Virus record (IMG/VR): IMGVR_UViG_3300021255_000152
Coordinates: 64,001 to 128,000 of that record
DNA length: 64,000 nt
Direction: 5' to 3' (one strand)
Origin: a virus
Taxonomy: Duplodnaviria > Caudoviricetes
The notes below the pieces were generated by a model. That model ran no database searches. It was not told the origin of the DNA and saw only the letters and a list, made by a program, of their open reading frames with translations. The position numbers and the translations under genes are program-made. Each line of letters starts with the position of its first letter. Position 1 is the stretch's first letter. Below are positions 1-64,000 of this stretch, one piece after another.

Positions 1-1
1 A

Positions 2-1216
2 GATGCAGGATGAATGAGAGTTACTGGTACTACTGAAGCAGATACTACTTTAGAAATTGCTACTGGTGATGATGGCGGTGCTGGAGAACAAATTGTCGTT
101 AGACAGTATAATACTTCAAATGAAGTTGCTAGAGAAGTTAAATTATTAGATACAAATGGTCAGAGTGTAATGCGCGATGTATTACCAACTACGACTAATG
201 TTAATACTTTAGGTTCTTCCACAAAGAGATGGAAGAATGTTTATATTGGTACGCAAGATACTTATGGAACTACTGACACTCCTATCTATTGGAATGCAGG
301 CGTACCTACTCCAATAGATCCAAGTGCAATGTTTAGTAGTCTCACTTCTAGTGGTAATACTCTTACCGCAGTTATTGCAAATCAAGATAGAAGTGTTAAT
401 ATAATTAATAGTGTTTCTAATAAATATACAAATGGTACTTCTGGAGCTGCTAAAATTACTACAACTGTTAATGGAGTAACAGGAGCTGCCATAAGTATTC
501 CTATTAACTCTAAAAGTGTCGCAGGCTTAGTTCCAGCTGGAGGAACAAGTCATGCAAACATGGCTTGGCGTACTGATGATCAGGGTGTTCCAAGTTGAAG
601 ACCAGATGAAACAGCAGCGCCTGTCTTCGAAGACATTACATTATTACATGATGAATGAGATGGTAATCAATATGTAGTTTATTCTAATAATGTAACAGTT
701 GATTCAGTTCAAATTGTATCTTTACCTAATTATACTTTAGCATCAAGTGATGAAATGGATGCGCTTGGAGCTGCTAAATTAGTAGATGGTGGTCAAGCAG
801 CTGGTCGATTTACTTTAGTTGCTCTTGGTGATGTTCCAACAATTGATATTGATATTAGAGTTTGTTATTATTTCAGTACAGATTCTAATGTTATTTCAAT
901 GCAAACTGCGGCAGCTAGTGCAAATCAAGCTGCACAATCAGCAGCACAGGCAGCGGCATTTGCTAAGATGCAAGTCAAAAAAATTAGCATTGGACCAAGT
1001 AACCTATCAGAAGATACAACAAATACTACTTATCCATATAAGTATCAACTTTCTTGAGCTGGCGTTAAAGCAGATGACTGAGTAGATGGTTCTGGTGTAA
1101 GTAATATGGATTGAGCGGTTGAAAGTGGTGCTAATAAGATTATATTACATTTTGCAAAAAATTTAACTGCAAGCACAGCAATTAATATTTATTGAGCAGC
1201 TTGTGAGGTAGCGTAA
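2..1216 (+). CDS. Tail fibre protein, C-terminal part (5' end outside window; TGA=Trp)
   Basis: ORFs 14..598 and 755..1057 share one frame and are separated only by TGA (11, 596, 656, 1055, 1079, 1112, 1193). Tail-fibre-type motifs DAGWMRV..LEIATGDDG..VVRQY, LGSSTKRWKNVY, GVPSWR. Ends TAA 1214-1216. Confidence 0.8.
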
Positions 1217-1224
1217 TATAATAT

Positions 1225-1253
1225 GGGGCAAGTTAAATTAACTTGCCCTTTTT
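1225..1253 (+). terminator. Intrinsic terminator-like hairpin
   Basis: GGGCAAGTT-AAATT-AACTTGCCC followed by a T tract. Confidence 0.6.
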
Positions 1254-1290
1254 CTTTTTTATATTTATTGATATATGAAGGAGGTTACTT

Positions 1291-1923
1291 ATGATACAAT
1301 ATAATAATGATAAAGTCGTAGATGCGGATTTAGACGCACTTAAATTATTAATGCTAGATACTATTTATCCAGTAGGATCTATCTATATGAGTGTCAATAA
1401 TGTTTCTCCTTCTACTTTATTTGGTGGAACATGGGAAGCTATTCAAGATAGATTTCTTTTGGCGGCGGGTGAGAGTTATAGTGGCGGAACGACTGGCGGT
1501 AGTGCAAAGCATACCCCCAGCGGTACCTTAAGTGGTGGTGCAGTTGGAAATCATACTCTAACTGTGGCTGAAACACCTGCTCATACACATACTAGAGGTA
1601 CCATGAATATTACTGGTGCATTTCGTGTTGATTTTGGTGGATCAGGATGATGTGCTGTTCGTAGTAGAAGTGGTGCATTTGCTGAGACTAATTCAGATAC
1701 TTCTGCTTGGATGAAGCAGGTTTCGTCAAGTGCAGTTGCTCCCCCTTCTGATGGTAAACAAACAGCAACATTTGATGCATCTCGTTCATGAACAGGTGAA
1801 ACTTCATCTGTTGGTAGTGGTGGAGCACATGATCACCCATTCACGCAACCTACTTTTAAAGGCACAAGCCAAAATACACTTCCACCATATTTAACTGTTT
1901 ATATGTGAAAGAGAGTTGATTAA
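1291..1923 (+). CDS. Baseplate/short tail-fibre protein, T4 gp10 C-terminal-like (210 aa; TGA=Trp)
   Basis: YPVGSIYMSV..P..LFGGTWE, HTLTVAETPAHTH, and C-terminal PPYLTVYM-TGA(1906)-KRVD matching the conserved VYMWKR motif. RBS GAAGGAGG. Stop TAA. Confidence 0.85.
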
Positions 1924-1924
1924 T

Positions 1925-3061
1925 ATGGCTATTCAAATTAAAAATGATAATGTATTAATTGGCCATATTAATGATTTACAAAGTTCAATAAATAGTTTGG
2001 ATAGTAGAGTAACTACTGTCGAGAATAAATTCGCGCAATACCTGCCTTTAACGGGTGGGGGGCTTACAGGTAATCTTTCTGTTGGAGGAGTAATAACTGG
2101 AAAACTAGATGGGGCAGCTAGATATTTAACAAGTCCTGATACTAGAAGTGTTGTTATAAACCCATCAGATATTATTGCTTCTGAAAATGGGGTAAGATTT
2201 GATTTTAAATCTTCATCAACCATTGGATTATCTTCTAGTCCTGCTTATAGTGGAGTTATGACTTATAGACCTTATAGTAAAAACAGTGACTGATCAGGTG
2301 GCCCAGCTCATCAAATAGCTTTTAATGCAAATGGTTTATATTGAAGAAAAAGTTCTGGAGATACAACATGAGCTGATTGATATACTATTTTAGACAGTAA
2401 TAATTATACTTCTTATTATCCCACAGGAGTCAAAGACTATAATAATGGAAATACCATTACTTTTGGTTATTCTACTTCTGGAATGTCTTCAACATCTTGA
2501 TTAGGTTCTTGAGATGGTTATAAGTTAAGAGCAATAGCACCTAATGTATTAACAGTTAAATCAGCTTATACTTTAACTATTTCTCACGGTAATGAAATAA
2601 GATTTAATAACAATAGTAGTGCTAGTTCGCTTTGATTTAATTATTTAAGAGAAGATGGTAATACTTGTAACGTGACTTCATTTTACTGAGGAAATGGTAA
2701 TAAAGGAGCTAGTGCAACAATGGTTGCAGGATCTTTTTCTACTTCGAGTTCTAAAAAAATAAAAGAAAATATTTCGGACATGTCAGAAGAAGAAGCTTCT
2801 AAAATATTAAACATAGGAATAAAATCTTTTGATTATAAAGAGGGATTTGGAGAAAAAAATCAATTTGGATGTATTGCAGAAGATATATACAATGAAATTC
2901 CTTCTGTTGTACATATTCCAGATGAATATAATGAAGATACTCCTTTAGAAGAAAACAATATTGGTTTTCCTTCTATTGATTATTCTAAATTTGTTCCATA
3001 TATTATTAAAATGATTCAAATTCAACAAAAAGAAATAAATGAATTAAAAGGAGATCGATAA
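1925..3061 (+). CDS. Tail fibre protein with C-terminal intramolecular chaperone (peptidase S74-like) (378 aa; TGA=Trp)
   Basis: Joins ORFs 1916..2293 and 2720..3061 through ~8 TGA. Motifs YLPLTGGGLTG, LYWRKS..TWADWYTILDSNNY, and C-terminal SSKKIKENI..GCIAED..IDYSKFVPYIIK..Q.Q..EI..L. Confidence 0.85.
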
Positions 3062-3062
3062 T

Positions 3063-3269
3063 ATGCCAACAATTTTAGCTTTTGGCGGAGGTGGTGGTGG
3101 CATGAAATTTATTCGTGCGGCGGCCACTGGTTCAGGCACTTCTATTCAGCCTTATGGATATACTGCAACGAAGTATAAAGATGGTAGTTGAGCCTGGTAT
3201 AATACAGATAATAATTTATTATATTTTTATACTGGTAGTCAGTGAAGAGCTGTCAATACTTATCAATAA
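3063..3269 (+). CDS. Small tail-associated protein (68 aa; TGA=Trp)
   Basis: AAGGAG RBS. MPTILAFGGGGGG...SWAWYNTDNNLLYFYTGSQWRAVNTYQ with 2 TGA. WYNT...YxGxxW is typical of phage tail proteins. Confidence 0.6.
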
Positions 3270-3273
3270 AATT

Positions 3274-3312
3274 AAAGAGGAATACCTTTATGGTATTCCT
3301 CTTATTTTTTTT
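3274..3312 (+). terminator. Intrinsic terminator between convergent genes
   Basis: AAGAGGAATACC-TTTAT-GGTATTCCTCTT followed by a T tract. Confidence 0.7.
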
Positions 3313-3319
3313 GCTTTTT

Positions 3320-3697
3320 AGAAAGAGTAGAATTTTAACCTAATTATCTCTTAATGAAGAGAATACCTTTCAATTTTTTATTTAACCTACGATGAAAACC
3401 CGCTTTTCTCACAGCTCCATATAAAATCTCGCCATTTTTTAAAACATATTTACATCCTTCTAACTCTGAAATTCAGAGAATGTTGATATATAATGCTTTA
3501 TTAACAAGAATAAAATTTTCTGATAGCTTACTAGCGACTTCCTTGGTCGTTTGGTAAGTACAGAAAATTTCATTTGCTGTATGAATGTAGGTTTTCCGGT
3601 CGTAATGGTCGAGGTAGATTATTTCATCTTCCTCTAAGATAATTTTTCTGTTAATTCTAACTTTCATAAAGAGTGAATTAAAAATTCTACTCTTTCT
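3320..3697. repeat. 17-bp perfect inverted repeat bracketing the LytTR gene
   Basis: AGAAAGAGTAGAATTTT at 3320-3336 and its reverse complement AAAATTCTACTCTTTCT at 3681-3697. Confidence 0.8.
3344..3667 (-). CDS. Stand-alone LytTR DNA-binding domain protein (107 aa; TGA=Trp)
   Basis: EDEIIYLD..DRKTYIHT...LSENFILVNKALYINI is LytTR-like. Reading through TGA 3473 gives a full-length domain ending TAA 3344. Confidence 0.75.
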
Positions 3698-3818
3698 TAT
3701 AATATTATATAATAATTTTTATATGTTTAAAAATCAGGATTCCTGAGGCGCATCTTTGTTCTCTGAATTATCTACTTTTTTATATTTTATGAAGATAGAA
3801 AGGAGATATATATCTAAG

Positions 3819-4175
3819 ATGAACAATTATGTTAATCCTTATTGGCCAAATACTTCTATACTTCAAAAACAGGAGGTCGTTCAAGTCAGTGGCCGCAATG
3901 GTGCAGAAATGTACCAAATGGGTCCAAATAGTAGCGCGTTGCTTTTGGATTCGACCGCACCAATAGTGTGATTAAAAGTCACTGATGGAGCTGGCTATCC
4001 TACAATTACCGCTTATGATATAGCTCTACACCAAGAGCCAAAGCAGGTAGATTTATCAGCGATAGAAGAACGGCTATTAAAATTGGAGGAAAAAGTAAAT
4101 GAACAATCAAAACCCGATACTAATGGCACTTCAGGGACAAAGACAACCATCATTAAACCAATTGTTACAAAATAA
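3819..4175 (+). CDS. Phage hypothetical protein (118 aa; TGA=Trp)
   Basis: AAGGAG RBS. VSGRNGAEMYQMGPNSSALLLDSTAPIV-TGA-LKVTDGAGYPT, with a C-terminal coiled coil. Confidence 0.7.
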
Positions 4176-4305
4176 TCCTCAAATGGCATATGTAATGCAA
4201 TATGTACAGCAACATGGAGGAGACCCTAAAGAAGCGTTTTTCGCCATGGCTAAAGAGAAAGGTGTAGATCCTATGAGTATCATAAACGGCCTTAATAATA
4301 AATAA
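4099..4305 (+). CDS. Small Gln/Asn/Met-rich hypothetical protein
   Basis: ORF with GGAGG RBS. GGDPKEAFFAMAKEKGVDP. Confidence 0.65.
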   Translation: MNNQNPILMALQGQRQPSLNQLLQNNPQMAYVMQYVQQHGGDPKEAFFAMAKEKGVDPMSIINGLNNK

Positions 4306-4318
4306 GGAGGATTCGTTT

Positions 4319-4972
4319 ATGGGTGAAAATGGACTTAGCGCAAGCGATGTCGCTTTACTCAATGACCGTAATGGATATGGAGATATGTGGGGCGGAAATT
4401 CTATGATGTGGATTTTTGCTTTATTAATTCTTGCTGGCGGCGGATTTGGTGGCTTTGGCAATAGAAATGCAATCGGTTATGAAAATCTTGCTACTCAGGC
4501 TCAGGTTGATCGTGGATTCGATACACAGAATATGATGGCAAATCAGCGTGAAACCCTTGCCGCAGTAAATGCTGGAACAGCTCAAGCTGTTGCCGCAACT
4601 AACCAGACTTTCCATGATACAATTAATGCGCTTAGTGATAAATATAGCGAATTAGCGAGAGATATTGGTGGTTTGGCTGTTGGACAAGCAGGTCTTCTTG
4701 CTAAAGAAAATGAATGTTGCTGCTCTATCCAGCGTGCTATTGATGGCGTAAATTATAATAATGCCCTTAATACCGCAGCTATTAACGAAAATACAACTGC
4801 GCAGACCCAGAAGATTCTTGATGCTATTACAGGAAACCGTATGGCAGATATGCAGAATCAAATTAATCAGCTTCAACTTCAGCAGGCTGTCGCTGGTGTA
4901 GTTCGTTATCCAAATTCAAGCGCATATTTTGCAGGAAATAATCCTTTCTGCAATTGCGGCGCAAACCTTTAA
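4319..4972 (+). CDS. Gly-rich membrane-segment / coiled-coil phage protein
   Basis: WIFALLILAGGGFGGFG, ECCCS, coiled coil. AAGGAGG RBS. Confidence 0.7.
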   Translation: MGENGLSASDVALLNDRNGYGDMWGGNSMMWIFALLILAGGGFGGFGNRNAIGYENLATQAQVDRGFDTQNMMANQRETLAAVNAGTAQAVAATNQTFHDTINALSDKYSELARDIGGLAVGQAGLLAKENECCCSIQRAIDGVNYNNALNTAAINENTTAQTQKILDAITGNRMADMQNQINQLQLQQAVAGVVRYPNSSAYFAGNNPFCNCGANL

Positions 4973-5043
4973 TCTAATAAGGGGCATATATTGCCCCTTT
5001 CTTTTTTTATCCAAAGGATGAAGTTTAGGGAGGAAAAATTAGT

Positions 5044-5454
5044 ATGATAGATATTTATTCAAAAAACGTAACAGTGGGCGCGAACAGCACAATTCCATTA
5101 AATACAGTTGCCTTATTGAAAGGTACAAGCACACAACCACTAGGTGCAGGTTCTATACAGTTTAATAAATGTGGAATTTACCAAGTAACAGTGTCAGGTA
5201 GTGTAGTAGGTAGTGCTGCTGGAGAAATTGAAATTCAATTAGAGAAAGATGGCGTTGCACAGCCTCAAGCAATTTCTTTAATTACTGCTGCTGATGCTAC
5301 AAGTAATATACCTTTTAGCTTTACTACTTTAGTTCAAGTACCAGACAACAATAATGTTTGTTGCCCTTGCGCGCAAACCACTGTAATTTCTTTAAGAAAT
5401 GCTGGTATTGAAGCAACTTATTCAACAATTGATGTAAATGTAGTTAGAATCTAA
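5044..5454 (+). CDS. Beta-sandwich protein (BclA C-terminal-like)
   Basis: Beta-rich; SIQFNKCGIYQVTVSG pattern. Fold assignment tentative. Confidence 0.5.
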   Translation: MIDIYSKNVTVGANSTIPLNTVALLKGTSTQPLGAGSIQFNKCGIYQVTVSGSVVGSAAGEIEIQLEKDGVAQPQAISLITAADATSNIPFSFTTLVQVPDNNNVCCPCAQTTVISLRNAGIEATYSTIDVNVVRI

Positions 5455-5468
5455 TAGGGAGAATCCAT

Positions 5469-6038
5469 ATGACAGTAGAAGATGTTTTTGCTGAAGTAAA
5501 TGCGCATATGATTCAAGGACTTATGGTTCATAGTCAAATGGCTAATTATTATGGATTTTTAGGTTTAAAAGGATATTCTAAATGTCATTTATACCATTAT
5601 TGAATGGAAGGAAAATGTCATGTTAAGTTAATGGAATATTATTTTAAATATCATAATAAACTTATTAAAGATATGCCAGTAGAAGATCCAAAATTAATTC
5701 CTAAATCTTGATATAATTATGAGATGAAAGATGTTGATATAACTACAAAGCGCAATGCTGTAAAGGCTGGTATGGAAAAATGGGTTGAATGAGAAGAAAA
5801 TACTGTAAAAACTTTTAAAAAAGCATATAAAGATTTACTTTCTCTTGGAGCAGTTGAAGATGCTAATTATATTATGAATTTATTAGAAGAAGCTAGAGAA
5901 GAGTTAAGTGAAGTAAAATATTGACATATGATGAAAATTGCACAAGATTTTGAAATCGGACCAATTTTAGCTGAACAAGATAAAAAACAGCATAAATATA
6001 AGAAAAAAATTCATAAGCATTGTTGCTGTTGTGAATAA
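5469..6038 (+). CDS. Ferritin-like four-helix-bundle protein (189 aa; TGA=Trp)
   Basis: Absent from the ORF track (4 TGA). GLMVH.QMANYYGFLGLKGY.KCH.YHY..E..H and WVEWE..T. C-terminus HKHCCCCE. Confidence 0.7.
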
Positions 6039-6054
6039 AAAATGGGAACGCTTA

Positions 6055-6083
6055 TTGCGTTCCCTTATTTTTTTTGTTATAAT
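6055..6083 (+). promoter_or_regulatory. Sigma-A-type promoter of ycaO (overlaps upstream terminator hairpin)
   Basis: TTGCGT-17 bp-TATAAT with TG extension. Confidence 0.55.
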
Positions 6084-6104
6084 CTATTTAAGGAGATTGT
6101 CCTA

Positions 6105-7865
6105 ATGAATAAAGAAATTTTAGACTATAAATATAAAGAAAGAACTCCAACGGAAACAGTACAAATTATAAAGGATTTTTTTGAGAAAAAAGGATTTACT
6201 CTTGACTTAGAACATGAAGGTGCTTCAGAGGCTGGAACATATAGTTGCCATATTAAATTATTTTTTGAGGGTGACTTTATTATGTTTTCTAATGGAAAGG
6301 GTGCTACTCGAGATTTAGCTTTAGCTAGCGGATATGCAGAAATGTATGAACGTTTTTGTAATGGTATGAAATCTTTTACTCAGAAAAATTTCTATCATAA
6401 AGTTAAAGAAGTTTGTGAAAAAACTTTTGGATATAAAATTCATCCTCAAGAAAAACAATTAACTTATGAACAAGCCGTATTAGAAGAAAACAATGTTAAT
6501 AATTATTATTCTGTAGTAAGTAATTACAATGAGAAAATTAAAGAAAGAATTGCCAGAACATTAACAAATGATGAATTTATTGGATTACCTTATAAAAATG
6601 TTTTAACTAATGATATAAAATATATTGACCCACAATTAGTTTTAAGATTTGACAATAGTACAGGTATGTGCGCAGGTAATACTTATGAAGAAGCTTTTAA
6701 TGAGGGATTTTCTGAAATATTAGAACGATATTGCTATATTGATTTATTTGGTTCAGAAGGATTAGAAAAATATCATGTTGTAGATTTAACTAAAATAGAA
6801 AATGAGATATTGCGCGAAAAAGCTGAAAATATTAAAAAAGCGGGATATGATTTTTATTTAGTAGATATGTCTTATGAATATGGATTACCTGTTGTTATGG
6901 GACTTTTGGTCAATACTAGAGATCATTTTTGCAGACTTAATTTTGGTAGTTTTCCTATTTTTGAAGTTGCAGCAATGCGCACAATAACAGAAGCATATCA
7001 AAATGTAGATTCTTTTAAAAAATATGAAGATTTAATTCAAGTTCCAGCAGAGAAAAATTTTAACCTTAGTGCATTTTTAAAAGAAAATGGTACTGGATTA
7101 TCTGCTGCTGCTTTTGCGCCAGCTCATTTTTTCACTAGAATTGAACAAATTGATTCTTATAATAAAAATTTTTATATGGACGTTAATTCTACTCCTAAAG
7201 AAATTTATGAATATTATATGCATTTTATTGCAGAGAATGATTTAAATGTTTGGGTGATTGATAATAGTTTAATGAAAGAAGTATTTTCTTTGCATATATA
7301 TGTAGATAATCTCTCTTATAGTTATCCAATGGATTATTTAGTTGAATATAACGATATTAATTATAGATATCTATTTGATCAAATGGAAATTATGAAGAAA
7401 TATGAATATATGATGTATGATATCTCTCCAAATTTTCAAGATATAGATCATTTTGATGTAGAAATTTTATTAGCAAAAGATATAGGCACAAGTTTAGTTA
7501 CATTATTAATGTATTCTCAAACAATCTATCCTTATTTTATTGATTTTGATCCATTTATAAGAATTGTTTTAGATATGGATGAATTAAATTCTGGTACAAT
7601 AGTACGAAAATATTGTTGGACTTTCCTTTTTCCTTATTGTAAAAGATATTATACAATTAGAAGATATGTAGATTCTAATTATTCTTATGAAGAAATGTTA
7701 CCAATTATGGAAAAATTAGGCATTAAGAATTTTTCTAAAGAGGAATATGAACATGCCGCAGATTTGAATTATTTATTGCGAAAAATTTTAATTGAACCAT
7801 GTTGGAATTATTATCATTCAGATAGATATGAAAAATTTTGCCTAGCATTAATAGAAAAAATATAA
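6105..7865 (+). CDS. ycaO: YcaO-family ATP-dependent peptide-backbone-activating enzyme (586 aa)
   Basis: SNGKGAT..LA.ASGYAEMYER and STGMCAGNT.EEA..EG.SEILER ATP-binding motifs. Start at 6105 behind AAGGAG. No in-frame TGA and no C-terminal PxP tail. Confidence 0.9.
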   Translation: MNKEILDYKYKERTPTETVQIIKDFFEKKGFTLDLEHEGASEAGTYSCHIKLFFEGDFIMFSNGKGATRDLALASGYAEMYERFCNGMKSFTQKNFYHKVKEVCEKTFGYKIHPQEKQLTYEQAVLEENNVNNYYSVVSNYNEKIKERIARTLTNDEFIGLPYKNVLTNDIKYIDPQLVLRFDNSTGMCAGNTYEEAFNEGFSEILERYCYIDLFGSEGLEKYHVVDLTKIENEILREKAENIKKAGYDFYLVDMSYEYGLPVVMGLLVNTRDHFCRLNFGSFPIFEVAAMRTITEAYQNVDSFKKYEDLIQVPAEKNFNLSAFLKENGTGLSAAAFAPAHFFTRIEQIDSYNKNFYMDVNSTPKEIYEYYMHFIAENDLNVWVIDNSLMKEVFSLHIYVDNLSYSYPMDYLVEYNDINYRYLFDQMEIMKKYEYMMYDISPNFQDIDHFDVEILLAKDIGTSLVTLLMYSQTIYPYFIDFDPFIRIVLDMDELNSGTIVRKYCWTFLFPYCKRYYTIRRYVDSNYSYEEMLPIMEKLGIKNFSKEEYEHAADLNYLLRKILIEPCWNYYHSDRYEKFCLALIEKI

Positions 7866-7880
7866 AAAAAAGATGGAGAA

Positions 7881-8129
7881 TTAGTCTTTAACCAAATCCC
7901 CTAGGATTGTGACTAATTCTCCATCTTTTATCATGTGTTTTATCCATATCTCATAAGAGAGCGGACGCATTTCATCAAGACGACGTGAATACTCAATTAA
8001 TTCTTCATCAGTAAATTCTTCTAAATACATTAAAATAAGACTTCGTATTTTTACTTCATCTTTTGGAATGCCAAAAAAGTAATTAATTGTTTCTTTTACA
8101 AACTCTTTTTGTTGATGACTAAGGCTCAT
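7881..8129 (-). CDS. Hypothetical protein, last gene of the radical-SAM operon
   Basis: 82-aa ORF with GAGGTG RBS. Confidence 0.6.
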   Translation of the reverse strand: MSLSHQQKEFVKETINYFFGIPKDEVKIRSLILMYLEEFTDEELIEYSRRLDEMRPLSYEIWIKHMIKDGELVTILGDLVKD

Positions 8130-8145
8130 TTTTATTCACCTCTTT

Positions 8146-8628
8146 TATAAATTTTAATAAAAAATCTTTTCCATTTAAAGCTAAAATTGATAAAAATACA
8201 CAATAGGCACTAGTTCCAGTTATTCCTATATCCTGTTCATTTACATTTGTAGCTCAATGAAGAGTATAATTTGCAGAAAATATATTCGATATACATCATG
8301 GATATTGATACTCTTCATCTACTGCTGCAATAACAATATTATTATTTGCTAATTTTATTCATTTTTTTATATCTACTTTTTCAAAAGCAATTGGAACGCA
8401 AATAATAGAATTTTTTATATTAAAATCAATATTAGCTTCATCCATAAAAGTAATTTTTATATTATTTTTTAAATAAGGATAAAATTCATTTTTAAACAAA
8501 TTTAAAATTATCTCTTTATGAAAATTATCTTTATCTATTAAAATAATTTGTTGATTAAAATTATCTAAGGGGATGAGTTTTTGGAATAATTTATCTGTTG
8601 CTAAAAAAGATTCTGATGTTGTTAGCAT
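8146..8628 (-). CDS. Hypothetical protein (160 aa; TGA=Trp)
   Basis: ORF 8359..8628 continues through 3 TGA to TAA 8146 and fills the gap to the next gene. Confidence 0.65.
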
Positions 8629-8837
8629 TAGCCGTTAATTTCAATATCACTATTTGTACTTTCAGAAGTCTCTGGTTTAACATTAGAGCCTAAAATATTA
8701 CTAATAGCAATAATTTGATCATCAGTTAAAAGACCTCTATCAATGTATGTTAATGTCATTTGACGAGCATTAGTTTCATCAATTTGCGCAAAATAACACA
8801 AAGATTCAAAAATAAACTGTAAAGCAACTTGACTCAT
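8628..8837 (-). CDS. Small hypothetical protein
   Basis: 69-aa ORF, tightly packed between neighbours (TAATG overlap with the downstream gene). Confidence 0.6.
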   Translation of the reverse strand: MSQVALQFIFESLCYFAQIDETNARQMTLTYIDRGLLTDDQIIAISNILGSNVKPETSESTNSDIEING

Positions 8838-8838
8838 A

Positions 8839-9804
8839 TTATTTTCCCTCCATTATTTGATCGCAGTAAGAACAATGTCAGCATTCTCCTTTGCAATTTC
8901 TTCTATATAAAAGTCATTTTTGAGGATACTTTATTTGTTCCTCTGGATTTAGATAAATACAAGAACCAGAAATACAATCTAATAAATATGTTGGATTAGT
9001 TCTTGTTGCATAATATTTTAAAATTTTAGATATTTTTTCTGTAGGTAAAGTTCTATCTTCTAGCTTGAATCCATTAAAATATTGATTATAATAATCTAAT
9101 TCTTCTGGTAAAATAAATGGTCCTTTTAATCAATTATGAGTAAATTGATCGGTTAAAAGATTAAAAGTTTCTCTTATTTCAAAAGTATCATTTTCTTTTC
9201 AAGAAGAATTATTTGAACAATATGCGTTTTGATGCCAATAATATAATGGACAATTTATCCTACAAATACTATTTACAATTGTTGAATATTTTATTGAAGT
9301 TTGAGATGTTAAAATTTTTAACATATCCTCATTTCTATTTAAGTCTTGTGGCAAACATATTTCTTGAATATACCCAAGCTTTTCTATTTCTTTTATTTTA
9401 TTTAAATCTTTAATACCAGATAAAATACTTAATCGAATTTTTAAATTAGGAAAATTTATGTATATTCAATGTGCTAAAATTGGATCAGCTACGACTACGC
9501 CAAAAAGTCCAAAAGAACATAGTTTTTTTATATTTTGGCGTAAAATTGTAAGATTATAATTAGAATAATCTATCTTTGAAGAATTTAGAACGACCATTGG
9601 TTTAATATCATATTGATTCATTGTTTGACATAGATAAGATATTATTTCATTATATTTTTCAATATTTGGATAATCGTTTTGTCTAGCACTAGGAAATATA
9701 TCTGGATGTAGTGGAAAGTATATTTCAGAAATATATTTAGAGTATTTTTTATATAAATCTAAAACTTTTAAATCTAAATTAAAGGGGACTTGTAATTTTT
9801 TCAT
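8839..9804 (-). CDS. Peptidase-U32-family Fe-S protein (321 aa; TGA=Trp)
   Basis: VVVADP.L, IRLSI, QDLNRN, IVNSICRINCP, FILPEELDYY..FKLEDR, and C-terminal CKGECWHCSYC. 5 TGA. Confidence 0.75.
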
Positions 9805-10892
9805 TCTTTAAACTCCATTTTATTACTGGCATGAATAGAAAAAATTATTTTATTATTTATTAGAGTTTCTTCTCTAAGATGCTTTTTTAAAACTTTTAAG
9901 CATCCATCATAGAAAGTTTTATTATAAGCACATTGAGCCAAATCTTTATGATATTCTTTTCCTATAAATCCAGTAAAAGGACACTTTCCTCTACATGTTA
10001 TGACATACTTACAATGCTTACAATCTTCTAATTGTTGCTGACGGGTGTTTCTTAAAATATTGCGAAATTCCGATTGTTCAATTTTTTGTTTAAGATTTTC
10101 TTTATCCGTAAATACATTTGCCATACATGTTTCATCGCTTCAAGGCTTTCCGCATGAATAAACGCCGCCATCTGGATGAATTCCATATCAATGTCCAACG
10201 CAATTTTTTCCTTCACAAAAGAACAATTCTTTTCCTTCAATATAAGAAAGTATTTCATCAAAAGGTCTGTCTAAATCATCTGTTTCTGTAATGCATATAT
10301 AATCAAATAATTCAACCATTCTTTTGGCTAATTCAATATGGTCTTCAATCGTTAATCCAATTCCAAAAGCTGTATTAAAAATTAGATTAAACTCATTATC
10401 TCGCGCAAATTGATAAGATTCAATAATTCTCTTACTATTCTCTGGAGTCATTGTAAAAATAGCATTTACAACAACTCCTTTTTCTTTTCCTCGTTGCATT
10501 AATTCAAAGAAATTTCTTGAACCTCTAGATATATTATTATCAATACCATCCCAAGAACTTCCTATGTTTATTTGCAATTTTTTAAAATAATCTAATCAAG
10601 CATCATTTATTAATGTTCCATTTGATTGAAAAGCTCAATTAATAGGTTTATCGGAAAAATGTTGTGTTACATTTTTAAAATAATCAAGTCCTAAAATTGA
10701 AGGTTCCCCTCCATGTCAAATAATTTCTCAAGACTCATTTGGATCAATAGCAATTATATTTTCAAGTGCTTCAATAGCTTGTTCTTGGGTCATTTCTAAA
10801 GGATGTTCTGCATCTCGATTATTTTTTTCATAACAATAAGTGCATTTTAAATTACATCTATATGTTGGTTTAAATATTACTGTATTTGACAT
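9774..10892 (-). CDS. Radical SAM/SPASM enzyme (372 aa; TGA=Trp)
   Basis: KPTYRCNLKCTYC, IIWHGGEP (TGA at 10716), QSNGTLI. SPASM cysteines C..C..DGGVYSC..CKHCKYVITCRGKCP..C. 7 TGA. Confidence 0.9.
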
Positions 10893-12210
10893 AATCTTTT
10901 TGTAGTTCCTCCTTTAAGTATGCTGGCATATATAATTGCTGAATTAAATATTGTTTTAAAGTAGGATTTAATTTAACAAATTCTTTTGGTGTTAAATTTC
11001 CTAATTTATCATAAATATATGGGACAATAGCTTTTCAAAATTTACATTGTGCAGAATATGGCTTTAATCCTTTTGATTCTTTTAAAGAACAATTCAAACA
11101 GCCTTGACCGCAAACAGGAAGATAATCACAGTTTAAACATTGATTTTGTATTTGAGTTTGTTTTAGTTGTTGTAATTTTAAGCTTTTATCTCCATTAAAG
11201 AAATCTTTAATTGAATTAAGCTCATCTATATTGCAAACATGCATTTCTTCAATACTTGTGTCATCACATCTATATAATTCACCATCTGCGTTAATACAAA
11301 TACGATTTGAATATAAGCAATTATCTAAATTGCATATCTCAGCAGAACGATTTAATGCTCGACGTATATAAGCGAGAGCAGATCGTTCTGGAACTCTTGG
11401 ATTATTATCATATATAAAAAATTCTAAATATTTTTTATACTCTTGGATAAATTCATCTATATCTAAGAATTTTTCTAATGGATTATTAGTAGTACCAAAT
11501 ACTGCATTAAAACTAAAAGGAACTCCATTATCAGAAGCCTTTTTAGAATCTGCAATTAAATTTTTAACATTTTGTTTAGTAATTACAGATATTATAAAAT
11601 AAAAATTAGATAATTTTTCTTGAGATAATTCATATCCTCTACATTGCTGCCCACTTCAGTCATAACTGGTTCCAATAGGAACATTATATTTATCTAAAAG
11701 ATATTTTCATTCATCATCTAAAAGAGTTCCATTACTTTGTGCATTAAAAATTAATTTTATATCTTCTTTAATAGCATATTTATACATTTCTAAACAAACA
11801 TCATCAAATCATTGTTTATCTACTGTTAAGAACTCTCCTCCATGTCAAGTTCATTCGATTTTTGAATAACCTTCTTCATTTAATAATCTAAGTAATCTTA
11901 AAATGCGCTCTTTTGATAAAACCATTCTTGGTTTTTGCTGATTTTTTTTATCAAAACAATAAATACAGTTTTGATTACAAAAATTTGTCACTTTACAAAT
12001 AACTTCACAATTATTATAACAATGATGATCGTTTCAATCTCCTTGGAATGTTTTTTCTGAATCCTTTTTTCCCAAAAGAACTTGTAGATATTCGTTTTTT
12101 AATAAAGAGTAATAATTTTGAATTCCTTCTTCTGTAGTTTCATCAATAACTTGATTAAAGTCAATGTTTGGAAGATAATTATCAAAATCTATATAATCAC
12201 TATATTTCAT
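10870..12210 (-). CDS. Radical SAM/SPASM enzyme with ~65-aa N-terminal extension (446 aa; TGA=Trp)
   Basis: KVTNFCNQNCIYC, EWTWHGGE (TGA at 11845), QSNGTLL. SPASM C..C..DGELYRC..CLNCDYLPVCGQGC..C. 7 TGA. Confidence 0.9.
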
Positions 12211-12598
12211 TGAAACCTCCTATATAATGAATAAAATCATTATCTTGTTTATTTTCTTGTGGAGATTTTAAAATATAAATAGTTAATTTATTTTCAATAC
12301 AATATTGAATTATCACATTGATATATTGTAAGGGATAATCTTTAGAAAGGTCAAAGATAACACCACCATTTATAATATCTATATTATTAATTAAATTTTC
12401 AACAGAAGTTTTTGTTATTTTTGTAAAAAGATAATATAAATCAATTCTAGAATCTCAATTATTAGCAATAAATCTTTTTTTAAAAAATTCTGGAATTATT
12501 TTATCTTCAAAAGATAAAGCTATCTTGCATTCTTCTGTTTTGTCGAAAACATGACGAATATTTTTATAAATATCTTTATCATATTGAAAAATTTTCAT
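12200..12598 (-). CDS. Hypothetical protein (132 aa; TGA=Trp)
   Basis: MKIFQYDKD...IGGFNEI with 1 TGA. Fills the space between the putative substrate gene and the rSAM gene. Confidence 0.65.
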
Positions 12599-12600
12599 AA

Positions 12601-13782
12601 TTAATCTCCTGTTCCTAAATATGTAAGTAAATCTTGAATATCAATAATTTTTTGATTTTCAATAAATTCATCTACTCCTCCACCAGTAGAATAATTTGGG
12701 TTATTTCCTGTTCTTAAATTATAAGCTGTTGATGTTCCTTGGCGCATTTGAAGAATATCTTCCCATGTAATAATGGTAAAATTAGAAACTACTGGACTAT
12801 TTGTAAAAGTAACAGTAGTTTGACCCATTGCAGTGAGAACTTTATTTACTTCTCCTTGTACCTGATCTTCATTTGGTTTAGTATAATAGTCAGTATTTCA
12901 AGTAGGAGCTGTATAGTGATAAATTCTAATTGGAGAAGAGACTGCGGCATAAGTGGTTTCGTATGCGGTTGTATCTTGTCTAACATTACTATAACCAGTA
13001 CCATTATTTGATGCAGTAACTGCATTGGTAGCATGATTTTCAATATGATGATAAGTTCAGCCATTTCCTGAAGGAATAGCACTCCAACTACCATTATCAT
13101 AAACAGTAACACCAATTTTATACCAACCAGCGGTTAATGAAGTAGCTGTTCAAGTATAAGAGGTTGAAGTCTGTTCTGATAATAAGGTCCAATTTCCATA
13201 AGTACCGTTTTGGGTAGCACAATATTGATAATATATACGAAATTTTGTGGCTGTGCTAGTATTATCATCAGAATATATTAATGATGTTAATATAATTTTT
13301 ATAGATTTGCTGTTATAATATCTAGAATTTGCAAATGTTGAACCAGATACTTGAGGTGCTTTATTGGTAGTGTTTGTTGGAGTTCTTCCAGTTTCTACTG
13401 TTGTATTAACTGCTGCAGTGTTGGTGTGATTATTATATCCAGTATTTCTATGGTTACTATATCCACTATTTGTATGGTTATTATATCCGCTTTTAGTATA
13501 TCCACCATTGTTTGTGTGGTCATCATAACCTCTGTCGTTATGATTTGCGTATCATCCATCATTCATAGTTCATCCAGAACTTCTTCTATCGGTATGATCG
13601 TCACTACCGCTATTTCTATGGTTGCTATAATTTCTATGGTTATTATATCCAGTATTTCTATGGTTATTAGCACCAGACTGAGAATAATTATTATAACCTG
13701 ATTGACGATATGCAGAATTTGTATGTCTATAATTTATTCTATATCCATTGGTATGAACCGCTTTTTGATGAGATTTAATCAT
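12601..13782 (-). CDS. Putative modification substrate: Y-x-N/H-x-N repeat array + Thr-rich linker + Ig/Fn3-like domain + C-terminal domain (393 aa; TGA=Trp)
   Basis: ATG 13782 behind AAAGGAG. A single frame links ORFs 13570..13836 and 12601..12828 through TGA at 13570, 13552, 13150, 13057 and 12898. Confidence 0.85.
13414..13755 (-). repeat. Degenerate coding tandem repeat, unit ~(S/T)GY(N/S/D)(N/D)H(R/T)(N/D)
   Basis: For example SGYNNHTN SGYSNHRN TGYNNHTN. DNA unit AACCATAGAAATACTGGATATAAT recurs. Confidence 0.85.
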
Positions 13783-14734
13783 TTTCTTTCTCCTTTCTAT
13801 ATCCAAGACAGGCGCAATAAAGTCCCGTTCGAGCATGTCTTGGACAAGATAAGCATTCTTTTTGAGGCGGAGTTTTTCTTAGAGAATCTTCTTCCGCATG
13901 AAGTAAATCTAATATTTCATCAAAAGTTTCAAACTCTGATAAAGCATGTTTGAACTTGTTGCATCCAAAACAACCAATAATATCTAATTCTGGCGTAACA
14001 TCTAAGGCAGAACCATCACAAGCAAAACTTCCAAAAAATGATGGGTCTATCTTCATAGCAAATGCAACGAAATCATCGTCATATGCGCAAATAGGCGGAT
14101 TATTACAATCGCAAGAAAATGTTACATTATATTTGGTTGCCCAAGTCAGCATTTCTTTTAATATAGGTTGAAATTCATGAAAATACTGTTTAAAATTAAA
14201 ATCTTTAGATAATTTCATATTTGGTACAGTAATTGACCATCTAATATCAGAAATATTATATTTTGCAATAATGTCTTCCCAAAAGCTCATATCTTGATGC
14301 GGATCAAAAATATTAATACTAATACGACTTACAGCATTTGGAATGCATAAAGAAAGATAGTCTAAATTACGTTCTATCGTAGGAAGAAATTGCGGATTAT
14401 TGTTAATATTTGGTAAAAATTCAATAAAAATTTCATCACTATATTCCACAATTTTTTGAGCAAATTCAAAAGAAAATGAAAAATTAGAAAAAACTAACAC
14501 GGAAGAAAAACAATCATAAGAAATTATAATATCTAATAAATCAAAAAATTGCGGATGTAATGATGGCTCTCCTCCGATAAGTCTAACATTTTTTTCATTA
14601 TTTTGCTTTAAAAAATCTAAATATATTTTAAAGTTATCTAAATTTATATTTTTTACTGTATTTGTTTTCATTTCTGTTTGCGCGAAGCAATAAGGACAAT
14701 GAAAATTGCAATAAGTATTTATCATTAAGTTCAT
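13775..14734 (-). CDS. Radical SAM enzyme with Cys-rich C-terminus (319 aa), first gene of operon
   Basis: CNFHCPYC, IGGEP, and C-terminal C..GCFGC..CLSC..CAC. No in-frame TGA. Confidence 0.9.
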   Translation of the reverse strand: MNLMINTYCNFHCPYCFAQTEMKTNTVKNINLDNFKIYLDFLKQNNEKNVRLIGGEPSLHPQFFDLLDIIISYDCFSSVLVFSNFSFSFEFAQKIVEYSDEIFIEFLPNINNNPQFLPTIERNLDYLSLCIPNAVSRISINIFDPHQDMSFWEDIIAKYNISDIRWSITVPNMKLSKDFNFKQYFHEFQPILKEMLTWATKYNVTFSCDCNNPPICAYDDDFVAFAMKIDPSFFGSFACDGSALDVTPELDIIGCFGCNKFKHALSEFETFDEILDLLHAEEDSLRKTPPQKECLSCPRHARTGLYCACLGYRKEKEND

Positions 14735-14752
14735 AGTCTATACCTCAATATA

Positions 14753-14781
14753 ATTCTATCAAAAAAAAACGCTTCTGTCAA
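14753..14781 (-). promoter_or_regulatory. Near-consensus sigma-A promoter of the radical-SAM operon
   Basis: TTGACA-17 bp-TAGAAT with TG extension. Confidence 0.75.
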
Positions 14782-14890
14782 GACCTATTATGTTTAAAAA
14801 AAGGTCTAAAATAATTAATATTAAACGGCCAATTTATGTTAAAAGCCTTTTTGACTCTTTAAAATACAAGAGAGAGAAAGGAGAAGAAAT

Positions 14891-17368
14891 ATGTTAAATT
14901 TATGCTTACCTATGAAGGTGATTAACATTACTCAACATTCTGGTAGTAATTTTAGTCATCCAAATGGCGCACTCGATTTAGCAGGTTCTGATGCTGGAGT
15001 AGATTTTGCTTTTGCTCTTGGTAATTACTGAAGATGTATTGCAGGACCTTGAGGAAGTAATACGTATTTCTTCACCGCATCTGACGCAAAAGGTAATCCA
15101 GTTACAGTTCATTGCGCGGATGGAGTGAATAGAATTGTTACCGTAGCTATGACTCATAGTAATTTAAGGTATAATAAACCTATTATTGGTAAAGTTTATT
15201 CTGATGGTGAAGCGATATATGAAGAAGGTACTGCAGGTCAAGCAACAGGTAATCATATTCATTTTGAAGTGGCAGAAGGCTTGCATTATAGTAAAACAAA
15301 AGACTATAATTTAAATGTATATCGTATGCCAAATGAATTAAAACCAGAAGATGTTTGCTTTATCTGTGATAGTTTCTCTAAAGTTAAGAGCATGGGTGGA
15401 GTAACGATGAAACATTGTGATACACCTTATTATGAAACGCAAGATACTAAACCAGTATTAGGAACACTACGCGGTATTGATATTAGTAACTGGCAGGCAA
15501 GTATGGATGTGGCTGCGGTCAGTGCTGATTTCGTAATCCTAAAAGCTAGTGAAGGCGTAGATTGGAAAGACCCTGCGTTCGATACATTACTTGAAAAGGT
15601 TAAGAAAACCGATAAGTTAATCGGTTTTTATCATTTTGCACGTCCAACCGCAAACAACACTCCAGAAGCTGAAGCTGAAAGTTTCTTGAAGTTTATTACT
15701 CCTTCTGGATTAATTGGCAAGGCTATTCTAGCTTTGGACTGGGAAGCTGAAAATAAACAAAATGTTGCTTATGCTAAAGCATGGCTTGACTATGTTTATA
15801 ATAAAACAGGTGTTAAGCCTTGGATTTATATGAGTGAGTCTGTTACCAAGAATTATGATTGGAGTTCTGTTGCAAACGCTGGTTATCCTCTTTGGGTAGC
15901 TAAGTATAGAGATAAGTCTCAAGATTATAATTATGATATGACTAATGCGGGAACAGCACCACAGGTTAATTATTGGAATAATTATATTATGTGGCAATGG
16001 ACTGGTGTTGGTAGATTAGACAGTTATAATGGAGATATTGATTGCAATTTATTCTACGGAACTGCTGATACTTGAAGAAGTTTAGCTGCTCCAGTAGAAG
16101 ATGAATTAGCACAATATACTGACCTTGAGCTTGCGCACATGGTTCTTGAAAATAAGTTCGGCACAGGCGAAGAACGTAAAAAAGCTTTAGGCGATAGATA
16201 CAAAGCGGTTCAATTAATTGTAAATCAATTAGTTAAAGAACAGCAAGAACAAAAGCCTTCTATTGATGTTGGACCTGTTGTCAAATATTCAATTCAATAT
16301 AATGGATTAACTGTTCATATTGCAAAGATCAAAAAAGATCAAGAGATTAGAGGTTCTGTTGATGGAAATAGATATGGGGTTAAATATGATAAAACTGTTC
16401 CAGCAGGATTCTCTGATAAGGATTTACTTAATGCCGGTTATCAAGAAGCTTGCGCGCAAAATGGTTCAACATTCTATTCATGGAATGGCGCCACTTATGC
16501 AGAAGGCATTGAGATTTCTAAGGGTATAAATAATCAAGATTTTTATATGGATGCAGTTTCTAAATTTAATAGTGTTATGGCTATTGGATTTCCATATACT
16601 GGTGGAATTGTATTTGCGCCACAAAAAGAAATTGTTGAAACTTATTCTAGATATTATGGAGCAGTAACGGGCATTTTTGGAATTATTTATGAAGGAAAAC
16701 AAAATGCTATGGGAAGTTCTATTAACCGCAATGGAGGATTTACTGTAAAAAGTGGGCGTTCTATCCTTGCGGAAGATGAAGATTACTATTATTCTATTTG
16801 TTTTGTTGGAGATACTGGTTCTACTGGTCTTACTGGAAAAGAGCTTTATAATTTATGTATAACCGTGTCTAAAAATATGATTAATGCTATTTGCTTTGAT
16901 GGTGGTGGAAGTGTATTCCAAAGAATTGAAGGTGAATATACAATCAATACTACTCGTCAAGTTAAAAATGGTATTATGTTATTTATTAAAGATGATGAAT
17001 CTACTTCACAAGAACCAAAAGATGAAACACCAGTAAATCCTTTAGATAAATATTCTGACGAAGAGTTGGCAGATATGGTTCTTGACGGAAAATTTGGTTC
17101 TGGGGATGCACGAAAAGAAGCTCTTGGAAATAGATATATAGCAGTTCAAACTATCGTTAATATAAGAGTTATTAACGCTTATTTAAGAGCAGGAGATAAA
17201 ATCCGTATTAAAAATAATGCTAAAGATTTAAATACAGGAACTACTTATATCAAATCAGTCTATTTAACAGTATATAAAGTAAAAGAAATTTCTGAAAATA
17301 GAGTAGTATTTGGTACAGATAATGCAATTATTGGCGTTGTTTCTAAAGATAATATTATATTAGAATAA
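14891..17368 (+). CDS. Multidomain endolysin: M23-like peptidase + GH25 muramidase + Cpl-7-like repeat + phosphodiester-glycosidase-like domain + Cpl-7-like repeat (825 aa; TGA=Trp)
   Basis: AAGGAG RBS. HPNGALD and GNHIHFE (M23-like); GIDISNWQ..KASEG..GFYHF..LDWE..WQWTG (GH25); two LAxMVLxxKFGxGxxRKxALGxRYxAVQxIVN repeats; AICFDGGGS. TGA at 15029, 15050, 16073. Confidence 0.85.
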
Positions 17369-17381
17369 GGAGGAAAAGGAT

Positions 17382-17810
17382 ATGATTAATAATTTCACAG
17401 CATTAGCAGTTGTTGCTATGTTTATTGAAGCATTTATCACTTATGGTAATACTATTGCTAAAGAACATCGTATTCAATGGCAAATTGTCTTTGCTTTTGT
17501 TGTTGCGTTAATTCTTTGCTACAATAGTGATTTGAACTTATTCCAATTCATGGGATTATCTGAAAAATATCCTATTATTGGAATCGTATGTACTGCACTT
17601 GTTATGTGTAGAGGCTCTAACTACTTCTTTGAGTTCTATAAGCAATTAAGTAGCTGGCGTGCAAACAATCCAACAAAACCAGAAGATGTTAAGGATGATT
17701 TCTTATTCGCATCTAAGGAAAAAGTTGAAGAAGCTGTAGCACAAGAAAACGAGCTTCAGGAACCAAAAGACGAGATTGAACAAGAAGACGTAAAAGTTGC
17801 TAATCGTTAA
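17382..17810 (+). CDS. Holin
   Basis: Three hydrophobic segments, RGSNY motif, acidic tail. Directly after the endolysin. Confidence 0.7.
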   Translation: MINNFTALAVVAMFIEAFITYGNTIAKEHRIQWQIVFAFVVALILCYNSDLNLFQFMGLSEKYPIIGIVCTALVMCRGSNYFFEFYKQLSSWRANNPTKPEDVKDDFLFASKEKVEEAVAQENELQEPKDEIEQEDVKVANR

Positions 17811-17817
17811 AATTTTC

Positions 17818-17847
17818 TTGACTTTTGGAGAAAAAATTTAGTATAAT
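17818..17847 (+). promoter_or_regulatory. Sigma-A-type promoter upstream of the hsp20/suppressor-tRNA/GT8 unit
   Basis: TTGACT-18 bp-TATAAT. Confidence 0.6.
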
Positions 17848-17868
17848 AACAATGTAAGGAGAACTGAT

Positions 17869-18054
17869 ATGGTATTATACGTTGATACACATGATGAATT
17901 AAAAAAGGTAGAGAATTTTCTATTTAGATTTATTTATCCAGAAGAGTTCTCTTTACATATTGTTATTAGAGATGAAGAGGAAGTTGGTGAATATTACAGA
18001 TATAGAACTGTATATAACGAATTTGCTCACGGTCTCGTTTTAGAAACTTTTTAG
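17869..18054 (+). CDS. Hypothetical protein
   Basis: 61-aa ORF, AAGGAG RBS. Confidence 0.6.
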   Translation: MVLYVDTHDELKKVENFLFRFIYPEEFSLHIVIRDEEEVGEYYRYRTVYNEFAHGLVLETF

Positions 18055-18081
18055 ATTTTATTTTTTGGAGGTATTTTTATT

Positions 18082-18453
18082 ATGATTTTTGATTATGATT
18101 CTTTTTTTAACTGGGATAAGCCAGCATATACTTTTAGTCGCTCTGTCCATGATATGTCACCGTATAAAATTAAAACTTTAGAAGATAGAGTTGTATTGGT
18201 TCATAATATCGTGGGTGTTAAAGAGAAAGATATTAAAGTTGATATTGTAAATGAAGACGGAAGAGATCAGCTTGTCATTGAAGGTGTAACTCACAATGAC
18301 GTATTGAACTATGATTATAAAGTTAAATCTAAATTTGATATTAAAGCTGATATGTTTAAAAACGTCACATATAGTGTAGAGGATGGACTTCTTTACATTA
18401 ATTTGTATAAAAAAGAACCAGAAGTAGCAAAATTAACTGTTACTAAAGCTTAG
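18082..18453 (+). CDS. Small heat-shock protein (Hsp20/alpha-crystallin)
   Basis: GVKEKDIKVDI..LVIEG..VEDGLLYINLYKK. Confidence 0.75.
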   Translation: MIFDYDSFFNWDKPAYTFSRSVHDMSPYKIKTLEDRVVLVHNIVGVKEKDIKVDIVNEDGRDQLVIEGVTHNDVLNYDYKVKSKFDIKADMFKNVTYSVEDGLLYINLYKKEPEVAKLTVTKA

Positions 18454-18480
18454 TAGGTAGAGATTTCTCTACCTTCTTAT

Positions 18481-18551
18481 AGGGGTATCGTTCAACGGTA
18501 GGACAGTGGTCTTCAACACCATATATGTGGGTTCGAATCCTACTACCCCTG
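18481..18551 (+). tRNA. tRNA-Trp with UCA anticodon (opal suppressor)
   Basis: Cloverleaf: AGGGGTA/TACCCCT acceptor with G discriminator (Trp-like); D arm GTTC/GGAC; anticodon arm GTGGT-CT TCA AC-ACCAT (TCA at 18513-18515); T arm GTGGG-TTCGAAT-CCTAC. Confidence 0.92.
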
Positions 18552-18569
18552 CTATTATTGAGGTGTTTT

Positions 18570-19253
18570 ATGAAATATGCTTATGTTACATTGTTAAGTT
18601 CTGATGATTATATTTGAGGAGTCCTTGGATTAAAATATAGTTTAGAAAAAAATAATTGTAAATATCCGCTAGTCACAATAGTAACAAATGATATTTCTCA
18701 AAAAAATTTAAATTTATTAAAACAAGAAAATATTATTATTAAATTAGTAGAAAAACAAGTTTTTCAGAATATCTCAAATGACCATAGATATAAAACTTGT
18801 ATAAATAAGCTATATATTTTTGGTTTAAGTGAATATGAAAAAATATTTTTTCTTGATGCTGATTGTATTGTTATTTATAATTTAGATTTTTTATTCAATT
18901 ATGATCTTCCAATATTTTCTATAATTCCAGATATAGAAACTTCTTATAGTCGTGGATATATTTGAGGAGGTGCTTTTTTAGTAAAACCTTCTTTAAAATT
19001 AAAAGAATACTTTTTTCAAATAGCACCAAATTTTGATACTGATGAAAAAATTCTTAATGATTTTTTCCAAAATTTTAATTTTAAAATTTTTAATGCAAGC
19101 TTTTTTATCATACACGACTATAATCCGATTAAAAAGTATTGGGAGAGATATTCTTTAAAAGATAAAGAAAAAATAAAAAATTTTATTGATAATTCAACAT
19201 ACTTAATTATGGAAAAAACAAATTGAATATATTCAGAAATTTTACCACATTAA
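18570..19253 (+). CDS. Glycosyltransferase family 8 (glycogenin-like) (227 aa; TGA=Trp)
   Basis: Absent from the ORF track (3 TGA). YAYVTLL..DDY..GV..L..SL and KLYIF.L.EYEKIFFLDAD (DxD motif). Confidence 0.85.
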
Positions 19254-19260
19254 AAAAAAT

Positions 19261-19299
19261 AAAGGGAGTAACCAATTAAGGTTACTCCCTTTTTATTTT
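19261..19299. terminator. Bidirectional terminator
   Basis: AAAGGGAGTAACC-AATTAA-GGTTACTCCCTTT flanked by A and T tracts, between convergent genes. Confidence 0.75.
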
Positions 19300-19863
19300 T
19301 TAATTATTATCTTCATCATATTGAAGAGCATCATATCCTATATCTCTATGACGATGACCTTCTAAATCTTCTGCTGTTACATAAAGTTCATCATCACCAT
19401 GATTTATCTCTAATCGATCATGTTCTTTAACGATTGGCAATCTGGTTGCTTTTTGATAATATAAGTCACCTTGGCTATTGCCACCTAATGAATTATAAAT
19501 TTTATGTAGTTCTGCGAGTCTATCAAATTGATATTGAGTTATTTCACCTTGAGCGATATACTTTTTACAAGTATTAATTAATTGATATTTATAAAAAGCA
19601 AGATTCTGTTCGCGCAAAGTAAGAAAATCTCTTTCAACATGTTCGAGATGTTCAACTGCTTCATTATACTTCTTTTGGAAATAATTCATATGGTCCATCA
19701 TTGTGGCCTTAATAAATTCGGCCATTTCTGCCTTGTCAAAGGAGGCTGCTTTTTGTTGCGTCTCCTGGCCCTTCTTTGCCAATTGGTCCAAGATTGATTT
19801 TATAAGGAATCCTCCAACGGCAACAAGAATATAGGTTAATAAGGCATCTGCTGATATTGTCAT
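19300..19863 (-). CDS. Membrane-anchored coiled-coil phage protein (holin-like / lysis-associated family)
   Basis: N-terminal TM segment and IYNSLGGNS motif. Confidence 0.55.
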   Translation of the reverse strand: MTISADALLTYILVAVGGFLIKSILDQLAKKGQETQQKAASFDKAEMAEFIKATMMDHMNYFQKKYNEAVEHLEHVERDFLTLREQNLAFYKYQLINTCKKYIAQGEITQYQFDRLAELHKIYNSLGGNSQGDLYYQKATRLPIVKEHDRLEINHGDDELYVTAEDLEGHRHRDIGYDALQYDEDNN

Positions 19864-19932
19864 AATTGCGTCCTCCCTTTCCCTCTTTCAAAGTTTGTCG
19901 AATATACTAAAGAAGGTTATAATTAGTCTTAC

Positions 19933-20436
19933 TTAATTCGACCAATCATAACCCTCTTCCTTAATTAATTTATCTTCTGTTTGCGCGCAAGTACCAATGC
20001 ATATAGCATCACATTCATCTTGAGTTGCTTTTATGTTATATGTCTCTTGGACCCATAGCTGCGCGTTCTTTTTTTGTTCTGGACGACGTTTTCCTTTTAT
20101 CTGTAATTTTGATTTTCAAGTTACAGAAGGGATAATGATTACTTTCTTATTTAACTCTACAGCAGTCTCATAAACTACACCATAAACATTTGCCAATGTT
20201 TTGAAAGTATGAACGTTGTTTCCAACGGTTGATTGCATTTGTATATCTTCAAAAGCCACAGTATCTATATTTCATTCTGTAAATTTTTGAATCATAAATG
20301 CGCGAATTGCTACTAATCTATCTCCAATATCGTCCTGTTCGGTAGTTAGATGTCCTCAATCTTTAAGCTCCCCATCAATGAAGATTGATCATCCAGACAC
20401 TCTACTTGCCTGATCTAGTGCTAAAATTCTGGTCAT
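19933..20436 (-). CDS. ruvC: RuvC-like Holliday junction resolvase (167 aa; TGA=Trp)
   Basis: Absent from the ORF track (4 TGA). ILALDQASRVSGW, VAFED, P.vTWK, QDECDAICIG. Confidence 0.85.
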
Positions 20437-20680
20437 ATTCCATTACTGCCTCCTCTACTGCATCGTCATATGCCCAAACTCTTTGGGCAAGGCCAGCAGG
20501 GTAGGCATATTTATCTACATATAAATGTACTTCACCAACGATATTTTTAATCTGTTCATTATCTCCATGAGTTAATAATATCTGAGTTAAACCATTGGTG
20601 ATTTTAATATATTCATTATCTTGATCTGTAAGATAATCTGTTTTTCTTACTCTCTTCGCAAGAAATTCATCTAATGTCAT
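20402..20680 (-). CDS. Hypothetical protein
   Basis: Likely start MTLDEFL at 20680, just after dut. Confidence 0.5.
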   Translation of the reverse strand: MTLDEFLAKRVRKTDYLTDQDNEYIKITNGLTQILLTHGDNEQIKNIVGEVHLYVDKYAYPAGLAQRVWAYDDAVEEAVMEYDQNFSTRSGK

Positions 20681-20681
20681 A

Positions 20682-21224
20682 TTAGTTACCTGTGCTGCCG
20701 AAACCGCCTGTACGAGTACCACTTGCCGCATCATCTTCAGTAGTATTATACTTCATGATAATGCCCTGTCCAATCTTATCTCCTGGCTGGAGAATAATAT
20801 CTACTGGAGAAAGATTAATAATCTGGAAGAAAATTTCTCCATCATTGGATTCATTTCCATAATAATCTGCATCAATAATTCCGACTCCATTAGCTAAAAT
20901 AAGCCAATTATTTAATGGAGTAGAACTACGCACGGAAATCTGTAGATATTCATCTGGATCGAGCTTGCATTTAATTCCAGTAGGAACTAATGTTGGTTTC
21001 AAGCCTGTCTGTTTTGTGATATTCTTTAAACTATCTAAACCGTACGGAATTCTCTTAGCCGTGAAATCCTCTAAATCTTCCATTAAATTCCAATATGATG
21101 GAACTAAAATCTGGTCTGAAACCATGAAATCATATCCTGCTGAATTAGCAGTTGCGCGAGTTGGAATTGTTGCCCCAACCTTATCTCCATCGCTTAATCT
21201 CTTTACTACTTCAAATTTAGCCAT
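20682..21224 (-). CDS. dut: dUTPase (trimeric)
   Basis: SAGYDF, RSS, GIIDADYYG, RTGGFGSTG. Confidence 0.95.
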   Translation of the reverse strand: MAKFEVVKRLSDGDKVGATIPTRATANSAGYDFMVSDQILVPSYWNLMEDLEDFTAKRIPYGLDSLKNITKQTGLKPTLVPTGIKCKLDPDEYLQISVRSSTPLNNWLILANGVGIIDADYYGNESNDGEIFFQIINLSPVDIILQPGDKIGQGIIMKYNTTEDDAASGTRTGGFGSTGN

Positions 21225-21235
21225 TTATATTCTCC

Positions 21236-21490
21236 TTAAATATCATAATCTACATCATAATCAACTTTAATATGCTGACTTGGTTCTTTAATATCGTTAA
21301 AATTCTTTGTAAGCTGAACCTTAAAGTAGGAATCAACAACTTCACCCTTAGAAGTCTTTTCTTTATATTCAGAACTATATTTTCCAAGTTCGAACATTGA
21401 AGAAGACTTCGCATCTTCGATTAGCTTTTTAGCTTCATCATCTGTATCTACTCGATATGTTTCAACTGTACTTACTAAAAATTTACTCAT
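21236..21490 (-). CDS. Hypothetical protein
   Basis: Operonic ORF. Confidence 0.65.
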   Translation of the reverse strand: MSKFLVSTVETYRVDTDDEAKKLIEDAKSSSMFELGKYSSEYKEKTSKGEVVDSYFKVQLTKNFNDIKEPSQHIKVDYDVDYDI

Positions 21491-21767
21491 TATTAGGCCC
21501 TTTCTTATCCATATAAATATTCAATATTCTATTACTAAACTTTGTCTTATTAATATCTATAATTTGATTTTTAATATCAACAGAAAATTCAGGATAACCT
21601 ACAAGATGAATTTCGTCAATATTATTTTCATTACTATATCTGGCTAAAAAATTTGCAAGATTTTCCATGGGAATTTTTGCCACAACTCTCAAGCCAGAAT
21701 CACCATCTTTTACATAAACCATTTGGTCATATGCAAAGAGATCTACTTTACAATAAATTACTGACAT
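21483..21767 (-). CDS. Hypothetical protein
   Basis: Operonic ORF; apparent paralog of 22591..22830. Confidence 0.65.
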   Translation of the reverse strand: MSVIYCKVDLFAYDQMVYVKDGDSGLRVVAKIPMENLANFLARYSNENNIDEIHLVGYPEFSVDIKNQIIDINKTKFSNRILNIYMDKKGPNNE

Positions 21768-22252
21768 TCTATTACTCCTTCTTCATATGGGAACAGATAA
21801 TATACATGAGAATCGTTATCATGAGTAATCCAGCATTCAAACGAACCATTATCTAATAATTCGATTGATTTAACCTGACCTCTACTCTTTAAACAATCCA
21901 TAACTTCTACACCAAATGGCAATTTATGATATTGTCTAGTGACAAACATTGTGTAATAACGTTCATCATTACTTAAAAGCATATAATATTGCTTGTTTGT
22001 CTCTTCACGCCACTTAGTAAATTCATCAGTCTTGGCACTAAGTTCTTCTTCAGAGCATTCTGGAAGACCTGTAATTGCAGCCTGATTGATTTCATATAAT
22101 GTAGTATTAACTCCTTTTGGAGATACATAACTTTGCCAGTTACTTCCATCCCATTTGTACATAACCCTGGTATCTTCAACCAAGGCCAGTTCATTAATCT
22201 TATTATTTTCTTTAAGTTTCCTTAAAGTTTTAATATCCTTAACTCTTAGCAT
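21758..22252 (-). CDS. Hypothetical protein
   Basis: Operonic ORF. YYMLLSNDERYYTMF..YYLFPYE.GVI. Confidence 0.65.
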   Translation of the reverse strand: MLRVKDIKTLRKLKENNKINELALVEDTRVMYKWDGSNWQSYVSPKGVNTTLYEINQAAITGLPECSEEELSAKTDEFTKWREETNKQYYMLLSNDERYYTMFVTRQYHKLPFGVEVMDCLKSRGQVKSIELLDNGSFECWITHDNDSHVYYLFPYEEGVIECQ

Positions 22253-22255
22253 ATA

Positions 22256-22537
22256 TTATCTCCTGCGGTACTTATATGCGTTTTTCCAACCATTCCATTT
22301 CTGAATTAGAGGAATTACATTATCTAGCGGAATTTCAAAAGTAAATTGCACTATTTGTTTCTGATTTATTTGGTCTGTCATGAGACTCATACTTGTATTG
22401 CAACCTTTTGGAATCTCTAGTGCTTTATTAAACAACGACAAAATAGTGGCTAATTTTTCTCTTCTAATTGGAGTCATAAGCCTATTATTCATTTTCTGAT
22501 TCATTACTTCTCTGATTTGTTCTGTATTACTTTTCAT
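22256..22537 (-). CDS. Hypothetical protein
   Basis: ORF behind TGATATAAT promoter. Confidence 0.55.
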   Translation of the reverse strand: MKSNTEQIREVMNQKMNNRLMTPIRREKLATILSLFNKALEIPKGCNTSMSLMTDQINQKQIVQFTFEIPLDNVIPLIQKWNGWKNAYKYRRR

Positions 22538-22590
22538 ATATTTATTATATCATAAAAAATAAAAAAAGGCAAGAATTAAAAATTCTTGCC

Positions 22591-22830
22591 TTAAATTGCT
22601 TCTAATACAATGTTTGAGTTTTGATACATTGTTTTGAACTTATAAATAAGTTCTAAAGATTCAAAATAAGAACCTTCAATGAAGATTTTTTTATATCCTG
22701 TTTTTTCGCAAAGTCCATGCATATAAACAGGAAGTTCGTCAAAAGGAACCCAATACTCCTCGTTTGAAAAATTATTTCTAATCATTTGTTTGGTAGAGTA
22801 TGGGTCAATATAACAAGTAAAGTTTTCCAT
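22591..22830 (-). CDS. Hypothetical protein
   Basis: ORF with AAGGAG RBS. Confidence 0.6.
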   Translation of the reverse strand: MENFTCYIDPYSTKQMIRNNFSNEEYWVPFDELPVYMHGLCEKTGYKKIFIEGSYFESLELIYKFKTMYQNSNIVLEAI

Positions 22831-22850
22831 AAAAACCTATCTCTCTCCTT

Positions 22851-23411
22851 TTAATTCAATAAAAATTCTACCAATTTAGCTCCTAAAATATTACCAATTA
22901 TTACGAGGCAAAATTTACCAAGTGGAATTAATCCAGGAGCGTACCATAAGTTTGCCATATCAGCGATACAGTGTTCTGCACCGACTAAGATAAATACCAT
23001 AATGCAAAGTATAGTAATTATTTTACTTGTCTTTGCTCGGGTTGCGGTATGGATTAACATTCCGCACACTGTTCCCATCGCCAACATTTGATACCAGGGT
23101 TTGGCAAATTTAGCTATTGAAGCTTGCTGTAAAGTAGAAACATAATTTGGATTAGTGCTAAATAAGAATATCGTAATTAACATTCCAATAGCATTTCCAA
23201 TATAAATTATGGTTAATGTTTTTGGTGAAAAGGTTGAAAATCCAACTTTTCCAGTGTATAGATTTAATTGTAATTCAAAGACAGCTAATAAACCTAAACT
23301 AAATAAGAAAGCCCCTAAATATGGATTTTCTACCAATGTCTTAGCTGCAACGCCAAGGCCAATCATAATACCAGCTAGAATTGCTTTTTTAAACATTTTA
23401 CTATCAATCAT
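22851..23411 (-). CDS. Formate/nitrite transporter (FNT) family channel
   Basis: AILAGIMIGLG, LYTG, GNAIG, FILVGAEHCIADM, GNILG. Multiple TM segments. Confidence 0.8.
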   Translation of the reverse strand: MIDSKMFKKAILAGIMIGLGVAAKTLVENPYLGAFLFSLGLLAVFELQLNLYTGKVGFSTFSPKTLTIIYIGNAIGMLITIFLFSTNPNYVSTLQQASIAKFAKPWYQMLAMGTVCGMLIHTATRAKTSKIITILCIMVFILVGAEHCIADMANLWYAPGLIPLGKFCLVIIGNILGAKLVEFLLN

Positions 23412-23899
23412 TAAAAGTCTATTCCTTTTTTCCTTATTTTTTGATTTCTACTACCTCTTAATTTAAGAGTAATATCTCTTTGTTCTTCTATATACGGACC
23501 ATCTATAAGAACATCTATTTTATCAAGAATTGCTCTAGCTTCTCTGGCAAAGGAATATTCTTTTAATTCTTCTAACGTATATCCAGTCCAAAGAAATATT
23601 TTAATATCCGGAAACATATCTCTAATATAACATACTATAGTTTCAGTTTGATAAATATTTTCTGGACAAAGAGGTTCTCCACCTAATATACTAAAATTGC
23701 GTTGAATACCGTTTGCGCGAATAGCTTCTTTGACTTGTTTTAATAGGTCCCAAGGTTGTTCTAATCCGCCATCAAAATCCCAAGTTTCTGGATTATGACA
23801 TCCTGGGCAATGATGAGGACAGCCCTGTACCCAATAAGACACGCATACGCCTTCTCCATTTGCTATATCATTTTTTATTAATCCAGCATATTTTCTCAT
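23411..23899 (-). CDS. nrdG: Anaerobic ribonucleotide reductase activase
   Basis: NGEGV.VS..QGCPHHCPGCHNPETW, LGGEP, LRGSRNQ. Confidence 0.95.
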   Translation of the reverse strand: MRKYAGLIKNDIANGEGVCVSYWVQGCPHHCPGCHNPETWDFDGGLEQPWDLLKQVKEAIRANGIQRNFSILGGEPLCPENIYQTETIVCYIRDMFPDIKIFLWTGYTLEELKEYSFAREARAILDKIDVLIDGPYIEEQRDITLKLRGSRNQKIRKKGIDF

Positions 23900-26178
23900 T
23901 ATCGTTTCCAACTATCAATATCTTTTGAATGCTTAAAGCGCATTTCTACTTCCTGTTGTTTTCCTTTGTTAAATGCGGTTGTATAGTTTCCTGTTAGATA
24001 ACCTGTTACTCGACGAAGACGCTGAATATTGTGTCCTCCGCACATAGGACAGGTATCATTCATATCATCTGTATATCCGCAATCTAAACATGTATCATTT
24101 GGTACATTGATTGCAAAATATGGAATATCTTTATCCATCGCATAATTTACAATAGTTTCAAGTGCTTCCAAGTTATTCTTGGCACTTGATTCCAATTCAA
24201 CATATGTAATGCATCCAGCATTTGAATATCCAGTTAATTGAGATTCAATATCAATTTTTGTAAATGGATCCATATCGACCCAAACTGGAACATGAATACT
24301 ATTTGTGAAGAATTCATTTTCAGAAACATCTCGAATAACTCCATATTTTTCCTTGAACTTCTGCATTGCTGTGTAGCAAAGGTTCTCAGCAGGTGTGTAA
24401 TAAACACCAAAGTTTAAATGTTCTTCTTGTTTAAATTCTGCACAACGATCCTTAAATAATTGTTCAATGCGTTTAGCTACTTCCATACCTCTTGGATCAG
24501 TATGATCACAGCCAATAAGAATCTGAAGTGTTTCTGCAAGACCAAGCTGACCAATTACAAGTGTGCCATGTTTGAGCGCACTTCTAATGCCTTCTTCTGG
24601 ATGATAGCCAAGCATTGTGCCATTTTCATACATGAACTTAGCTGAATCTGGAGATTGCGCGCACATCCATTCATAACGCTCTTTAAGCATATCTCTTGCT
24701 TCATGAAGTTTAATATCTAATAAATCCAAAAACTCTTCAACAATATCATATGCAGATTCTTCACTATTAGATAATTTAGCGTATGTTTCAATCTTCTCTT
24801 TTGTCATCATAGCAAGAGTTGGCAAAATAATTGTTACAGGAGCAAGATTTCCACGGCCATCCTTTGTTTGCGGATTTGTTCCAGGTTCTGCATTAATATC
24901 AGCACCATTATATGTGCGGCAACCCATTGTGGATACGTATGTATTAGGGTCATTTCTATCATAACCTGCGTTTGTACTCCAATCTACATTAACATAGTTT
25001 GGATATAATCTCTGCGCAGTTGATTTAAGTGCAAGCTGGAATAAATCATAATTAGGCTCTCCTGGCTTACGATTTACACCTTTCATGCATTGGAAGATAC
25101 CACAAGGGAAAATTGAAGTTTTATGTAATCTACCAAGACCTTCAATAGAAACATTGAGAATTTCTTCAGTAACCATTCTTCCTTCTAGAAGAGTGCATGT
25201 ACCATAGTTAATAGATGTGAATGGGAGCTGATTTCCACTACGCGATTGAAGAGTATTTAAATTATGGTACATACCTTCAACTGCTTGATGAATTTCACGC
25301 CATGTCATATCCATAGCATAGTCATAAGCATTTGGACAATTTAAGTCTTTATAGAAATCACCATCAATGGCTATATCTTTAGCATCTACATCATCAGAAA
25401 GAGCATCAATTATTTTTCCTTCGATATAATGCACTCCATCTTTAAAGTGTTTATAGAAACTTTTTCTAACATAAGGAACCATTGTCCAGTCAATATGACT
25501 TGCACTAACGCCTCCAAATTGCTGTAAAGACTGAAGCTGGAAAATTACGGCAACCAACTGGAAAGCAGTATTTACAGAATTAGCTGGGCGCACATCACTC
25601 TGACGAGTATTAAATCCTTCTGCTAATAACTTGTCAAATGGAATAGTTAAACAATTATGCATTCCAACAGCATATGAATCTAAATCGTGAATATAAATTT
25701 CATTGTTTAAGTGGTTGTTGCGAGACATTTCAGACATGCAATAATCAAGCGCAAATTTTTTAGTTAATGCTCTACTGGCTTCTCCTACTCGTCCTCCAAA
25801 AGAATGTTCATCAACATTAGCGTTTTGATTCTGAACATCGCTTGCATCAAGTTTTCTAGCAACTTCTTTCATGAAGGTTGTGTTGTGTTCGCGCACACGC
25901 TGACGCTCGTAGCGATAGTGCATATAGGAACGTGCAACGTCTTTGCGGCGACAACTCATTAAGCCATTTTCAACCAAATCTTGAATATCTTCTACATTCA
26001 ATGTTTTTTCAGATGCCTTAACTTTGTCTTCTACATAATCTGCGATATTCTTTGCTTTTTGTTCTGCGTACTCTGTGACTTCTCCATCAACATCTAAGAA
26101 AGCAGACAAGATTGCCTGCTCAATTTTCATTGGGTTAAAGCCTTGAATAGTACCGTCTCGTTTTTCAATAAATAACAT
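23899..26178 (-). CDS. nrdD: Class III anaerobic ribonucleoside-triphosphate reductase
   Basis: ATP cone, TPAENLC, CLDCG..CPMCG, RRVTGYL. Confidence 0.97.
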   Translation of the reverse strand: MLFIEKRDGTIQGFNPMKIEQAILSAFLDVDGEVTEYAEQKAKNIADYVEDKVKASEKTLNVEDIQDLVENGLMSCRRKDVARSYMHYRYERQRVREHNTTFMKEVARKLDASDVQNQNANVDEHSFGGRVGEASRALTKKFALDYCMSEMSRNNHLNNEIYIHDLDSYAVGMHNCLTIPFDKLLAEGFNTRQSDVRPANSVNTAFQLVAVIFQLQSLQQFGGVSASHIDWTMVPYVRKSFYKHFKDGVHYIEGKIIDALSDDVDAKDIAIDGDFYKDLNCPNAYDYAMDMTWREIHQAVEGMYHNLNTLQSRSGNQLPFTSINYGTCTLLEGRMVTEEILNVSIEGLGRLHKTSIFPCGIFQCMKGVNRKPGEPNYDLFQLALKSTAQRLYPNYVNVDWSTNAGYDRNDPNTYVSTMGCRTYNGADINAEPGTNPQTKDGRGNLAPVTIILPTLAMMTKEKIETYAKLSNSEESAYDIVEEFLDLLDIKLHEARDMLKERYEWMCAQSPDSAKFMYENGTMLGYHPEEGIRSALKHGTLVIGQLGLAETLQILIGCDHTDPRGMEVAKRIEQLFKDRCAEFKQEEHLNFGVYYTPAENLCYTAMQKFKEKYGVIRDVSENEFFTNSIHVPVWVDMDPFTKIDIESQLTGYSNAGCITYVELESSAKNNLEALETIVNYAMDKDIPYFAINVPNDTCLDCGYTDDMNDTCPMCGGHNIQRLRRVTGYLTGNYTTAFNKGKQQEVEMRFKHSKDIDSWKR

Positions 26179-26236
26179 TTCGTTTTCCTCCTAAGTAGTT
26201 AAAATATTTCTAGGAATCGTAGCGATTCAGTATTAT

Positions 26237-26833
26237 TTAATTTTCATTTTTGATATATTCTCTTTTTTCGGCCTCTTTAATAAATTGAACTATTTCATAA
26301 ACAGTTTCAATTCCATTTTGTGAGTTATCCACACAGAAACGATCTTCTGGCGGTAGCATCTGTAAGCTATAATGAATTCCTGCAAAATCTGCTTCATCAG
26401 TCTCATATCTTCGGAAAATTTCTTTAATATCGGGATTTTCTTCTCTTTGTAATTGACGAATTAAACGAACTTTATCATTGGCCAATAGATAAATAACACG
26501 TACTCTATCTACTTCGCTTTCTATAAGGTCATATAATCCGTCCGGATTAAATACACCAATATTAATTTTTTCTTCACTTAAATCTTCATATCGAGTACCA
26601 TACCACCATCCATTAAATGATTGATATTCAAGGAATTTATCATGATTGTTCTTAAAATATTCAGGCGAGACAAAATGATAATCCTTGCCCTCAACCTCGC
26701 CCTCACGAGGAGGGCGAGAAGTGCAAGATACAATACCATGAGCGTCTATATTTTTTAAAACCTTTTTTAAAATGTAATCTTTTCCGCTGCCAGCTTTGCC
26801 GATAATCGCATATACTCTAATCATCTTCGTCAT
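26237..26833 (-). CDS. gmk: Guanylate kinase-like
   Basis: GKAGSGKD, SCTSRPPREGEVEGKDYHFVS, WYGT. Start uncertain (26833 or 26824). Confidence 0.85.
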   Translation of the reverse strand: MTKMIRVYAIIGKAGSGKDYILKKVLKNIDAHGIVSCTSRPPREGEVEGKDYHFVSPEYFKNNHDKFLEYQSFNGWWYGTRYEDLSEEKINIGVFNPDGLYDLIESEVDRVRVIYLLANDKVRLIRQLQREENPDIKEIFRRYETDEADFAGIHYSLQMLPPEDRFCVDNSQNGIETVYEIVQFIKEAEKREYIKNEN

Positions 26834-29800
26834 ATTCTCCTTGCGCTCTTGTCGTTTGTAATGTAATATCTCCATTAGGGAAGATTTCAGCTATTTTATA
26901 TAATTGATGTCCTTGACTATTACTATATTTACGAGGAATGAATGTATCACCATTTCTGATTCCCTGAACAACAATCATATTTCCTCTATTAAACCAGCTC
27001 TTTTCAATAACATGTTTAACACCGTCACTGCCAAGAGCAGAAATCTGTTTGTCAAATAAAGCAAAATATTCTTTTCTAAATTTAACATCCACAACCCCAT
27101 TAGTGGTTAATAGAGTTACTGTTGAACGCACCTTATCTTTAGCAATGCATGTGCCGCAAATGCGCGCAAGCTGAAATCTATTAATGGTATGACCAGTTTT
27201 AGTTCTATAAGTTTCAACTACTACTGGTTCTTCTGGAATATCATTGAAGTTTTGATAACCATACTTCTTCATATTTAAATGTGCTAATTCATGCTCATGA
27301 TAGTAGAAGCACAATACTTCCATTTCCCAAGCAGAAAGCGTACCTGACGCATATTTTTCCCAATCGTCTTTAAAGATAATATCATTTAAATTTTGCAATG
27401 CTATATCTTTGTTTGCGGTAATCCAAGAACGAAGTGTATCCATATATGTCTGATAAACTTTGTCCCACTTTTTTGCATCAAGAGTTAAATCATTTTCAAT
27501 TAAATCTTCTCTTTCAATTTTTGTGAGGAAATTTATCGCACGATCTGTGAGTCGATAAACTGTTTTCTGCGGTGTGGCGCAAATCTTTTTTAAGTAGCGT
27601 GTAAATTCATATACACTACGAGCCTTTTTAATACTAGGATTATCTTCTGGAAGAATCTTATACTTAATAAGACTGTTCATATTTTGAAGCGTTAATCTCT
27701 GCTTTTTATCGCAGGTTTCCCAAATATACCAAGCCATGAGTTCTTTACGATCCATCATATTATCAAAGGCGCCGCCCTTAATAAGACTGATCATTGCTTG
27801 TTTATTTGGATGAACTTTCATCAAAAACTCTTTGGGTGATTTATATGGACGATTTGCTATTGCAGCATCAATAACATCGTCGCCAACGTTAAGCATACTC
27901 TTTAAGCCGAATAGAATCTGATTGTTCTCAATATCTGGTTCAAATCCAAGAGCAGAACGATTAATATCAACAAGGCTAACTTTAATACCCTCATTCATAA
28001 TATCGCCTAATGCCTTAGCCATTTTAACGTAGTTAGTAGAACCACCACCAACAGAACCACTATTTACAGTAAGACAAGCAGTGTTCCAATAAATCGGATT
28101 AAAATGCGTGCCAATATATGCGGTTTGGAAACCGATGAATGAATATGCTAATGCATGAATAATGGAGAATGAATAACCCATCTGCGGGCCAGCACCATAT
28201 TGCCATACATAGCGTCCCAGTGCTTCACTCTTCGCTTGCTTATAAACCTTTTCGCGTAACTCAGGAATCTTAGACATTTGTTTCTTACCAACGATCTTAC
28301 GTGCAGAGTTGGCTTCACCAAGAGTAAATCCGCAAATATTGGGATCCATAAGCATAGTCATTAACTGCTCCTGGCTTGGTGGAACTCCATAAGAAGATAA
28401 GAAGTATGGTTCAAGTGTTTTCTGTTCTTCTGGGCTTAATCCAGCTTTACGCATTTCATCGTACCAAAGACTAATGTCCTTTTTATAGCGAACATATTTA
28501 TCCATCGGCGTTTCAGCACCTTTTTCGGCAGTCATGAGTCGCATGAGGCCGTTTGCGTCTGCCAACTCAAGAATAGTTTTTGGTTGGATTTTCTTTGCGG
28601 CCTGTGCGCCAACCATAGAATCGAACTGGAAAATATTAATTACAGTTCCGTTTTCAATGGCATCCCAAGCTTTCTTGTCATCAAGAGGAAGAACCTCTGG
28701 GTGGAAGTATTTATCATATACTTGGCGTAAAGTTAAATCAGATTCAATCTCTCCATTTTCTTGGAGCAATCTAATTGTTTCGACAAGTTTATCTTGCACA
28801 TCAGTAACAAGGAAGTCAAATTTAGTCATGCCCATAGATTCGCACATATGGAGATCAAACTGTGTAATTACATCTCCTCCTGGTGTTTTCATAAAGGCGC
28901 CAAATTCATATGGGTCTTCGTCAAAGAAGATAACACCAGAAGCGTGAGAACCTCTTTGTTTAATAAGGCCCTGAATACCAAGCATAATATCAATTAAACC
29001 TGGATAGTTTTCAACTTCATTTATAAATTGAATAATAGGCTGTCTTTCTTTCTCAACGTTGCCATACATAACATCTTCGAGAGGCCAAATAAAGCCTCGT
29101 TCAGAAGGCACAAGAGAAGAAAGATACTGTGCTTGATCAACATCAATTCCATTAGGGAAATCTTCAGAACGATAACCTCTACAAGCTGTAAGAATTGCGC
29201 TTTTAGTTGATTCTGTGCCGTAAGTGGCGATAAGGGTGCATCCAAGATTTCGACGTGCCAAATCATCAACATCAGCATTAAAATTCTGACCACGCTCTTC
29301 TTTAATCTTCTCAATAATCATTGGACGTTTAGAAGGACATAGGTCAATATCAATATCTCCTAACTCAATACGTTCTTTATTGAGATAACGGAAGAATGGA
29401 AGATTCCATTGAATTGGGTCAAGCTGTGTAACACCTAAAAGGTAATGATTCAATCCTGAACAAGATGAACCACGACCTGCGCCAACCATGCTGCCGCAAT
29501 CCCAGAACATATTGATATAATGTTGAAGGGTTACAGGATAACAGAACATATTAGTTTCAAGTTTTTCACCAATGGTTCTTTTAATATCTGCTTCTTCCTC
29601 AAGGCGCGCAAGATATGTAGGAGTATTTTTATTAAGTTCGTTTAACTTCTTAATACATGTATTTACCCAATATCTTTCATAAATATCATCAGAAATATAC
29701 ATAGATGAAAGAGTAGGATAATTATTTTCAAAGAAATCTCCTTGTCTGCTAACAGGTTTAGGATAATCTTTAACTTTTACTCTTGGAATTTGCTGTTTAT

Positions 29801-30707
29801 GCTGAATTGAAAAGTTTTCAATCTTATTATAAATATCCAGCGAATTAGCACAAAGTTCTTCATAGTTAAGATTTGTTTGCGCCAAATGCTCAATAATTTC
29901 TTCTTCAGACTGAAGATAGGCAAATTCATAGAATGAATCAATTTCACGTTCGCCATCTTTGGAATTAAGATATGCTTTATGTACATATCTATCTTCTTTT
30001 TTAAGATAATGTGCGTCTGTGCCAATAACAATTTTCTTTTTATATGCCTTGGCAATAGAAGACATTCTGTTATTTACGGCTAACTGGTCAGGCGAAGTAC
30101 CTGGAGCGATCTCACAATAAAAATCATCGCCAAATAATTCATTCATATAAAGCATAAAATCGTTGATTTCTTTCTTTAAAGAATGAATTTTATCTGGAGA
30201 TTCATTTCTATTCTCAGCTCGCACCAACTCTAAAATTGTGCTTGAAAGAAAACCACCAATACAAGCACTGGTCGCAATTAGATGGCCCTTGCCATGCTTA
30301 TTAATTATATTTTCTAATTCTGAATACAGAGTTGGAACTCTCTCTAATCCTCGATCCATATAACTCTGCATCCAAGAGGTTGAAGATAATTCTCTCATCA
30401 TTCTCCAACCAATTTTATCTTTGCAAATCAAAATAAAGTGATAATATTTTATCCCTTTATCTCGTGTATTTGTCAAATATATTTCATTACCAATAGCGAC
30501 TTTAAAATCTGGCTTTACCTTTTGGATTTCTTGTGCAAATAGATTAATTTCTGGCGCAGCTGCGACTGTTTCATGATCTGTAATCGCAATTCCCGCAAGC
30601 CCTAATTCGATAGCACGATTAATTAAATCCTTTGGTTTATTGATACTATCAATAATTCTAAAGTTACTATAATGCGTATGAGAATGCGGCTCGAATCTTT
30701 TCTGCAT
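26817..30707 (-). CDS. dnaE: DNA polymerase III alpha subunit
   Basis: PHP HSHTHYS/AITDHE, GAGRGS, DIDID, HASGV, KFDFL, GYSFS..HA. Confidence 0.95.
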   Translation of the reverse strand: MQKRFEPHSHTHYSNFRIIDSINKPKDLINRAIELGLAGIAITDHETVAAAPEINLFAQEIQKVKPDFKVAIGNEIYLTNTRDKGIKYYHFILICKDKIGWRMMRELSSTSWMQSYMDRGLERVPTLYSELENIINKHGKGHLIATSACIGGFLSSTILELVRAENRNESPDKIHSLKKEINDFMLYMNELFGDDFYCEIAPGTSPDQLAVNNRMSSIAKAYKKKIVIGTDAHYLKKEDRYVHKAYLNSKDGEREIDSFYEFAYLQSEEEIIEHLAQTNLNYEELCANSLDIYNKIENFSIQHKQQIPRVKVKDYPKPVSRQGDFFENNYPTLSSMYISDDIYERYWVNTCIKKLNELNKNTPTYLARLEEEADIKRTIGEKLETNMFCYPVTLQHYINMFWDCGSMVGAGRGSSCSGLNHYLLGVTQLDPIQWNLPFFRYLNKERIELGDIDIDLCPSKRPMIIEKIKEERGQNFNADVDDLARRNLGCTLIATYGTESTKSAILTACRGYRSEDFPNGIDVDQAQYLSSLVPSERGFIWPLEDVMYGNVEKERQPIIQFINEVENYPGLIDIMLGIQGLIKQRGSHASGVIFFDEDPYEFGAFMKTPGGDVITQFDLHMCESMGMTKFDFLVTDVQDKLVETIRLLQENGEIESDLTLRQVYDKYFHPEVLPLDDKKAWDAIENGTVINIFQFDSMVGAQAAKKIQPKTILELADANGLMRLMTAEKGAETPMDKYVRYKKDISLWYDEMRKAGLSPEEQKTLEPYFLSSYGVPPSQEQLMTMLMDPNICGFTLGEANSARKIVGKKQMSKIPELREKVYKQAKSEALGRYVWQYGAGPQMGYSFSIIHALAYSFIGFQTAYIGTHFNPIYWNTACLTVNSGSVGGGSTNYVKMAKALGDIMNEGIKVSLVDINRSALGFEPDIENNQILFGLKSMLNVGDDVIDAAIANRPYKSPKEFLMKVHPNKQAMISLIKGGAFDNMMDRKELMAWYIWETCDKKQRLTLQNMNSLIKYKILPEDNPSIKKARSVYEFTRYLKKICATPQKTVYRLTDRAINFLTKIEREDLIENDLTLDAKKWDKVYQTYMDTLRSWITANKDIALQNLNDIIFKDDWEKYASGTLSAWEMEVLCFYYHEHELAHLNMKKYGYQNFNDIPEEPVVVETYRTKTGHTINRFQLARICGTCIAKDKVRSTVTLLTTNGVVDVKFRKEYFALFDKQISALGSDGVKHVIEKSWFNRGNMIVVQGIRNGDTFIPRKYSNSQGHQLYKIAEIFPNGDITLQTTRAQGEYDEDD

Positions 30708-30760
30708 CGGGCAATCTCTCCTTTTCTAATTATATTATAACATATTTTTTTATAAAAAGT

Positions 30761-31393
30761 TTATTTTATTTTGCGCGGATTCTCTTCTATTTGTTTTGTT
30801 CCAAAATATCTATTATAAAAATCTAACCATAAATAAAATAGTGGTATAAATTGCGTTGGAATCCAAGCAAAACTTGCGCAAATAACTAATATATCTGGTG
30901 TGGGAATGTCGAATAAGTTGTAGTTAGTTATTATATCTGTTTTAAATTTTTCTTTATTTAATAATTCTTCGGGAAAGGGCGAAGAAGTTTCATTGGCCAA
31001 CCACAAATATTCTTTTAAACGATTATTTTCTTCTAATTTTAATGCCCAGTTTCCACAATATAGATCAGAATTTGCTCTTGGATAACCACAATCATGATGA
31101 TGATCTATATTTATAACATTATATTGATATTCATCGGAAGTGTAATCATATAATTGATCATGGTCAAAAACAAAGTGTATATTTTCTTGTGGCAAAAAAT
31201 TAAATAAATGAAAAATATACATAGAAATATATGAGTATTTGTTTAAATCTGCATTACAATATTTTATTAAATCATTAATTTGAATGGCAATATCTTCTAC
31301 ACAAAATTCTTCATTTATAAAATTATTATATAGCTCAATACTTGGTGCCATAATTATATCAAAATCAATTGTTACAATATTTTTTACTTCCAT
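30761..31393 (-). CDS. Hypothetical metal-binding hydrolase-like protein
   Basis: TIDFD, NIDHHHD, CGNW motifs. Confidence 0.55.
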   Translation of the reverse strand: MEVKNIVTIDFDIIMAPSIELYNNFINEEFCVEDIAIQINDLIKYCNADLNKYSYISMYIFHLFNFLPQENIHFVFDHDQLYDYTSDEYQYNVINIDHHHDCGYPRANSDLYCGNWALKLEENNRLKEYLWLANETSSPFPEELLNKEKFKTDIITNYNLFDIPTPDILVICASFAWIPTQFIPLFYLWLDFYNRYFGTKQIEENPRKIK

Positions 31394-31394
31394 A

Positions 31395-32603
31395 CTATTT
31401 TCTCACTATAATAAGCTTATCTCTAGCCCTAGTTACTGCTGTATATAACCAGCGCCTATGTTCATCGCCCCAAGGAAAATCTTCTTCAAATACTAATACT
31501 TTATTGTATTCACTACCTTGTGCTTTATGGGCAGTAATGGCATATCCATAATCAAATTGATGAGGATGGAATTTTCTATTTACTCGTCTGAAATTATCAG
31601 CAGTAATACTTGGTTCCCATGTAGTAAATAATTTATAATCCATATTTACTTGATTAAATACTGCCTGTCCATATAAAACAGCATCATCATTTTCGTCATA
31701 ATGGTCAGGAATAAAGTCCGCATACATTAAGGTATCTATATACTTCTTGGGAATTAAACTTCCCATATTATTTTCTTTATATTCTATATTCTCTACAAAG
31801 CCAGTTAGTCCATTAACAAGTACATCACCAGCTTCATTTACCGCATCCCAATCGTTGCGCAAACAGATTACTTTATCTCCTGGAACTGGGGCTTTTGGCA
31901 CATCATGTCCGAAATAATATTCTCTCATTAAGTCATTATAGAAATGGCGTGTTTGATTTTTTGCCACGATTATTTGGTCTGCCCATTTCAACATACCACT
32001 GACTACTTGTGATTGAGATACAACTCGCACTTCTTTACCAGAGAATAAAGAAAGTTGTTTGCCCGCACGAATATCCATTGAAATTCTAATAATTTCTGAT
32101 TCTTGTGCTTGACGCATAATTTCATCAAGAAATACATGCGGATGCTGCAATACTCCGTTATCGTCTGTCAAAGGAGGTAACTGACCAGGGTCTCCAAGAG
32201 CGATAACATATATGCGATGGCTTAACAATAATTCCCACATAGCTTTTGGTAACATTGATACTTCATCAACAACTATTACTTTATACGGATATTCTAAGGG
32301 TCTGCGCGGCATGTGAAAAAAAGTCCCATCTTTTCTTGGATATGACTGATACAATAATTTGTGCGCGGTCATAGCATTTTGATTGCCTTTTTCTTTTAAT
32401 ACTAACGCAGCTTTACCCGTATATGCGATATAGCATACATCGAAAGGAGGAATCCCGAGTGCTTGTATAATAAACTGGACAAGTGTGCTCTTACCTGAAC
32501 CAGCGTAGCCCGAAATACAAGTGTATGGTTTATGTTCTTTGTACCGCTTTACCGCAATTTCAAGACCCTGCTTTTGGTTTTCTGTTAAAATAATATCTTC
32601 CAA
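31395..32603 (-). CDS. SF1 helicase (Dda/RecD2-like)
   Basis: GYAGSGKS, VDEVSM, GDPGQL, YAITAHKAQGSE, YTAVTRA. Confidence 0.9.
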   Translation of the reverse strand: MEDIILTENQKQGLEIAVKRYKEHKPYTCISGYAGSGKSTLVQFIIQALGIPPFDVCYIAYTGKAALVLKEKGNQNAMTAHKLLYQSYPRKDGTFFHMPRRPLEYPYKVIVVDEVSMLPKAMWELLLSHRIYVIALGDPGQLPPLTDDNGVLQHPHVFLDEIMRQAQESEIIRISMDIRAGKQLSLFSGKEVRVVSQSQVVSGMLKWADQIIVAKNQTRHFYNDLMREYYFGHDVPKAPVPGDKVICLRNDWDAVNEAGDVLVNGLTGFVENIEYKENNMGSLIPKKYIDTLMYADFIPDHYDENDDAVLYGQAVFNQVNMDYKLFTTWEPSITADNFRRVNRKFHPHQFDYGYAITAHKAQGSEYNKVLVFEEDFPWGDEHRRWLYTAVTRARDKLIIVRK

Positions 32604-32661
32604 AATAGATGCCTCCTTTCATTTATTATAACATAATTAATTTGTTTTGACAAAAAAGAGG

Positions 32662-32940
32662 TTATTTAACCCCTTTTGTTCTTGTATTAGTAGTAGTGCT
32701 TTCATATATCCAATTATCTGGATCTAATTGTGTAGTATGATTTGTTACTGTGTAATTATAATCAGAGCTAGTCCAGGTTGGGCCATATTCCCACCAATTA
32801 GGATAATGTGGATAAACAGGATAAGGAGCATAATGAGTACATAGCTCATTTGTTTTATCGCACTTGCCGCAAGGTAAATAATATTTACATCCAGTGAAGT
32901 TTAAATCTAAATTTAATTCTTTTGCCATAATTTCCTCCAA
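32662..32940 (-). CDS. Small Cys/Pro/Tyr-rich hypothetical protein
   Basis: CKYYLPCGKCD..C. Confidence 0.55.
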   Translation of the reverse strand: MEEIMAKELNLDLNFTGCKYYLPCGKCDKTNELCTHYAPYPVYPHYPNWWEYGPTWTSSDYNYTVTNHTTQLDPDNWIYESTTTNTRTKGVK

Positions 32941-33009
32941 AAAATACTATGGGCATTTTTATTTTAGGTTTTCGATACACACATTCAGTGCCGGCCGATC
33001 CAGACCCTT

Positions 33010-34758
33010 TTAGAAATACCACTGAGTCCCTAATATGTCATAATCCTTGATCATAAGTTGTGGGCCATTATCCCATCCTGTATTGCGTGCGCATGTTCCA
33101 ATAACATCTATCATGACAGTTTGATCAATGCTACTTGGAAGCAAATTTTTATATTCATCTTCTGATACATTGAACTTAACAGCACTTAATCCAGAAGGGA
33201 ACGTAATTTTAAGTGTTGAACCAAATAATTTAGTATTATCTTCTGTAATAGGAACGCCTTGAATTAATACAAGAGGCTCTTCTACTCCTTGGCCCCACAA
33301 ATCCTTGGCATCTGCTATTTCAAGAATATCTAAATTATCTATCTTGTTTGGTAAATATGAAACATCTACAACATAAGAAGTTCCAAAATCTGCATCTTTT
33401 AATTTTTCATTTGAATAAGCAATAAACTTATCAACATTTGAATCTAAGATGGCTAAACCCAAAGCATTGTCATGTCCTTGTGCCAAGCTAAAGAAGCCAC
33501 TATCATTCGCGAATTCTTGAAGAGATGGAACTGAATCATTAACTGGGTTGCGGCCAGAGCCAGCCCATAAGACTTCTCCTGTTTCTGGATCGAAAGTCTG
33601 ATTCAATAACATAACAGGATGGCCATATTTAGACATAACCTTGTTCGCAATTAATCCAGTGATAGATTTACTTTCTTCTGTTGGATTTTCCCATTTAATA
33701 AGGATAATCTTATTTTGATCCAAATGTTCATTCTGGATTTTTTTACATACTTCATCAAAAATAGTATCTCTTGCTTTATCCTGTCTTTTCTTAACATTGG
33801 TACATGTACGCACAGCCTGTTCAACAATAGTTTCCATGTCTCCTGGCTTATGGCCTCGCTTAATTGAAGGCACTAATGTATATGCTTTTTGTTCAAGCAT
33901 TGATTCAAAAAGACATTCTTTTTCTTGTTGCGTTCCAACTCTCGTAACTGCATTAACAGAAGGAGCAATATACCAAGCAACTCCTTCTGGAGAAGGCTGA
34001 TCACTCTTTAATGAATATTCATTTTTGGCAACCATTGCCTTTAAGAATGGATTGTTTATATTAGTAAGACCCAGACTAATTAATTCATGCGTTTCATAGT
34101 CTTTTAGCTCCATTACATCGGCAATAATTCCAAGAGCAGCTAAATCCAACATTTCTTTTGCGTAAGAAGTCTCATTCATTTCGTCAATATATGAACAGAA
34201 TTTATATACCATTCCAACTCCACTTAAACTCTTTGTTGGATAGCCATCATCTAATTGATTATTGATAACAATCGCATCTTCTGAGTAATTAGTCGTATTG
34301 TGATGATCTATAATAATTACATCTACTCCCATTCGTTTAAGAATTTCATGCTTATCAAACTCGTTACTACCTGCATCTGGGCAAATAACAAGCTGTGGTC
34401 TTATTTGCTCAATTTCTTTCATTAATAGACCGTGGCCTTTATCATCATGCATTGCCCATGAAACATGCTGTTGAGTAAAACCTGGAAAAAATTTGTATAA
34501 ATAATTAATCATAAATGCGGCACTGGTATAACCGTCGCAATCACTATCAACATTTACAAATATGTCATGTTGAGCTGCAATATGATATACTAGGCATCTC
34601 GCTGCTTCATGCATATTTTTAATAGATGCAGGATTTATAATATCTGCTTCAGTTACTCTTAAATAATGATCGGGATTCTCGATTCCCCTATTCCTCAATA
34701 TCCCATATAATATAGATTCATTTTCTTTTCGTTTATCTTCTCGAATTGTATATTTCAT
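33010..34758 (-). CDS. recJ: RecJ-like ssDNA exonuclease (DHH family)
   Basis: DSDCDG, IDHH, GIIADVM, GSGR, GHDNA.G. Confidence 0.9.
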   Translation of the reverse strand: MKYTIREDKRKENESILYGILRNRGIENPDHYLRVTEADIINPASIKNMHEAARCLVYHIAAQHDIFVNVDSDCDGYTSAAFMINYLYKFFPGFTQQHVSWAMHDDKGHGLLMKEIEQIRPQLVICPDAGSNEFDKHEILKRMGVDVIIIDHHNTTNYSEDAIVINNQLDDGYPTKSLSGVGMVYKFCSYIDEMNETSYAKEMLDLAALGIIADVMELKDYETHELISLGLTNINNPFLKAMVAKNEYSLKSDQPSPEGVAWYIAPSVNAVTRVGTQQEKECLFESMLEQKAYTLVPSIKRGHKPGDMETIVEQAVRTCTNVKKRQDKARDTIFDEVCKKIQNEHLDQNKIILIKWENPTEESKSITGLIANKVMSKYGHPVMLLNQTFDPETGEVLWAGSGRNPVNDSVPSLQEFANDSGFFSLAQGHDNALGLAILDSNVDKFIAYSNEKLKDADFGTSYVVDVSYLPNKIDNLDILEIADAKDLWGQGVEEPLVLIQGVPITEDNTKLFGSTLKITFPSGLSAVKFNVSEDEYKNLLPSSIDQTVMIDVIGTCARNTGWDNGPQLMIKDYDILGTQWYF

Positions 34759-35858
34759 TACAATGATATCCTTTCGCTAAATAGTTTCAAATATGTTTCT
34801 TTGCCTTTATCAACAGGAGAATCTTTATATCCTGTTATCATGTTTTTATCAAATATAAAGCTAATCTTAACATAATTATTATATTTACTATGAATTTTCG
34901 TTAAATTCTTAGTTAATTTCTTAAATTCATCATCACCAATTTCTTTAAACTGGCGGTCAAGGGCTACTATGACTTCACGCACTCCGCAGTCCATAAGCAA
35001 ACTCATTTGATGTTCAGATATATTGCTGCCGCAGCACGCAACAGAAATATCGTTCTCATGCCCGAAATATGTCTGATATTTCAGACAAGATTTCTCTCCT
35101 TCAAAAATTACCGCACGTTTAGCTTTATTAATATTCCTTTTGGAATTATTTAAATTATATAAAGCCATACTTAGAGGATGATTATATTGAATTTTATTTA
35201 CAATTAATGGACGATATTTTCCATACATTTCTGCATCTTCTTTACTTAGAGTTCTACCTCTAATTCCAATTAATCGTCCTATATCATCAAAGTGCGGAAT
35301 AGTAATTTGATTTCCACCTGGAAAGTACCCTATTTTATTATAATCAAGCACTTCTTGAGAAATTCCTTCTTCTAGCCAAGGAAGAAGTTTTACTTTATAA
35401 TTAAATACTGTAAGGATGTTTTTCTCAAAAGGTTTTAACTCAACACCGTAATCTTTTAATTCAACTCTTTCAATCTTATCATATCGTTCAAAGATATCCC
35501 AATCGGAAAGCTTTTCGCCCTCTTCACTTACATAGGTTCCTGAAATTCCGAATCGAAATGCGATAAAACGCACTGCCTCATTAAGGTCAATATCTTTATG
35601 CTGTTGGATTGAAAATACTTTAATAGCTAATTCAAATATATCAAATGATTCATCGCCAGCTGTATATGAAGTGAATAGTCCTGAATTAGAATAATAGTAG
35701 AGTTTTCGCGAACCCTCACCAGGAGGATTATGATCTATCGTTTCTGCGATAATACCCGTGCTTGAGTATTGAGGATTTCCACCCCAATCGGCAAGCAATT
35801 CAAATATATTATCTATATCAAGACTTTCTCTTATCTCTTGCTTGTCGTAATTAAGCAT
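34758..35858 (-). CDS. DNA primase (TOPRIM)
   Basis: ITIPH..GRLIGIRGR, FEGEKS, ALDRQ, KDSP.D. Confidence 0.85.
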   Translation of the reverse strand: MLNYDKQEIRESLDIDNIFELLADWGGNPQYSSTGIIAETIDHNPPGEGSRKLYYYSNSGLFTSYTAGDESFDIFELAIKVFSIQQHKDIDLNEAVRFIAFRFGISGTYVSEEGEKLSDWDIFERYDKIERVELKDYGVELKPFEKNILTVFNYKVKLLPWLEEGISQEVLDYNKIGYFPGGNQITIPHFDDIGRLIGIRGRTLSKEDAEMYGKYRPLIVNKIQYNHPLSMALYNLNNSKRNINKAKRAVIFEGEKSCLKYQTYFGHENDISVACCGSNISEHQMSLLMDCGVREVIVALDRQFKEIGDDEFKKLTKNLTKIHSKYNNYVKISFIFDKNMITGYKDSPVDKGKETYLKLFSERISL

Positions 35859-35866
35859 AATTCCTC

Positions 35867-37390
35867 CTAGAATGCACTTGGTTCAACTTGAATTTCAAAA
35901 TCGTCAATTGGAACAAACTGATAACGCCAGTCAGTAGCGTACATTGGATTAACTCTACATGTACTCAAATCTGCCTTACACCATAGATAAATACCTACAT
36001 ATCTACCTCTACGGTTTTTATAAACAGATAGTTTCAAATCTGGCTGTTCAAGTCCATTATCTTTAATTAAAGTCTCTAATGAGTCAATATCTTTTTGAGT
36101 TACTTTAAGTAAGATACTACCATAGTCAATTTTATCTGCTATGGATTTTGCTCCACGAAGTAAGTTCTGATCGGGGGTTTCTGATTCCTGATAATCTGCG
36201 TTTAACTGCGTCGCAGATTCAATAAAAATATCGTATTTATTACACAAGTCTTTTAACTTAATAGAAAGCATGAATAATACGTTATCTTCTCTTAATTTAA
36301 CTCCACCAGAACGACGAGTAATTTCCTCTAAAATTTTAATAGATGTATGAATATAATCATGAAAAACATATTTTACATTATGTTCTCGCAAATTCTTTTT
36401 AATTGTATCTTCAATATCCTGTAAAGAGAAATCTGGGAGTTCTTCTACATATATTGGAGAATGTTTTAATATATCTGCGGCTTTGCGTACCCTTTGAAGT
36501 TCATCACCTTCATATTGATTATTGATGATATGTTCCTCATCCACGCAGGATAAAAATGCAATCATCATTGTCTGAATTTCTTCAAGCTCCTGTTCGGTTG
36601 AGATATATAGACATGGCTCTGCTACGCCATTGCCAATCCATCCAAGCATTTTATCGTAAATCATATCTGCGCCAAGATAGCAACAATCTGCTATCATGGT
36701 ACGAGATTTACCAACACCAGTAGCCGCAGAACGCAGATAAAATTTCTTTAGTCTTGCGCCACGGGTAACTCGATTAATAAAACGACCATATAAAGGAGAA
36801 CCTACTTCTGGATAAGTCATTAATCGGTCAATTAAAGCATCAATGCCTTCTCCTGCATGGTGAGTTTCTCCAAAACTTCTGCTGACATAATTGATACGAA
36901 TACTTTCAACCATTGTATCAACTTTATCTGCAATTTGTTCAAGAGTTAAATTATCTAATTCTTCCTCTTGGAGCTGAAGTTTCTTAGTATCAATTAAATT
37001 AGGGTCATATATAAAGGTAACATCAATTCCATATTTTTCATACGTGCGTAAAAGCGTCATTTTCTTCATTCGATTATAATAAAAATCAAACGCTGATGGT
37101 AACGCTTTTTCCGCAGCTGATTTAAGCCATTGCTCGCCTTTATTAACGTTAAAGATAGCTTGGCTTTCTGGCTTTGTAGAAAAAAAGTCGCTGATATTTT
37201 CTACAGTAATTTCATCTGCGCCAAGATGATAAATTCTTTCAATTGCGCCAAAGATAATTTTATGAAAATCAGTTGTAAAATCATCTGCATTAAATGAATA
37301 TTTATCTGTATCATCTAATAAGGAGGGCTTGATAAATAAACTACCCAAAACTTGAACTATCGCAGTTTGATCTACGTATGCGCTACTCAT
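35867..37390 (-). CDS. dnaB: Replicative DnaB-like helicase
   Basis: AATGVGKS, FHDYI, ATQLN, KNRRG. Confidence 0.9.
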   Translation of the reverse strand: MSSAYVDQTAIVQVLGSLFIKPSLLDDTDKYSFNADDFTTDFHKIIFGAIERIYHLGADEITVENISDFFSTKPESQAIFNVNKGEQWLKSAAEKALPSAFDFYYNRMKKMTLLRTYEKYGIDVTFIYDPNLIDTKKLQLQEEELDNLTLEQIADKVDTMVESIRINYVSRSFGETHHAGEGIDALIDRLMTYPEVGSPLYGRFINRVTRGARLKKFYLRSAATGVGKSRTMIADCCYLGADMIYDKMLGWIGNGVAEPCLYISTEQELEEIQTMMIAFLSCVDEEHIINNQYEGDELQRVRKAADILKHSPIYVEELPDFSLQDIEDTIKKNLREHNVKYVFHDYIHTSIKILEEITRRSGGVKLREDNVLFMLSIKLKDLCNKYDIFIESATQLNADYQESETPDQNLLRGAKSIADKIDYGSILLKVTQKDIDSLETLIKDNGLEQPDLKLSVYKNRRGRYVGIYLWCKADLSTCRVNPMYATDWRYQFVPIDDFEIQVEPSAF

Positions 37391-37913
37391 TATTATCCTC
37401 CTTATCTAAATCTAAGAACGAAAACGAAGATTTCTTTTTGACTTTTCGTTCTGGAACTGGAATTGAAATTCGTATAGTTTTTGGTTCATATTTTTCTAAT
37501 ATCTTGGGAGTATCTTTGGCATGTTGGTTTGCTTCCCAGATAGAGTAAAAATAACGATATGCTTCATCATACATATATGGAACAATACCAATAGAGCCAT
37601 TACCTTTTTCTATTGGTTCTTTTTTTATTTCATATACATATTGCATCGTTCTAATCATGCCCGAATATGAAAAATTATTCTTTTCATGATAAGACTTAGC
37701 CAATCTCATAGTTCTTGGATAATCAAATAATCTTCCAAATAATTGGCTACAATATTCTAATAACATATCGAAATCTTTTTCTTCTTTGGTTTTCGCCGCT
37801 TCGCGTTCATCATAACAGGTTTGATGTGCGTACCAGCGTCCCTTTTTGAAGGCTGGCTCTTTATCTGCATCAAATGTTTCTCCGCAAATGCGACACTTTA
37901 CTAAATGTGCCAT
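37383..37913 (-). CDS. Zn-finger protein, putative helicase loader
   Basis: CRIC..H..C and SIGIVPY.YDEA. Overlaps the dnaB start. Confidence 0.55.
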   Translation of the reverse strand: MAHLVKCRICGETFDADKEPAFKKGRWYAHQTCYDEREAAKTKEEKDFDMLLEYCSQLFGRLFDYPRTMRLAKSYHEKNNFSYSGMIRTMQYVYEIKKEPIEKGNGSIGIVPYMYDEAYRYFYSIWEANQHAKDTPKILEKYEPKTIRISIPVPERKVKKKSSFSFLDLDKEDNNE

Positions 37914-37932
37914 TTCGAGAATCTCCTAACTT

Positions 37933-37961
37933 ATTATAACATATAAAATAAAAAGAGTCAA
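37933..37961 (-). promoter_or_regulatory. Sigma-A promoter (one of many in the replication module)
   Basis: TTGACT-17 bp-TATAAT with TG extension. Same geometry at 42907-42935 and 51660-51688. Confidence 0.75.
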
Positions 37962-37986
37962 TGTGTGACTCTTTTTATGAAGGGGT

Positions 37987-38949
37987 TTATAATTCTTTAA
38001 TCTCATCTACGATAAGAGCAATGAATTCTGCTTGATCTCTTGTAGCCTCAGATGCCTTCTTGCCCTTGCCAAGATAGCGATTAACGATTTCAGTAATTTT
38101 AGGTCCATTTGAAGGATCTTTTCTCATTAAATCACCAGTAAGTTTCTGGAATTCTGCCATAAGTGCATCGAAGTCATATTCAGGAGCAATTACGTTAGAA
38201 ATTCTTTCCTGCGTAACAAACTTGTTATTTGTTTCAGCAGCTTCCTGGTCGATAGCTTTATTAAGAGCTTCAACAAGACTCTGATAGCTAAACGGAATTT
38301 CTGGTTCAATGTATTTGAAACGACAACCTGTATCTACTGAACCATCGAGAGAACGAAGAATTAATCTACGTTCGCCATTTATAATATCGGCGCAAGCGTA
38401 AATATCTGCCATTCCCTTAATGATTTCATTTGCAGATTTCTGTGCTGTTGGAACCATTTGATTATATTCTGTTCCATCTTTCTTCTTAAAGGTTTTATCC
38501 GCAGAGTGAGAGATGAAACAAACCGCATAACCAAGCTGAGCGATAGTTCTGAAAGAATCTTCAAATTCCTTCTTATATTTTGACCAGCCATTTGTACTCC
38601 AACCGCCATCACCAATGTTTTCAATACCAAGTTGATTACAGATGTATTTTTCACAGAGGGATGCCGCAATATCTACAGTGTCGATAATAATTGATTTATA
38701 AACCGCCTGAACTTCTGGTTTCTTTAATTCTCTTAAAACTTGCTTAAATTCGCCCCAAGTTGTAATATCCTGTGCAATAACGCCAGGTAAAGCGTTATAA
38801 CCTCTTTCAAAAGCGAGGATAAGAGCACCTGGAAACTGGCTTCCAAAAGTAGTTTTACCTACCTTTGGAATGCCATATACATAGGTGATATATCCAGAGA
38901 GGTCGCGAGATACTTTATGAGGCTCAATTTGTAATAAATTAATAGCCAT
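37987..38949 (-). CDS. AAA-24 / Sak4-like ATPase
   Basis: GIPKVGKTT, IIIDTVD, FISH. Confidence 0.8.
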   Translation of the reverse strand: MAINLLQIEPHKVSRDLSGYITYVYGIPKVGKTTFGSQFPGALILAFERGYNALPGVIAQDITTWGEFKQVLRELKKPEVQAVYKSIIIDTVDIAASLCEKYICNQLGIENIGDGGWSTNGWSKYKKEFEDSFRTIAQLGYAVCFISHSADKTFKKKDGTEYNQMVPTAQKSANEIIKGMADIYACADIINGERRLILRSLDGSVDTGCRFKYIEPEIPFSYQSLVEALNKAIDQEAAETNNKFVTQERISNVIAPEYDFDALMAEFQKLTGDLMRKDPSNGPKITEIVNRYLGKGKKASEATRDQAEFIALIVDEIKEL

Positions 38950-38968
38950 ATATCATATCTCCTTTTAA

Positions 38969-39973
38969 TTAGAAATTAAAGTCGTCGTCTGTTGCAGGTA
39001 AATCAGGAGCCTTCTTTGTTGCTGTTGCTGCTGCTTTTGGAGCTGCGTTAGCTGCACCAATTGCATTGCCCTGAGAAGCCTTATATTCTTCTCTTCTCTG
39101 CTTGAGTTCAGCAAGAGTGTTTTCACGAGCCTGAGCTGCTGCCTTAAGATCGTCGAAGGTAATTGTTTCTTCAAGACCAAACTCATAAGGTTCTACTGCT
39201 GCCCAAGTGACAACATAATCCTTATTAGAAGTAGGAACTTCTCTTACGGAATCGTCACCAAACGCAGATTCTTCTCTAATTAAACGAACGCCCTGTTCAG
39301 AAATAATCTGACCCTTAATCTTTGTGAAGACAGGGTTCTTTGGACTTGCTTCGAGTCCTCTGAAGTAATCCATAGCCTTTTCATTTACAACAGAGAATGT
39401 AACTGGAAGCATATCTCCTCTGAAGTTAAAGATGCGACCATCAATGATTACCTTTGCAGGAGAAGTAACATTTCCTGCATCATCTTCGATAGCATCTCTA
39501 TCGCGAGCACCAACGATAACTACATCTGCTTCAAATGTGTTACGCTGATTTTCATTTTCATTAATAGAAGTAGTTACATGAACGAATCCGCCCTCACATC
39601 TCTTTACAGATACAAGTTCCTCTGCACCATTACGGTCAGAATAGAATTCGTTAAGACCAATAGTAGAATCAACACGAACCTTTGCCGCCTTATCTCCTAC
39701 TTCTGGATCTGTGTAGCAACCAATCTTCTTATCAATAATACTCTTTAATGTTGTGAATGTTGCATTTTCCTTGCCCTGCTTTGTTGTAGCGGTAACATAG
39801 GTGAAATGAACTGGTACAATATTTGTCATTGCGTTATTTGTTGCAACTTCAATTGCACCGCTAATAAATTCTGTGCCTGGCTTTTTGGAGTTAGGGCCAG
39901 AGACCTTTAATTCAAGACTATGCTGGTATAAAACGCCTTCAATTCTAGTACCATTAATCATTCTCTTTTTCAT
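38969..39973 (-). CDS. Putative ssDNA-binding protein
   Basis: Adjacent to the Sak4-like gene; acidic tail DDDFNF. Confidence 0.6.
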   Translation of the reverse strand: MKKRMINGTRIEGVLYQHSLELKVSGPNSKKPGTEFISGAIEVATNNAMTNIVPVHFTYVTATTKQGKENATFTTLKSIIDKKIGCYTDPEVGDKAAKVRVDSTIGLNEFYSDRNGAEELVSVKRCEGGFVHVTTSINENENQRNTFEADVVIVGARDRDAIEDDAGNVTSPAKVIIDGRIFNFRGDMLPVTFSVVNEKAMDYFRGLEASPKNPVFTKIKGQIISEQGVRLIREESAFGDDSVREVPTSNKDYVVTWAAVEPYEFGLEETITFDDLKAAAQARENTLAELKQRREEYKASQGNAIGAANAAPKAAATATKKAPDLPATDDDFNF

Positions 39974-39987
39974 TTTAATAATTCTCC

Positions 39988-40335
39988 TTAGTCAATTTTA
40001 TAATTTTTTCCTTTATCTGTTATAGCATATACCACAGGATCTTTAGAAACCTTCTCAGCGAAGCCGTCTGATACCAATTTTCTTAAAGCACCAGATACAG
40101 CTCTGGAAGAAATTCCCAATCCATTCGCAATATCTTTTGCTTTACCAAGCTTGATGTCATTGTCCTGCATATACTTTAGGACAACTTTTCCACTATCAGT
40201 AATTTCAGGTTTTCCTGCATTATCATCTTCAAGGATTTTGATATAATCTTTTATATCATCTGAAATAATACTATCTGTAAATGCTTTATCGTGTTCCATT
40301 AGTTTGTTAATAAAATCTAAAAATTCTCTTTTCAT
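39988..40335 (-). CDS. Winged-helix DNA-binding protein
   Basis: AKDIANGLGISSRAVSGALRKLVSDG. Confidence 0.75.
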   Translation of the reverse strand: MKREFLDFINKLMEHDKAFTDSIISDDIKDYIKILEDDNAGKPEITDSGKVVLKYMQDNDIKLGKAKDIANGLGISSRAVSGALRKLVSDGFAEKVSKDPVVYAITDKGKNYKID

Positions 40336-40394
40336 TGTATTTCCCTTTCAAATCCTTATACTTTATTATAACAAAAAAATCCAATAGAAGCAAT

Positions 40395-41270
40395 TTACTT
40401 CTCTTCGTCAAAGATGAGTGGTGTGCTGTAAGGTAACTCATGCGCCCAATCAATAAATTGCGCCCATTCAGTTAGCTTATGCCCCTGTCTTTGATGGCAG
40501 ATAGTTCTTAAATTTTCATAATTCATAGTTACTGTTCTTGTCTGTAGCCAGCCTTCTGGTAGCCAACGTACAAGTTCTTTCCAGTAACGCTTATCTTTTG
40601 TTTTGTTGTACTTTTGGCGTAAAGACTCTAAGAATCCAATAATAGTTTCAAGTTGATGAAAATCTTCTTCTTTTTCGCCTATAACATCTCTAACAGAAAT
40701 ATGGTAACTATATGGAGTGTCTCCATGATCGTCAATACCTTCTTCAAAGATTAAATCTGGATTATAATCATCAATTTCAAAACAATCTATTGTAATAGGA
40801 GTTGAAGCCAATTTATGCATTGTGGAAGTAGAATTAGCACAAGTGCCTACTTTATATGTATCAAATTCTTTCCACCAATAAATCGGTGCGGTAATATCTA
40901 CACTTACAAAAATTTGACGTAAAAATTTACGATGTTCTGGTCCGCCCGCAATTAAACGTTTAGCTAAATCCATATCATTTGGACCAATCCAGGTCATTTT
41001 ATATGCACGCCCTGTTTCATCTGCTTTAATAGTACCATTTTTGAAAAGCCAATCGAGATATTCGTCCTCTTTACGGCCATATTCAACTGTTCCTCTTTTA
41101 AGTTCAGGATGCATTTTTTCTACCCACTTATCAGCGATATCAACCCCAAAAAAGTTAATATCTCCAGAAAGTGCAAAACGGCTATCTGATCTATCCCAAC
41201 TTGCTAAAGGATTACGCATACCCATTATAGCATGATTAATATTACATACTTCATAATTTTCAAATTTCAT
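40395..41270 (-). CDS. ThyX-like flavin-dependent thymidylate synthase-family protein
   Basis: HRKFLRQI.VSVDITAP.YWWKEFDTY..STSTMH, NYENL...R..HKL.EW. Confidence 0.65.
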   Translation of the reverse strand: MKFENYEVCNINHAIMGMRNPLASWDRSDSRFALSGDINFFGVDIADKWVEKMHPELKRGTVEYGRKEDEYLDWLFKNGTIKADETGRAYKMTWIGPNDMDLAKRLIAGGPEHRKFLRQIFVSVDITAPIYWWKEFDTYKVGTCANSTSTMHKLASTPITIDCFEIDDYNPDLIFEEGIDDHGDTPYSYHISVRDVIGEKEEDFHQLETIIGFLESLRQKYNKTKDKRYWKELVRWLPEGWLQTRTVTMNYENLRTICHQRQGHKLTEWAQFIDWAHELPYSTPLIFDEEK

Positions 41271-41536
41271 TAAATATTTCCTCCGAATCCCTTAACATCG
41301 CATCCAATTGCCGCAAGGAATTCATCAATATCATCTAAATAACAGTTTGGTAAATATTTGCTTGATTCTTGCAAAAATTCAATATAAGATATAATTGTAA
41401 TATCATATCCATATGATTTTGCTTTAACTAGCATTGCTTCTGGATTTCTACATACAAATGTAGCACCCTCAGCCGCACATAAACCCATAATTTCTTTTGT
41501 TTTGCCACTACCTGGCTCACGAATTATTTTAACCAT
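41270..41536 (-). CDS. Small P-loop-like hypothetical protein
   Basis: EPGSGKT, YLDDID. Confidence 0.55.
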   Translation of the reverse strand: MVKIIREPGSGKTKEIMGLCAAEGATFVCRNPEAMLVKAKSYGYDITIISYIEFLQESSKYLPNCYLDDIDEFLAAIGCDVKGFGGNI

Positions 41537-41539
41537 TAT

Positions 41540-42526
41540 TTATTCCTCTGTGTTGTTTCCACGAGTTGTATTAAAGCCATAATCTGCACTTTGGAAATAA
41601 TCAATCCAAAAGCGTTCGCGTTCATTTAATCTTGAACGATCACATTCCTCAATGACTTCATACATAAAATGCTCTGGACCAACATCTTTCATTTCTGTAT
41701 AAAATCTATTGTTTGATGCATTGATACCAAGACCTGCCTTAATATGATCTCTAAATCTAGTTCGAATATCTACACTTTGTCCGATATAACATTTATTGGT
41801 ATCAAGATTTGTTATTTTATATATACCAACCATAGGAGTTCCAGAAGGAGTAACTCTGTTTAATAGATCGGTAACTGGACGCTTGTAATAAACTTCCCAG
41901 ATTACCTTGTTAATGGCAGAAGTATCTCCTCGCAATTCTTTAACTGCCTTTTTGAGGACATCTATATCCCATAACTGGTTTTCTGTAATATGAATTTGAT
42001 AAAATCTCTTTTTATCTTCTGATGCAAGTCTGCGAAGTTCTTCTTCATTTGCGGCACGAACTTTCTTTTTCATTTCGTCCAGAAGATCAGATACTTCAAC
42101 TACTTCATCAACTCTTGCTTTATATTCCTCTTGGACTTCTTTTAAAAGTTCAAGATATTGTTCTTTTGCTTCATTTTCTGCTTGACGATATTTCTTAGAT
42201 GCTTCTTCAGCAGATTGCGACATACGCTCCTGCATTGCGTCAAAAGCTAAATCATATGTTTCTTGCGCCTTAGCTTTTGATTCTTCTGAAATACGAGTTA
42301 TATCATCATTTAAATCTCTTTTTTTATTTACTAATGCTTGAATTGCAGTTTCTTCTGAAGCAATTTTTGATATTAATTCATTATGTTTTGCAGTTAATTC
42401 TTTATTTTTCTCTTCGGTTTCTTTATCGAGTTCTACTTTTCTTTTATAGAATGTATTTAATAATAAATAACCATAGGCTAATAAAGCAACCACAAATATT
42501 ATGATTAAAATATGTATTCAATTCAT
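41540..42526 (-). CDS. Membrane-anchored coiled-coil GIY-YIG nuclease (328 aa; TGA=Trp at codon 3)
   Basis: AAGAGGG RBS then ATG AAT TGA ATA.. in frame with ORF 41540..42493. TM segment, coiled coil, GIYKITN..CYIGQS..R...H..E..WI..GFN. Confidence 0.8.
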
Positions 42527-42584
42527 TCTAATACCCTCTTAGAAAAATAGGGGTAGAATTTATCTACCCCATATTTAACTGTTA

Positions 42585-42857
42585 TTACTTCGCATCTGTT
42601 TCTGCATCTGGGTTAAATGCCATGCCCTCTGCTGTAAGACTGAGAAGCTTAATTGCTTTATGAGAGCCATCATCAAGCTCAATTTCAGCAGGAGTGCGAA
42701 CACCAAGTCCCTTGCGGCAGAGTGCTGTGAAGCATCCATCTACAGAACGCTTGTTTGGAATGCCGAGAGCCTTTGCAACATCTTCTGCTGTGAGGTTCTC
42801 ACCATTGTGCTGCTTAAGATAATTCAATACATTTCTAGAATTTTCATTCATTGCCAT
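42585..42857 (-). CDS. Small winged-helix DNA-binding protein
   Basis: LTAEDVAKALG..RSVDG..TAL.RKGL. Confidence 0.7.
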   Translation of the reverse strand: MAMNENSRNVLNYLKQHNGENLTAEDVAKALGIPNKRSVDGCFTALCRKGLGVRTPAEIELDDGSHKAIKLLSLTAEGMAFNPDAETDAK

Positions 42858-42936
42858 AATAATAATTTCTCCTTTAATCTAAATATATTTTATTATTGAT
42901 GTAAAAATTATATCACATTTTTTTAGTTAAGTCAAT

Positions 42937-43125
42937 TTATTTTTTATTTAATTTTCTCAGCACCAATTCATCAATCTCAAAAAGTTCTTCCAAGCTCAAA
43001 TTATTTTTTAGGCAGATATCCTGTATCTCCTGCTCTGCGGTCTCACGCAATGTTGGGTTTGAGCGCATACTTTCGAGCTGACTTATTCGTTCTGCGATTT
43101 TCTTTATACGTGCCTTACTTGCCAT
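42937..43125 (-). CDS. Hypothetical protein
   Basis: 62-aa ORF. Confidence 0.55.
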   Translation of the reverse strand: MASKARIKKIAERISQLESMRSNPTLRETAEQEIQDICLKNNLSLEELFEIDELVLRKLNKK

Positions 43126-43171
43126 AACTGTTCCTTAATTTTTACATTTATATTATACATAATTTTTTTTA

Positions 43172-45151
43172 TTAACGCAAGAAGTTAGAAATAAATTCCT
43201 CTTCTGTGATAATAGGTACTCCGAGCTGTTTAGCCTTTTGGTTTTTACTTGAGACTGAATCAATATCATTATTAATAAGATAAGTTGTTTTGGATGTAAT
43301 AGAATTTCCTACTTTACCTCCTTTGGCTTCAATATCCTTCTGGAGAGCAGCTCTATTTTTATAAGTTTTCAAAGAACCAGTAATAACGAAGGTCTGACCT
43401 GCTAAAGAAGAATCTTGCTGTTCTTCTTGAGGATTGTTTTCGTCAAAAGTTAAAATTCTTACTATTTCATCAGCTTCAGCATAATCAAAATGTTTAATAC
43501 TATGGTCTATTTCAATTCCAAAATTATCTAATTTAAAGAAATGATAAGAATCATCTTTAACCGCATCTCTAAATTCAGCATAAGTCTTAAAATGTTTTGC
43601 CAATTCTTTTGCAGTATTTCTGCCAACAAGTGGAATACCAATAGCTGATATATAAGAATCTAATGTTGTGTTTCTTGAGGCAGTAATTGCGGCTAAAATT
43701 TTATCTACTGATTTAGCACCGAATCCTGGCTTCTTAATCCATTCATCCCTATGATCCTCAAGCAAATAAATATCTTTCAGATTCTCAATCCAACCCCAGT
43801 CAATAAGTTTCTCTAAAGTTGCTTCAGATAATCCTTTAATATCTAGGCCTTTCTTTCCGCAGTAGTGATCTAATCTATTTACTAATTTACCTGGACAACC
43901 TGGATTCGCACAAACAAAATTCATAACTCCATCTGGAGAAGTCTCAAGTGCTACGTCTCCACCGCATATTGGACATTGTTCTATTACATCATTTGCAGAA
44001 ACACTCCCAGCCGCAACCATCTCTTCATAACCATAATGAGGACCAGCTTCTAAAATTTGAGGTATAATCATATTGGCTTTAAAAATTTTTACTTTTTCAC
44101 CAACATAAGCACAAGGCCCTAAAGTTTTACGTAAAACGCTATAGTTATGAAGACTTGCTCGTTCAACAGTAGAACCATCTAATTCAATCGGTTCAAATAC
44201 TGCTACTGGTGTAAGTACACCAGTACGGCCCATAGTCCAGTCGATATATTTTAAATGAGATTCAACTGTTTCAATTTCTGGTTTCCACGCAATTCCATCT
44301 CTAAAATGGTGGCCAGTTGCACCAAGAGATTCCGCATATGCGTAGTCATTAAATTTCCATACTACACCATCATTTGGAATATCTTTATCCAGGTTTCTAA
44401 CCTGTCTATTTACTTCATCAATATCATTAACGTTTAAATCTGGTAAAAGATAAGGTACAACATTAAATCCCAAACCAAGAGCAGTTCTAAGTGCTTCTGT
44501 TTTGGTTTGGCCTGGTTCAGGAGTAATAACTTCCCATGCGATAAATGTAATCAGACGCTCTTTTACAATATTTAAATCAAGTAAATTTAATGAACCAGCA
44601 ACCGTATTACGAGGATTCTTAAATTCATTATTTTGATTGATTTTATCAAAAGCATAGTATTTAATAACAGCTTCACCGTCTATAATATATTCACCTGGCA
44701 TTCCAATAAATGTTGGCGTGCAAGTAAAATATTTAACATGTTCTGTAATATCAGAACCAATCTGGCCGTCACCTCTTGTATTAGCGGAATATAAATGACC
44801 ATTTTTATACTTAAGTCTAACTGAAACACCATCGCATTTTAATGATGCGAAAACAGGTTTGTCCTTGCAGAAATCTTTAATCTCTTTTGCTGTATGGCAT
44901 TTATCCAGACTTAACATTGGACGCGGAGTAATAGCAATTTTCTCTAGCTTATCTAATACTGGTGCGCCAACTATTTGAGAACCTCTTTGATCTTCTGGAA
45001 TTTTATACTTCTCTTCAAGGGCTTTTAGTTTCTCCAATTTTAAATCATATTCTTGATCAGACATAATTGGAGTATCAGAATTATAATATGCATTATTTGC
45101 TTCTTTTATTTCATGTTCTAAATTTTTTACTTTTGTTGATTTAATAAACAT
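43172..45151 (-). CDS. ligA: NAD-dependent DNA ligase
   Basis: MLSLDK, KCDG, TRGDG, Zn finger, HhH, BRCT. Confidence 0.95.
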   Translation of the reverse strand: MFIKSTKVKNLEHEIKEANNAYYNSDTPIMSDQEYDLKLEKLKALEEKYKIPEDQRGSQIVGAPVLDKLEKIAITPRPMLSLDKCHTAKEIKDFCKDKPVFASLKCDGVSVRLKYKNGHLYSANTRGDGQIGSDITEHVKYFTCTPTFIGMPGEYIIDGEAVIKYYAFDKINQNNEFKNPRNTVAGSLNLLDLNIVKERLITFIAWEVITPEPGQTKTEALRTALGLGFNVVPYLLPDLNVNDIDEVNRQVRNLDKDIPNDGVVWKFNDYAYAESLGATGHHFRDGIAWKPEIETVESHLKYIDWTMGRTGVLTPVAVFEPIELDGSTVERASLHNYSVLRKTLGPCAYVGEKVKIFKANMIIPQILEAGPHYGYEEMVAAGSVSANDVIEQCPICGGDVALETSPDGVMNFVCANPGCPGKLVNRLDHYCGKKGLDIKGLSEATLEKLIDWGWIENLKDIYLLEDHRDEWIKKPGFGAKSVDKILAAITASRNTTLDSYISAIGIPLVGRNTAKELAKHFKTYAEFRDAVKDDSYHFFKLDNFGIEIDHSIKHFDYAEADEIVRILTFDENNPQEEQQDSSLAGQTFVITGSLKTYKNRAALQKDIEAKGGKVGNSITSKTTYLINNDIDSVSSKNQKAKQLGVPIITEEEFISNFLR

Positions 45152-45153
45152 AG

Positions 45154-45495
45154 TTAAAAATCCTCTTTAAAAAATCGTTGAAGAGCTTTATAATCATCGT
45201 CTTCTTCAAAGACTTTTTCACAAATAATTGAACCAATGTATATTTTATCTCTAATATCAAATTCATCTAATAAATCAATTTCTTTTATATGTTTTTTACC
45301 TTTTGGCTCATATATAGAATCTGCTGGAATAGTATAATAGCCTAATAAAATAACATTAGTATAAGATTCTGCCCCATACCAGCCGCAAAAATTGCCTTCT
45401 CCTTCCCAGTGATGGCCATTGTTAAATTTAAATAAACCAATAGCGGTTGTATGATAATCACTTTCTTCATTTAATCTATTAACATAATATTTCAT
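45154..45495 (-). CDS. Hypothetical protein
   Basis: 113-aa ORF. Confidence 0.55.
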   Translation of the reverse strand: MKYYVNRLNEESDYHTTAIGLFKFNNGHHWEGEGNFCGWYGAESYTNVILLGYYTIPADSIYEPKGKKHIKEIDLLDEFDIRDKIYIGSIICEKVFEEDDDYKALQRFFKEDF

Positions 45496-45542
45496 ATTTA
45501 TATTTTACCATAATTTTTTATTAAAAACAAAAAGGTGTATTT

Positions 45543-47870
45543 CTACACCTTTGAAACTGATTGTATTCTATCTTTAATGGCTATTACGCCAGACGCATTT
45601 CGTCCAAGAGTAGAAATATCCTTGGCTGAAATACAAATTGATTTAGAAAGTCCTATAATAAGAACTGTATCTTCATCATTAAGAAGTGCGGCATCAGCTA
45701 CTTCGCTATCACCCTTATAGCAGATAACACCCTTTCCACCACGCTTCTGTGTAATGAATTCACTAGCAGCAACTCTCTTACTATTTCCATTAACTGCAAA
45801 TATTCCAAGAGAGTCATTCTCGTCTCTTACTACAAGTGCAGCAACTACTTCATCTCCATCATTAAGAGTAATACCCTTAACTCCTTGTGTTGAACGAGAA
45901 GTAGGAGCAATATCTAATGAACTGAATTTAATACACATACCCTTTTTAGTGATAAGCATAATTGGTTCATCTTTAATTAAACCGATACTTGCTAAACTGT
46001 CACCTTCACGCAATGAGATAGAAGATATACCAGTCTTCTTTTTTGTCTTAATATATTCATCTATTGGAGTCTTCTTAACAACGCCATTCTTTGTTACAAA
46101 CAATACGAATTTTGCATCAGTATCTTTGTAGATAGAATATATTACTGCTGGTTTTTCATTTGGTGCAAGAGAGAGAAGTGTTGTAATAGGAACACCCTTT
46201 GTTATGTTATTTGTTTCAGGAATCTTATCAACCAAGAGTCGATACATATTACCCTTATCTGTAAAGACCATTAATGAATCTACTGTGTTGGTTCTGATAA
46301 CAGAATTTACAATATCATCATTAGTTTTGACTCCCTTGCCGCCTCGCTTTTGAGTTTTAAATGCGGTTACAGGAACTCGCTTAATTAAACCAGATTCAGT
46401 CATAATTACCGCTACTTTCTCTGGCTCAACTGCAGCGATTTCTTTATCTTCCTTTGCTATGGTAATCTGTGCCAATTCAGTCTTACGGTCATCGCCAAAT
46501 TCATTTACAATCTGACCTAATCGGCTAAGAATTATATCTTTTTGCTTTTGATCAGAACTTAAAATAAGATTATTGGAATTAATTCTATCTAAAAGTTCGT
46601 CTCTTTCTTGATTTAATTCAATTCCTTCCAATTTAGCCAAGGAGCTTAATCTCATTGCAAGAATAGCTTTTGCTTGATTCTCTGTAAATTTATATTTAGC
46701 AATTAAAGCATCTTTTGCCGCAGCTGAATTATCAGATTTCTTAATTAAGGCAATGATATTATCAATATCTTCGATTGCTTTTAACAAGCCTTCAATAATT
46801 TCAACGCGAGCCTTGTCTTTTCTAATATCAAATTCAAGTTCTCTTCTTAAGCAAGAAAGATTATGATCTACATAAATCTTGCAGCAATCTTTAAGGTTTA
46901 ACTCTGTTGGAGTCTTACCCACAAGAGCAACCTGATTATAAGAGAATGTTGTTTGTAAATCTGTCTTTGCGAAAAGTTGATTTACAATATAATTTACATT
47001 TGCCCCACGTTCGAGTTCAATAACAATTCTAATACCTTTCTTGTTAGTTTCGTCTCGAACATCATCAATACCGTTAATTTCTTCTGCGGCATCGCCAATC
47101 TGCGCAAGTAAAGATTCTACGGTAATTCCATAAGGAATCTCATAAAACACGATATTATTTTTCTCTGTTTTATATTTTCCTCTAATCTTTACGCTACCAT
47201 GACCTGTTCGCATAATATCAGGAATATCATCCTTGTTGATGACAATTCCTCCCGTTGGAAAGTCAGGACCTGGAAGAGTTGGTTCTTCACCATTCATATA
47301 CTGAGCAATTGCCCCAGCCACTTCTTTAAGATTGTGCGGCGCCCAGTTACACGCCATAGCTACGCCAATACCGCTATTTGGATTACAGAGAAGGTTAGGA
47401 AAAATTGAATGTAAAACAACAGGTTCTTCCATTGTTTCATCATAGTTTGGAATGAAATCTACAATATCTTTATCCAATCCTTTTAATAAACCCTTTTCCG
47501 CAATTTTGGCTAAACGAGCCTCCGTATAACGTGCAGCCGCAGGTCCATCACCCACAATGTTACCATTATTGCCATGCCAGTCAATAAGCGGATAACGCAT
47601 AATCCAATCTTGAGAAAGTCGAGCCATCGCGCCATAGATAGAACTATCACCATGAGGGTGAAGCTTACCCATTACATCGCCTACAATTCGGGCGGATTTA
47701 ACATGTGGTTTAGAGGATGAGCGACCTTCAATATCACATGAATATAAAATACGCTTTGCTACTGGTTTGAGGCCATCTAATGCAGATGGAATTGCTCTAT
47801 CAGTATTTACCGCATATGCATATTCAATAAAATTTCGATGTAATTCATCATAAATATCATTATTCTGCAT
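45543..47870 (-). CDS. gyrA: DNA gyrase subunit A
   Basis: DGLKPV, HPHGDS, AARYTE, GyrA-box QKRGGKG, beta-pinwheel. Confidence 0.93.
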   Translation of the reverse strand: MQNNDIYDELHRNFIEYAYAVNTDRAIPSALDGLKPVAKRILYSCDIEGRSSSKPHVKSARIVGDVMGKLHPHGDSSIYGAMARLSQDWIMRYPLIDWHGNNGNIVGDGPAAARYTEARLAKIAEKGLLKGLDKDIVDFIPNYDETMEEPVVLHSIFPNLLCNPNSGIGVAMACNWAPHNLKEVAGAIAQYMNGEEPTLPGPDFPTGGIVINKDDIPDIMRTGHGSVKIRGKYKTEKNNIVFYEIPYGITVESLLAQIGDAAEEINGIDDVRDETNKKGIRIVIELERGANVNYIVNQLFAKTDLQTTFSYNQVALVGKTPTELNLKDCCKIYVDHNLSCLRRELEFDIRKDKARVEIIEGLLKAIEDIDNIIALIKKSDNSAAAKDALIAKYKFTENQAKAILAMRLSSLAKLEGIELNQERDELLDRINSNNLILSSDQKQKDIILSRLGQIVNEFGDDRKTELAQITIAKEDKEIAAVEPEKVAVIMTESGLIKRVPVTAFKTQKRGGKGVKTNDDIVNSVIRTNTVDSLMVFTDKGNMYRLLVDKIPETNNITKGVPITTLLSLAPNEKPAVIYSIYKDTDAKFVLFVTKNGVVKKTPIDEYIKTKKKTGISSISLREGDSLASIGLIKDEPIMLITKKGMCIKFSSLDIAPTSRSTQGVKGITLNDGDEVVAALVVRDENDSLGIFAVNGNSKRVAASEFITQKRGGKGVICYKGDSEVADAALLNDEDTVLIIGLSKSICISAKDISTLGRNASGVIAIKDRIQSVSKV

Positions 47871-47871
47871 T

Positions 47872-48999
47872 TTATTCTCCAGCCTCCTTATCATCAATCA
47901 AGATATATGCATTAGATAAAGACCTTTGTCCAAAGATAAGTCTTCCTCCAACTAAGAATCCTTGAGCATCCCAATCTGTATCATTTAAAATATCTATTAA
48001 TTTTGAAATACTATATTTGTTATTGTCTTTTGGTACTAAAGCTAGAATAGAACCATCAAACCATCCGCTGTCATTTGTAAAGAATGGTTTCATATCTCTT
48101 GTTCTACTATTTACATAAATCTTTTCTTTATTAATGTGACGAATTGCTCGTCCCCATTCCCACCAGTTAGATTCTGTAAAGTGTTTAATTTTTCTATTTA
48201 AGAGAGCTTGTTTATGCTGTAACATATACTCATTTGGTTCTGTATAATAATGAGCCTTTTTGGTTAAACCAGTTCTTTTAGTATCAGAAACCACTAGATC
48301 AATATTTCCAGTTTCTTCAATAAAAACATTGTTTAATCCACTTGCTCCACCCACTAAAACATCAAATATATCACTTATAATTACCTTCTGTTTATTTTTA
48401 CTATTATCAGAGTTAATTACTAAATAGCCATTATTACATTCAACAGGAATGGTATGAGAACCTCCTTTAACCCATCTAAAAATTACTACATTTGGGGCTG
48501 CATCTGGAAATACTTGAATATCACCAAATTCCTTCCAAAAGGTAAAGCCTCCTTGTTCAAACAGCCTTTTGTTAAGACTTAGCGCATATGTGGCTTTAAT
48601 AAAATCTCTAGGGGTTATGAATATTAATTCTCCTCCTGGTTTTAATAGATCAATGCATCTGTCTATAAAAAATATATATAGATTAGTTCTTGAATCAAAT
48701 TTTTGAGGAAGTTTTCTTTTTGTATCAGAGTCAATGTTTTGATACTTTATATATGGAGGATTCCCAATAATGGTATCAAAACTAACATCTTTTAAATCAA
48801 AGAAATTCATTACTTTTGCTCGTTTGTGAGCAACGGTTGGATCAATTTCTACTCCCATGGCAGATGGAAGTAAATCTAAGAAAACTCCTGCACCACAAGA
48901 AGGTTCTAAAATAGAACCTTCATTTTCTATAAGACTAACCATTTCTTCTGCTATTTGAGTGGGAGTAAAAAATTGACCATATAATTCTTTATTGTCCAT
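47872..48999 (-). CDS. Type II N6-adenine DNA methyltransferase
   Basis: GQFFTP, LEPSCGAG, GNPPY. Confidence 0.9.
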   Translation of the reverse strand: MDNKELYGQFFTPTQIAEEMVSLIENEGSILEPSCGAGVFLDLLPSAMGVEIDPTVAHKRAKVMNFFDLKDVSFDTIIGNPPYIKYQNIDSDTKRKLPQKFDSRTNLYIFFIDRCIDLLKPGGELIFITPRDFIKATYALSLNKRLFEQGGFTFWKEFGDIQVFPDAAPNVVIFRWVKGGSHTIPVECNNGYLVINSDNSKNKQKVIISDIFDVLVGGASGLNNVFIEETGNIDLVVSDTKRTGLTKKAHYYTEPNEYMLQHKQALLNRKIKHFTESNWWEWGRAIRHINKEKIYVNSRTRDMKPFFTNDSGWFDGSILALVPKDNNKYSISKLIDILNDTDWDAQGFLVGGRLIFGQRSLSNAYILIDDKEAGE

Positions 49000-49645
49000 A
49001 AGCTCTTTCTTGCTCCCATTCTAGTAAAATATCTAAACCAGAAACCTTTCTTTTAAAAGATTCTGTAAATGTTTGTAAAATGTATGCGCACTGTTCTTCA
49101 CGAGAACGTGTAGTAAAGGATATATTTTTTCCCCAATTACACTGGAAAGGAAGATTATTTCCATTTGGAACCAAAGTATCAATTCTTTTTAATGAGGTAA
49201 AAAGAATTTTATTTGTGTTCTTGAAAACAATTAAGAAGTAATAATCCTTATCATTGTCGCAATAAAATTTCTTTAATGCTTTATTGAAATCTTCCCAATG
49301 ATTTAGATTACCTTCATCTTTAATTTCATCATATTGTAATCCAGTTAGCGCATAAAACATTCCAAACTTAGATGAAATATTATCAGCTGTTCTTCCTTCT
49401 GTTATTTTTAAATTAACTGGATAAAAATTTCCATGATATTTAATACAGAAATCATACCAATATCTTGGTCTAGGAGCTTTTTCAATATAAATATCAGTAT
49501 TGGATAAGCTATCTGCTAAATAATCTATAACAGTATTCTCAGAAATAGCTGAAGATAATCTTCCATCTTCCATACTATTATCAAGCAGTAAATCAGTAAT
49601 TGCTTCTGATTCAAGTGTAGTTTTTAAGTATTCAAAATTTTCCAT
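48989..49645 (-). CDS. Putative type II restriction endonuclease
   Basis: E..WYDF...PVNLK PD-(D/E)xK-like core. Overlaps the MTase start. Confidence 0.65.
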   Translation of the reverse strand: MENFEYLKTTLESEAITDLLLDNSMEDGRLSSAISENTVIDYLADSLSNTDIYIEKAPRPRYWYDFCIKYHGNFYPVNLKITEGRTADNISSKFGMFYALTGLQYDEIKDEGNLNHWEDFNKALKKFYCDNDKDYYFLIVFKNTNKILFTSLKRIDTLVPNGNNLPFQCNWGKNISFTTRSREEQCAYILQTFTESFKRKVSGLDILLEWEQERAYGQ

Positions 49646-49698
49646 ACTTATCCTCTTCTTATTTATTATATCATATTTTATATTAATTATCAAAAATT

Positions 49699-51633
49699 TT
49701 ATTCTGCGTTATATTCGCCAGCTTCTTCGCTGTGATTCTTAATATATTCTTTTCTTAAACCTGCGCTTGAACCCATGAGAGTTTCAAATAACATATCTGC
49801 GGCCTTAGCATCTTCGATTGTAATCTGTTTAATAATGCGATTATTAGGATCGGTAAGAGTTTCTTCTGTTTCTTCAACAGACATTTCTCCAAGTCCTTTT
49901 AGGCGATTAACCTGATACTTGCTACCCTGATGAGTCTTTCTGAACTCTTCAAGTGCAGCATCATCTTTAAGGTACTTATAGCCTTTATTTCCTCCAAGAG
50001 TAATCTTATATAGAGGAGGAACGCCTGCATAGATATAGCCATCTTCAATAAGTTGAGGACAGAAATTCCAAATGAAAGTATAAAATAGGTTCTTAATATG
50101 ACTTCCATCTACATCAGCATCAGATTCAATGATAATCTTACCATATCGCAAATCCTCAGGCTTATATGTGATTTTCATTGTTTTCATATCAACAGTCAAT
50201 CCAAAAGCATCAATCATTGTCATAATTTCTGCGTTCTTCTGGATCTTATCCAATGTTGCTTTCTGAGTATTAAGAATTTTACCTCTTACTGGCATAACTG
50301 CTTGGAATGAGTTATCTCTTGCAAGTTTGAGGTTGCCAGAAGCGGAATCACCCTCGGTAATATAAATCTCACAATCTTTACGTGGCTTACCTTTGCAGTC
50401 TGCGAGTTTTGTGTCGAATTTAAGGGCTTTCTCTTTTTTCTTAGTTGCGGCACGAGCAGTATCACGAGCCTTCTTTGCTGCCTCTCGTGCTTTACGTGCG
50501 TTAATTGCCTTGTCCGCAATTAATTTAACTTCTTTCTCATTCGCATTCATCCAAGAGACTAGATTATCTACAAGTGCGCGAGTAAATGGTGCCATATCAA
50601 TCTTGGTAATTCTTGACTTAACCTGAGCATCATATGCTACTCCTGGTGCGGTAATATTGAAGATAATATAAAGTCCTTCTTGAATATCTTCACCAGAAAG
50701 ATTTTCTTCTTTATCTTTGAGCCACTTCTTTTCCTTAAAGAACTTGTTAAACTCTCTTGTGATAATAGTTTTAACCTGTACAATATGCTGGCCAGATTCT
50801 GTAAGACCTGTATTTACATATGGAATCAATGTCGTACCATATGAAGAAGTATAGGTCATTACCATATCCATCTTATTCTTACCATCTACGAAATTCATAT
50901 TAAAACGATTATCAATTAATTCATTGGATTTAACCGCTTCATCTACAAGGTCATTAATACCATTCGTAGAGGTATAAGAAGTTTTCTCTCCATTAGCGTC
51001 AAGATTAATGGTTAAACCTGGACACAATGCTGTAATAGTTTTAAACAAGGTTTTTATCTTATTTAACTCTACTGTTGTGTGTGTGAAAAACTCTTCTGAT
51101 GGTTTCCAACAAACTCTTGTTCCAGTCTCATATCCAGTTAATTCATTACAAGCACCACTTTCTCTTTTATCAAAGACACCTTCAAGAAAACGGCAATTTT
51201 CAAATTGATTATCTCTAATAGTTGTAACAGTTAGCCAGTGAGATAAAAAAGTAGTAATTTTACTACCAATGCCAAAAGAACCAAGAGAGGTTCCTTCATA
51301 GGTTCCATCTTCACGATATTTTCCCGATGTGTTTAATACGCTAAAAGCGGCTTCAAGAATTGTCTTTCCATCTTCTCTAAATGAATTAGGAATAAAACCC
51401 TGACCGTAATCACGTACAATAACTGTATCTTTATCTATCTTTACATCAATTTTATCTCCATGACCCAAACGATATTCATCAATCGCATTGGATAGGATTT
51501 CGACTAAAAGTTGAGTGGAATATGTAGTATCACCTGCATATACACCTGGTCTTAGTCGAGTAAATTCAAGGGGAGATAATGACTCAATACTATCTTCAGT
51601 ATATAATGTTTTATCAGTTTTCTTTTTTGCCAT
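49699..51633 (-). CDS. gyrB: DNA gyrase subunit B
   Basis: EILSNAIDE, EGDSA, PVRGKILN, DADVDGSHI, KGLGEM. Confidence 0.95.
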   Translation of the reverse strand: MAKKKTDKTLYTEDSIESLSPLEFTRLRPGVYAGDTTYSTQLLVEILSNAIDEYRLGHGDKIDVKIDKDTVIVRDYGQGFIPNSFREDGKTILEAAFSVLNTSGKYREDGTYEGTSLGSFGIGSKITTFLSHWLTVTTIRDNQFENCRFLEGVFDKRESGACNELTGYETGTRVCWKPSEEFFTHTTVELNKIKTLFKTITALCPGLTINLDANGEKTSYTSTNGINDLVDEAVKSNELIDNRFNMNFVDGKNKMDMVMTYTSSYGTTLIPYVNTGLTESGQHIVQVKTIITREFNKFFKEKKWLKDKEENLSGEDIQEGLYIIFNITAPGVAYDAQVKSRITKIDMAPFTRALVDNLVSWMNANEKEVKLIADKAINARKAREAAKKARDTARAATKKKEKALKFDTKLADCKGKPRKDCEIYITEGDSASGNLKLARDNSFQAVMPVRGKILNTQKATLDKIQKNAEIMTMIDAFGLTVDMKTMKITYKPEDLRYGKIIIESDADVDGSHIKNLFYTFIWNFCPQLIEDGYIYAGVPPLYKITLGGNKGYKYLKDDAALEEFRKTHQGSKYQVNRLKGLGEMSVEETEETLTDPNNRIIKQITIEDAKAADMLFETLMGSSAGLRKEYIKNHSEEAGEYNAE

Positions 51634-51705
51634 TACATAAACCTTCCTTATATATAATTATTATAACATAATCAATTAAAAAAGTCAAGATTTTGATTTC
51701 TTGAC

Positions 51706-52377
51706 TTATAATGTATCATTTTTACTATTTTCTTGTTTATATTGCTTATACCAATTTCGTAGGGCTTTATTCGGATAAATCCACCCATCTTCAATTCCAG
51801 TTATCCAATACTTAGGATCATCTTTGTATTGACATTCTGATCTCCAATTATCTCTTCCTGAGAAATAACCCATGTTTGGAATATTATTTTTAACGTCACT
51901 GAAATAGACTTCTTCTGCGGTCATGGTGCCAGTAGCTAATTTATCGGCAAGTTCATTTCCAACAATTCCACTATGACCCTTGATATAATTTATATTTACA
52001 TGGAAATTTCCAGAAGCTAATAATTGATGTATATCGTAGATAATTTGTTGATTTTCTACTGGTTTTCCGTCTGATTTTCTCCAGTCATTAGCCATCCATT
52101 TTTGTCCCCAAACAGTGGCACAATTAATAGCATATTGAGAATCAGAATAAATTTCTGGACAACCCCACTCATCTTTTGTTCCATAATGCGCTATTGCATA
52201 ATAGAGAGCATATAATTCCATTTCATTATTTGTAGTATTTTTAACCTGTTTGGAATAAGCGTCTATAATATAATTTGTTTCCGAATCAAAAACAACATAT
52301 CCAAAACCGCCTTCATTATTAGTTCCTTTTTTATTACTTATTCTTGTTGATCCATCGCAAAAAATTTTTATAGCCAT
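51706..52377 (-). CDS. rnhA: Ribonuclease HI
   Basis: FCDGS, TTNNEMEL, SDSQY, KGHSG..GNELADKLA. Confidence 0.9.
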   Translation of the reverse strand: MAIKIFCDGSTRISNKKGTNNEGGFGYVVFDSETNYIIDAYSKQVKNTTNNEMELYALYYAIAHYGTKDEWGCPEIYSDSQYAINCATVWGQKWMANDWRKSDGKPVENQQIIYDIHQLLASGNFHVNINYIKGHSGIVGNELADKLATGTMTAEEVYFSDVKNNIPNMGYFSGRDNWRSECQYKDDPKYWITGIEDGWIYPNKALRNWYKQYKQENSKNDTL

Positions 52378-52404
52378 TTTCTTATTCCTCTCTATTATAT
52401 TGTA

Positions 52405-52947
52405 TTACAAAATTTTCTTTTTGTCAAATTTATGCTTCAACATTTTTCTAAAATATTCTTGGGTATATCCAAATTTTTCAAACCAGTATTTAAAATCATC
52501 TAAATTTTTTAATTCAGAATAATAATGGACTTGATTCTCGTTTCAATTATATTCTTTGCATAGTTGCTCGCATAGTAGCAATGTTTGGGTCATGCAATCA
52601 CGCAAATAATTGAGATTTTCTTTATTATCTTCACATATGCAGATATGTATATATCTATCTGTATTTCAAGACTGCATGTTGGTTGGCATTGTTTTTATTA
52701 TTGCAACCTGGTTATATTTATCTTTCCCAATTCAATAATGAAAATTATGATCTCGATGAGTGTGGTTATAATCGTTCATTTTATTATTATATCCAATCTT
52801 TTCTAGTATCTCTTGTTTATTTTCATTTTTACTACCAGGTTTTACATACCATCTTAAATATGGGCGTGGCATAAGAGACGAATGAATCACGATTCCTTTT
52901 GGATTAAGCATATTATAATGTTTAGCATATGCCGTACTATTGTACAT
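52405..52947 (-). CDS. N-acetylmuramoyl-L-alanine amidase-like protein (180 aa; TGA=Trp)
   Basis: PKGIVIHS..PYLRWYV, HY-TGA-IGK, YIHICICED. 3 TGA; ends TAA 52405. Start uncertain. Confidence 0.65.
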
Positions 52948-52972
52948 TACACAATCAAGAACTCAAGAAATA

Positions 52973-53413
52973 TTAATGTTCTTGTTTGTTGTTTTTTGCT
53001 CTAAGAATTTGATAAACTTTTTCTTTTCCATCAATATAATTCTTTAAATCCACTTTCATTTCTGCAATGCAGTCCTTGATTGTTTCAATGTCCTCTCTGG
53101 TCATTCTAATCTGACGATATAGCATTTTTACAGGATATGACTTAGGATCAAATTGCTTACTCTGTTTCATAGAGTATAAAAGTTGGTTTAGACCTTCTAA
53201 TTTGATCCTTAGATCATTTTTATATGTGGCCATCATATTGATATGCATACGAATTTCCGCAATAGTGGAACCAGTAATTAAGCTCTTAAAATCTTCATCT
53301 ACTGGATTGCAGTATGCTTCTCCCACATATTTTCGTCCATATTTATTATCCACAAATTCGCATTTAGTATAATTATCTTTATATGTAAATTTAGGTTCTT
53401 TTTTCGTTTTCAT
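52973..53413 (-). CDS. Hypothetical protein
   Basis: GEAYCNPVDEDF..TG..IAE.R plus coiled coil. Confidence 0.6.
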   Translation of the reverse strand: MKTKKEPKFTYKDNYTKCEFVDNKYGRKYVGEAYCNPVDEDFKSLITGSTIAEIRMHINMMATYKNDLRIKLEGLNQLLYSMKQSKQFDPKSYPVKMLYRQIRMTREDIETIKDCIAEMKVDLKNYIDGKEKVYQILRAKNNKQEH

Positions 53414-53617
53414 ATAAAACTCCTTATTTTATATTTTATTATAACAAAAAAAAGGAACAATGGCTACTGTTCCTTTTTAATTTCATCTTCTATATCATCA
53501 AATCGAAGTTCTAAATCTTTCAAATTCTTTTCAATAATTTCAATTTCTTTTAGCGACATATATAAGATATATGAGTTTAAAAGAATTAATAATACACAGA
53601 AAAGCATTGTAAAAATA

Positions 53618-54160
53618 CTAAACACCACGTCGCAATCTCCTTATATCTTCAATAACTTCATCAATATTTACTGGATACCCATTATGCGCATCCACGCCAA
53701 TATTATAGATTTGATGCTCTTTAAGCGCAAACCTATCTGTTGTGTGAGTATGGCCGCTAAGATTCCAGAGTTTTTTACAATCATCAAAATTAGCAACCAT
53801 TGTAGGATAATGAGATAGATAAAAGTTAATGTGTTTATTGACATGTAACATATCTGCATATGCTACATCAACTACACTAGGAAGTTGTTTATATAATTCT
53901 ACCCTTTTAAGAGAATCATGGTTCCCTAAAATAATATGGATATTACCTTTTAAATAACTTAAAATTCGCATACCCTCTTCATTATCATTCAGCATAACAT
54001 CACCTAAATGATATATAGTATCTTTTTCGTTGATAGAGCAATTCCATTTATCCATTAAATCAAGATTCATCTGATAAACAGATTTATATCCTCTTGGTTG
54101 CCAAAGAAACTCTTTTTCATGACAGAAATGAGTGTCAGATATGAACCATACGTTACTCAT
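53618..54160 (-). CDS. Calcineurin-like metallophosphoesterase
   Basis: SDTHFCH, HLGD, GNHD, GHTH. Confidence 0.9.
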   Translation of the reverse strand: MSNVWFISDTHFCHEKEFLWQPRGYKSVYQMNLDLMDKWNCSINEKDTIYHLGDVMLNDNEEGMRILSYLKGNIHIILGNHDSLKRVELYKQLPSVVDVAYADMLHVNKHINFYLSHYPTMVANFDDCKKLWNLSGHTHTTDRFALKEHQIYNIGVDAHNGYPVNIDEVIEDIRRLRRGV

Positions 54161-54647
54161 TTACCACCTCATCATTGCGGATAAATTCAATCTCAATAAT
54201 GGAACAATCAATGTCGCCAAATTCATCTTTAGTAGGGTATGTAAATTTTTCAGACATATTACGGATTGCATCTTCTGGAACTCGAGCTAATCCATTTCGA
54301 TTGAGGTTATTTTTTAAGCACTCTTCAAGTGGAGTATTGATAACATAAACTTCAAGTCGATCGAAAAGAGTTTTATCAACTCTATTATAGAACTTGCGAC
54401 GAGAACCAACAGTAATATGAGTTGCATCTGCCCAAACAATGTCGTGGGATTCAGCACTCTTATTTACATCATGGCAAAATTTATTGAAAACATCTGTTTC
54501 TTTTGAGAAATAAGGAATACCAGGAGCTATTAAAGAGAATCGAATAGCATCACGGGATACTACTGCGTCTTCTGGATGTGCCATCATTTTTACAAAAGTA
54601 GATTTACCGCTTGCTGGAATTCCAACCATCATTCTAAGAGTTGTCAT
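54153..54647 (-). CDS. P-loop kinase (polynucleotide-kinase-like, AAA_33)
   Basis: GIPASGKST, SRDAIR, DATH, RVPEDAI. Confidence 0.8.
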   Translation of the reverse strand: MTTLRMMVGIPASGKSTFVKMMAHPEDAVVSRDAIRFSLIAPGIPYFSKETDVFNKFCHDVNKSAESHDIVWADATHITVGSRRKFYNRVDKTLFDRLEVYVINTPLEECLKNNLNRNGLARVPEDAIRNMSEKFTYPTKDEFGDIDCSIIEIEFIRNDEVVNE

Positions 54648-54849
54648 TTTCAAAATCACCCCTTTCAAATTTCATTTTGAATTTTGCTACATCTTGTTCT
54701 GAATAACATTCGTAATGATTTACTTCTTGTTTGCAGTGTATGCAATATAGCTTTTTTAAATGTCCTTTTCCTCTTTGCGCCGCTTCGTTGCGCGCAATGG
54801 GAATCCCCCTGTTCCCGCACTTTATGCAATAAAATTCATGTGTAATCAC
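54634..54849 (-). CDS. Small Zn-ribbon protein
   Basis: CIKC..HLKKLYCIHC. Confidence 0.6.
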   Translation of the reverse strand: MITHEFYCIKCGNRGIPIARNEAAQRGKGHLKKLYCIHCKQEVNHYECYSEQDVAKFKMKFERGDFENDNS

Positions 54850-54990
54850 CTCATAACCTTCTTTCTAATCCATATTCATGTATTATTTCATCTTGTAAAT
54901 CAAGATTCATTATAAGGAATAATTTACTTTTTGGAATAATATGAATACTTCCTACATTGTCTGCATAATAATAGTCATCTTGACTTTCTT

Positions 54991-55191
54991 TTAAGAAAAT
55001 GTACCCACGATCCCGTCTAAAATTTTTGTAGCTCTGATCGCTAATTCTTCCATCTGACTTTTTGTAATTTTCTTCCATTTCCAACACCAATCGATTCGAT
55101 GACAAATCCAATCAATATCCCTTTCGTGATAAGGCTTAAAATTTTCATAACTTTTAAGGGCAGTATCAATTTCTTTATAGAAGTCTTTCAT
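54991..55191 (-). CDS. Hypothetical protein
   Basis: ORF behind promoter cassette. Confidence 0.6.
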   Translation of the reverse strand: MKDFYKEIDTALKSYENFKPYHERDIDWICHRIDWCWKWKKITKSQMEELAIRATKILDGIVGTFS

Positions 55192-55213
55192 ATTTTCCCT
55201 TTCCTTATATAAT

Positions 55214-55246
55214 TATTATATCATATATTTTTATAAAAATAAAAAG
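55214..55246 (-). repeat. 33-bp direct repeat (promoter cassette), copy 1
   Basis: TATTATATCATATATTTTTATAAAAATAAAAAA, identical at 56422-56454. Contains TGnTATAAT on the minus strand. Confidence 0.8.
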
Positions 55247-55268
55247 ATCTTAATATTAATCAAGATCT

Positions 55269-56399
55269 TTAGTATTCGCTCAAAAAGTCAGGTAATTCAA
55301 AATCTGGAATGTACTTAGCAAGTTGTGGAACCTGCATCTTTTCCATTATATCTTCTACGGTCAGATTGTTTCCAATAGCCTTAAAGCCAAAGTAAGACAA
55401 TCTGTCGTTCTTGATAACTTGCGCCACAGCCTTGCGTTCATAAGAATACTCTTCGTAAAGCAAACGAACATGCTGGATATAGCGAGTTACTTCCCACTTT
55501 AGCATATAGAGCTGGTAGGAATAGAAATGAATCTGTGCCATATATGGATGATGGGTACCATTTATTTTAATAAATTCATCCCAGAAGTTATCCTTAAATC
55601 CCTGAAGAATAGTATTCTTATCCAAGAGATAAGAACCATTATTCCAAGCATGGTGTAGTGCAAGATAAGCAGGAGACTTAATCTTTACACGATGCCAGTT
55701 CTTATCAACTACTACGAAGCCCTCATGCTCTACATTATCTGGATTCCCGTTCAATGCTTCGGCCGCTTTGAGTGCATCTTCAAAAGAGTGAAGTGGATAT
55801 ACCTTTGGCTTCTGGATTCCAATAGTAAAGTTAAATTCCTGACCTGTTTCGTTACATCTTGAGCCAATATGATAAAGCATTGGCTTTGGATAATCAATTA
55901 CGATTTTATTATAAGGAGAAACGAGTTCGAAGATATAGGTAACATTGTTGAACAGCTTGTTGAAGGGAATATCTTCATAGTTAATTGCCTTATGGATTAA
56001 ATCCAAAAAAGACATATTAGTATTAGTCACAGCAGCGTTTTCTGCGTTAATAACACCATTGGTAGCCCAACGCCATTTTCCTTTATAACAATAAAGTTTT
56101 ACGATGGAACCATCTATCTTTTCCTGAACCTGAGCGGAATCCCAGTCGATTTCATCGGCATAAGATTCGATGTGGTTTCCAAACTTGCGGAAAGGCCAGC
56201 AGACAACTTGATATGTAGTCATATCAATGATAATACCACGGGCTTCCTGAACTAAGGAGTTGGAAAAATCGCATCCAATTCCATAGTTAAAAATAGCAAG
56301 AGTTCCATCATAATGAACCTTAATGTCCATATTTTTGAAATCTTCCATCCATGTTTGCGGATGTGCTTTAATATAATTTACAATAAGAGAATTGGACAT
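55269..56399 (-). CDS. T4 Rnl1-like RNA ligase
   Basis: EARGII, FRKFGN, EKIDGS, FELVSP.N.IV, EGFVV, RVKIKS..Y. Confidence 0.85.
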   Translation of the reverse strand: MSNSLIVNYIKAHPQTWMEDFKNMDIKVHYDGTLAIFNYGIGCDFSNSLVQEARGIIIDMTTYQVVCWPFRKFGNHIESYADEIDWDSAQVQEKIDGSIVKLYCYKGKWRWATNGVINAENAAVTNTNMSFLDLIHKAINYEDIPFNKLFNNVTYIFELVSPYNKIVIDYPKPMLYHIGSRCNETGQEFNFTIGIQKPKVYPLHSFEDALKAAEALNGNPDNVEHEGFVVVDKNWHRVKIKSPAYLALHHAWNNGSYLLDKNTILQGFKDNFWDEFIKINGTHHPYMAQIHFYSYQLYMLKWEVTRYIQHVRLLYEEYSYERKAVAQVIKNDRLSYFGFKAIGNNLTVEDIMEKMQVPQLAKYIPDFELPDFLSEY

Positions 56400-56421
56400 A
56401 TTTCTTTCCTCCTTATATAAA

Positions 56422-56454
56422 TATTATATCATATATTTTTATAAAAATAAAAAA
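56422..56454 (-). repeat. 33-bp direct repeat (promoter cassette), copy 2
   Basis: Identical to 55214-55246. Confidence 0.8.
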
Positions 56455-56461
56455 AGACCCC

Positions 56462-56683
56462 TTAATCGGGGTCTTTTCCGCATAAATAACAATAATGAAC
56501 AGTATGTTCCATTCCACCTGTTGCGGGAATTTTTTCAGTTTTTGTTTTATATGCCATGCATTTTTCACCTATGCATTCATCGAATTCTTCTTCTGTCGTA
56601 TTTGCCATAGGGAAACCACCTACTCCATGAAGATTATAGTTTATAACTATTTTACGTTTTCTAAAGGGACACTTTTTAGGCAT
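56462..56683 (-). CDS. Small Cys-rich hypothetical protein
   Basis: CPF..CIGEKCMAY..CYLC. Confidence 0.55.
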   Translation of the reverse strand: MPKKCPFRKRKIVINYNLHGVGGFPMANTTEEEFDECIGEKCMAYKTKTEKIPATGGMEHTVHYCYLCGKDPD

Positions 56684-57713
56684 CTCTAATTACCTCCTTT
56701 AGTGCGTTTGCACGAAGAGGCTGGCGTAATTTACGCATGGCCTTTGTTTCAATCTGACGCGCACGTTCTCTAGTAACGCCAAGATGCTTACCAATATCTT
56801 CAAGAGTGTGGCCAATTCCATCTTCAATTCCAAAACGAAGAGAAATAACCGTTTTTTCACGTTCAGATAAAGTATCCAAAATGGACATAATAGCATCTTT
56901 CGTAGAGGAATCCATTAATACTTCTTCTGGATTCTTTTGATTAGTATCTGGAATTACTTCTGTCATATCAGCATCATCATCTTCTGTTAAAGGCTTGTCA
57001 AGAGAAAGAAGATTCTTAGATGCGGCAGTGTAACGATGAATTTTTTCTACTGTTAAATTAGTGGCTTCTGCTAATTCTTCAATAGTAGGTTCATGACCTA
57101 ACTCCTGGATCAAATTGGTTCTTGCCTTGGAGATTTTAGAGAGGGCTTCTACAACATGAACTGGGGTACGAATGGTATGACTCTGATCCGCAATTGCGCG
57201 AGTGATTGCCTGACGAATCCAATAGGTTGCATATGTAGAAAATTTATAACCTTTATCCAGGTCATATTTATCAATGGCTTTAATTAAACCAATATTACCT
57301 TCCTGTACGAGATCAAGAAAACTCAAAGGAGATTTTCCAATATACTTACGTGCAACAAAAGCAACCAAGCGCAAATTGGATTCAATTAGCTTATGCTTGG
57401 CTGTTTCATCACCATTTTTAATTCTTTTTGCAAGATACATTTCCTGTTCTGGACTTAAAAGAGGAATGGTATGAATCTGTCGCATATAGATTTTAACAGA
57501 ATCACTAACAGACGAAAACTTTAAATCATCCTCGCAATCTTCATCAAAGTCTGGCAGAATGATTTCAATACCTTTATCATATAAAGCATTATATGCCTGT
57601 TCAATTTCTTCATCTGTGCTGAACGTTTTAAGGATTACTTCATCCTTAATCTTATTATCTTTAGCATTTGCGATAATTGTTTCAATCTTTTTGTTAAATT
57701 CTTCTGTCATCAT
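56676..57713 (-). CDS. RpoD/SigA-like sigma-70 factor
   Basis: DSVKIYM, DLVQEGNIGLIKAIDKYD, FSTYATYWIRQAITRAIADQ, TLEDIG..LGVTRERARQIE. Confidence 0.93.
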   Translation of the reverse strand: MMTEEFNKKIETIIANAKDNKIKDEVILKTFSTDEEIEQAYNALYDKGIEIILPDFDEDCEDDLKFSSVSDSVKIYMRQIHTIPLLSPEQEMYLAKRIKNGDETAKHKLIESNLRLVAFVARKYIGKSPLSFLDLVQEGNIGLIKAIDKYDLDKGYKFSTYATYWIRQAITRAIADQSHTIRTPVHVVEALSKISKARTNLIQELGHEPTIEELAEATNLTVEKIHRYTAASKNLLSLDKPLTEDDDADMTEVIPDTNQKNPEEVLMDSSTKDAIMSILDTLSEREKTVISLRFGIEDGIGHTLEDIGKHLGVTRERARQIETKAMRKLRQPLRANALKEVIRDA

Positions 57714-58266
57714 AACCCTTCCCTCTTCTAAACACTATAATTCCATTACTTACTTCTTTAAATAAATATCCACAATATATTTTATCATTTTTCATCGCAA
57801 CTGAAATTCTATCAGCTATTTCAGATATTTCAACATTATTCATATCTTTATCTCTTACAAGCCAAGTTGCCACTGTAATAATGTCATGTGCTTGCAAAAC
57901 AAAAGTATCATCTTGATTATATTTTTCATTCGTGCTTAAATCTTTGAGCGCACGCTCCAAGTTCTCTTCTAATGAAACCCATTCAAGATTTTGAAGTGAA
58001 TTATCACGCTTATTATGATTAATATGATCTACACTCATATTAGTATAATCATCAAGTGGATGCCACGTCATAAGAACTACTCTATGCACGGAGTAGTTCT
58101 GATTATTAACACGAATTTTCATATATCCATGTTTATTTATCTTTGGCATTATTGGATTTTTATTAATATCTTTAAAATTGCCAAGAGTAGAAACATAGAT
58201 TTTTAAATCTTCATTAAATTTCCATTTTTCTACTTGAAAATAGAGCTTTGGAAAAATATATTTCAT
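57694..58266 (-). CDS. HNH endonuclease (homing-type)
   Basis: VHRVV..VDHINHNKRDN..NLEWVS..EN. Confidence 0.85.
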   Translation of the reverse strand: MKYIFPKLYFQVEKWKFNEDLKIYVSTLGNFKDINKNPIMPKINKHGYMKIRVNNQNYSVHRVVLMTWHPLDDYTNMSVDHINHNKRDNSLQNLEWVSLEENLERALKDLSTNEKYNQDDTFVLQAHDIITVATWLVRDKDMNNVEISEIADRISVAMKNDKIYCGYLFKEVSNGIIVFRRGKGYDDRRI

Positions 58267-58287
58267 AATTATTCCTTTCTATAATAA

Positions 58288-59064
58288 TTATAACATATTT
58301 TTATAATTTTTCAAGTTTTCCATGCTATAACTAGAACCAAAAGGAATTGCTTCGTGATAGATCATTGTCGCAAATTCATGAAGGTCTCTATTATCATGGT
58401 AATGACCAAAATAGAACCTATCATAATCGCAGCGTGCAACGATTTCATTTAGAAAATATTCAGTAGTATTATCTACCATAGACTGATCTACTTGCGGTAA
58501 GAACAAGTCTTGGATATAAGGTATCCACATATATGGACAAGTGTGCGCAAATATGTAATCATATTTTGGCTCCTGGTATTCTAAAAGTTCCTGTCTCTCT
58601 TCATAAGAAAGTTGTTCGTTTTCAAACCAGGACCAGTGATTCATAATACGATACCACTTATCTACTGAATATGCTCCTGGAATTGTTAAAACAGATTTTC
58701 CTTCTATAATGTACTTCCCACCTTCGTCTAAAGCATATTTGATTTTTGGAAATCTATCTTCAACATATACTCGATTTTCAAAATATCTTTCATAATGCCA
58801 GTCCGCAGGATATTTTAACATTTGAATAGAAGGACGCTGTTCATGATTACCTCTAATGCAAAAATAGGTTAAAGGAAACTTATGGAGTTTCTCTTTGAAA
58901 AAATCATCTCGTTTATTAAGATAATATAATGCGCCAAAGTCACCAAGCACAACCAAAACGTTATCTTCATAATTATCAGATAACTCTTCTTTATGCTTTA
59001 CATAGAAATTGCGTACAACAGTCCAATCTCCATGGATGTCTCCAATTAACCATATGTTCTTCAT
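58288..59064 (-). CDS. Metallophosphoesterase
   Basis: GDIHG, GDFG, GNHE, HTCP, GHYH. Confidence 0.9.
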   Translation of the reverse strand: MKNIWLIGDIHGDWTVVRNFYVKHKEELSDNYEDNVLVVLGDFGALYYLNKRDDFFKEKLHKFPLTYFCIRGNHEQRPSIQMLKYPADWHYERYFENRVYVEDRFPKIKYALDEGGKYIIEGKSVLTIPGAYSVDKWYRIMNHWSWFENEQLSYEERQELLEYQEPKYDYIFAHTCPYMWIPYIQDLFLPQVDQSMVDNTTEYFLNEIVARCDYDRFYFGHYHDNRDLHEFATMIYHEAIPFGSSYSMENLKNYKNML

Positions 59065-59846
59065 TAGATCATCTCCCTTTTAGCGTATTCTATTAAAAAT
59101 GAACTATCAACAAATTCCCTGCATATTTCGTTAAGAAAGTCTTGTGTTGAAAGATTTATTTCTTCTGTGTATGTGAAATTATCTACAAGATTACGAATAT
59201 TTTCTCCAGTAGTTTCTGCGATTGCGCGCAAAGAAGCTGCACCTAAAGTCCCATTGCGAATCTGAAGAATATACTTTTTAGTTTCTTCATCTGGACGCAT
59301 ACATTCGATGAAAGGTTTTCCTTCTATATATTTGGTTAAATAATATTCATAACGAACTAAATTAGCGACCTGTTTAAAGCTAATATCACCGTTATCTAAG
59401 TAAATACGGTCTAAAGTATTTAGAGCGTTTCCTTTAATTGCTTTAACCGCAAGTTCTGGATTTAATTTACTTATCTCTTCTCTCTTGGAGCATAAAGATT
59501 CCCAAATTTTCTTATAGGCTGGATTAATAATACAATATTCCGTATATAAGATTTCTAATACATTTATATTCTGTTTAGTAATCTCTTTAATAAACTGACG
59601 AATATCTTTAACTTTAATATGTTCTCCTGTTTCTGGAAATATTAAAGTAGCACTTTCTGGTCTGTGACCTAAATATATTTCATTAAGCGAAGGTGTAATA
59701 ATTAATTGAGTATCTACATCAGATGACTCTATATCGGTACCATAATTTTGACTTCCTGTTAAAAAGATACCGACAACATTATTTATATCATATTTCTTGA
59801 TAGCATAATTATAATGTTCTTGAATTCTATCCATTACCAAGGGCAT
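59064..59846 (-). CDS. Pol-beta-superfamily nucleotidyltransferase
   Basis: GSQNYG....SDVD, KQNINVLEILYT. Confidence 0.75.
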   Translation of the reverse strand: MPLVMDRIQEHYNYAIKKYDINNVVGIFLTGSQNYGTDIESSDVDTQLIITPSLNEIYLGHRPESATLIFPETGEHIKVKDIRQFIKEITKQNINVLEILYTEYCIINPAYKKIWESLCSKREEISKLNPELAVKAIKGNALNTLDRIYLDNGDISFKQVANLVRYEYYLTKYIEGKPFIECMRPDEETKKYILQIRNGTLGAASLRAIAETTGENIRNLVDNFTYTEEINLSTQDFLNEICREFVDSSFLIEYAKREMI

Positions 59847-60154
59847 CTAGGGTCTTCTCCTTCCAATTTAATTTCCGCACGCTTAATGTTTGTAACATAT
59901 ATATCTTTTGATTTTTCTATTTTACTCCAATAGTGAATATAAGAACAACCAGGTTCTTTGTATAAAGCTTGAACAGCTTCTCTATATTCATCTGGAATAG
60001 TATCTATTTTGTAATTGCAAAATTGCATAAGGTAATAAAAGAGTGTTATTACATAGGCTTTTGAGAAATCAAGTTTCTTATTACCTTTAACGCAATCTTT
60101 GGCAATACGACGAATTTTATATTGTTCATCGACTGACAAACATCTTGGTTCCAT
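59834..60154 (-). CDS. Hypothetical protein
   Basis: ORF with GAGG RBS. Confidence 0.55.
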   Translation of the reverse strand: MEPRCLSVDEQYKIRRIAKDCVKGNKKLDFSKAYVITLFYYLMQFCNYKIDTIPDEYREAVQALYKEPGCSYIHYWSKIEKSKDIYVTNIKRAEIKLEGEDPRCPW

Positions 60155-60292
60155 ATAATACCTCTCTTTCTTATATTATATTATATATTTTAAAAATAAT
60201 CAAATAAGGATATACTAATTTGGCCAAAAATTTTCTATGGGGCGAGAATTTCCGAACTTCGGCCGTTCGCGCTTGCCACCAAAAAAAGACCC

Positions 60293-60700
60293 TTATGCCT
60301 GTCGCGCAAGGGTCATAAATCTAAAATTATAGAGATAAACTGGTTTATCATCAATTTCAAATTCAGTAAAATTGTCCTGTCTTTTTATAAGGTGTATTTT
60401 TTTACCGCTTAGGCATAATAGGGGAGTATCTAGGTTGGTGAATATAATTAGAGATATATAATCATGAAAGTATTTTTCTTGAATTAAATTCTCTGATAAC
60501 CAACTCCATCCGACATCTAACTCTTGCATGGATATTTCATCATCGAAAGCAATGAAACTATTTTCAGAAAAAACCAATCGTTGTTTTTCTGATGTTACTT
60601 GAACCCATTTGTAACCCTCATTGTAGTAAATATACGGATTATTGAATTTGAATTGTAAAAATTTATCTCTATTACTTGTATAGGTTAGAAGTTTTATCAT
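60293..60700 (-). CDS. Hypothetical protein
   Basis: 135-aa ORF behind TGTTATAAT. Confidence 0.55.
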   Translation of the reverse strand: MIKLLTYTSNRDKFLQFKFNNPYIYYNEGYKWVQVTSEKQRLVFSENSFIAFDDEISMQELDVGWSWLSENLIQEKYFHDYISLIIFTNLDTPLLCLSGKKIHLIKRQDNFTEFEIDDKPVYLYNFRFMTLARQA

Positions 60701-60789
60701 ATTTATATTATAACAAAAAAAATAAAGGAGAGCAACACATGCTCTCCTTTATACAGGCTCCCAAGAGAGGAGCAATGGATATCAACGCG

Positions 60790-60870
60790 TCCAGTCAGCG
60801 GGACTTGAACCCGCACGTCTCTCGACAACACCCCCTCAAGATGCCGTGTCTGCCATTCCACCATGACCGG
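60790..60870 (-). tRNA. tRNA-Leu(GAG)
   Basis: Cloverleaf with long variable arm; loop TT GAG GG. Confidence 0.85.
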
Positions 60871-60874
60871 AGAG

Positions 60875-60947
60875 TGCTGGTGACAGGAGTCGAACCTGCA
60901 ACCTACTGATTACAAGTCAGTTGCGCTGCCAATTGCGCCACACCAGC
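60875..60947 (-). tRNA. tRNA-Thr(TGT)
   Basis: CTGAC-TT GTA A region read as loop CT TGT AA; canonical cloverleaf. Confidence 0.9.
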
Positions 60948-61083
60948 AGAATCTAACCTTTGAAAATATTCACAACCTTTAAGCCATTCAAGTTCATGCG
61001 GATTACATCTTTGAGAACCGCATTTTTCACAATATTTTTCTTGAAACTCTTCAAAAGTCATAGTTATACCTCCAAGGTTATAG

Positions 61084-61170
61084 TGGGTAGGGAGGGACTC
61101 GAACCCCCAAGTTTACCGCGTGGGACCTGATTTACAGTCAGGCGACTTCACCAATTTGTCACACCTACCC
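61084..61170 (-). tRNA. tRNA-Tyr(GTA)
   Basis: CCTGA-CT GTA AA-TCAGG, long variable arm. Confidence 0.9.
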
Positions 61171-61171
61171 A

Positions 61172-61384
61172 TTACTTTGTGTTGTTGTTTGAAAATATTC
61201 CACGGAATACCATACAAACAACTGTGAATAAAATTACAAGGGGCCAACTAAATGCTACTGTCCATCCTGCTATTGAAGTGATACCAACTGTCTTAAGACC
61301 CCAACAAATAATCCATACAAGACCTGCGTTTATTAACAATGCAATAATAAGTCCAACTAACGCTCCAATAATAACTGCTACCAT
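61172..61384 (-). CDS. Small membrane protein
   Basis: AAGGAGG RBS, two TM segments. Confidence 0.65.
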   Translation of the reverse strand: MVAVIIGALVGLIIALLINAGLVWIICWGLKTVGITSIAGWTVAFSWPLVILFTVVCMVFRGIFSNNNTK

Positions 61385-61403
61385 TTTAACCTCCTTGTAA
61401 TAG

Positions 61404-61477
61404 TGACACTACGGGGATTCGAACCCGCGATTATCCGATTGAGAGCCGGATTTCCTGAACCATTAGAAGATAGTGCC
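61404..61477 (-). tRNA. tRNA-Glu(CTC)
   Basis: Loop CT CTC AA; cloverleaf. Confidence 0.85.
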
Positions 61478-61482
61478 ATAGG

Positions 61483-61632
61483 ATAACCCACTGGGATTCG
61501 CACCCAGATATTCTGCCTTTCACAGCAGACCCACTGCGTACCAAGAGTCGTTTGCAACCGAGTTCTTGATAGGTATGTCCTCCTAACTGCTTGCAAGTCC
61601 AGTTAGCCATACAGACCTTATGGTATGGGTTA
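61483..61632 (-). ncRNA. tRNA-like RNA with D arm replaced by a ~95-nt multi-hairpin insert
   Basis: TAACCCA/TGGGTTA acceptor, CTGGG-TGCGAAT-CCCAG T-like arm, TCTGC-TGTGAAAG-GCAGA arm. Confidence 0.6.
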
Positions 61633-61634
61633 AG

Positions 61635-61709
61635 TCATGCCGACGGGACTCGAACCCGCGAATCCTGCCTTGAAAGGGCAGTGTGTTAAACCAGTTTCAC
61701 CACGACATG
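61635..61709 (-). tRNA. tRNA-Glu(TTC)
   Basis: CTGCC-CT TTC AA-GGCAG. Confidence 0.85.
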
Positions 61710-61715
61710 AAATAG

Positions 61716-61829
61716 TGGAGGAGGAAGGGATTTGAACCCCCAAAGTCTAGAATTCTATTAACTAGTATTTTAGCGCGCTACCGACACCAGTGTTACGCAC
61801 TGGCTCCGTTACCATTTGGATACTCCTCC
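61716..61829 (-). tRNA. Atypical tRNA-Tyr-like (GTA) with ~45-nt variable region
   Basis: GGAGGAG acceptor; CCAGT-GC GTA AC-ACTGG (no U33); normal T loop. Confidence 0.55.
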
Positions 61830-61836
61830 ATATAAG

Positions 61837-61909
61837 CGGTCCCGACGGGTGATGCTCCCGCTATCTCTACCTTGACAGGGTAGCGACTCTGCTGACTGTC
61901 CCCGAGACC
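61837..61909 (-). tRNA. tRNA-Asp(GTC), non-canonical D and T loops
   Basis: CTACC-CT GTC AA-GGTAG; T loop AGCATCA. Confidence 0.7.
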
Positions 61910-61981
61910 ATATTTTAAGCTAGGATCCAACCATCCATTATGTCACCCTACCGAACGCTAACATGTGACTACCTAGCTTAG

Positions 61982-62056
61982 TGGGAATGAGAGGACTTGA
62001 ACCTCCGACCTCTCGCTTATCAGGCGAACGCTCTAGACCAGCTGAGCTACACTCCC
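61982..62056 (-). tRNA. tRNA-Ile(GAT)
   Basis: Canonical cloverleaf; loop CT GAT AA. Confidence 0.92.
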
Positions 62057-62066
62057 AGAAAATGGA

Positions 62067-62240
62067 TTATCGAGGTACAACCTCGTAATCCATCGCATCT
62101 ACGCGAAGATCTTCCAAACAGGTATAATCTTCATTAACGTAGTCTGCCATATCTTGGTCAGCAAAGGGGGTTTCTCCCAGCATTGACTGCATAAGCCCCG
62201 CTGACATAATCAAGTCCCTTGAATTAAAACGTTCTCTCAT
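62067..62240 (-). CDS. Small acidic hypothetical protein (57 aa)
   Basis: MRERFNSRDL...YEVVPR with purine-rich RBS and TGTTATAAT upstream. Below the ORF-track cutoff. Confidence 0.5.
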   Translation of the reverse strand: MRERFNSRDLIMSAGLMQSMLGETPFADQDMADYVNEDYTCLEDLRVDAMDYEVVPR

Positions 62241-62316
62241 ATTTCATTCCCCTTTCCTTACCTTACATATATATTATAACATTTATTTTTTATTTTTTCA
62301 AATAATTAGTATAACC

Positions 62317-62706
62317 AGGTGTGCAGTTGGACGCCTCGAACAGGGCTGTTAAGAATCTATGGCTCGATATTTGGTTCCTCAATCACACGCATTTCTTGCG
62401 GATTCAACGAATAGTAACTGGGGTAGCTTACGCGGATTTTCACCGCCGCCCTCTGTGGTGTCTCCCCACTGCTTTCCGCAGGACGAACTTTATTTTCTTC
62501 ACGGCTTTTAATGCTTGCCTACTGGTTATGAAAAGATCTAAGGCAGAGTGACGACTCTCCTAAATTCAACTGCGTCTCCTACTTATGTAGTAATTGAATT
62601 ACCTTAGACCTTGCAAGGCACAACCCTTGCGCGCAGGTGACTTTACCTGGAGTTCCCCGACTTTTTTAAGTCCAGTATAACAACATACACTATCGGGTGG
62701 TGGAAC
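62317..62706 (-). ncRNA. Candidate large structured non-coding RNA
   Basis: ~390 nt GC-elevated stretch in the tRNA array with no convincing ORF and several hairpins with GAAA/GCAA/GAGA-type loops. Confidence 0.45.
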
Positions 62707-62709
62707 TAA

Positions 62710-63216
62710 TTATTTTTCAAGTCTAATAACCTGATCTGGTTCAACTTCTGTAGAGAAATATACGCCATCAAGGCCGATAAGATCTCTAGCGACATCCTGA
62801 TAAAGTACGGATGTAATGCCCTGTTCTGTACCAAGGTCATCGCTGAAATACTGAGCAACGTCCTTCTTAAATACTACGTGAGTAATAGGCTGACTGTAGA
62901 GTCCCTGGAATTCAGAGCAGTGAGAGAAAATTGGATTGCCCTTAAAAGCAGTGGAATAAAGAGTTGCTTTACCTGCTCCTGTAAGATTATTACCAGGCAC
63001 AACAGTAATTTTAAGGGAAACTGCCCCAAAAATTTGTTCGCAAGGAAGAAGCTGAGAAATTGCTTCTGCCTTTTCAAGATCTTCTACATAGAGCTTAACC
63101 TCAAGATTGTCCTCGTCAAAGACGATGTTAATTCCTGGATCCTTGCCAAAAAGAACACGAAGTTCTCTGACATAGATATACCAAGGAGCGGATAACTTTA
63201 ACTTATTCTGGTCCAT
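62710..63216 (-). CDS. Hypothetical protein
   Basis: 168 aa, AAGGAG RBS. LSAPW..Y..LF..DP.I. Confidence 0.7.
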   Translation of the reverse strand: MDQNKLKLSAPWYIYVRELRVLFGKDPGINIVFDEDNLEVKLYVEDLEKAEAISQLLPCEQIFGAVSLKITVVPGNNLTGAGKATLYSTAFKGNPIFSHCSEFQGLYSQPITHVVFKKDVAQYFSDDLGTEQGITSVLYQDVARDLIGLDGVYFSTEVEPDQVIRLEK

Positions 63217-63239
63217 TTTTAATATCTCCTTTTTAAAAG

Positions 63240-63313
63240 TCTCCTCTGAGGGATTCGAACCCCCGGCACCTACGTTCGTAGCGTAGTGCTCTATTCCACT
63301 GAGCTAAGAGGAG
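63240..63313 (-). tRNA. tRNA-Arg(ACG)
   Basis: CTACG-CT ACG AA-CGTAG. Confidence 0.9.
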
Positions 63314-63543
63314 ATAAGTACGCCGAACATCCTATTGAATCACTTTCATCTTGCGGGATTTCTATTGTTTCTTTGCCGGCAGAGTTTGAACCATTAACCG
63401 TGGCGTAGGGTAATTTAATAACGACCAGTAGATAAACTTCCCATAAAGCTACTGAATGATAGTTCTACTTCCTTTCGACAGCGCTATCAACCGAGAAGAT
63501 CTTCCCAGGCATATCCGCGGTTTATGTTTCTCCTGAGAATGAG

Positions 63544-63616
63544 TCGCCCCAGTAGGACTTGAACCTACGACCCTCTGCTTGTAAGGCAGATGCTCTCCCA
63601 ACTGAGCTATGGGACG
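63544..63616 (-). tRNA. tRNA-Val(TAC)
   Basis: TCTGC-CT TAC AA-GCAGA. Confidence 0.92.
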
Positions 63617-63618
63617 AT

Positions 63619-63885
63619 TTAATCGTTTTCTAAATGTAAATCAGACTTTTTCATTATAGTACCATCTGCATTATAGGCTACTGTTATTCCACCTCTATAT
63701 GTGGCAATAAACATAAGATAAACAACTTCTGTATCTTCATCAATAGCGTAATAAAAATGTTCATTATCTGATGAATATACAGTCATATTAGTTGGACCTT
63801 TTCCGTTATAAGCAGTATGTGGATTACTACATCCTGTCAATAATAAAGCAGATAACACTATTTTTATTAAATCTGAAAATTTCAT
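63619..63885 (-). CDS. Putative lipoprotein
   Basis: Lipobox LLTGC after a hydrophobic signal. Confidence 0.7.
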   Translation of the reverse strand: MKFSDLIKIVLSALLLTGCSNPHTAYNGKGPTNMTVYSSDNEHFYYAIDEDTEVVYLMFIATYRGGITVAYNADGTIMKKSDLHLEND

Positions 63886-63905
63886 TTAGCATCTCTCCTT
63901 TTAAA

Positions 63906-63980
63906 TAGCAGAAGTGAGATTCGAACTCACAACCAATAGGGTATGAATCTATTGCTCTAACCGATTGGAGCTATTCTGCT
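63906..63980 (-). tRNA. tRNA with CAT anticodon (Met or Ile2)
   Basis: Loop TT CAT AC; cloverleaf. Confidence 0.85.
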
Positions 63981-64000
63981 AAAAGCACCCGAGGAAGGAT

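Follow-up and report, generated by a model that had tools for sequence, protein, structure and literature searches.

A TGA-recoded gut-type phage carries a conserved radical SAM, U32 and YcaO operon that probably modifies a phage repeat protein

Main finding

A large gut-type phage that reads the stop codon TGA as tryptophan was found to carry a conserved operon of three radical SAM (rSAM) enzymes and a U32 iron-sulfur protein, on which a YcaO gene converges. The operon is built around a 393-residue protein with His/Tyr/Asn repeats, and thus chemistry in the style of peptide antibiotics is probably used here to modify one of the phage's own late, probably tail-associated, proteins. No chemistry has been observed, and this explanation is held with moderate confidence. 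No paper describing this system was found, although the stop codon recoding itself is already described (Borges et al., bioRxiv 10.1101/2021.08.26.457843).

Organization of the operon

The window, a stretch of 64,000 nucleotides (positions 64,001 to 128,000 of the IMG/VR record IMGVR_UViG_3300021255_000152), was translated with tables 11 and 4. Under table 11 the minus strand between 8.1 and 13.8 kb showed only fragments of 51–129 aa, while under table 4 the ORFs abutted or overlapped by 1–31 nt, forming a single operon. The features are as follows:

6044..6064 (+), terminator-like hairpin (8 bp stem, 6 GC pairs, T-run) between the 189-aa gene and YcaO
6105..7865 (+), YcaO-domain protein (586 aa), without in-frame TGA, convergent on the operon
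7881..8129 (-), small acidic protein (82 aa), last gene of the operon
8119..8628 (-), protein of unknown family (169 aa, 3 TGA)
8628..8837 (-), small protein (69 aa)
8839..9804 (-), U32-like Fe-S protein (321 aa, 5 TGA)
9774..10892 (-), rSAM-C, radical SAM/SPASM enzyme (372 aa, 7 TGA)
10870..12210 (-), rSAM-B, radical SAM/SPASM enzyme with a ~70-aa N-terminal extension (446 aa, 7 TGA)
12200..12598 (-), conserved protein of unknown family (132 aa)
12601..13782 (-), probable substrate (393 aa, 5 TGA)
13775..14734 (-), rSAM-A, radical SAM enzyme with 8 further conserved Cys (319 aa, no TGA), first gene of the operon
14753..14781 (-), promoter-like site (TTGACA-17-TAGAAT with TG) directly upstream of rSAM-A
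18481..18552 (+), suppressor tRNA with anticodon UCA, needed to read the operon

The whole set lies between tail-fibre genes and the endolysin, as tail and tail-fibre PHROGs matched the genes at 1243–3061 and endolysin families matched 14891–17368. The hairpin places the start of YcaO at 6105, not at 6042, and its relatives are 576–586 aa long. The start of the 393-aa protein at 13782 (a 411-aa form would start at 13836) was confirmed, since the homologues begin with the same MIKSHQKAVHTN. The promoter-like site showed 11 of 12 matches and was the best of the region, although the number of such sites in the region as a whole is no more than chance gives.

A preliminary description based on the sequence alone had proposed this gene order, the family assignments, the convergent YcaO, the position between tail-fibre and lysis genes, the need for TGA=Trp, and the absence of a transporter, protease or immunity gene in this copy. 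All of these were confirmed, the last by searches in which no such family was found in the operon. Its interpretation, that a phage protein is modified rather than a secreted product being made, is supported but remains an inference.

Evidence for TGA as tryptophan

The TGA codons W77, W211 and W295 of the substrate lie in invariant Trp columns, where the TGA-free homologue from the related locus L002 has TGG. In rSAM-B, W120 and W122 are TGA and align with W-I-W of the standard-code Dehalobacter enzyme. All 61 ORFs listed end in TAA or TAG, and the tRNA with anticodon UCA was detected with ARAGORN. These data are in accordance with the TGA-to-Trp recoded gut phages ("Agate" and other clades) of Borges et al., in which the paper does not mention radical SAM or YcaO genes (0 occurrences): the genome is large (a 138-kb record), in-frame TGA is confined to structural and lysis genes, a suppressor tRNA is present, and the replication side uses the standard code.

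Characteristics of the enzymes

Pfam and NCBIfam profile searches identified Radical_SAM in the three enzymes, all of which have CxxxCxxC. For rSAM-A, Radical_SAM scored 35.8 bits; C9/C13/C16 and GGEP are invariant, and C210, C216, C239, C255, C294, C297, C307 and C309 are also conserved. For rSAM-B, Radical_SAM scored 39 bits and the SPASM domain TIGR04085 39.5 bits, over its cut-off of 27; it is 24% identical over its full length to the Dehalobacter 486-aa enzyme (E 2e-28). For rSAM-C, Radical_SAM scored 57 bits and SPASM 21.3 bits; full-length matches were obtained to anSME (E 1e-33) and DynA (E 9.5e-32), all below family cut-offs, and in the PDB anSME 4k37 was matched (E 3e-15). The Pfam SPASM scores of rSAM-B and rSAM-C lie just under their cut-offs.

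Both SPASM enzymes scored best against peptide and protein maturases (anSME, DynA, AmcB, PapB) and not against DNA-base or cofactor enzymes, and the PDB hits were anSME, CteB and the triceptide synthase ChlB. However, no enzyme reached the curated cut-off of any named maturase family, and thus the type of cross-link is a guess from motif resemblance. For rSAM-A alone, the best NCBIfam hits were weak, N-terminal-only matches to viperin, MoaA and QueE, and phages may carry radical SAM genes for DNA modification. That the enzymes are auxiliary metabolic or nucleic-acid-modifying genes that only happen to lie beside a repeat protein is nevertheless very unlikely, as the repeat gene lies inside the operon and overlaps rSAM-A by 8 nt, and this arrangement is kept in two divergent phage clades and, with homologous enzymes, in Peptococcaceae.

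The U32-like protein matched Peptidase_U32 (PF01136) just over its cut-off (23.1 against 22.4 bits). C181, C185-P186, H191, C304, C308, C311 and C314 were invariant in 7 homologues, including the standard-code Dehalobacter protein, which scores 46 bits on PF01136. YcaO matched PF02624 (123.8 bits) and TIGR00702 (110.7 bits), both over their cut-offs. No family was found for the 82-aa protein, and no Pfam hit for the 169-aa and 132-aa proteins.

The repeat protein

The 393-aa protein has a short conserved N-terminus (MIKSHQKAVHTN), a ~125-aa disordered H/Y/N repeat region, a Thr-rich linker, a predicted FN3 domain and a predicted three-helix C-terminal part. The AF2 model of residues 140–393 had a pLDDT of 84 and a pTM of 0.80, and the FN3 fold matched with Z 9.9 and rmsd 2.5 A over 96 residues. 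The repeat unit is S-G-[Y/C]-x-N-H-[T/S]-[N/D]-[S/T]. The repeats are not a chance pattern: 11 of 12 His in the first 139 residues sit in H-x-[N/D], against a mean of 3.0 in 20,000 shuffles, none of which reached 11. Additionally, the DNA shows 24-nt tandem repeats at 13416–13499 and 13630–13676.

The family is small, with only 40 hits among 1.84 billion representatives, and every full-length member carries the repeat region; the single apparent exception is a mis-called start that hides about 500 aa of repeats. There is no direct evidence that the protein is in the virion; PHROGs gave no hit and the fold search showed only a generic FN3 domain.

Distribution in related loci

The cassette recurs in nine fetched phage or prophage loci: five with the full gene order of the window (L001–L005), three of a sister clade, and one cut fragment. 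It is conserved as a unit at the tail-fibre/lysis junction; in L012 it lies between Baseplate_J/Gp48 and holin/amidase, with no other fibre gene there. The core is rSAM-A, the repeat/FN3 protein and two or three SPASM enzymes. In all eight loci that reach past rSAM-A, a repeat-bearing gene lies next to the enzymes.

Loci L010, L011, L012 and L008 have the order S8 protease, rSAM-A, small gene, substrate and SPASM enzymes, although in L008 only the first SPASM enzyme was identified before the contig end and the rSAM-A slot was not checked. YcaO and U32, which the preliminary description had counted among the members of the cluster, are accessories of one clade and not the core; the sister clade lacks both and carries an S8 protease and a fourth rSAM. 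Orthologues of rSAM-A of 32–92% identity lie in the related loci, with 32–36% identity over the full length across both clades. YcaO orthologues lie in L001, L002, L004 and L005. The 132-aa protein is present in all six clade-1 loci and was not related by hhalign to the 94–100-aa protein of clade 2. Counterparts of the 169-aa protein lie in L001 and L004 (169 aa) and L005 (174 aa, 26% identity), those of the 82-aa protein in L001 and L004 (79–81 aa), and those of the 69-aa protein are 59–73 aa in the relatives.

A homologous enzyme set (SPASM enzyme, U32, rSAM-A) surrounds a Tyr/Asn/His-repeat Ig-like protein with a signal-like N-terminus in the chromosomes of Dehalobacter and other Peptococcaceae (five loci, L017–L019, L021 and L022). 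On the other hand, more distant rSAM-A homologues (27–30% identity) in Bacteroidota and a Clostridium relative (L014–L016) sit in ordinary RiPP-like clusters with no such repeat protein.

Proposed function

We propose that this is a phage-encoded protein-maturation cassette, whose target is the disordered N-terminal repeat region of the 393-aa protein. The three radical SAM enzymes would abstract hydrogen atoms from side-chain carbons, most likely at the beta-carbon of the invariant Asn/Asp two residues after each His, and join these carbons to the neighbouring His and Tyr rings, or to Cys where Cys replaces Tyr. Each 8-residue unit would thereby become a small macrocycle, and the whole segment a rigid, protease-resistant stalk. 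The U32 protein would add an oxygen-independent tailoring step such as hydroxylation, and YcaO would either activate backbone amides with ATP or assist rSAM-A. The matured protein, carried by its FN3 and helical domains, would work outside the cell, most likely as part of the tail or fibre apparatus or as a surface-binding accessory.

A precursor holding many copies of a small peptide is not excluded, although it is considered unlikely. In this reading the repeats would be cross-linked, cut out by the S8 protease in the sister clade and by an unknown or host protease (or the U32 protein) here, and released at lysis as a bioactive or signalling peptide, the FN3/helical part serving only enzyme docking or solubility. 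Repeat number is highly variable, from about 5 units in L003 to about 30 units of 16 residues in L008; the S8 subtilisin-like protease is the first gene of the clade-2 cassettes; clade-2 proteins have a 30–45-residue leader-like N-terminus ending in a conserved ..(D/E)(E/D)(Y/F)xLxNLH(T/S)NTGY; and the cassette lies next to the lysis genes. However, the C-terminal 250 residues are the best-conserved part of the protein and are confidently predicted to fold, which is unusual for a disposable follower segment. Clade 1 has no recognisable protease apart from the weak U32 match, and characterised U32 proteins appear to be hydroxylation factors. No exporter or immunity gene was found in the operon, and the Dehalobacter cognate looks like a secreted protein with an Ig-like domain.

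It is also doubtful, although possible, that the repeat region is turned into an in-protein functional group rather than a mechanical stalk, such as redox-active or adhesive residues (for example, hydroxylated Tyr/His made anaerobically by the U32 protein) or a His/Tyr/Cys metal-binding array, the protein then binding a host surface or a metal. The composition is rich in His, Tyr, Cys, Asn and Asp, a U32 Fe-S protein accompanies SPASM enzymes both here and in Dehalobacter, and SPASM enzymes seem to make Tyr-derived cofactors in the PQQ and mycofactocin pathways, MftC being among the weak NCBIfam hits. Nevertheless, there is no sequence link to PqqE or MftC above background, and the sister clade has no U32.

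Comparison with known systems

The repeat unit resembles the aromatic-x-x motifs of triceptides (HtkB, HaaB, YhhB, XyeB, ChlB; PMC11499958), whose enzymes are also radical SAM/SPASM. Precedents are the His-x-x cyclophanes HTK, HAA and HNR (PMC11499958) and, with Asn as the third residue, the WVN cyclophane of xenorceptides (bioRxiv 10.1101/2024.12.16.628070). Weak sequence hits were obtained to YhhB, XyeB, GrrM/OscB and AmcB, and to PDB ChlB, without reaching any family cut-off. Here there are three enzymes rather than one, plus U32 and YcaO, and the substrate is a ~400-aa protein with predicted folded FN3 and helical domains, not a short peptide, encoded by a phage at the tail/lysis junction.

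The anaerobic sulfatase-maturating enzyme (anSME; TIGR03942, PDB 4K36-39) was the best full-length match of rSAM-B and rSAM-C, but the scores (117 and 82 bits) are far below the cut-off of 349. It is a SPASM enzyme that modifies a full-size protein rather than a leader-bearing peptide, and rSAM-A and rSAM-C, like anSME, have no N-terminal recognition domain. The sulfatase C/S-x-P/A-x-R motif is not a conserved feature of the repeat region, and the formylglycine chemistry is unlikely to apply. Among the dynobactin and darobactin maturases (DynA, DarE), DynA was the second-best full-length match (110 bits, cut-off 450). These enzymes would link aromatic side chains (Trp, His) to side-chain carbons of residues such as Asn, Lys and Tyr in short motifs, but their products are small secreted antibiotics from Gram-negative bacteria, with an exporter and one enzyme per cluster.

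Weak hits, below the cut-offs, were also obtained to QhpD and PapB. In these systems a SPASM enzyme installs several side-chain cross-links to Asp/Glu carbons, either in a polypeptide that stays a structural part of a larger assembly (QhpC) or in tandem C-x3-D repeats (PapA). Cys replaces Tyr in many members of the substrate family, but the window's own substrate has no Cys in the repeat region.

The best solved relative of the phage YcaO is E. coli YcaO (4q84, E 8.7e-16), of similar length (586 aa), which assists the radical SAM enzyme RimO on an Asp beta-carbon of ribosomal protein S12. NF040716 scored 97.5 bits against a cut-off of 700, rSAM-A is not a methylthiotransferase by any match, and the functional link is an inference.

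Pairing of YcaO and rSAM-A

YcaO and rSAM-A are both TGA-free, with 0 of 6 Trp codons being TGA against 28 of 34 in the other seven operon genes (Fisher p 2.4e-4). This suggests that YcaO and rSAM-A can be made before TGA suppression sets in, and the substrate and the other enzymes only after it, although the pattern is not absolute, as one relative (L004) has a TGA in rSAM-A. Additionally, YcaO and rSAM-A are adjacent in L005 and overlapping in the Bacteroidota loci L014 and L016.

Organization of the gene cassette

Under translation table 11 the minus strand between 8.1 and 13.8 kb was broken into fragments of 51-129 aa. When TGA was read as Trp, the fragments fused into nine ORFs that abut or overlap by 1-31 nt, and the following features were recognized:

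13775-14734, minus strand, rSAM-A, 319 aa
12601-13782, minus strand, repeat protein, 393 aa
12200-12598, minus strand, a 132-aa protein
10870-12210, minus strand, rSAM-B, 446 aa
9774-10892, minus strand, rSAM-C, 372 aa
8839-9804, minus strand, a U32-like protein, 321 aa
minus strand, three small proteins of 69, 169 and 82 aa
from 6105, plus strand, a YcaO gene, ending 15 nt from the last of the small genes

The assignments were confirmed with Pfam and NCBIfam. Tail and tail-fibre genes lie upstream, and an 825-aa endolysin (14891-17368, plus strand) with GH25, a NAGPA-like domain and two CW_7 repeats lies downstream. This endolysin is a single ORF only if three TGA codons are read through, and its relatives have single ORFs of 809-822 aa. 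The window is part of a 138-kb IMG/VR virus record.

A GC-rich hairpin with a T-run was found at 6044-6064, between YcaO and the gene for a 189-aa protein (5469-6038, plus strand). The latter contains 4 TGA, ends in HKHCCCCE and showed no Pfam or PHROG hit; a 189-aa gene lies in the same position next to YcaO in L001, a related contig. The best promoter-like site of the region (TTGACA-17-TAGAAT with an extended -10) lies at 14753-14781, directly upstream of rSAM-A. These data support the YcaO start at 6105 proposed in the preliminary description and mark the start of the operon. The 393-aa start of the repeat protein is supported by homologues that begin with the same MIKSHQKAVHTN.

Genetic code

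The TGA codons of the repeat protein (W77, W211, W295) fall in invariant Trp columns, and the homologue from the related contig L002, which has no TGA at all, uses TGG at these positions. In rSAM-B, the two Trp of the W-x-W-H-G-G-E motif are both TGA and align with W-I-W of a standard-code Dehalobacter enzyme. None of the 61 ORFs listed ends in TGA, all of them ending in TAA or TAG, and a suppressor tRNA with anticodon UCA was located at 18481-18552. A 123-aa gene (18082-18453, plus strand), weakly HSP20/alpha-crystallin-like (Pfam E 0.005, below the cut-off), lies immediately upstream of this tRNA, and an array of nine ordinary tRNA genes (Leu, Thr, Tyr, Glu x2, Ile, Arg, Val, Met) is found at the far end of the window (60789-63981, minus strand).

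TGA-bearing genes cluster at 1-20 kb, while the long minus-strand block at 20-64 kb is almost free of them. Three ORFs (52405-53034, 54590-55111 and 19933-20436, minus strand) inside or beside this block carry 4-7 in-frame TGA, and may be real recoded genes or spurious table-4 frames. The overall pattern has already been described for gut phages by Borges et al. (bioRxiv 10.1101/2021.08.26.457843), who do not mention radical SAM or YcaO genes. Within the operon, YcaO and rSAM-A use TGG for all six Trp, whereas the other seven genes use TGA for 28 of 34 (Fisher p 2.4e-4). The same holds in four of five relatives, with one TGA in rSAM-A of the related contig L004.

Conservation in phages and prophages

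No close DNA or protein relatives were found in the GenBank phage collection, and pattern scans of IMG/VR with rSAM-C and with the repeat protein gave no match. In the 5.8-billion-protein collection, rSAM-A has 18 homologues. Five contigs with DNA (L001-L005, clade 1) repeat the full gene order next to a GH25/CW_7 endolysin and tail-fibre genes, except that L003 lacks a YcaO within 10 kb and has an SH3/NAGPA lysin. YcaO is convergent in L001, L002 and L004, while in L005 it lies directly upstream of rSAM-A on the same strand.

A profile of the C-terminal 254 residues of the repeat protein retrieved only 40 proteins among 1.84 billion representatives. Every full-length hit has an N-terminal region rich in His, Tyr, Asn and Cys. 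The single apparent exception, the 254-aa database protein P0041, which looked like a natural control lacking the repeats, is a truncated gene call with a mis-called start: in its locus L008 (5826-8145, plus strand) the open frame continues upstream for about 500 residues of CSDYTDAHYTNAYSR-type repeats, 16-residue Cys/Tyr/His/Asp units, the stretch starting with a leader-like MPLKINTDVKNDFKLSNMHNETGY.

The more distant members define a second clade (loci L008, L010, L011 and L012), with the gene order S8 protease, rSAM-A, a ~95-aa gene, a repeat protein with a longer leader-like N-terminus and three rSAM/SPASM genes; L008 is cut after its second downstream gene. This clade has no YcaO and no U32. 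rSAM-A is orthologous between the clades (32-36% identity over the full length), and the SPASM enzymes are paralogues of each other. No relation was detected by hhalign between the 132-aa protein of clade 1 and the 94-100-aa protein of clade 2. In L012 (GenBank CP063353.1), a prophage-like element in a 3.83-Mb chromosome, the cassette fills the gap between Baseplate_J/Gp48 and holin/amidase, and no other fibre gene lies there.

Homologous clusters in bacterial chromosomes

A scan of species-representative genomes with rSAM-A yielded five Peptococcaceae loci, in Dehalobacter and Dichloromethanomonas (L017-L019, L021 and L022). Their gene order comprises a 486-aa SPASM enzyme, 24% identical to rSAM-B over its full length, a 397-aa U32 protein (PF01136 46 bits; 25% identical to the phage U32), a 259-aa protein, a lipoprotein-like gene and an rSAM-A homologue. 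The 259-aa protein has a hydrophobic signal-like N-terminus, Tyr/Asn/Trp/His repeats (NYSNYSNY, ENHTQWENHTETW), a PPPS linker and an Ig-like part by sequence pattern. The neighbours are cellular genes, namely a prepilin peptidase, an HD-domain protein and cobalt transport genes. The cluster occurs twice in one Dehalobacter chromosome (L017, positions 2230-9597, and L022), and in L017 it lies downstream of a type IV prepilin peptidase gene.

In two Bacteroidota loci (Marinifilaceae and Prolixibacteraceae; L014, positions 6176-15267, and L016, positions 6179-13825) a YcaO gene overlaps the rSAM-A homologue, followed by a second rSAM-like gene, a LanC-like protein (confirmed by Pfam only in L014) and one or two more YcaO-like genes, judged from sequence motifs. 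No repeat protein was seen in these two loci, which represent an uncharacterised RiPP-like cluster type. In a Lachnospiraceae MAG (locus L020, 5211-7945) an rSAM-A homologue follows a tail-fibre-like protein and a 338-aa protein, which has an FN3-like N-terminal part by sequence pattern and an extremely Tyr-rich C-terminal half. The association of the enzymes with a repeat protein thus holds for the closer relatives and for an independent cellular lineage, but not for the most distant homologues. That the genes encode unrelated metabolic enzymes was considered very unlikely.

Features of the repeat protein

Residues 1-139 of the repeat protein are predicted to be disordered. They contain 12 His, 11 of them in H-x-[N/D], against a mean of 3.0 in shuffled sequences, with no shuffle in 20,000 reaching 11, and also 8 Y-x-[N/D]. 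His residues are often 8 apart, and the DNA shows 24-nt tandem repeats. Over 145 units from 24 family members the consensus is S-G-[Y/C]-[N/S/D]-N-H-[T/S]-[N/D]-[S/T], in which Tyr (55) and Cys (22) alternate at one position. An alternative reading, considered unlikely, is that the repeat domain carries an in-protein redox, adhesive or metal-binding group.

A first AF2 model of the whole protein from 6 sequences was poor (pLDDT 43), but residues 140-393 were modelled with confidence when 27 sequences were used (pLDDT 84, pTM 0.80). The predicted fold is an FN3 sandwich (Z 9.9, rmsd 2.5 A over 96 residues against titin FnIII) followed by three helices. Foldseek searches against PDB and BFVD and a wide structural alignment (VIA-align) gave only generic FN3 matches, one of the many being the FN3 domain of a lambda tail-tip chain, and no whole-domain match was found; a weak gp11 baseplate hit has an rmsd of 15 A and is not meaningful. 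No PHROG hit was obtained, and the position of the gene in the tail-fibre slot of L012 is the only support for a role as a tail fibre or virion structural protein.

On the other hand, the protein could be a multi-core RiPP precursor that is cut into peptides. This possibility is favoured by the variable repeat number and by the S8 protease and the leader-like N-terminus of clade 2, but the strongly conserved, well-folded (as modelled) C-terminal half and the lack of an exporter count against it, and it was judged unlikely.

Affiliation of the enzymes

A CxxxCxxC motif together with a C-terminal Cys-rich auxiliary-cluster domain, taken as the criterion for radical SAM/SPASM peptide or protein maturases, was recognized as follows. 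Pfam Radical_SAM was detected in all three enzymes; TIGR04085 is over its cut-off in rSAM-B, the Pfam SPASM score of rSAM-C is 21.3 against 21.5, and rSAM-A has 8 conserved extra Cys. The best full-length matches of rSAM-B and rSAM-C are anSME and DynA, followed by other peptide cross-linkers, and none comes near a family cut-off. Scores for the anaerobic sulfatase-maturating enzyme (TIGR03942) were 116.9 and 81.5 bits against an equivalog cut-off of 349.45. With respect to triceptide synthases (3-CyFE: XyeB, YhhB, GrrM/OscB, AmcB, FxsB), rSAM-C scored 44.6-89.5 bits against cut-offs of 310-450, with matches covering mostly the N-terminal core only, although a potential precursor with aromatic-x-x motifs is encoded next to the enzyme genes. 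The cassette did not correspond to the His-Xaa-Ser system (HxsABCD), since HxsB scored 62.3 and 57.3 bits against 370 and the repeats are H-x-N/D, not H-x-S.

The YcaO domain was identified with 123.8 bits (PF02624). However, the score for the azoline-forming SagD type (TIGR03604) was 53.8 bits against 219, and no E1-like/Ocin-ThiF partner or TfuA was found in any operon protein. The score for the E. coli-type YcaO (NF040716) was 97.5 bits against 700, although E. coli YcaO is the best PDB relative. The U32-like protein passed the PF01136 gathering score only marginally (23.1 against 22.4 bits), an assignment backed by six invariant Cys and one invariant His across seven homologues.

Proposed function

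A dedicated, co-inherited enzyme set surrounds the repeat protein, while the chemistry is inferred. His-x-x cyclophanes (HTK, HAA, HNR; PMC11499958) and an aromatic-x-Asn cyclophane (WVN; bioRxiv 10.1101/2024.12.16.628070) are made by single SPASM enzymes in triceptide pathways. Side-chain cross-links between His/Tyr (or Cys) and the Asn/Asp of each unit are therefore proposed, with the U32 protein and YcaO acting as tailoring or helper enzymes. This particular chemistry is inferred and considered less likely than not. That the enzymes mature the repeat domain of this protein is considered likely, whereas it is about as likely as not that the product is a virion or tail component. The combined explanation is held with moderate confidence.

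Stop-codon recoding is known, as is the radical SAM/SPASM maturation of peptides and of a few proteins (sulfatases, QhpC), but no description of a phage radical SAM/YcaO/U32 protein-modification system was found in literature searches. The present cassette has His/Tyr/Asn repeats, a conserved non-canonical rSAM-A, U32, YcaO and a bacterial counterpart. It is possible, although somewhat less likely than not, that phages and prophages of anaerobic Firmicutes build part of their tail or adsorption apparatus from a protein whose repeat domain is converted into a chain of carbon-carbon (or thioether) macrocycles by dedicated radical SAM, U32 and YcaO enzymes. This would be RiPP chemistry used for virion construction, with a module shared with secreted repeat/Ig-like proteins of Peptococcaceae and an expression staged by stop-codon recoding.

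If this reading holds, radical SAM peptide-crosslinking chemistry, known from small secreted natural products, is also used by viruses to mature a full-size protein of their own, probably one exposed on the particle, which would be a new type of virion maturation. It would also add a new substrate motif, H-x-N/D paired with Tyr or Cys, and new enzyme combinations (SPASM with U32, YcaO with rSAM-A) to RiPP enzymology. Additionally, the data show that standard-code annotation hides whole pathways in recoded phages, and the TGA-free status of YcaO and rSAM-A within a recoded operon offers a concrete case for testing the idea that recoding times gene expression.

The repeats were also considered as N-x-S/T glycosylation sequons, because a GT8 gene recurs nearby, but only 2 of the 11 units fit N-H-[S/T] on inspection and this was rejected. 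The GT8-family glycosyltransferase is found near the cassette in the window (18525-19253, plus strand), in L001 (3762-5186), in L002 (4870-5577) and in the Lachnospiraceae locus L020 (8541-9335), where it lies directly downstream of the rSAM-A homologue. The window ORF overlaps the suppressor tRNA at its 5' end, so its true start is probably later.

Follow-up and report, generated by a model that had tools for sequence, protein, structure and literature searches.

We describe a phage protein of 393 amino acids that appears to be a dedicated rSAM substrate for side-chain cross-linking, most likely of a triceptide-like kind, a reading that we hold with moderate confidence. The protein is encoded in a stretch of 64,000 nucleotides of tailed-phage DNA, the whole of which is referred to here as the window, and it joins an N-terminal array of aromatic-x-Asn/Asp motifs to an Fn3 domain and a second folded domain at its C-terminus. 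Because the repeat gene always sits among rSAM enzymes, the whole protein is probably cross-linked in the manner of small RiPPs. The case for modification is built from sequence and genomic context. An earlier note on this DNA had singled the protein out as a substrate candidate, and it is by far the best that the operon offers, with rSAM genes flanking it in 10 of 10 loci and the motif register kept across the family.

The repeat–Fn3 gene lies on the minus strand (12601..13782), with its TAA stop at 12601-12603 and five in-frame TGA codons. Under translation table 11 the frame is split at these codons (first bases 13572, 13554, 13152, 13059, and 12900), and reading TGA as tryptophan restores a single 393-codon open reading frame. 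The proposed start at 13782 is borne out by a strong AAAGGAG ribosome-binding site 7 nt 5′ of the ATG and by the use of the same Met in database gene calls and in all homologs. The repeat gene thus begins inside the upstream rSAM-A gene, with an 8-nt overlap; the two genes appear to be translationally coupled, which counts in favor of the substrate reading. A suppressor tRNA with anticodon UCA, as needed for reading the in-frame TGA codons of the operon, is encoded at 18481..18552 (plus strand). Homologs have a nearly invariant Trp at two of the five TGA positions; one of these homologs is P0030, from a locus with the standard code. Both SPASM enzymes also carry a TGA at their W-HGGE motif. 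On these grounds the phage, a gut phage, is taken to read TGA as tryptophan. Standard gene calling breaks every gene of the locus except rSAM-A, and even in a standard-code relative a 768-aa repeat gene was called as 254 aa. The locus thus illustrates how stop-codon recoding conceals entire operons.

The protein opens with a conserved segment (residues 1-20; 13723..13782, minus strand) of consensus M.K..QKAVHTNGY.INY, which includes the first H-T-N. It is more strongly conserved than the rest of the N-terminal third, its H10 is invariant in an 18-sequence alignment (A1), and more distant family members begin in the same way. This segment is a candidate recognition or leader-like element, and its conservation contradicts the earlier impression that there was almost no leader. 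The array itself (residues 10-123; 13414..13755, minus strand) is composed of octads of the form G-Y-N-N-H-[T/R]-N-x, broken up by a Trp-containing spacer, SSGWTMNDGWY, and is mirrored in the DNA by 24-nt tandem repeats at 13416-13499 and 13612-13676. Its histidines are mostly 8 residues apart and fall in the motifs H-T-N, H-R-N, H-S-N, and H-T-D. Our computed count agrees with the one previously made by hand: 11 H-x-[N/D] motifs, which take up 11 of the 12 histidines of residues 1-140, and 10 Y-x-[N/D/Q] motifs. Together with 19 [HYW]-x-[N/D] motifs, these compare with shuffle means of 3.1, 3.9, and 7.3, respectively (p <= 0.0002, the observed counts never being reached), statistics that are inflated by the internal repeats, whose units are not independent. 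In the structure model, pLDDT is below 50 for residues 18-130, and since the array is predicted to be disordered it would be accessible to enzymes, which also counts for the substrate reading. A β-solenoid array was considered and set aside, the model having a pLDDT of 25-35 there and no regular structure; order acquired after modification is compatible with this result.

The remainder of the protein is folded. A Thr-rich linker (residues 124-139; 13366..13413, minus strand), recognized from the outset, contains a conserved E-T-G-R-T-P-x-N segment and leads into a β-sandwich (residues 138-290; 12913..13371, minus strand) that is modeled at pLDDT 85-96 across most of residues 140-250 and carries a low-confidence insert at 252-271. 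Its seven strands superpose on solved Fn3 domains, with titin Fn3 domains matching at Z 9.2-9.4, rmsd 2.4-2.7, and 95-99 aligned residues. The original guess of an Ig/Fn3-like domain was therefore right, even though the repeat protein has no sequence match to Pfam fn3. The C-terminal domain (residues 291-393; 12604..12912, minus strand) is a three-fold β-α repeat without a named family, predicted at pLDDT 85 when folded alone, and this module is common to many other Ig-containing proteins. It finds no clear fold match among solved structures (best Z ~6, to designed helical bundles and the BARA β-α repeat) and nothing among viral structure models. Overall, conservation along the protein peaks in its C-terminal half.

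Sequence comparison indicates a real but unnamed family with about 40 metagenomic relatives, 314-768 aa in length, all of which share the conserved ~20-aa N-terminus, the array, the Fn3 domain, and the three-fold β-α C-terminal domain. Searches of Pfam, NCBIfam, and PHROGs returned nothing for the repeat protein or its 132-aa neighbor, neither DNA nor protein comparison with GenBank phages produced a match, scans of IMG/VR and GTDB genomes by peptide patterns yielded no confirmed relatives, and short repeat peptides encoded on their own were not found. Across relatives the array is rich in aromatic residues, Asn, Ser, Gly, and Cys and varies from about 70 to 514 aa. Its repeat units differ between members (8-, 13-, and 16-mers), while the aromatic-x-[N/D] register is kept: among 23 non-redundant members, 291 such motifs were observed against 119 expected (z 19.6), and the excess is specific to offset +2, offsets +1 and +3 being depleted. 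Two members, P0039 and P0041, show no such excess, which counts against the substrate reading. Two residues beyond His, the family has N in 62%, D in 16%, and K in 6% of cases; two residues beyond Trp, D makes up 32%.

The way in which these motifs vary is informative. At the conserved His position the family substitutes Tyr or Trp, and in close relatives Tyr accounts for four of the five replacements of His, variation is greatest at X2, and X3 changes from N to D, R, or K, which is how the aromatic-X2-X3 motif of triceptides behaves. The octad Tyr position is occupied family-wide by Y (30%), C (19%), and otherwise N, S, K, and others, so that only one motif per unit is conserved, a point against the substrate reading. 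The suggestion that the two SPASM paralogs divide Tyr and His cross-linking between them consequently finds no support, as the Tyr of Y-x-N is not a conserved aromatic position. Many relatives have Cys in place of Tyr, and the distinction between Cys-rich and Tyr-only arrays shows no clean correlation with the SPASM clades C-I and C-II described below.

The operon runs on the minus strand and begins with rSAM-A (13775..14734; 319 aa), which has CX3CX2C at residue 9, a Cys-rich C-terminus, no TGA codon, and only generic rSAM similarity. Upstream of it lies a promoter-like site (14753..14781, minus strand; TTGACA-17-TAGAAT with a TG element, 11 of 12 matches), identified by consensus match only. 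The repeat gene is followed by a gene for a 132-aa protein (12200..12598), a slot that is filled in related loci by similar-size but poorly conserved reading frames, and then by rSAM/SPASM-B (10870..12210; 446 aa) and its paralog rSAM/SPASM-C (9774..10892; 372 aa), which are 26% identical and contain seven TGA codons each. The first ~50 residues of SPASM-B resemble a separate 51-62-aa reading frame of other loci; a fusion of that small frame to form the N-terminal 60 residues is suggestive, at 28% identity to the small frame of L001 only, and was not adopted. Next come a U32-family protein with a Cys-rich C-terminus (8839..9804; 321 aa), for which one cassette sub-lineage has an S8 peptidase instead, and three small genes (7881..8837; 69, 169, and 82 aa) with neither repeats nor precursor-like features. 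The small reading frames are poorly conserved, for which reason a role as RRE or chaperone was rejected, and no other product of the operon resembles a precursor. A YcaO gene (6042..7865, plus strand) converges on the operon; since its ortholog in L012 (37% identity) immediately precedes rSAM-A in the same orientation, YcaO would seem to be a recurrent accessory of the cassette.

The repeat gene has one or more rSAM genes as immediate neighbors in the window and in all ten separate loci examined, an adjacency that persists down to 26% identity and in both TGA-recoded and standard-code phages. Each cassette has two to four rSAM genes. Two anSME-like SPASM paralogs are present in every locus long enough to show them, and most loci add a third rSAM gene and a U32 or S8 peptidase, sometimes with YcaO. 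The window and nine of the ten separate loci carry a peptidase-family gene, namely U32 in the window, GCA_001684375.1, L001, L007, L012, and L014, and S8 in L002, L008, and L013. Because each of the two marks one sub-lineage, their alternation represents a single evolutionary event. YcaO stands beside the cassette in the window and in GCA_001684375.1, is part of the operon in L012, and is absent within 8-10 kb in L001, L002, L004, L008, and L013. In a tree of seven loci, SPASM-B forms a single clade represented in 7 of 7, and the second enzyme falls into either of two well-supported clades, C-I or C-II, so the B/C duplication is old and both copies were retained. The repeat gene mostly lies between tail-fiber and lysis genes. 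In L004 the cassette adjoins replication genes instead, which weakens the argument for a structural protein. A search of the full-text literature found no description of the cassette.

The class of the two paralogous enzymes is clear. Both have CX3CX2C and the C-terminal SPASM cysteine pattern CX2CX5CX3C, at residues 78 and 358 of P0004, which scores 39.5 bits against TIGR04085 (cut-off 27), and at residues 13 and 291 of P0005, which is borderline against Pfam SPASM (21.3 bits vs 21.5). In single-sequence searches they match best to anSME (full length), DynA, AmcB, YhhB, GrrM, and the solved triceptide synthase ChlB, the last over the N-terminal third only (8e-8). Both remain far under the curated cut-offs of all named maturase families (42-133 bits vs 300-650), and homology therefore does not reveal their chemistry. 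In NCBIfam, P0004 and P0005 score 44-49 bits for XyeB, 53-68 for GrrM/OscB, 53-73 for YhhB, 51-90 for AmcB, and 39-43 for FxsB, all below cut-offs of 310-450, and cassette enzymes of other loci score similarly. Values for the dynobactin and darobactin maturases are 74-129 bits (DynA, cut-off 450) and 38-85 bits (DarE, cut-off 650), and those for the anaerobic sulfatase maturase family TIGR03942 are 117 and 81.5 bits against 349.45. A profile match to anSME at 1e-124 was discarded because the alignment used, A6, holds genuine anSMEs (P0146 and P0148, above cut-off); the single-sequence match is only 3e-15. Complex prediction between P0137, a twin of SPASM-C, and residues 1-56 of the repeat protein, run with an alignment that contained true anSMEs, gave a score of 0.00, which speaks neither for nor against an interaction.

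Triceptides are three-residue cyclophane RiPPs made by the rSAM/SPASM enzymes XyeB, GrrM/OscB, YhhB, HaaB, HtkB, and ChlB. To our knowledge, no characterised triceptide precursor resembles a substrate of 393-768 aa with folded domains and an N-terminal array. The excess of aromatic-x-[N/D] motifs, in the window protein (19 vs 7.3 shuffled) as in the family (291 vs 119), is of the kind found in triceptide precursors, which likewise present repeated aromatic-X2-X3 motifs, including His ones, several to a precursor (PMC11499958). His-containing cyclophanes of this type are documented for HTK, HAA, and HNR (PMC11499958). The anSME-like SPASM maturases without an obvious RiPP recognition element (RRE) domain are a further likeness. 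Unlike the short leader-core precursors of triceptides, however, the protein has 393 residues (314-768 in the family), with at most ~20 aa of leader ahead of an N-terminal array and folded Fn3 and C-terminal domains behind it; the window enzymes are below all curated triceptide-synthase cut-offs, and the system has two to four rSAM genes in a presumably late, TGA-recoded phage operon.

Other rSAM systems offer partial parallels. In quinohemoprotein amine dehydrogenase, QhpC receives several side-chain cross-links (Cys to Asp/Glu) from the rSAM/SPASM enzyme QhpD and trimmed by the subtilisin-like QhpE, so that a cross-linked polypeptide remains part of a working protein and has a dedicated S8 peptidase. 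QhpE has a weak match in the S8 peptidase of the L002 cassette. The QhpD scores are low (P0005, 49 bits; L002 C enzyme, 62.5 bits; cut-off 453), there is no dehydrogenase context, and the sites here are tandem repeats in a disordered arm. The sulfatase maturase anSME (4k36/4k37) is the best full-length relative of SPASM-C in both structure and sequence and is a precedent for a protein substrate rather than a leader-guided peptide. It differs in that the cassette enzymes reach only 81-117 bits against the cut-off of 349, no sulfatase is present, and S-x-P-x-R is not conserved: the single S-S-P-I-R, at residue 282, varies in the family alignment and is ascribed to chance. The His-Xaa-Ser system (HxsA, HxsB/HxsC), also raised in the earlier note, has a His tandem repeat beside an rSAM/SPASM paralog pair, but membership fails on a motif count of zero for H-x-S in the repeat protein, which has no match to HxsA or to any NCBIfam family, and on HxsB scores of 57-62 bits vs 370. 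The Fn3 domain and a mostly tail-fiber/lysis neighborhood recall Ig-like/Fn3 phage decoration and fiber proteins such as T4 Hoc, and no match in sequence or fold to a specific virion protein was found.

From the gene structure, genetic code, motif statistics, family conservation, synteny, enzyme class, and folds shown above we infer that modification occurs, by what chemistry and in what order, and where the product goes and what becomes of it, as follows. The operon would be translated only once the phage's own UGA-reading tRNA is available, presumably late in infection. The disordered N-terminal array would then be threaded through SPASM-B, SPASM-C, and rSAM-A, which would abstract side-chain hydrogens and so introduce covalent cross-links inside each aromatic-X-[Asn/Asp] triplet. 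The likeliest product would be a three-residue cyclophane of the triceptide type, with the aromatic ring joined to the β-carbon of X3; where relatives have Cys instead of the Tyr, thioethers may arise. Trimming is probably done by the peptidase of the cassette, U32 here and S8 elsewhere, and the rigid, protease-resistant array would remain joined to the Fn3 and C-terminal module, and this module would set its location.

The same peptidase could serve a different end. The protein might be a giant multi-core RiPP precursor, its Fn3 and C-terminal part only a docking or follower domain, whose array is cut by U32 or S8 into small macrocyclic peptides that act as lysis-released antimicrobials or signals. 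Many tandem cores per precursor are known among RiPPs, and the near-constant peptidase gene, the weak resemblance of the L002 S8 to the leader protease of another rSAM-cross-linked protein, and the variable array length would all fit. We nevertheless consider this unlikely, as no conserved cleavage signal lies between the repeats, standalone repeat peptides were not found, and conservation is highest in the C-terminal half, whose last domain is shared with many other Ig-containing proteins, suggesting that it has an independent function. Not all members of the U32 family are proteases, and the single switch between U32 and S8 likewise speaks against it.

Distinctly unlikely, too, is an unmodified low-complexity His/Tyr/Asn arm that binds metals, adheres, or serves as a spacer, with the rSAM enzymes acting on a small protein, cofactor, nucleic acid, or host target instead. 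Repeats rich in His, Tyr, Asp, and Cys can bind metals, phage surface proteins often have disordered low-complexity regions, no cassette enzyme exceeds any curated family cut-off, and rSAM-A has only generic similarity. Such an arm, however, leaves unexplained why rSAM genes flank the repeat gene in every locus with translational coupling, why the excess is confined to +2 with depletion at +1 and +3, and why His gives way to Tyr or Trp, aromatic residues that are poor ligand substitutes; nor does the cassette hold an alternative conserved small substrate. If the protein is the substrate, the chemistry might still be other than three-residue cyclophane formation: epimerisation, β-hydroxylation or oxidation of Asn/Asp, cross-repeat His-Tyr or Cys-Asp/Asn links, or YcaO-catalyzed azoline or thioamide formation on Ser, Thr, and Cys. 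The enzymes are about equally far from anSME (an oxidase), DynA (C-C and N-C links), PapB (Cys-Asp thioether), and the cyclophane synthases, and Cys for Tyr in relatives, the orthologous YcaO within the L012 operon, and three or four rSAM enzymes, which imply more than one reaction, lean the same way. We regard such departures as very improbable, given that the strongest conserved feature, an aromatic residue with N/D exactly two residues on, is the signature of an aromatic-to-β-carbon triplet and that most loci have no YcaO.

As to the role of a cross-linked array, it is a tentative possibility that tailed phages of gut anaerobes use RiPP radical chemistry, with three or four rSAM enzymes and sometimes YcaO, to convert a hypervariable array into a poly-macrocyclic, protease-proof arm on an Fn3 anchor, borne on the virion or on a protein released at lysis. 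With such an arm, macrocyclisation of the peptide-natural-product kind would for the first time be seen to build a structural or host-interaction appendage of a virus. Should the array be cross-linked, radical macrocyclisation in the RiPP style would not be limited to small secreted bacterial peptides: phages would apply it to a whole protein at dozens of sites, and the substrate logic of SPASM enzymes would widen to an N-terminal array followed by folded C-terminal domains, with little or no leader. The family would then offer enzymologists a naturally occurring substrate with many sites for synthases of cyclophanes or thioethers and would represent a new type of post-translationally hardened protein in gut phages.

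The repeat gene lies in a minus-strand frame (window 12601–13836) that is interrupted by five stops under the standard code, every one of them TGA, and becomes a single open reading frame once TGA is read as Trp. This recoding is well supported by a tRNA with anticodon UCA inside the recoded block (18481–18552, plus strand), by the long frames that TGA-as-sense opens across approximately the first 20.5 kb, and by the placement of two of the five TGA codons of the repeat gene at nearly invariant Trp columns, where a standard-code relative carries TGG. In-frame TGA is confined to this part of the window (~1–20500), with its tail-fibre, modification-operon, lysin, GT8, and RuvC-like genes; the majority of the genes beyond it, up to 64 kb, including most of the long replication and structural genes at 20600–64000, are free of it. 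The GT8-family glycosyltransferase gene (18525–19253, plus strand) starts inside or just past the suppressor tRNA and might act on the Thr-rich linker or on a different phage protein, and nine more tRNA genes (Leu, Thr, Tyr, two Glu, Ile, Arg, Val, and Met) are located at 60789–63981 on the minus strand. The source record is a linear, 138-kb IMG/VR virus contig with an estimated completeness of 79%. Translation of the repeat gene starts at the ATG at 13782 (minus strand), considering the AAAGGAG 7 nt upstream, the 8 nt shared with the end of the radical-SAM (rSAM) gene preceding it, and a start Met common to all homologs; the coordinates (12601–13782) and 393-aa length proposed in the earlier note are thus right.

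The N-terminal array (residues 10–123) contains 11 H-x-[N/D] motifs, which take up 11 of the 12 His within residues 1–140, along with 10 Y-x-[N/D/Q] and 19 [HYW]-x-[N/D], compared to 3.1, 3.9, and 7.3, respectively, in composition-preserving shuffles (p ≤ 0.0002); the approximately 20 motifs first counted by hand are thereby recovered. The array repeats an octad, G-Y-N-N-H-[T/R]-N-x, with His spaced mostly by 8 and 24-nt tandem repeats in the underlying DNA, and a Trp-containing spacer divides the array in two. AlphaFold predicts the array to be disordered (pLDDT 25–35), with no sign of the β-solenoid that the earlier note had offered as the refuting alternative, although modification may confer order. 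Behind the Thr-rich linker, the β-sandwich previously guessed to be Ig/Fn3-like is predicted to be an Fn3 domain (residues 138–290; pLDDT mostly 85–96; Z 9.4 to Fn3 domains of titin). The C-terminal domain (residues 291–393; window 12604–12912, minus strand) consists of three β-α units with helices at 302–318, 340–358, and 376–390, which appear in distant relatives as a clear three-fold sequence repeat, approximately W-T-D ... H-[I/V]-x-E-L-R. Folded alone it reaches a pLDDT of 85, yet it has no convincing structural match, Pfam family, or clear solved fold. The same domain ends many otherwise different Ig-containing proteins, including one S8 peptidase (the three-fold repeat is found in proteins P0076, P0080, P0081, P0095, P0117, P0118, and P0127).

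A word-indexed search returned 23 relatives of the repeat protein, and a full HMM search with the C-terminal profile returned 17 representatives below 1e-30, all unnamed and all metagenomic. Every full-length member shares an identical plan: a short, conserved N-terminus (M.K..QKAVH[T/S]NG...), the array, the Thr-rich linker, Fn3, and the C-terminal module. One member, P0046 (254 aa), seemed an exception through a gene-calling error; the true gene at locus L008 (5839–8145, standard code) encodes 768 aa, of which 514 make up an array built from 13- and 16-residue units, with approximately 35 Tyr/His/Cys/Asp repeats. The public call had kept no more than the C-terminal 254 aa, so databases under-report arrays of this type.

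The arrays are highly variable in length and unit, rich in aromatics, Asn, Ser, Thr, Gly, and Cys, and almost devoid of aliphatics. Across 30 arrays, His is followed at +1 by Thr or Ser in 62% and at +2 by Asn (62%), Asp (16%), or Lys (6%); Trp has Asp at +2 in 32%, and the octad Tyr position is occupied by Tyr (30%), Cys (19%), then Asn, Ser, and Lys. Aromatic-x-[N/D] is counted 291 times in 23 non-redundant arrays, where 119 would be expected (z 19.6), and offsets +1 and +3 are depleted (z −2.7 and −6.2), statistics that are inflated by internal repeats; the persistence of the +2 register through changes of repeat unit nonetheless argues for selection on the triplet. Close relatives replace His mostly by Tyr (four of five changes), vary most at X2 (69% identity), and at X3 exchange Asn for Asp, Arg, or Lys.

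In the window, a promoter-like site is followed by rSAM-A (319 aa; 13775–14734), the repeat protein, a 132-aa ORF, the two SPASM enzymes rSAM/SPASM-B (446 aa; 10870–12210) and rSAM/SPASM-C (372 aa; 9774–10892), a gene for a U32-family protein, and three small ORFs, all on the minus strand. Tail-fibre genes (Gp10_C domain, S74 chaperone) flank the operon on one side, and a lysin and a membrane-protein gene on the other. The lysin (14891–17368, plus strand; 825 aa, three in-frame TGA) combines GH25, an NAGPA-like domain, and two CW_7 repeats, a set that points to a Gram-positive host. Convergent with the operon is a YcaO gene (607 aa, Pfam 1.2e-35) in the region 5469–7865 (plus strand), preceded by two small ORFs of no assigned function and a 189-aa ORF ending H-K-H-C-C-C-C-E, which could be a second YcaO substrate.

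Ten further separate loci were compared, with L002/L003 and L004/L005 each counted as one place, and in each an rSAM gene immediately adjoins the repeat gene, the 2.3-kb L009 contig, with only a partial downstream ORF, being uninformative. A, B, C, and U32 recur in L001 and in GCA_001684375.1, the latter with YcaO on the opposite strand; L002/L003 has S8, A, B, and C; L004/L005 has A, B, C, and a third SPASM gene; L008 has S8, B, and C without rSAM-A; and L013 has S8, A, and three SPASM-type genes. L007 retains a partial upstream ORF (probably A), TGA-broken SPASM fragments, and U32, and the 2.3-kb L014 contig an upstream U32-like tail and, directly downstream, a 381-aa rSAM/SPASM gene with six TGA. 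L012 carries YcaO, A, B, C, and U32 on one strand throughout; its YcaO, an ortholog of that in the window (37% identity over the full length), comes first in the rSAM operon instead of converging on it.

B and C are paralogs (26% identity, 5e-21). In a tree of the cassette enzymes, the B clade is represented in all seven loci sampled, and the second enzyme divides into clades C-I (window, L001, L002, L012, L005) and C-II (L004, L008, L013). One C ortholog (L012, 10867–11928) has no CX3CX2C SAM-cluster motif and a very long branch in the tree; it is possibly a degenerate, non-catalytic paralog. By single sequence, B and C lie nearest anSME (full length), DynA, TIGR04083, AmcB, PapB, YhhB, and GrrM, with scores that always fall far under the curated cut-offs, and by solved structure nearest anSME, CteB, and the triceptide synthase ChlB; they thus form their own family within the anSME-like SPASM group, home of cyclophane and thioether synthases. 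The far stronger profile match to anSME proved an artefact of an alignment that had taken in true anSMEs. rSAM-A has only generic radical-SAM similarity, in a largely viral and Bacillota cluster.

The simplest account is that the array is the substrate of the surrounding rSAM enzymes, as suggested by their invariant, translationally coupled neighbourhood. Its predicted disorder, the retention of Asn or Asp exactly two residues after the aromatic, the exchange of that aromatic only for other aromatics, and the lack of any other candidate precursor conserved in the cassette point in the same direction. The motif is that of triceptides, whose rSAM/SPASM enzymes link an aromatic ring to Cβ of X3, and among which His-containing rings (HTK, HAA, HNR) are established (PMC11499958); we therefore propose that a cyclophane-type cross-link would form at each aromatic-X-[N/D] triplet. 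The remaining rSAM enzymes might add further chemistry, possibly thioethers wherever Cys stands for Tyr, and YcaO, where present, possibly azolines or thioamides. That the modified arm remains attached to the protein is suggested by the well-conserved Fn3 and C-terminal module and by the usual position of the gene, with tail-fibre genes on one side and lysis genes on the other. In tailed phages, Ig-like domains typically belong to virion proteins. The cassette peptidase, however, may trim the protein or release peptides from it.

With the array as enzyme substrate, the system would work most like triceptide maturation or that of QhpC, the protein cross-linked by rSAM/SPASM QhpD, but it belongs to neither by their defining features, falling outside on enzyme scores, precursor architecture, or both. 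Neither the H-x-S motif nor any component of the Hxs system is present; the literature searched gave no description of the cassette, nor did any named family emerge. What we rate as new is the target, a phage protein carrying a giant tandem array, on which rSAM/SPASM cross-linking, itself of a known kind, would here act.
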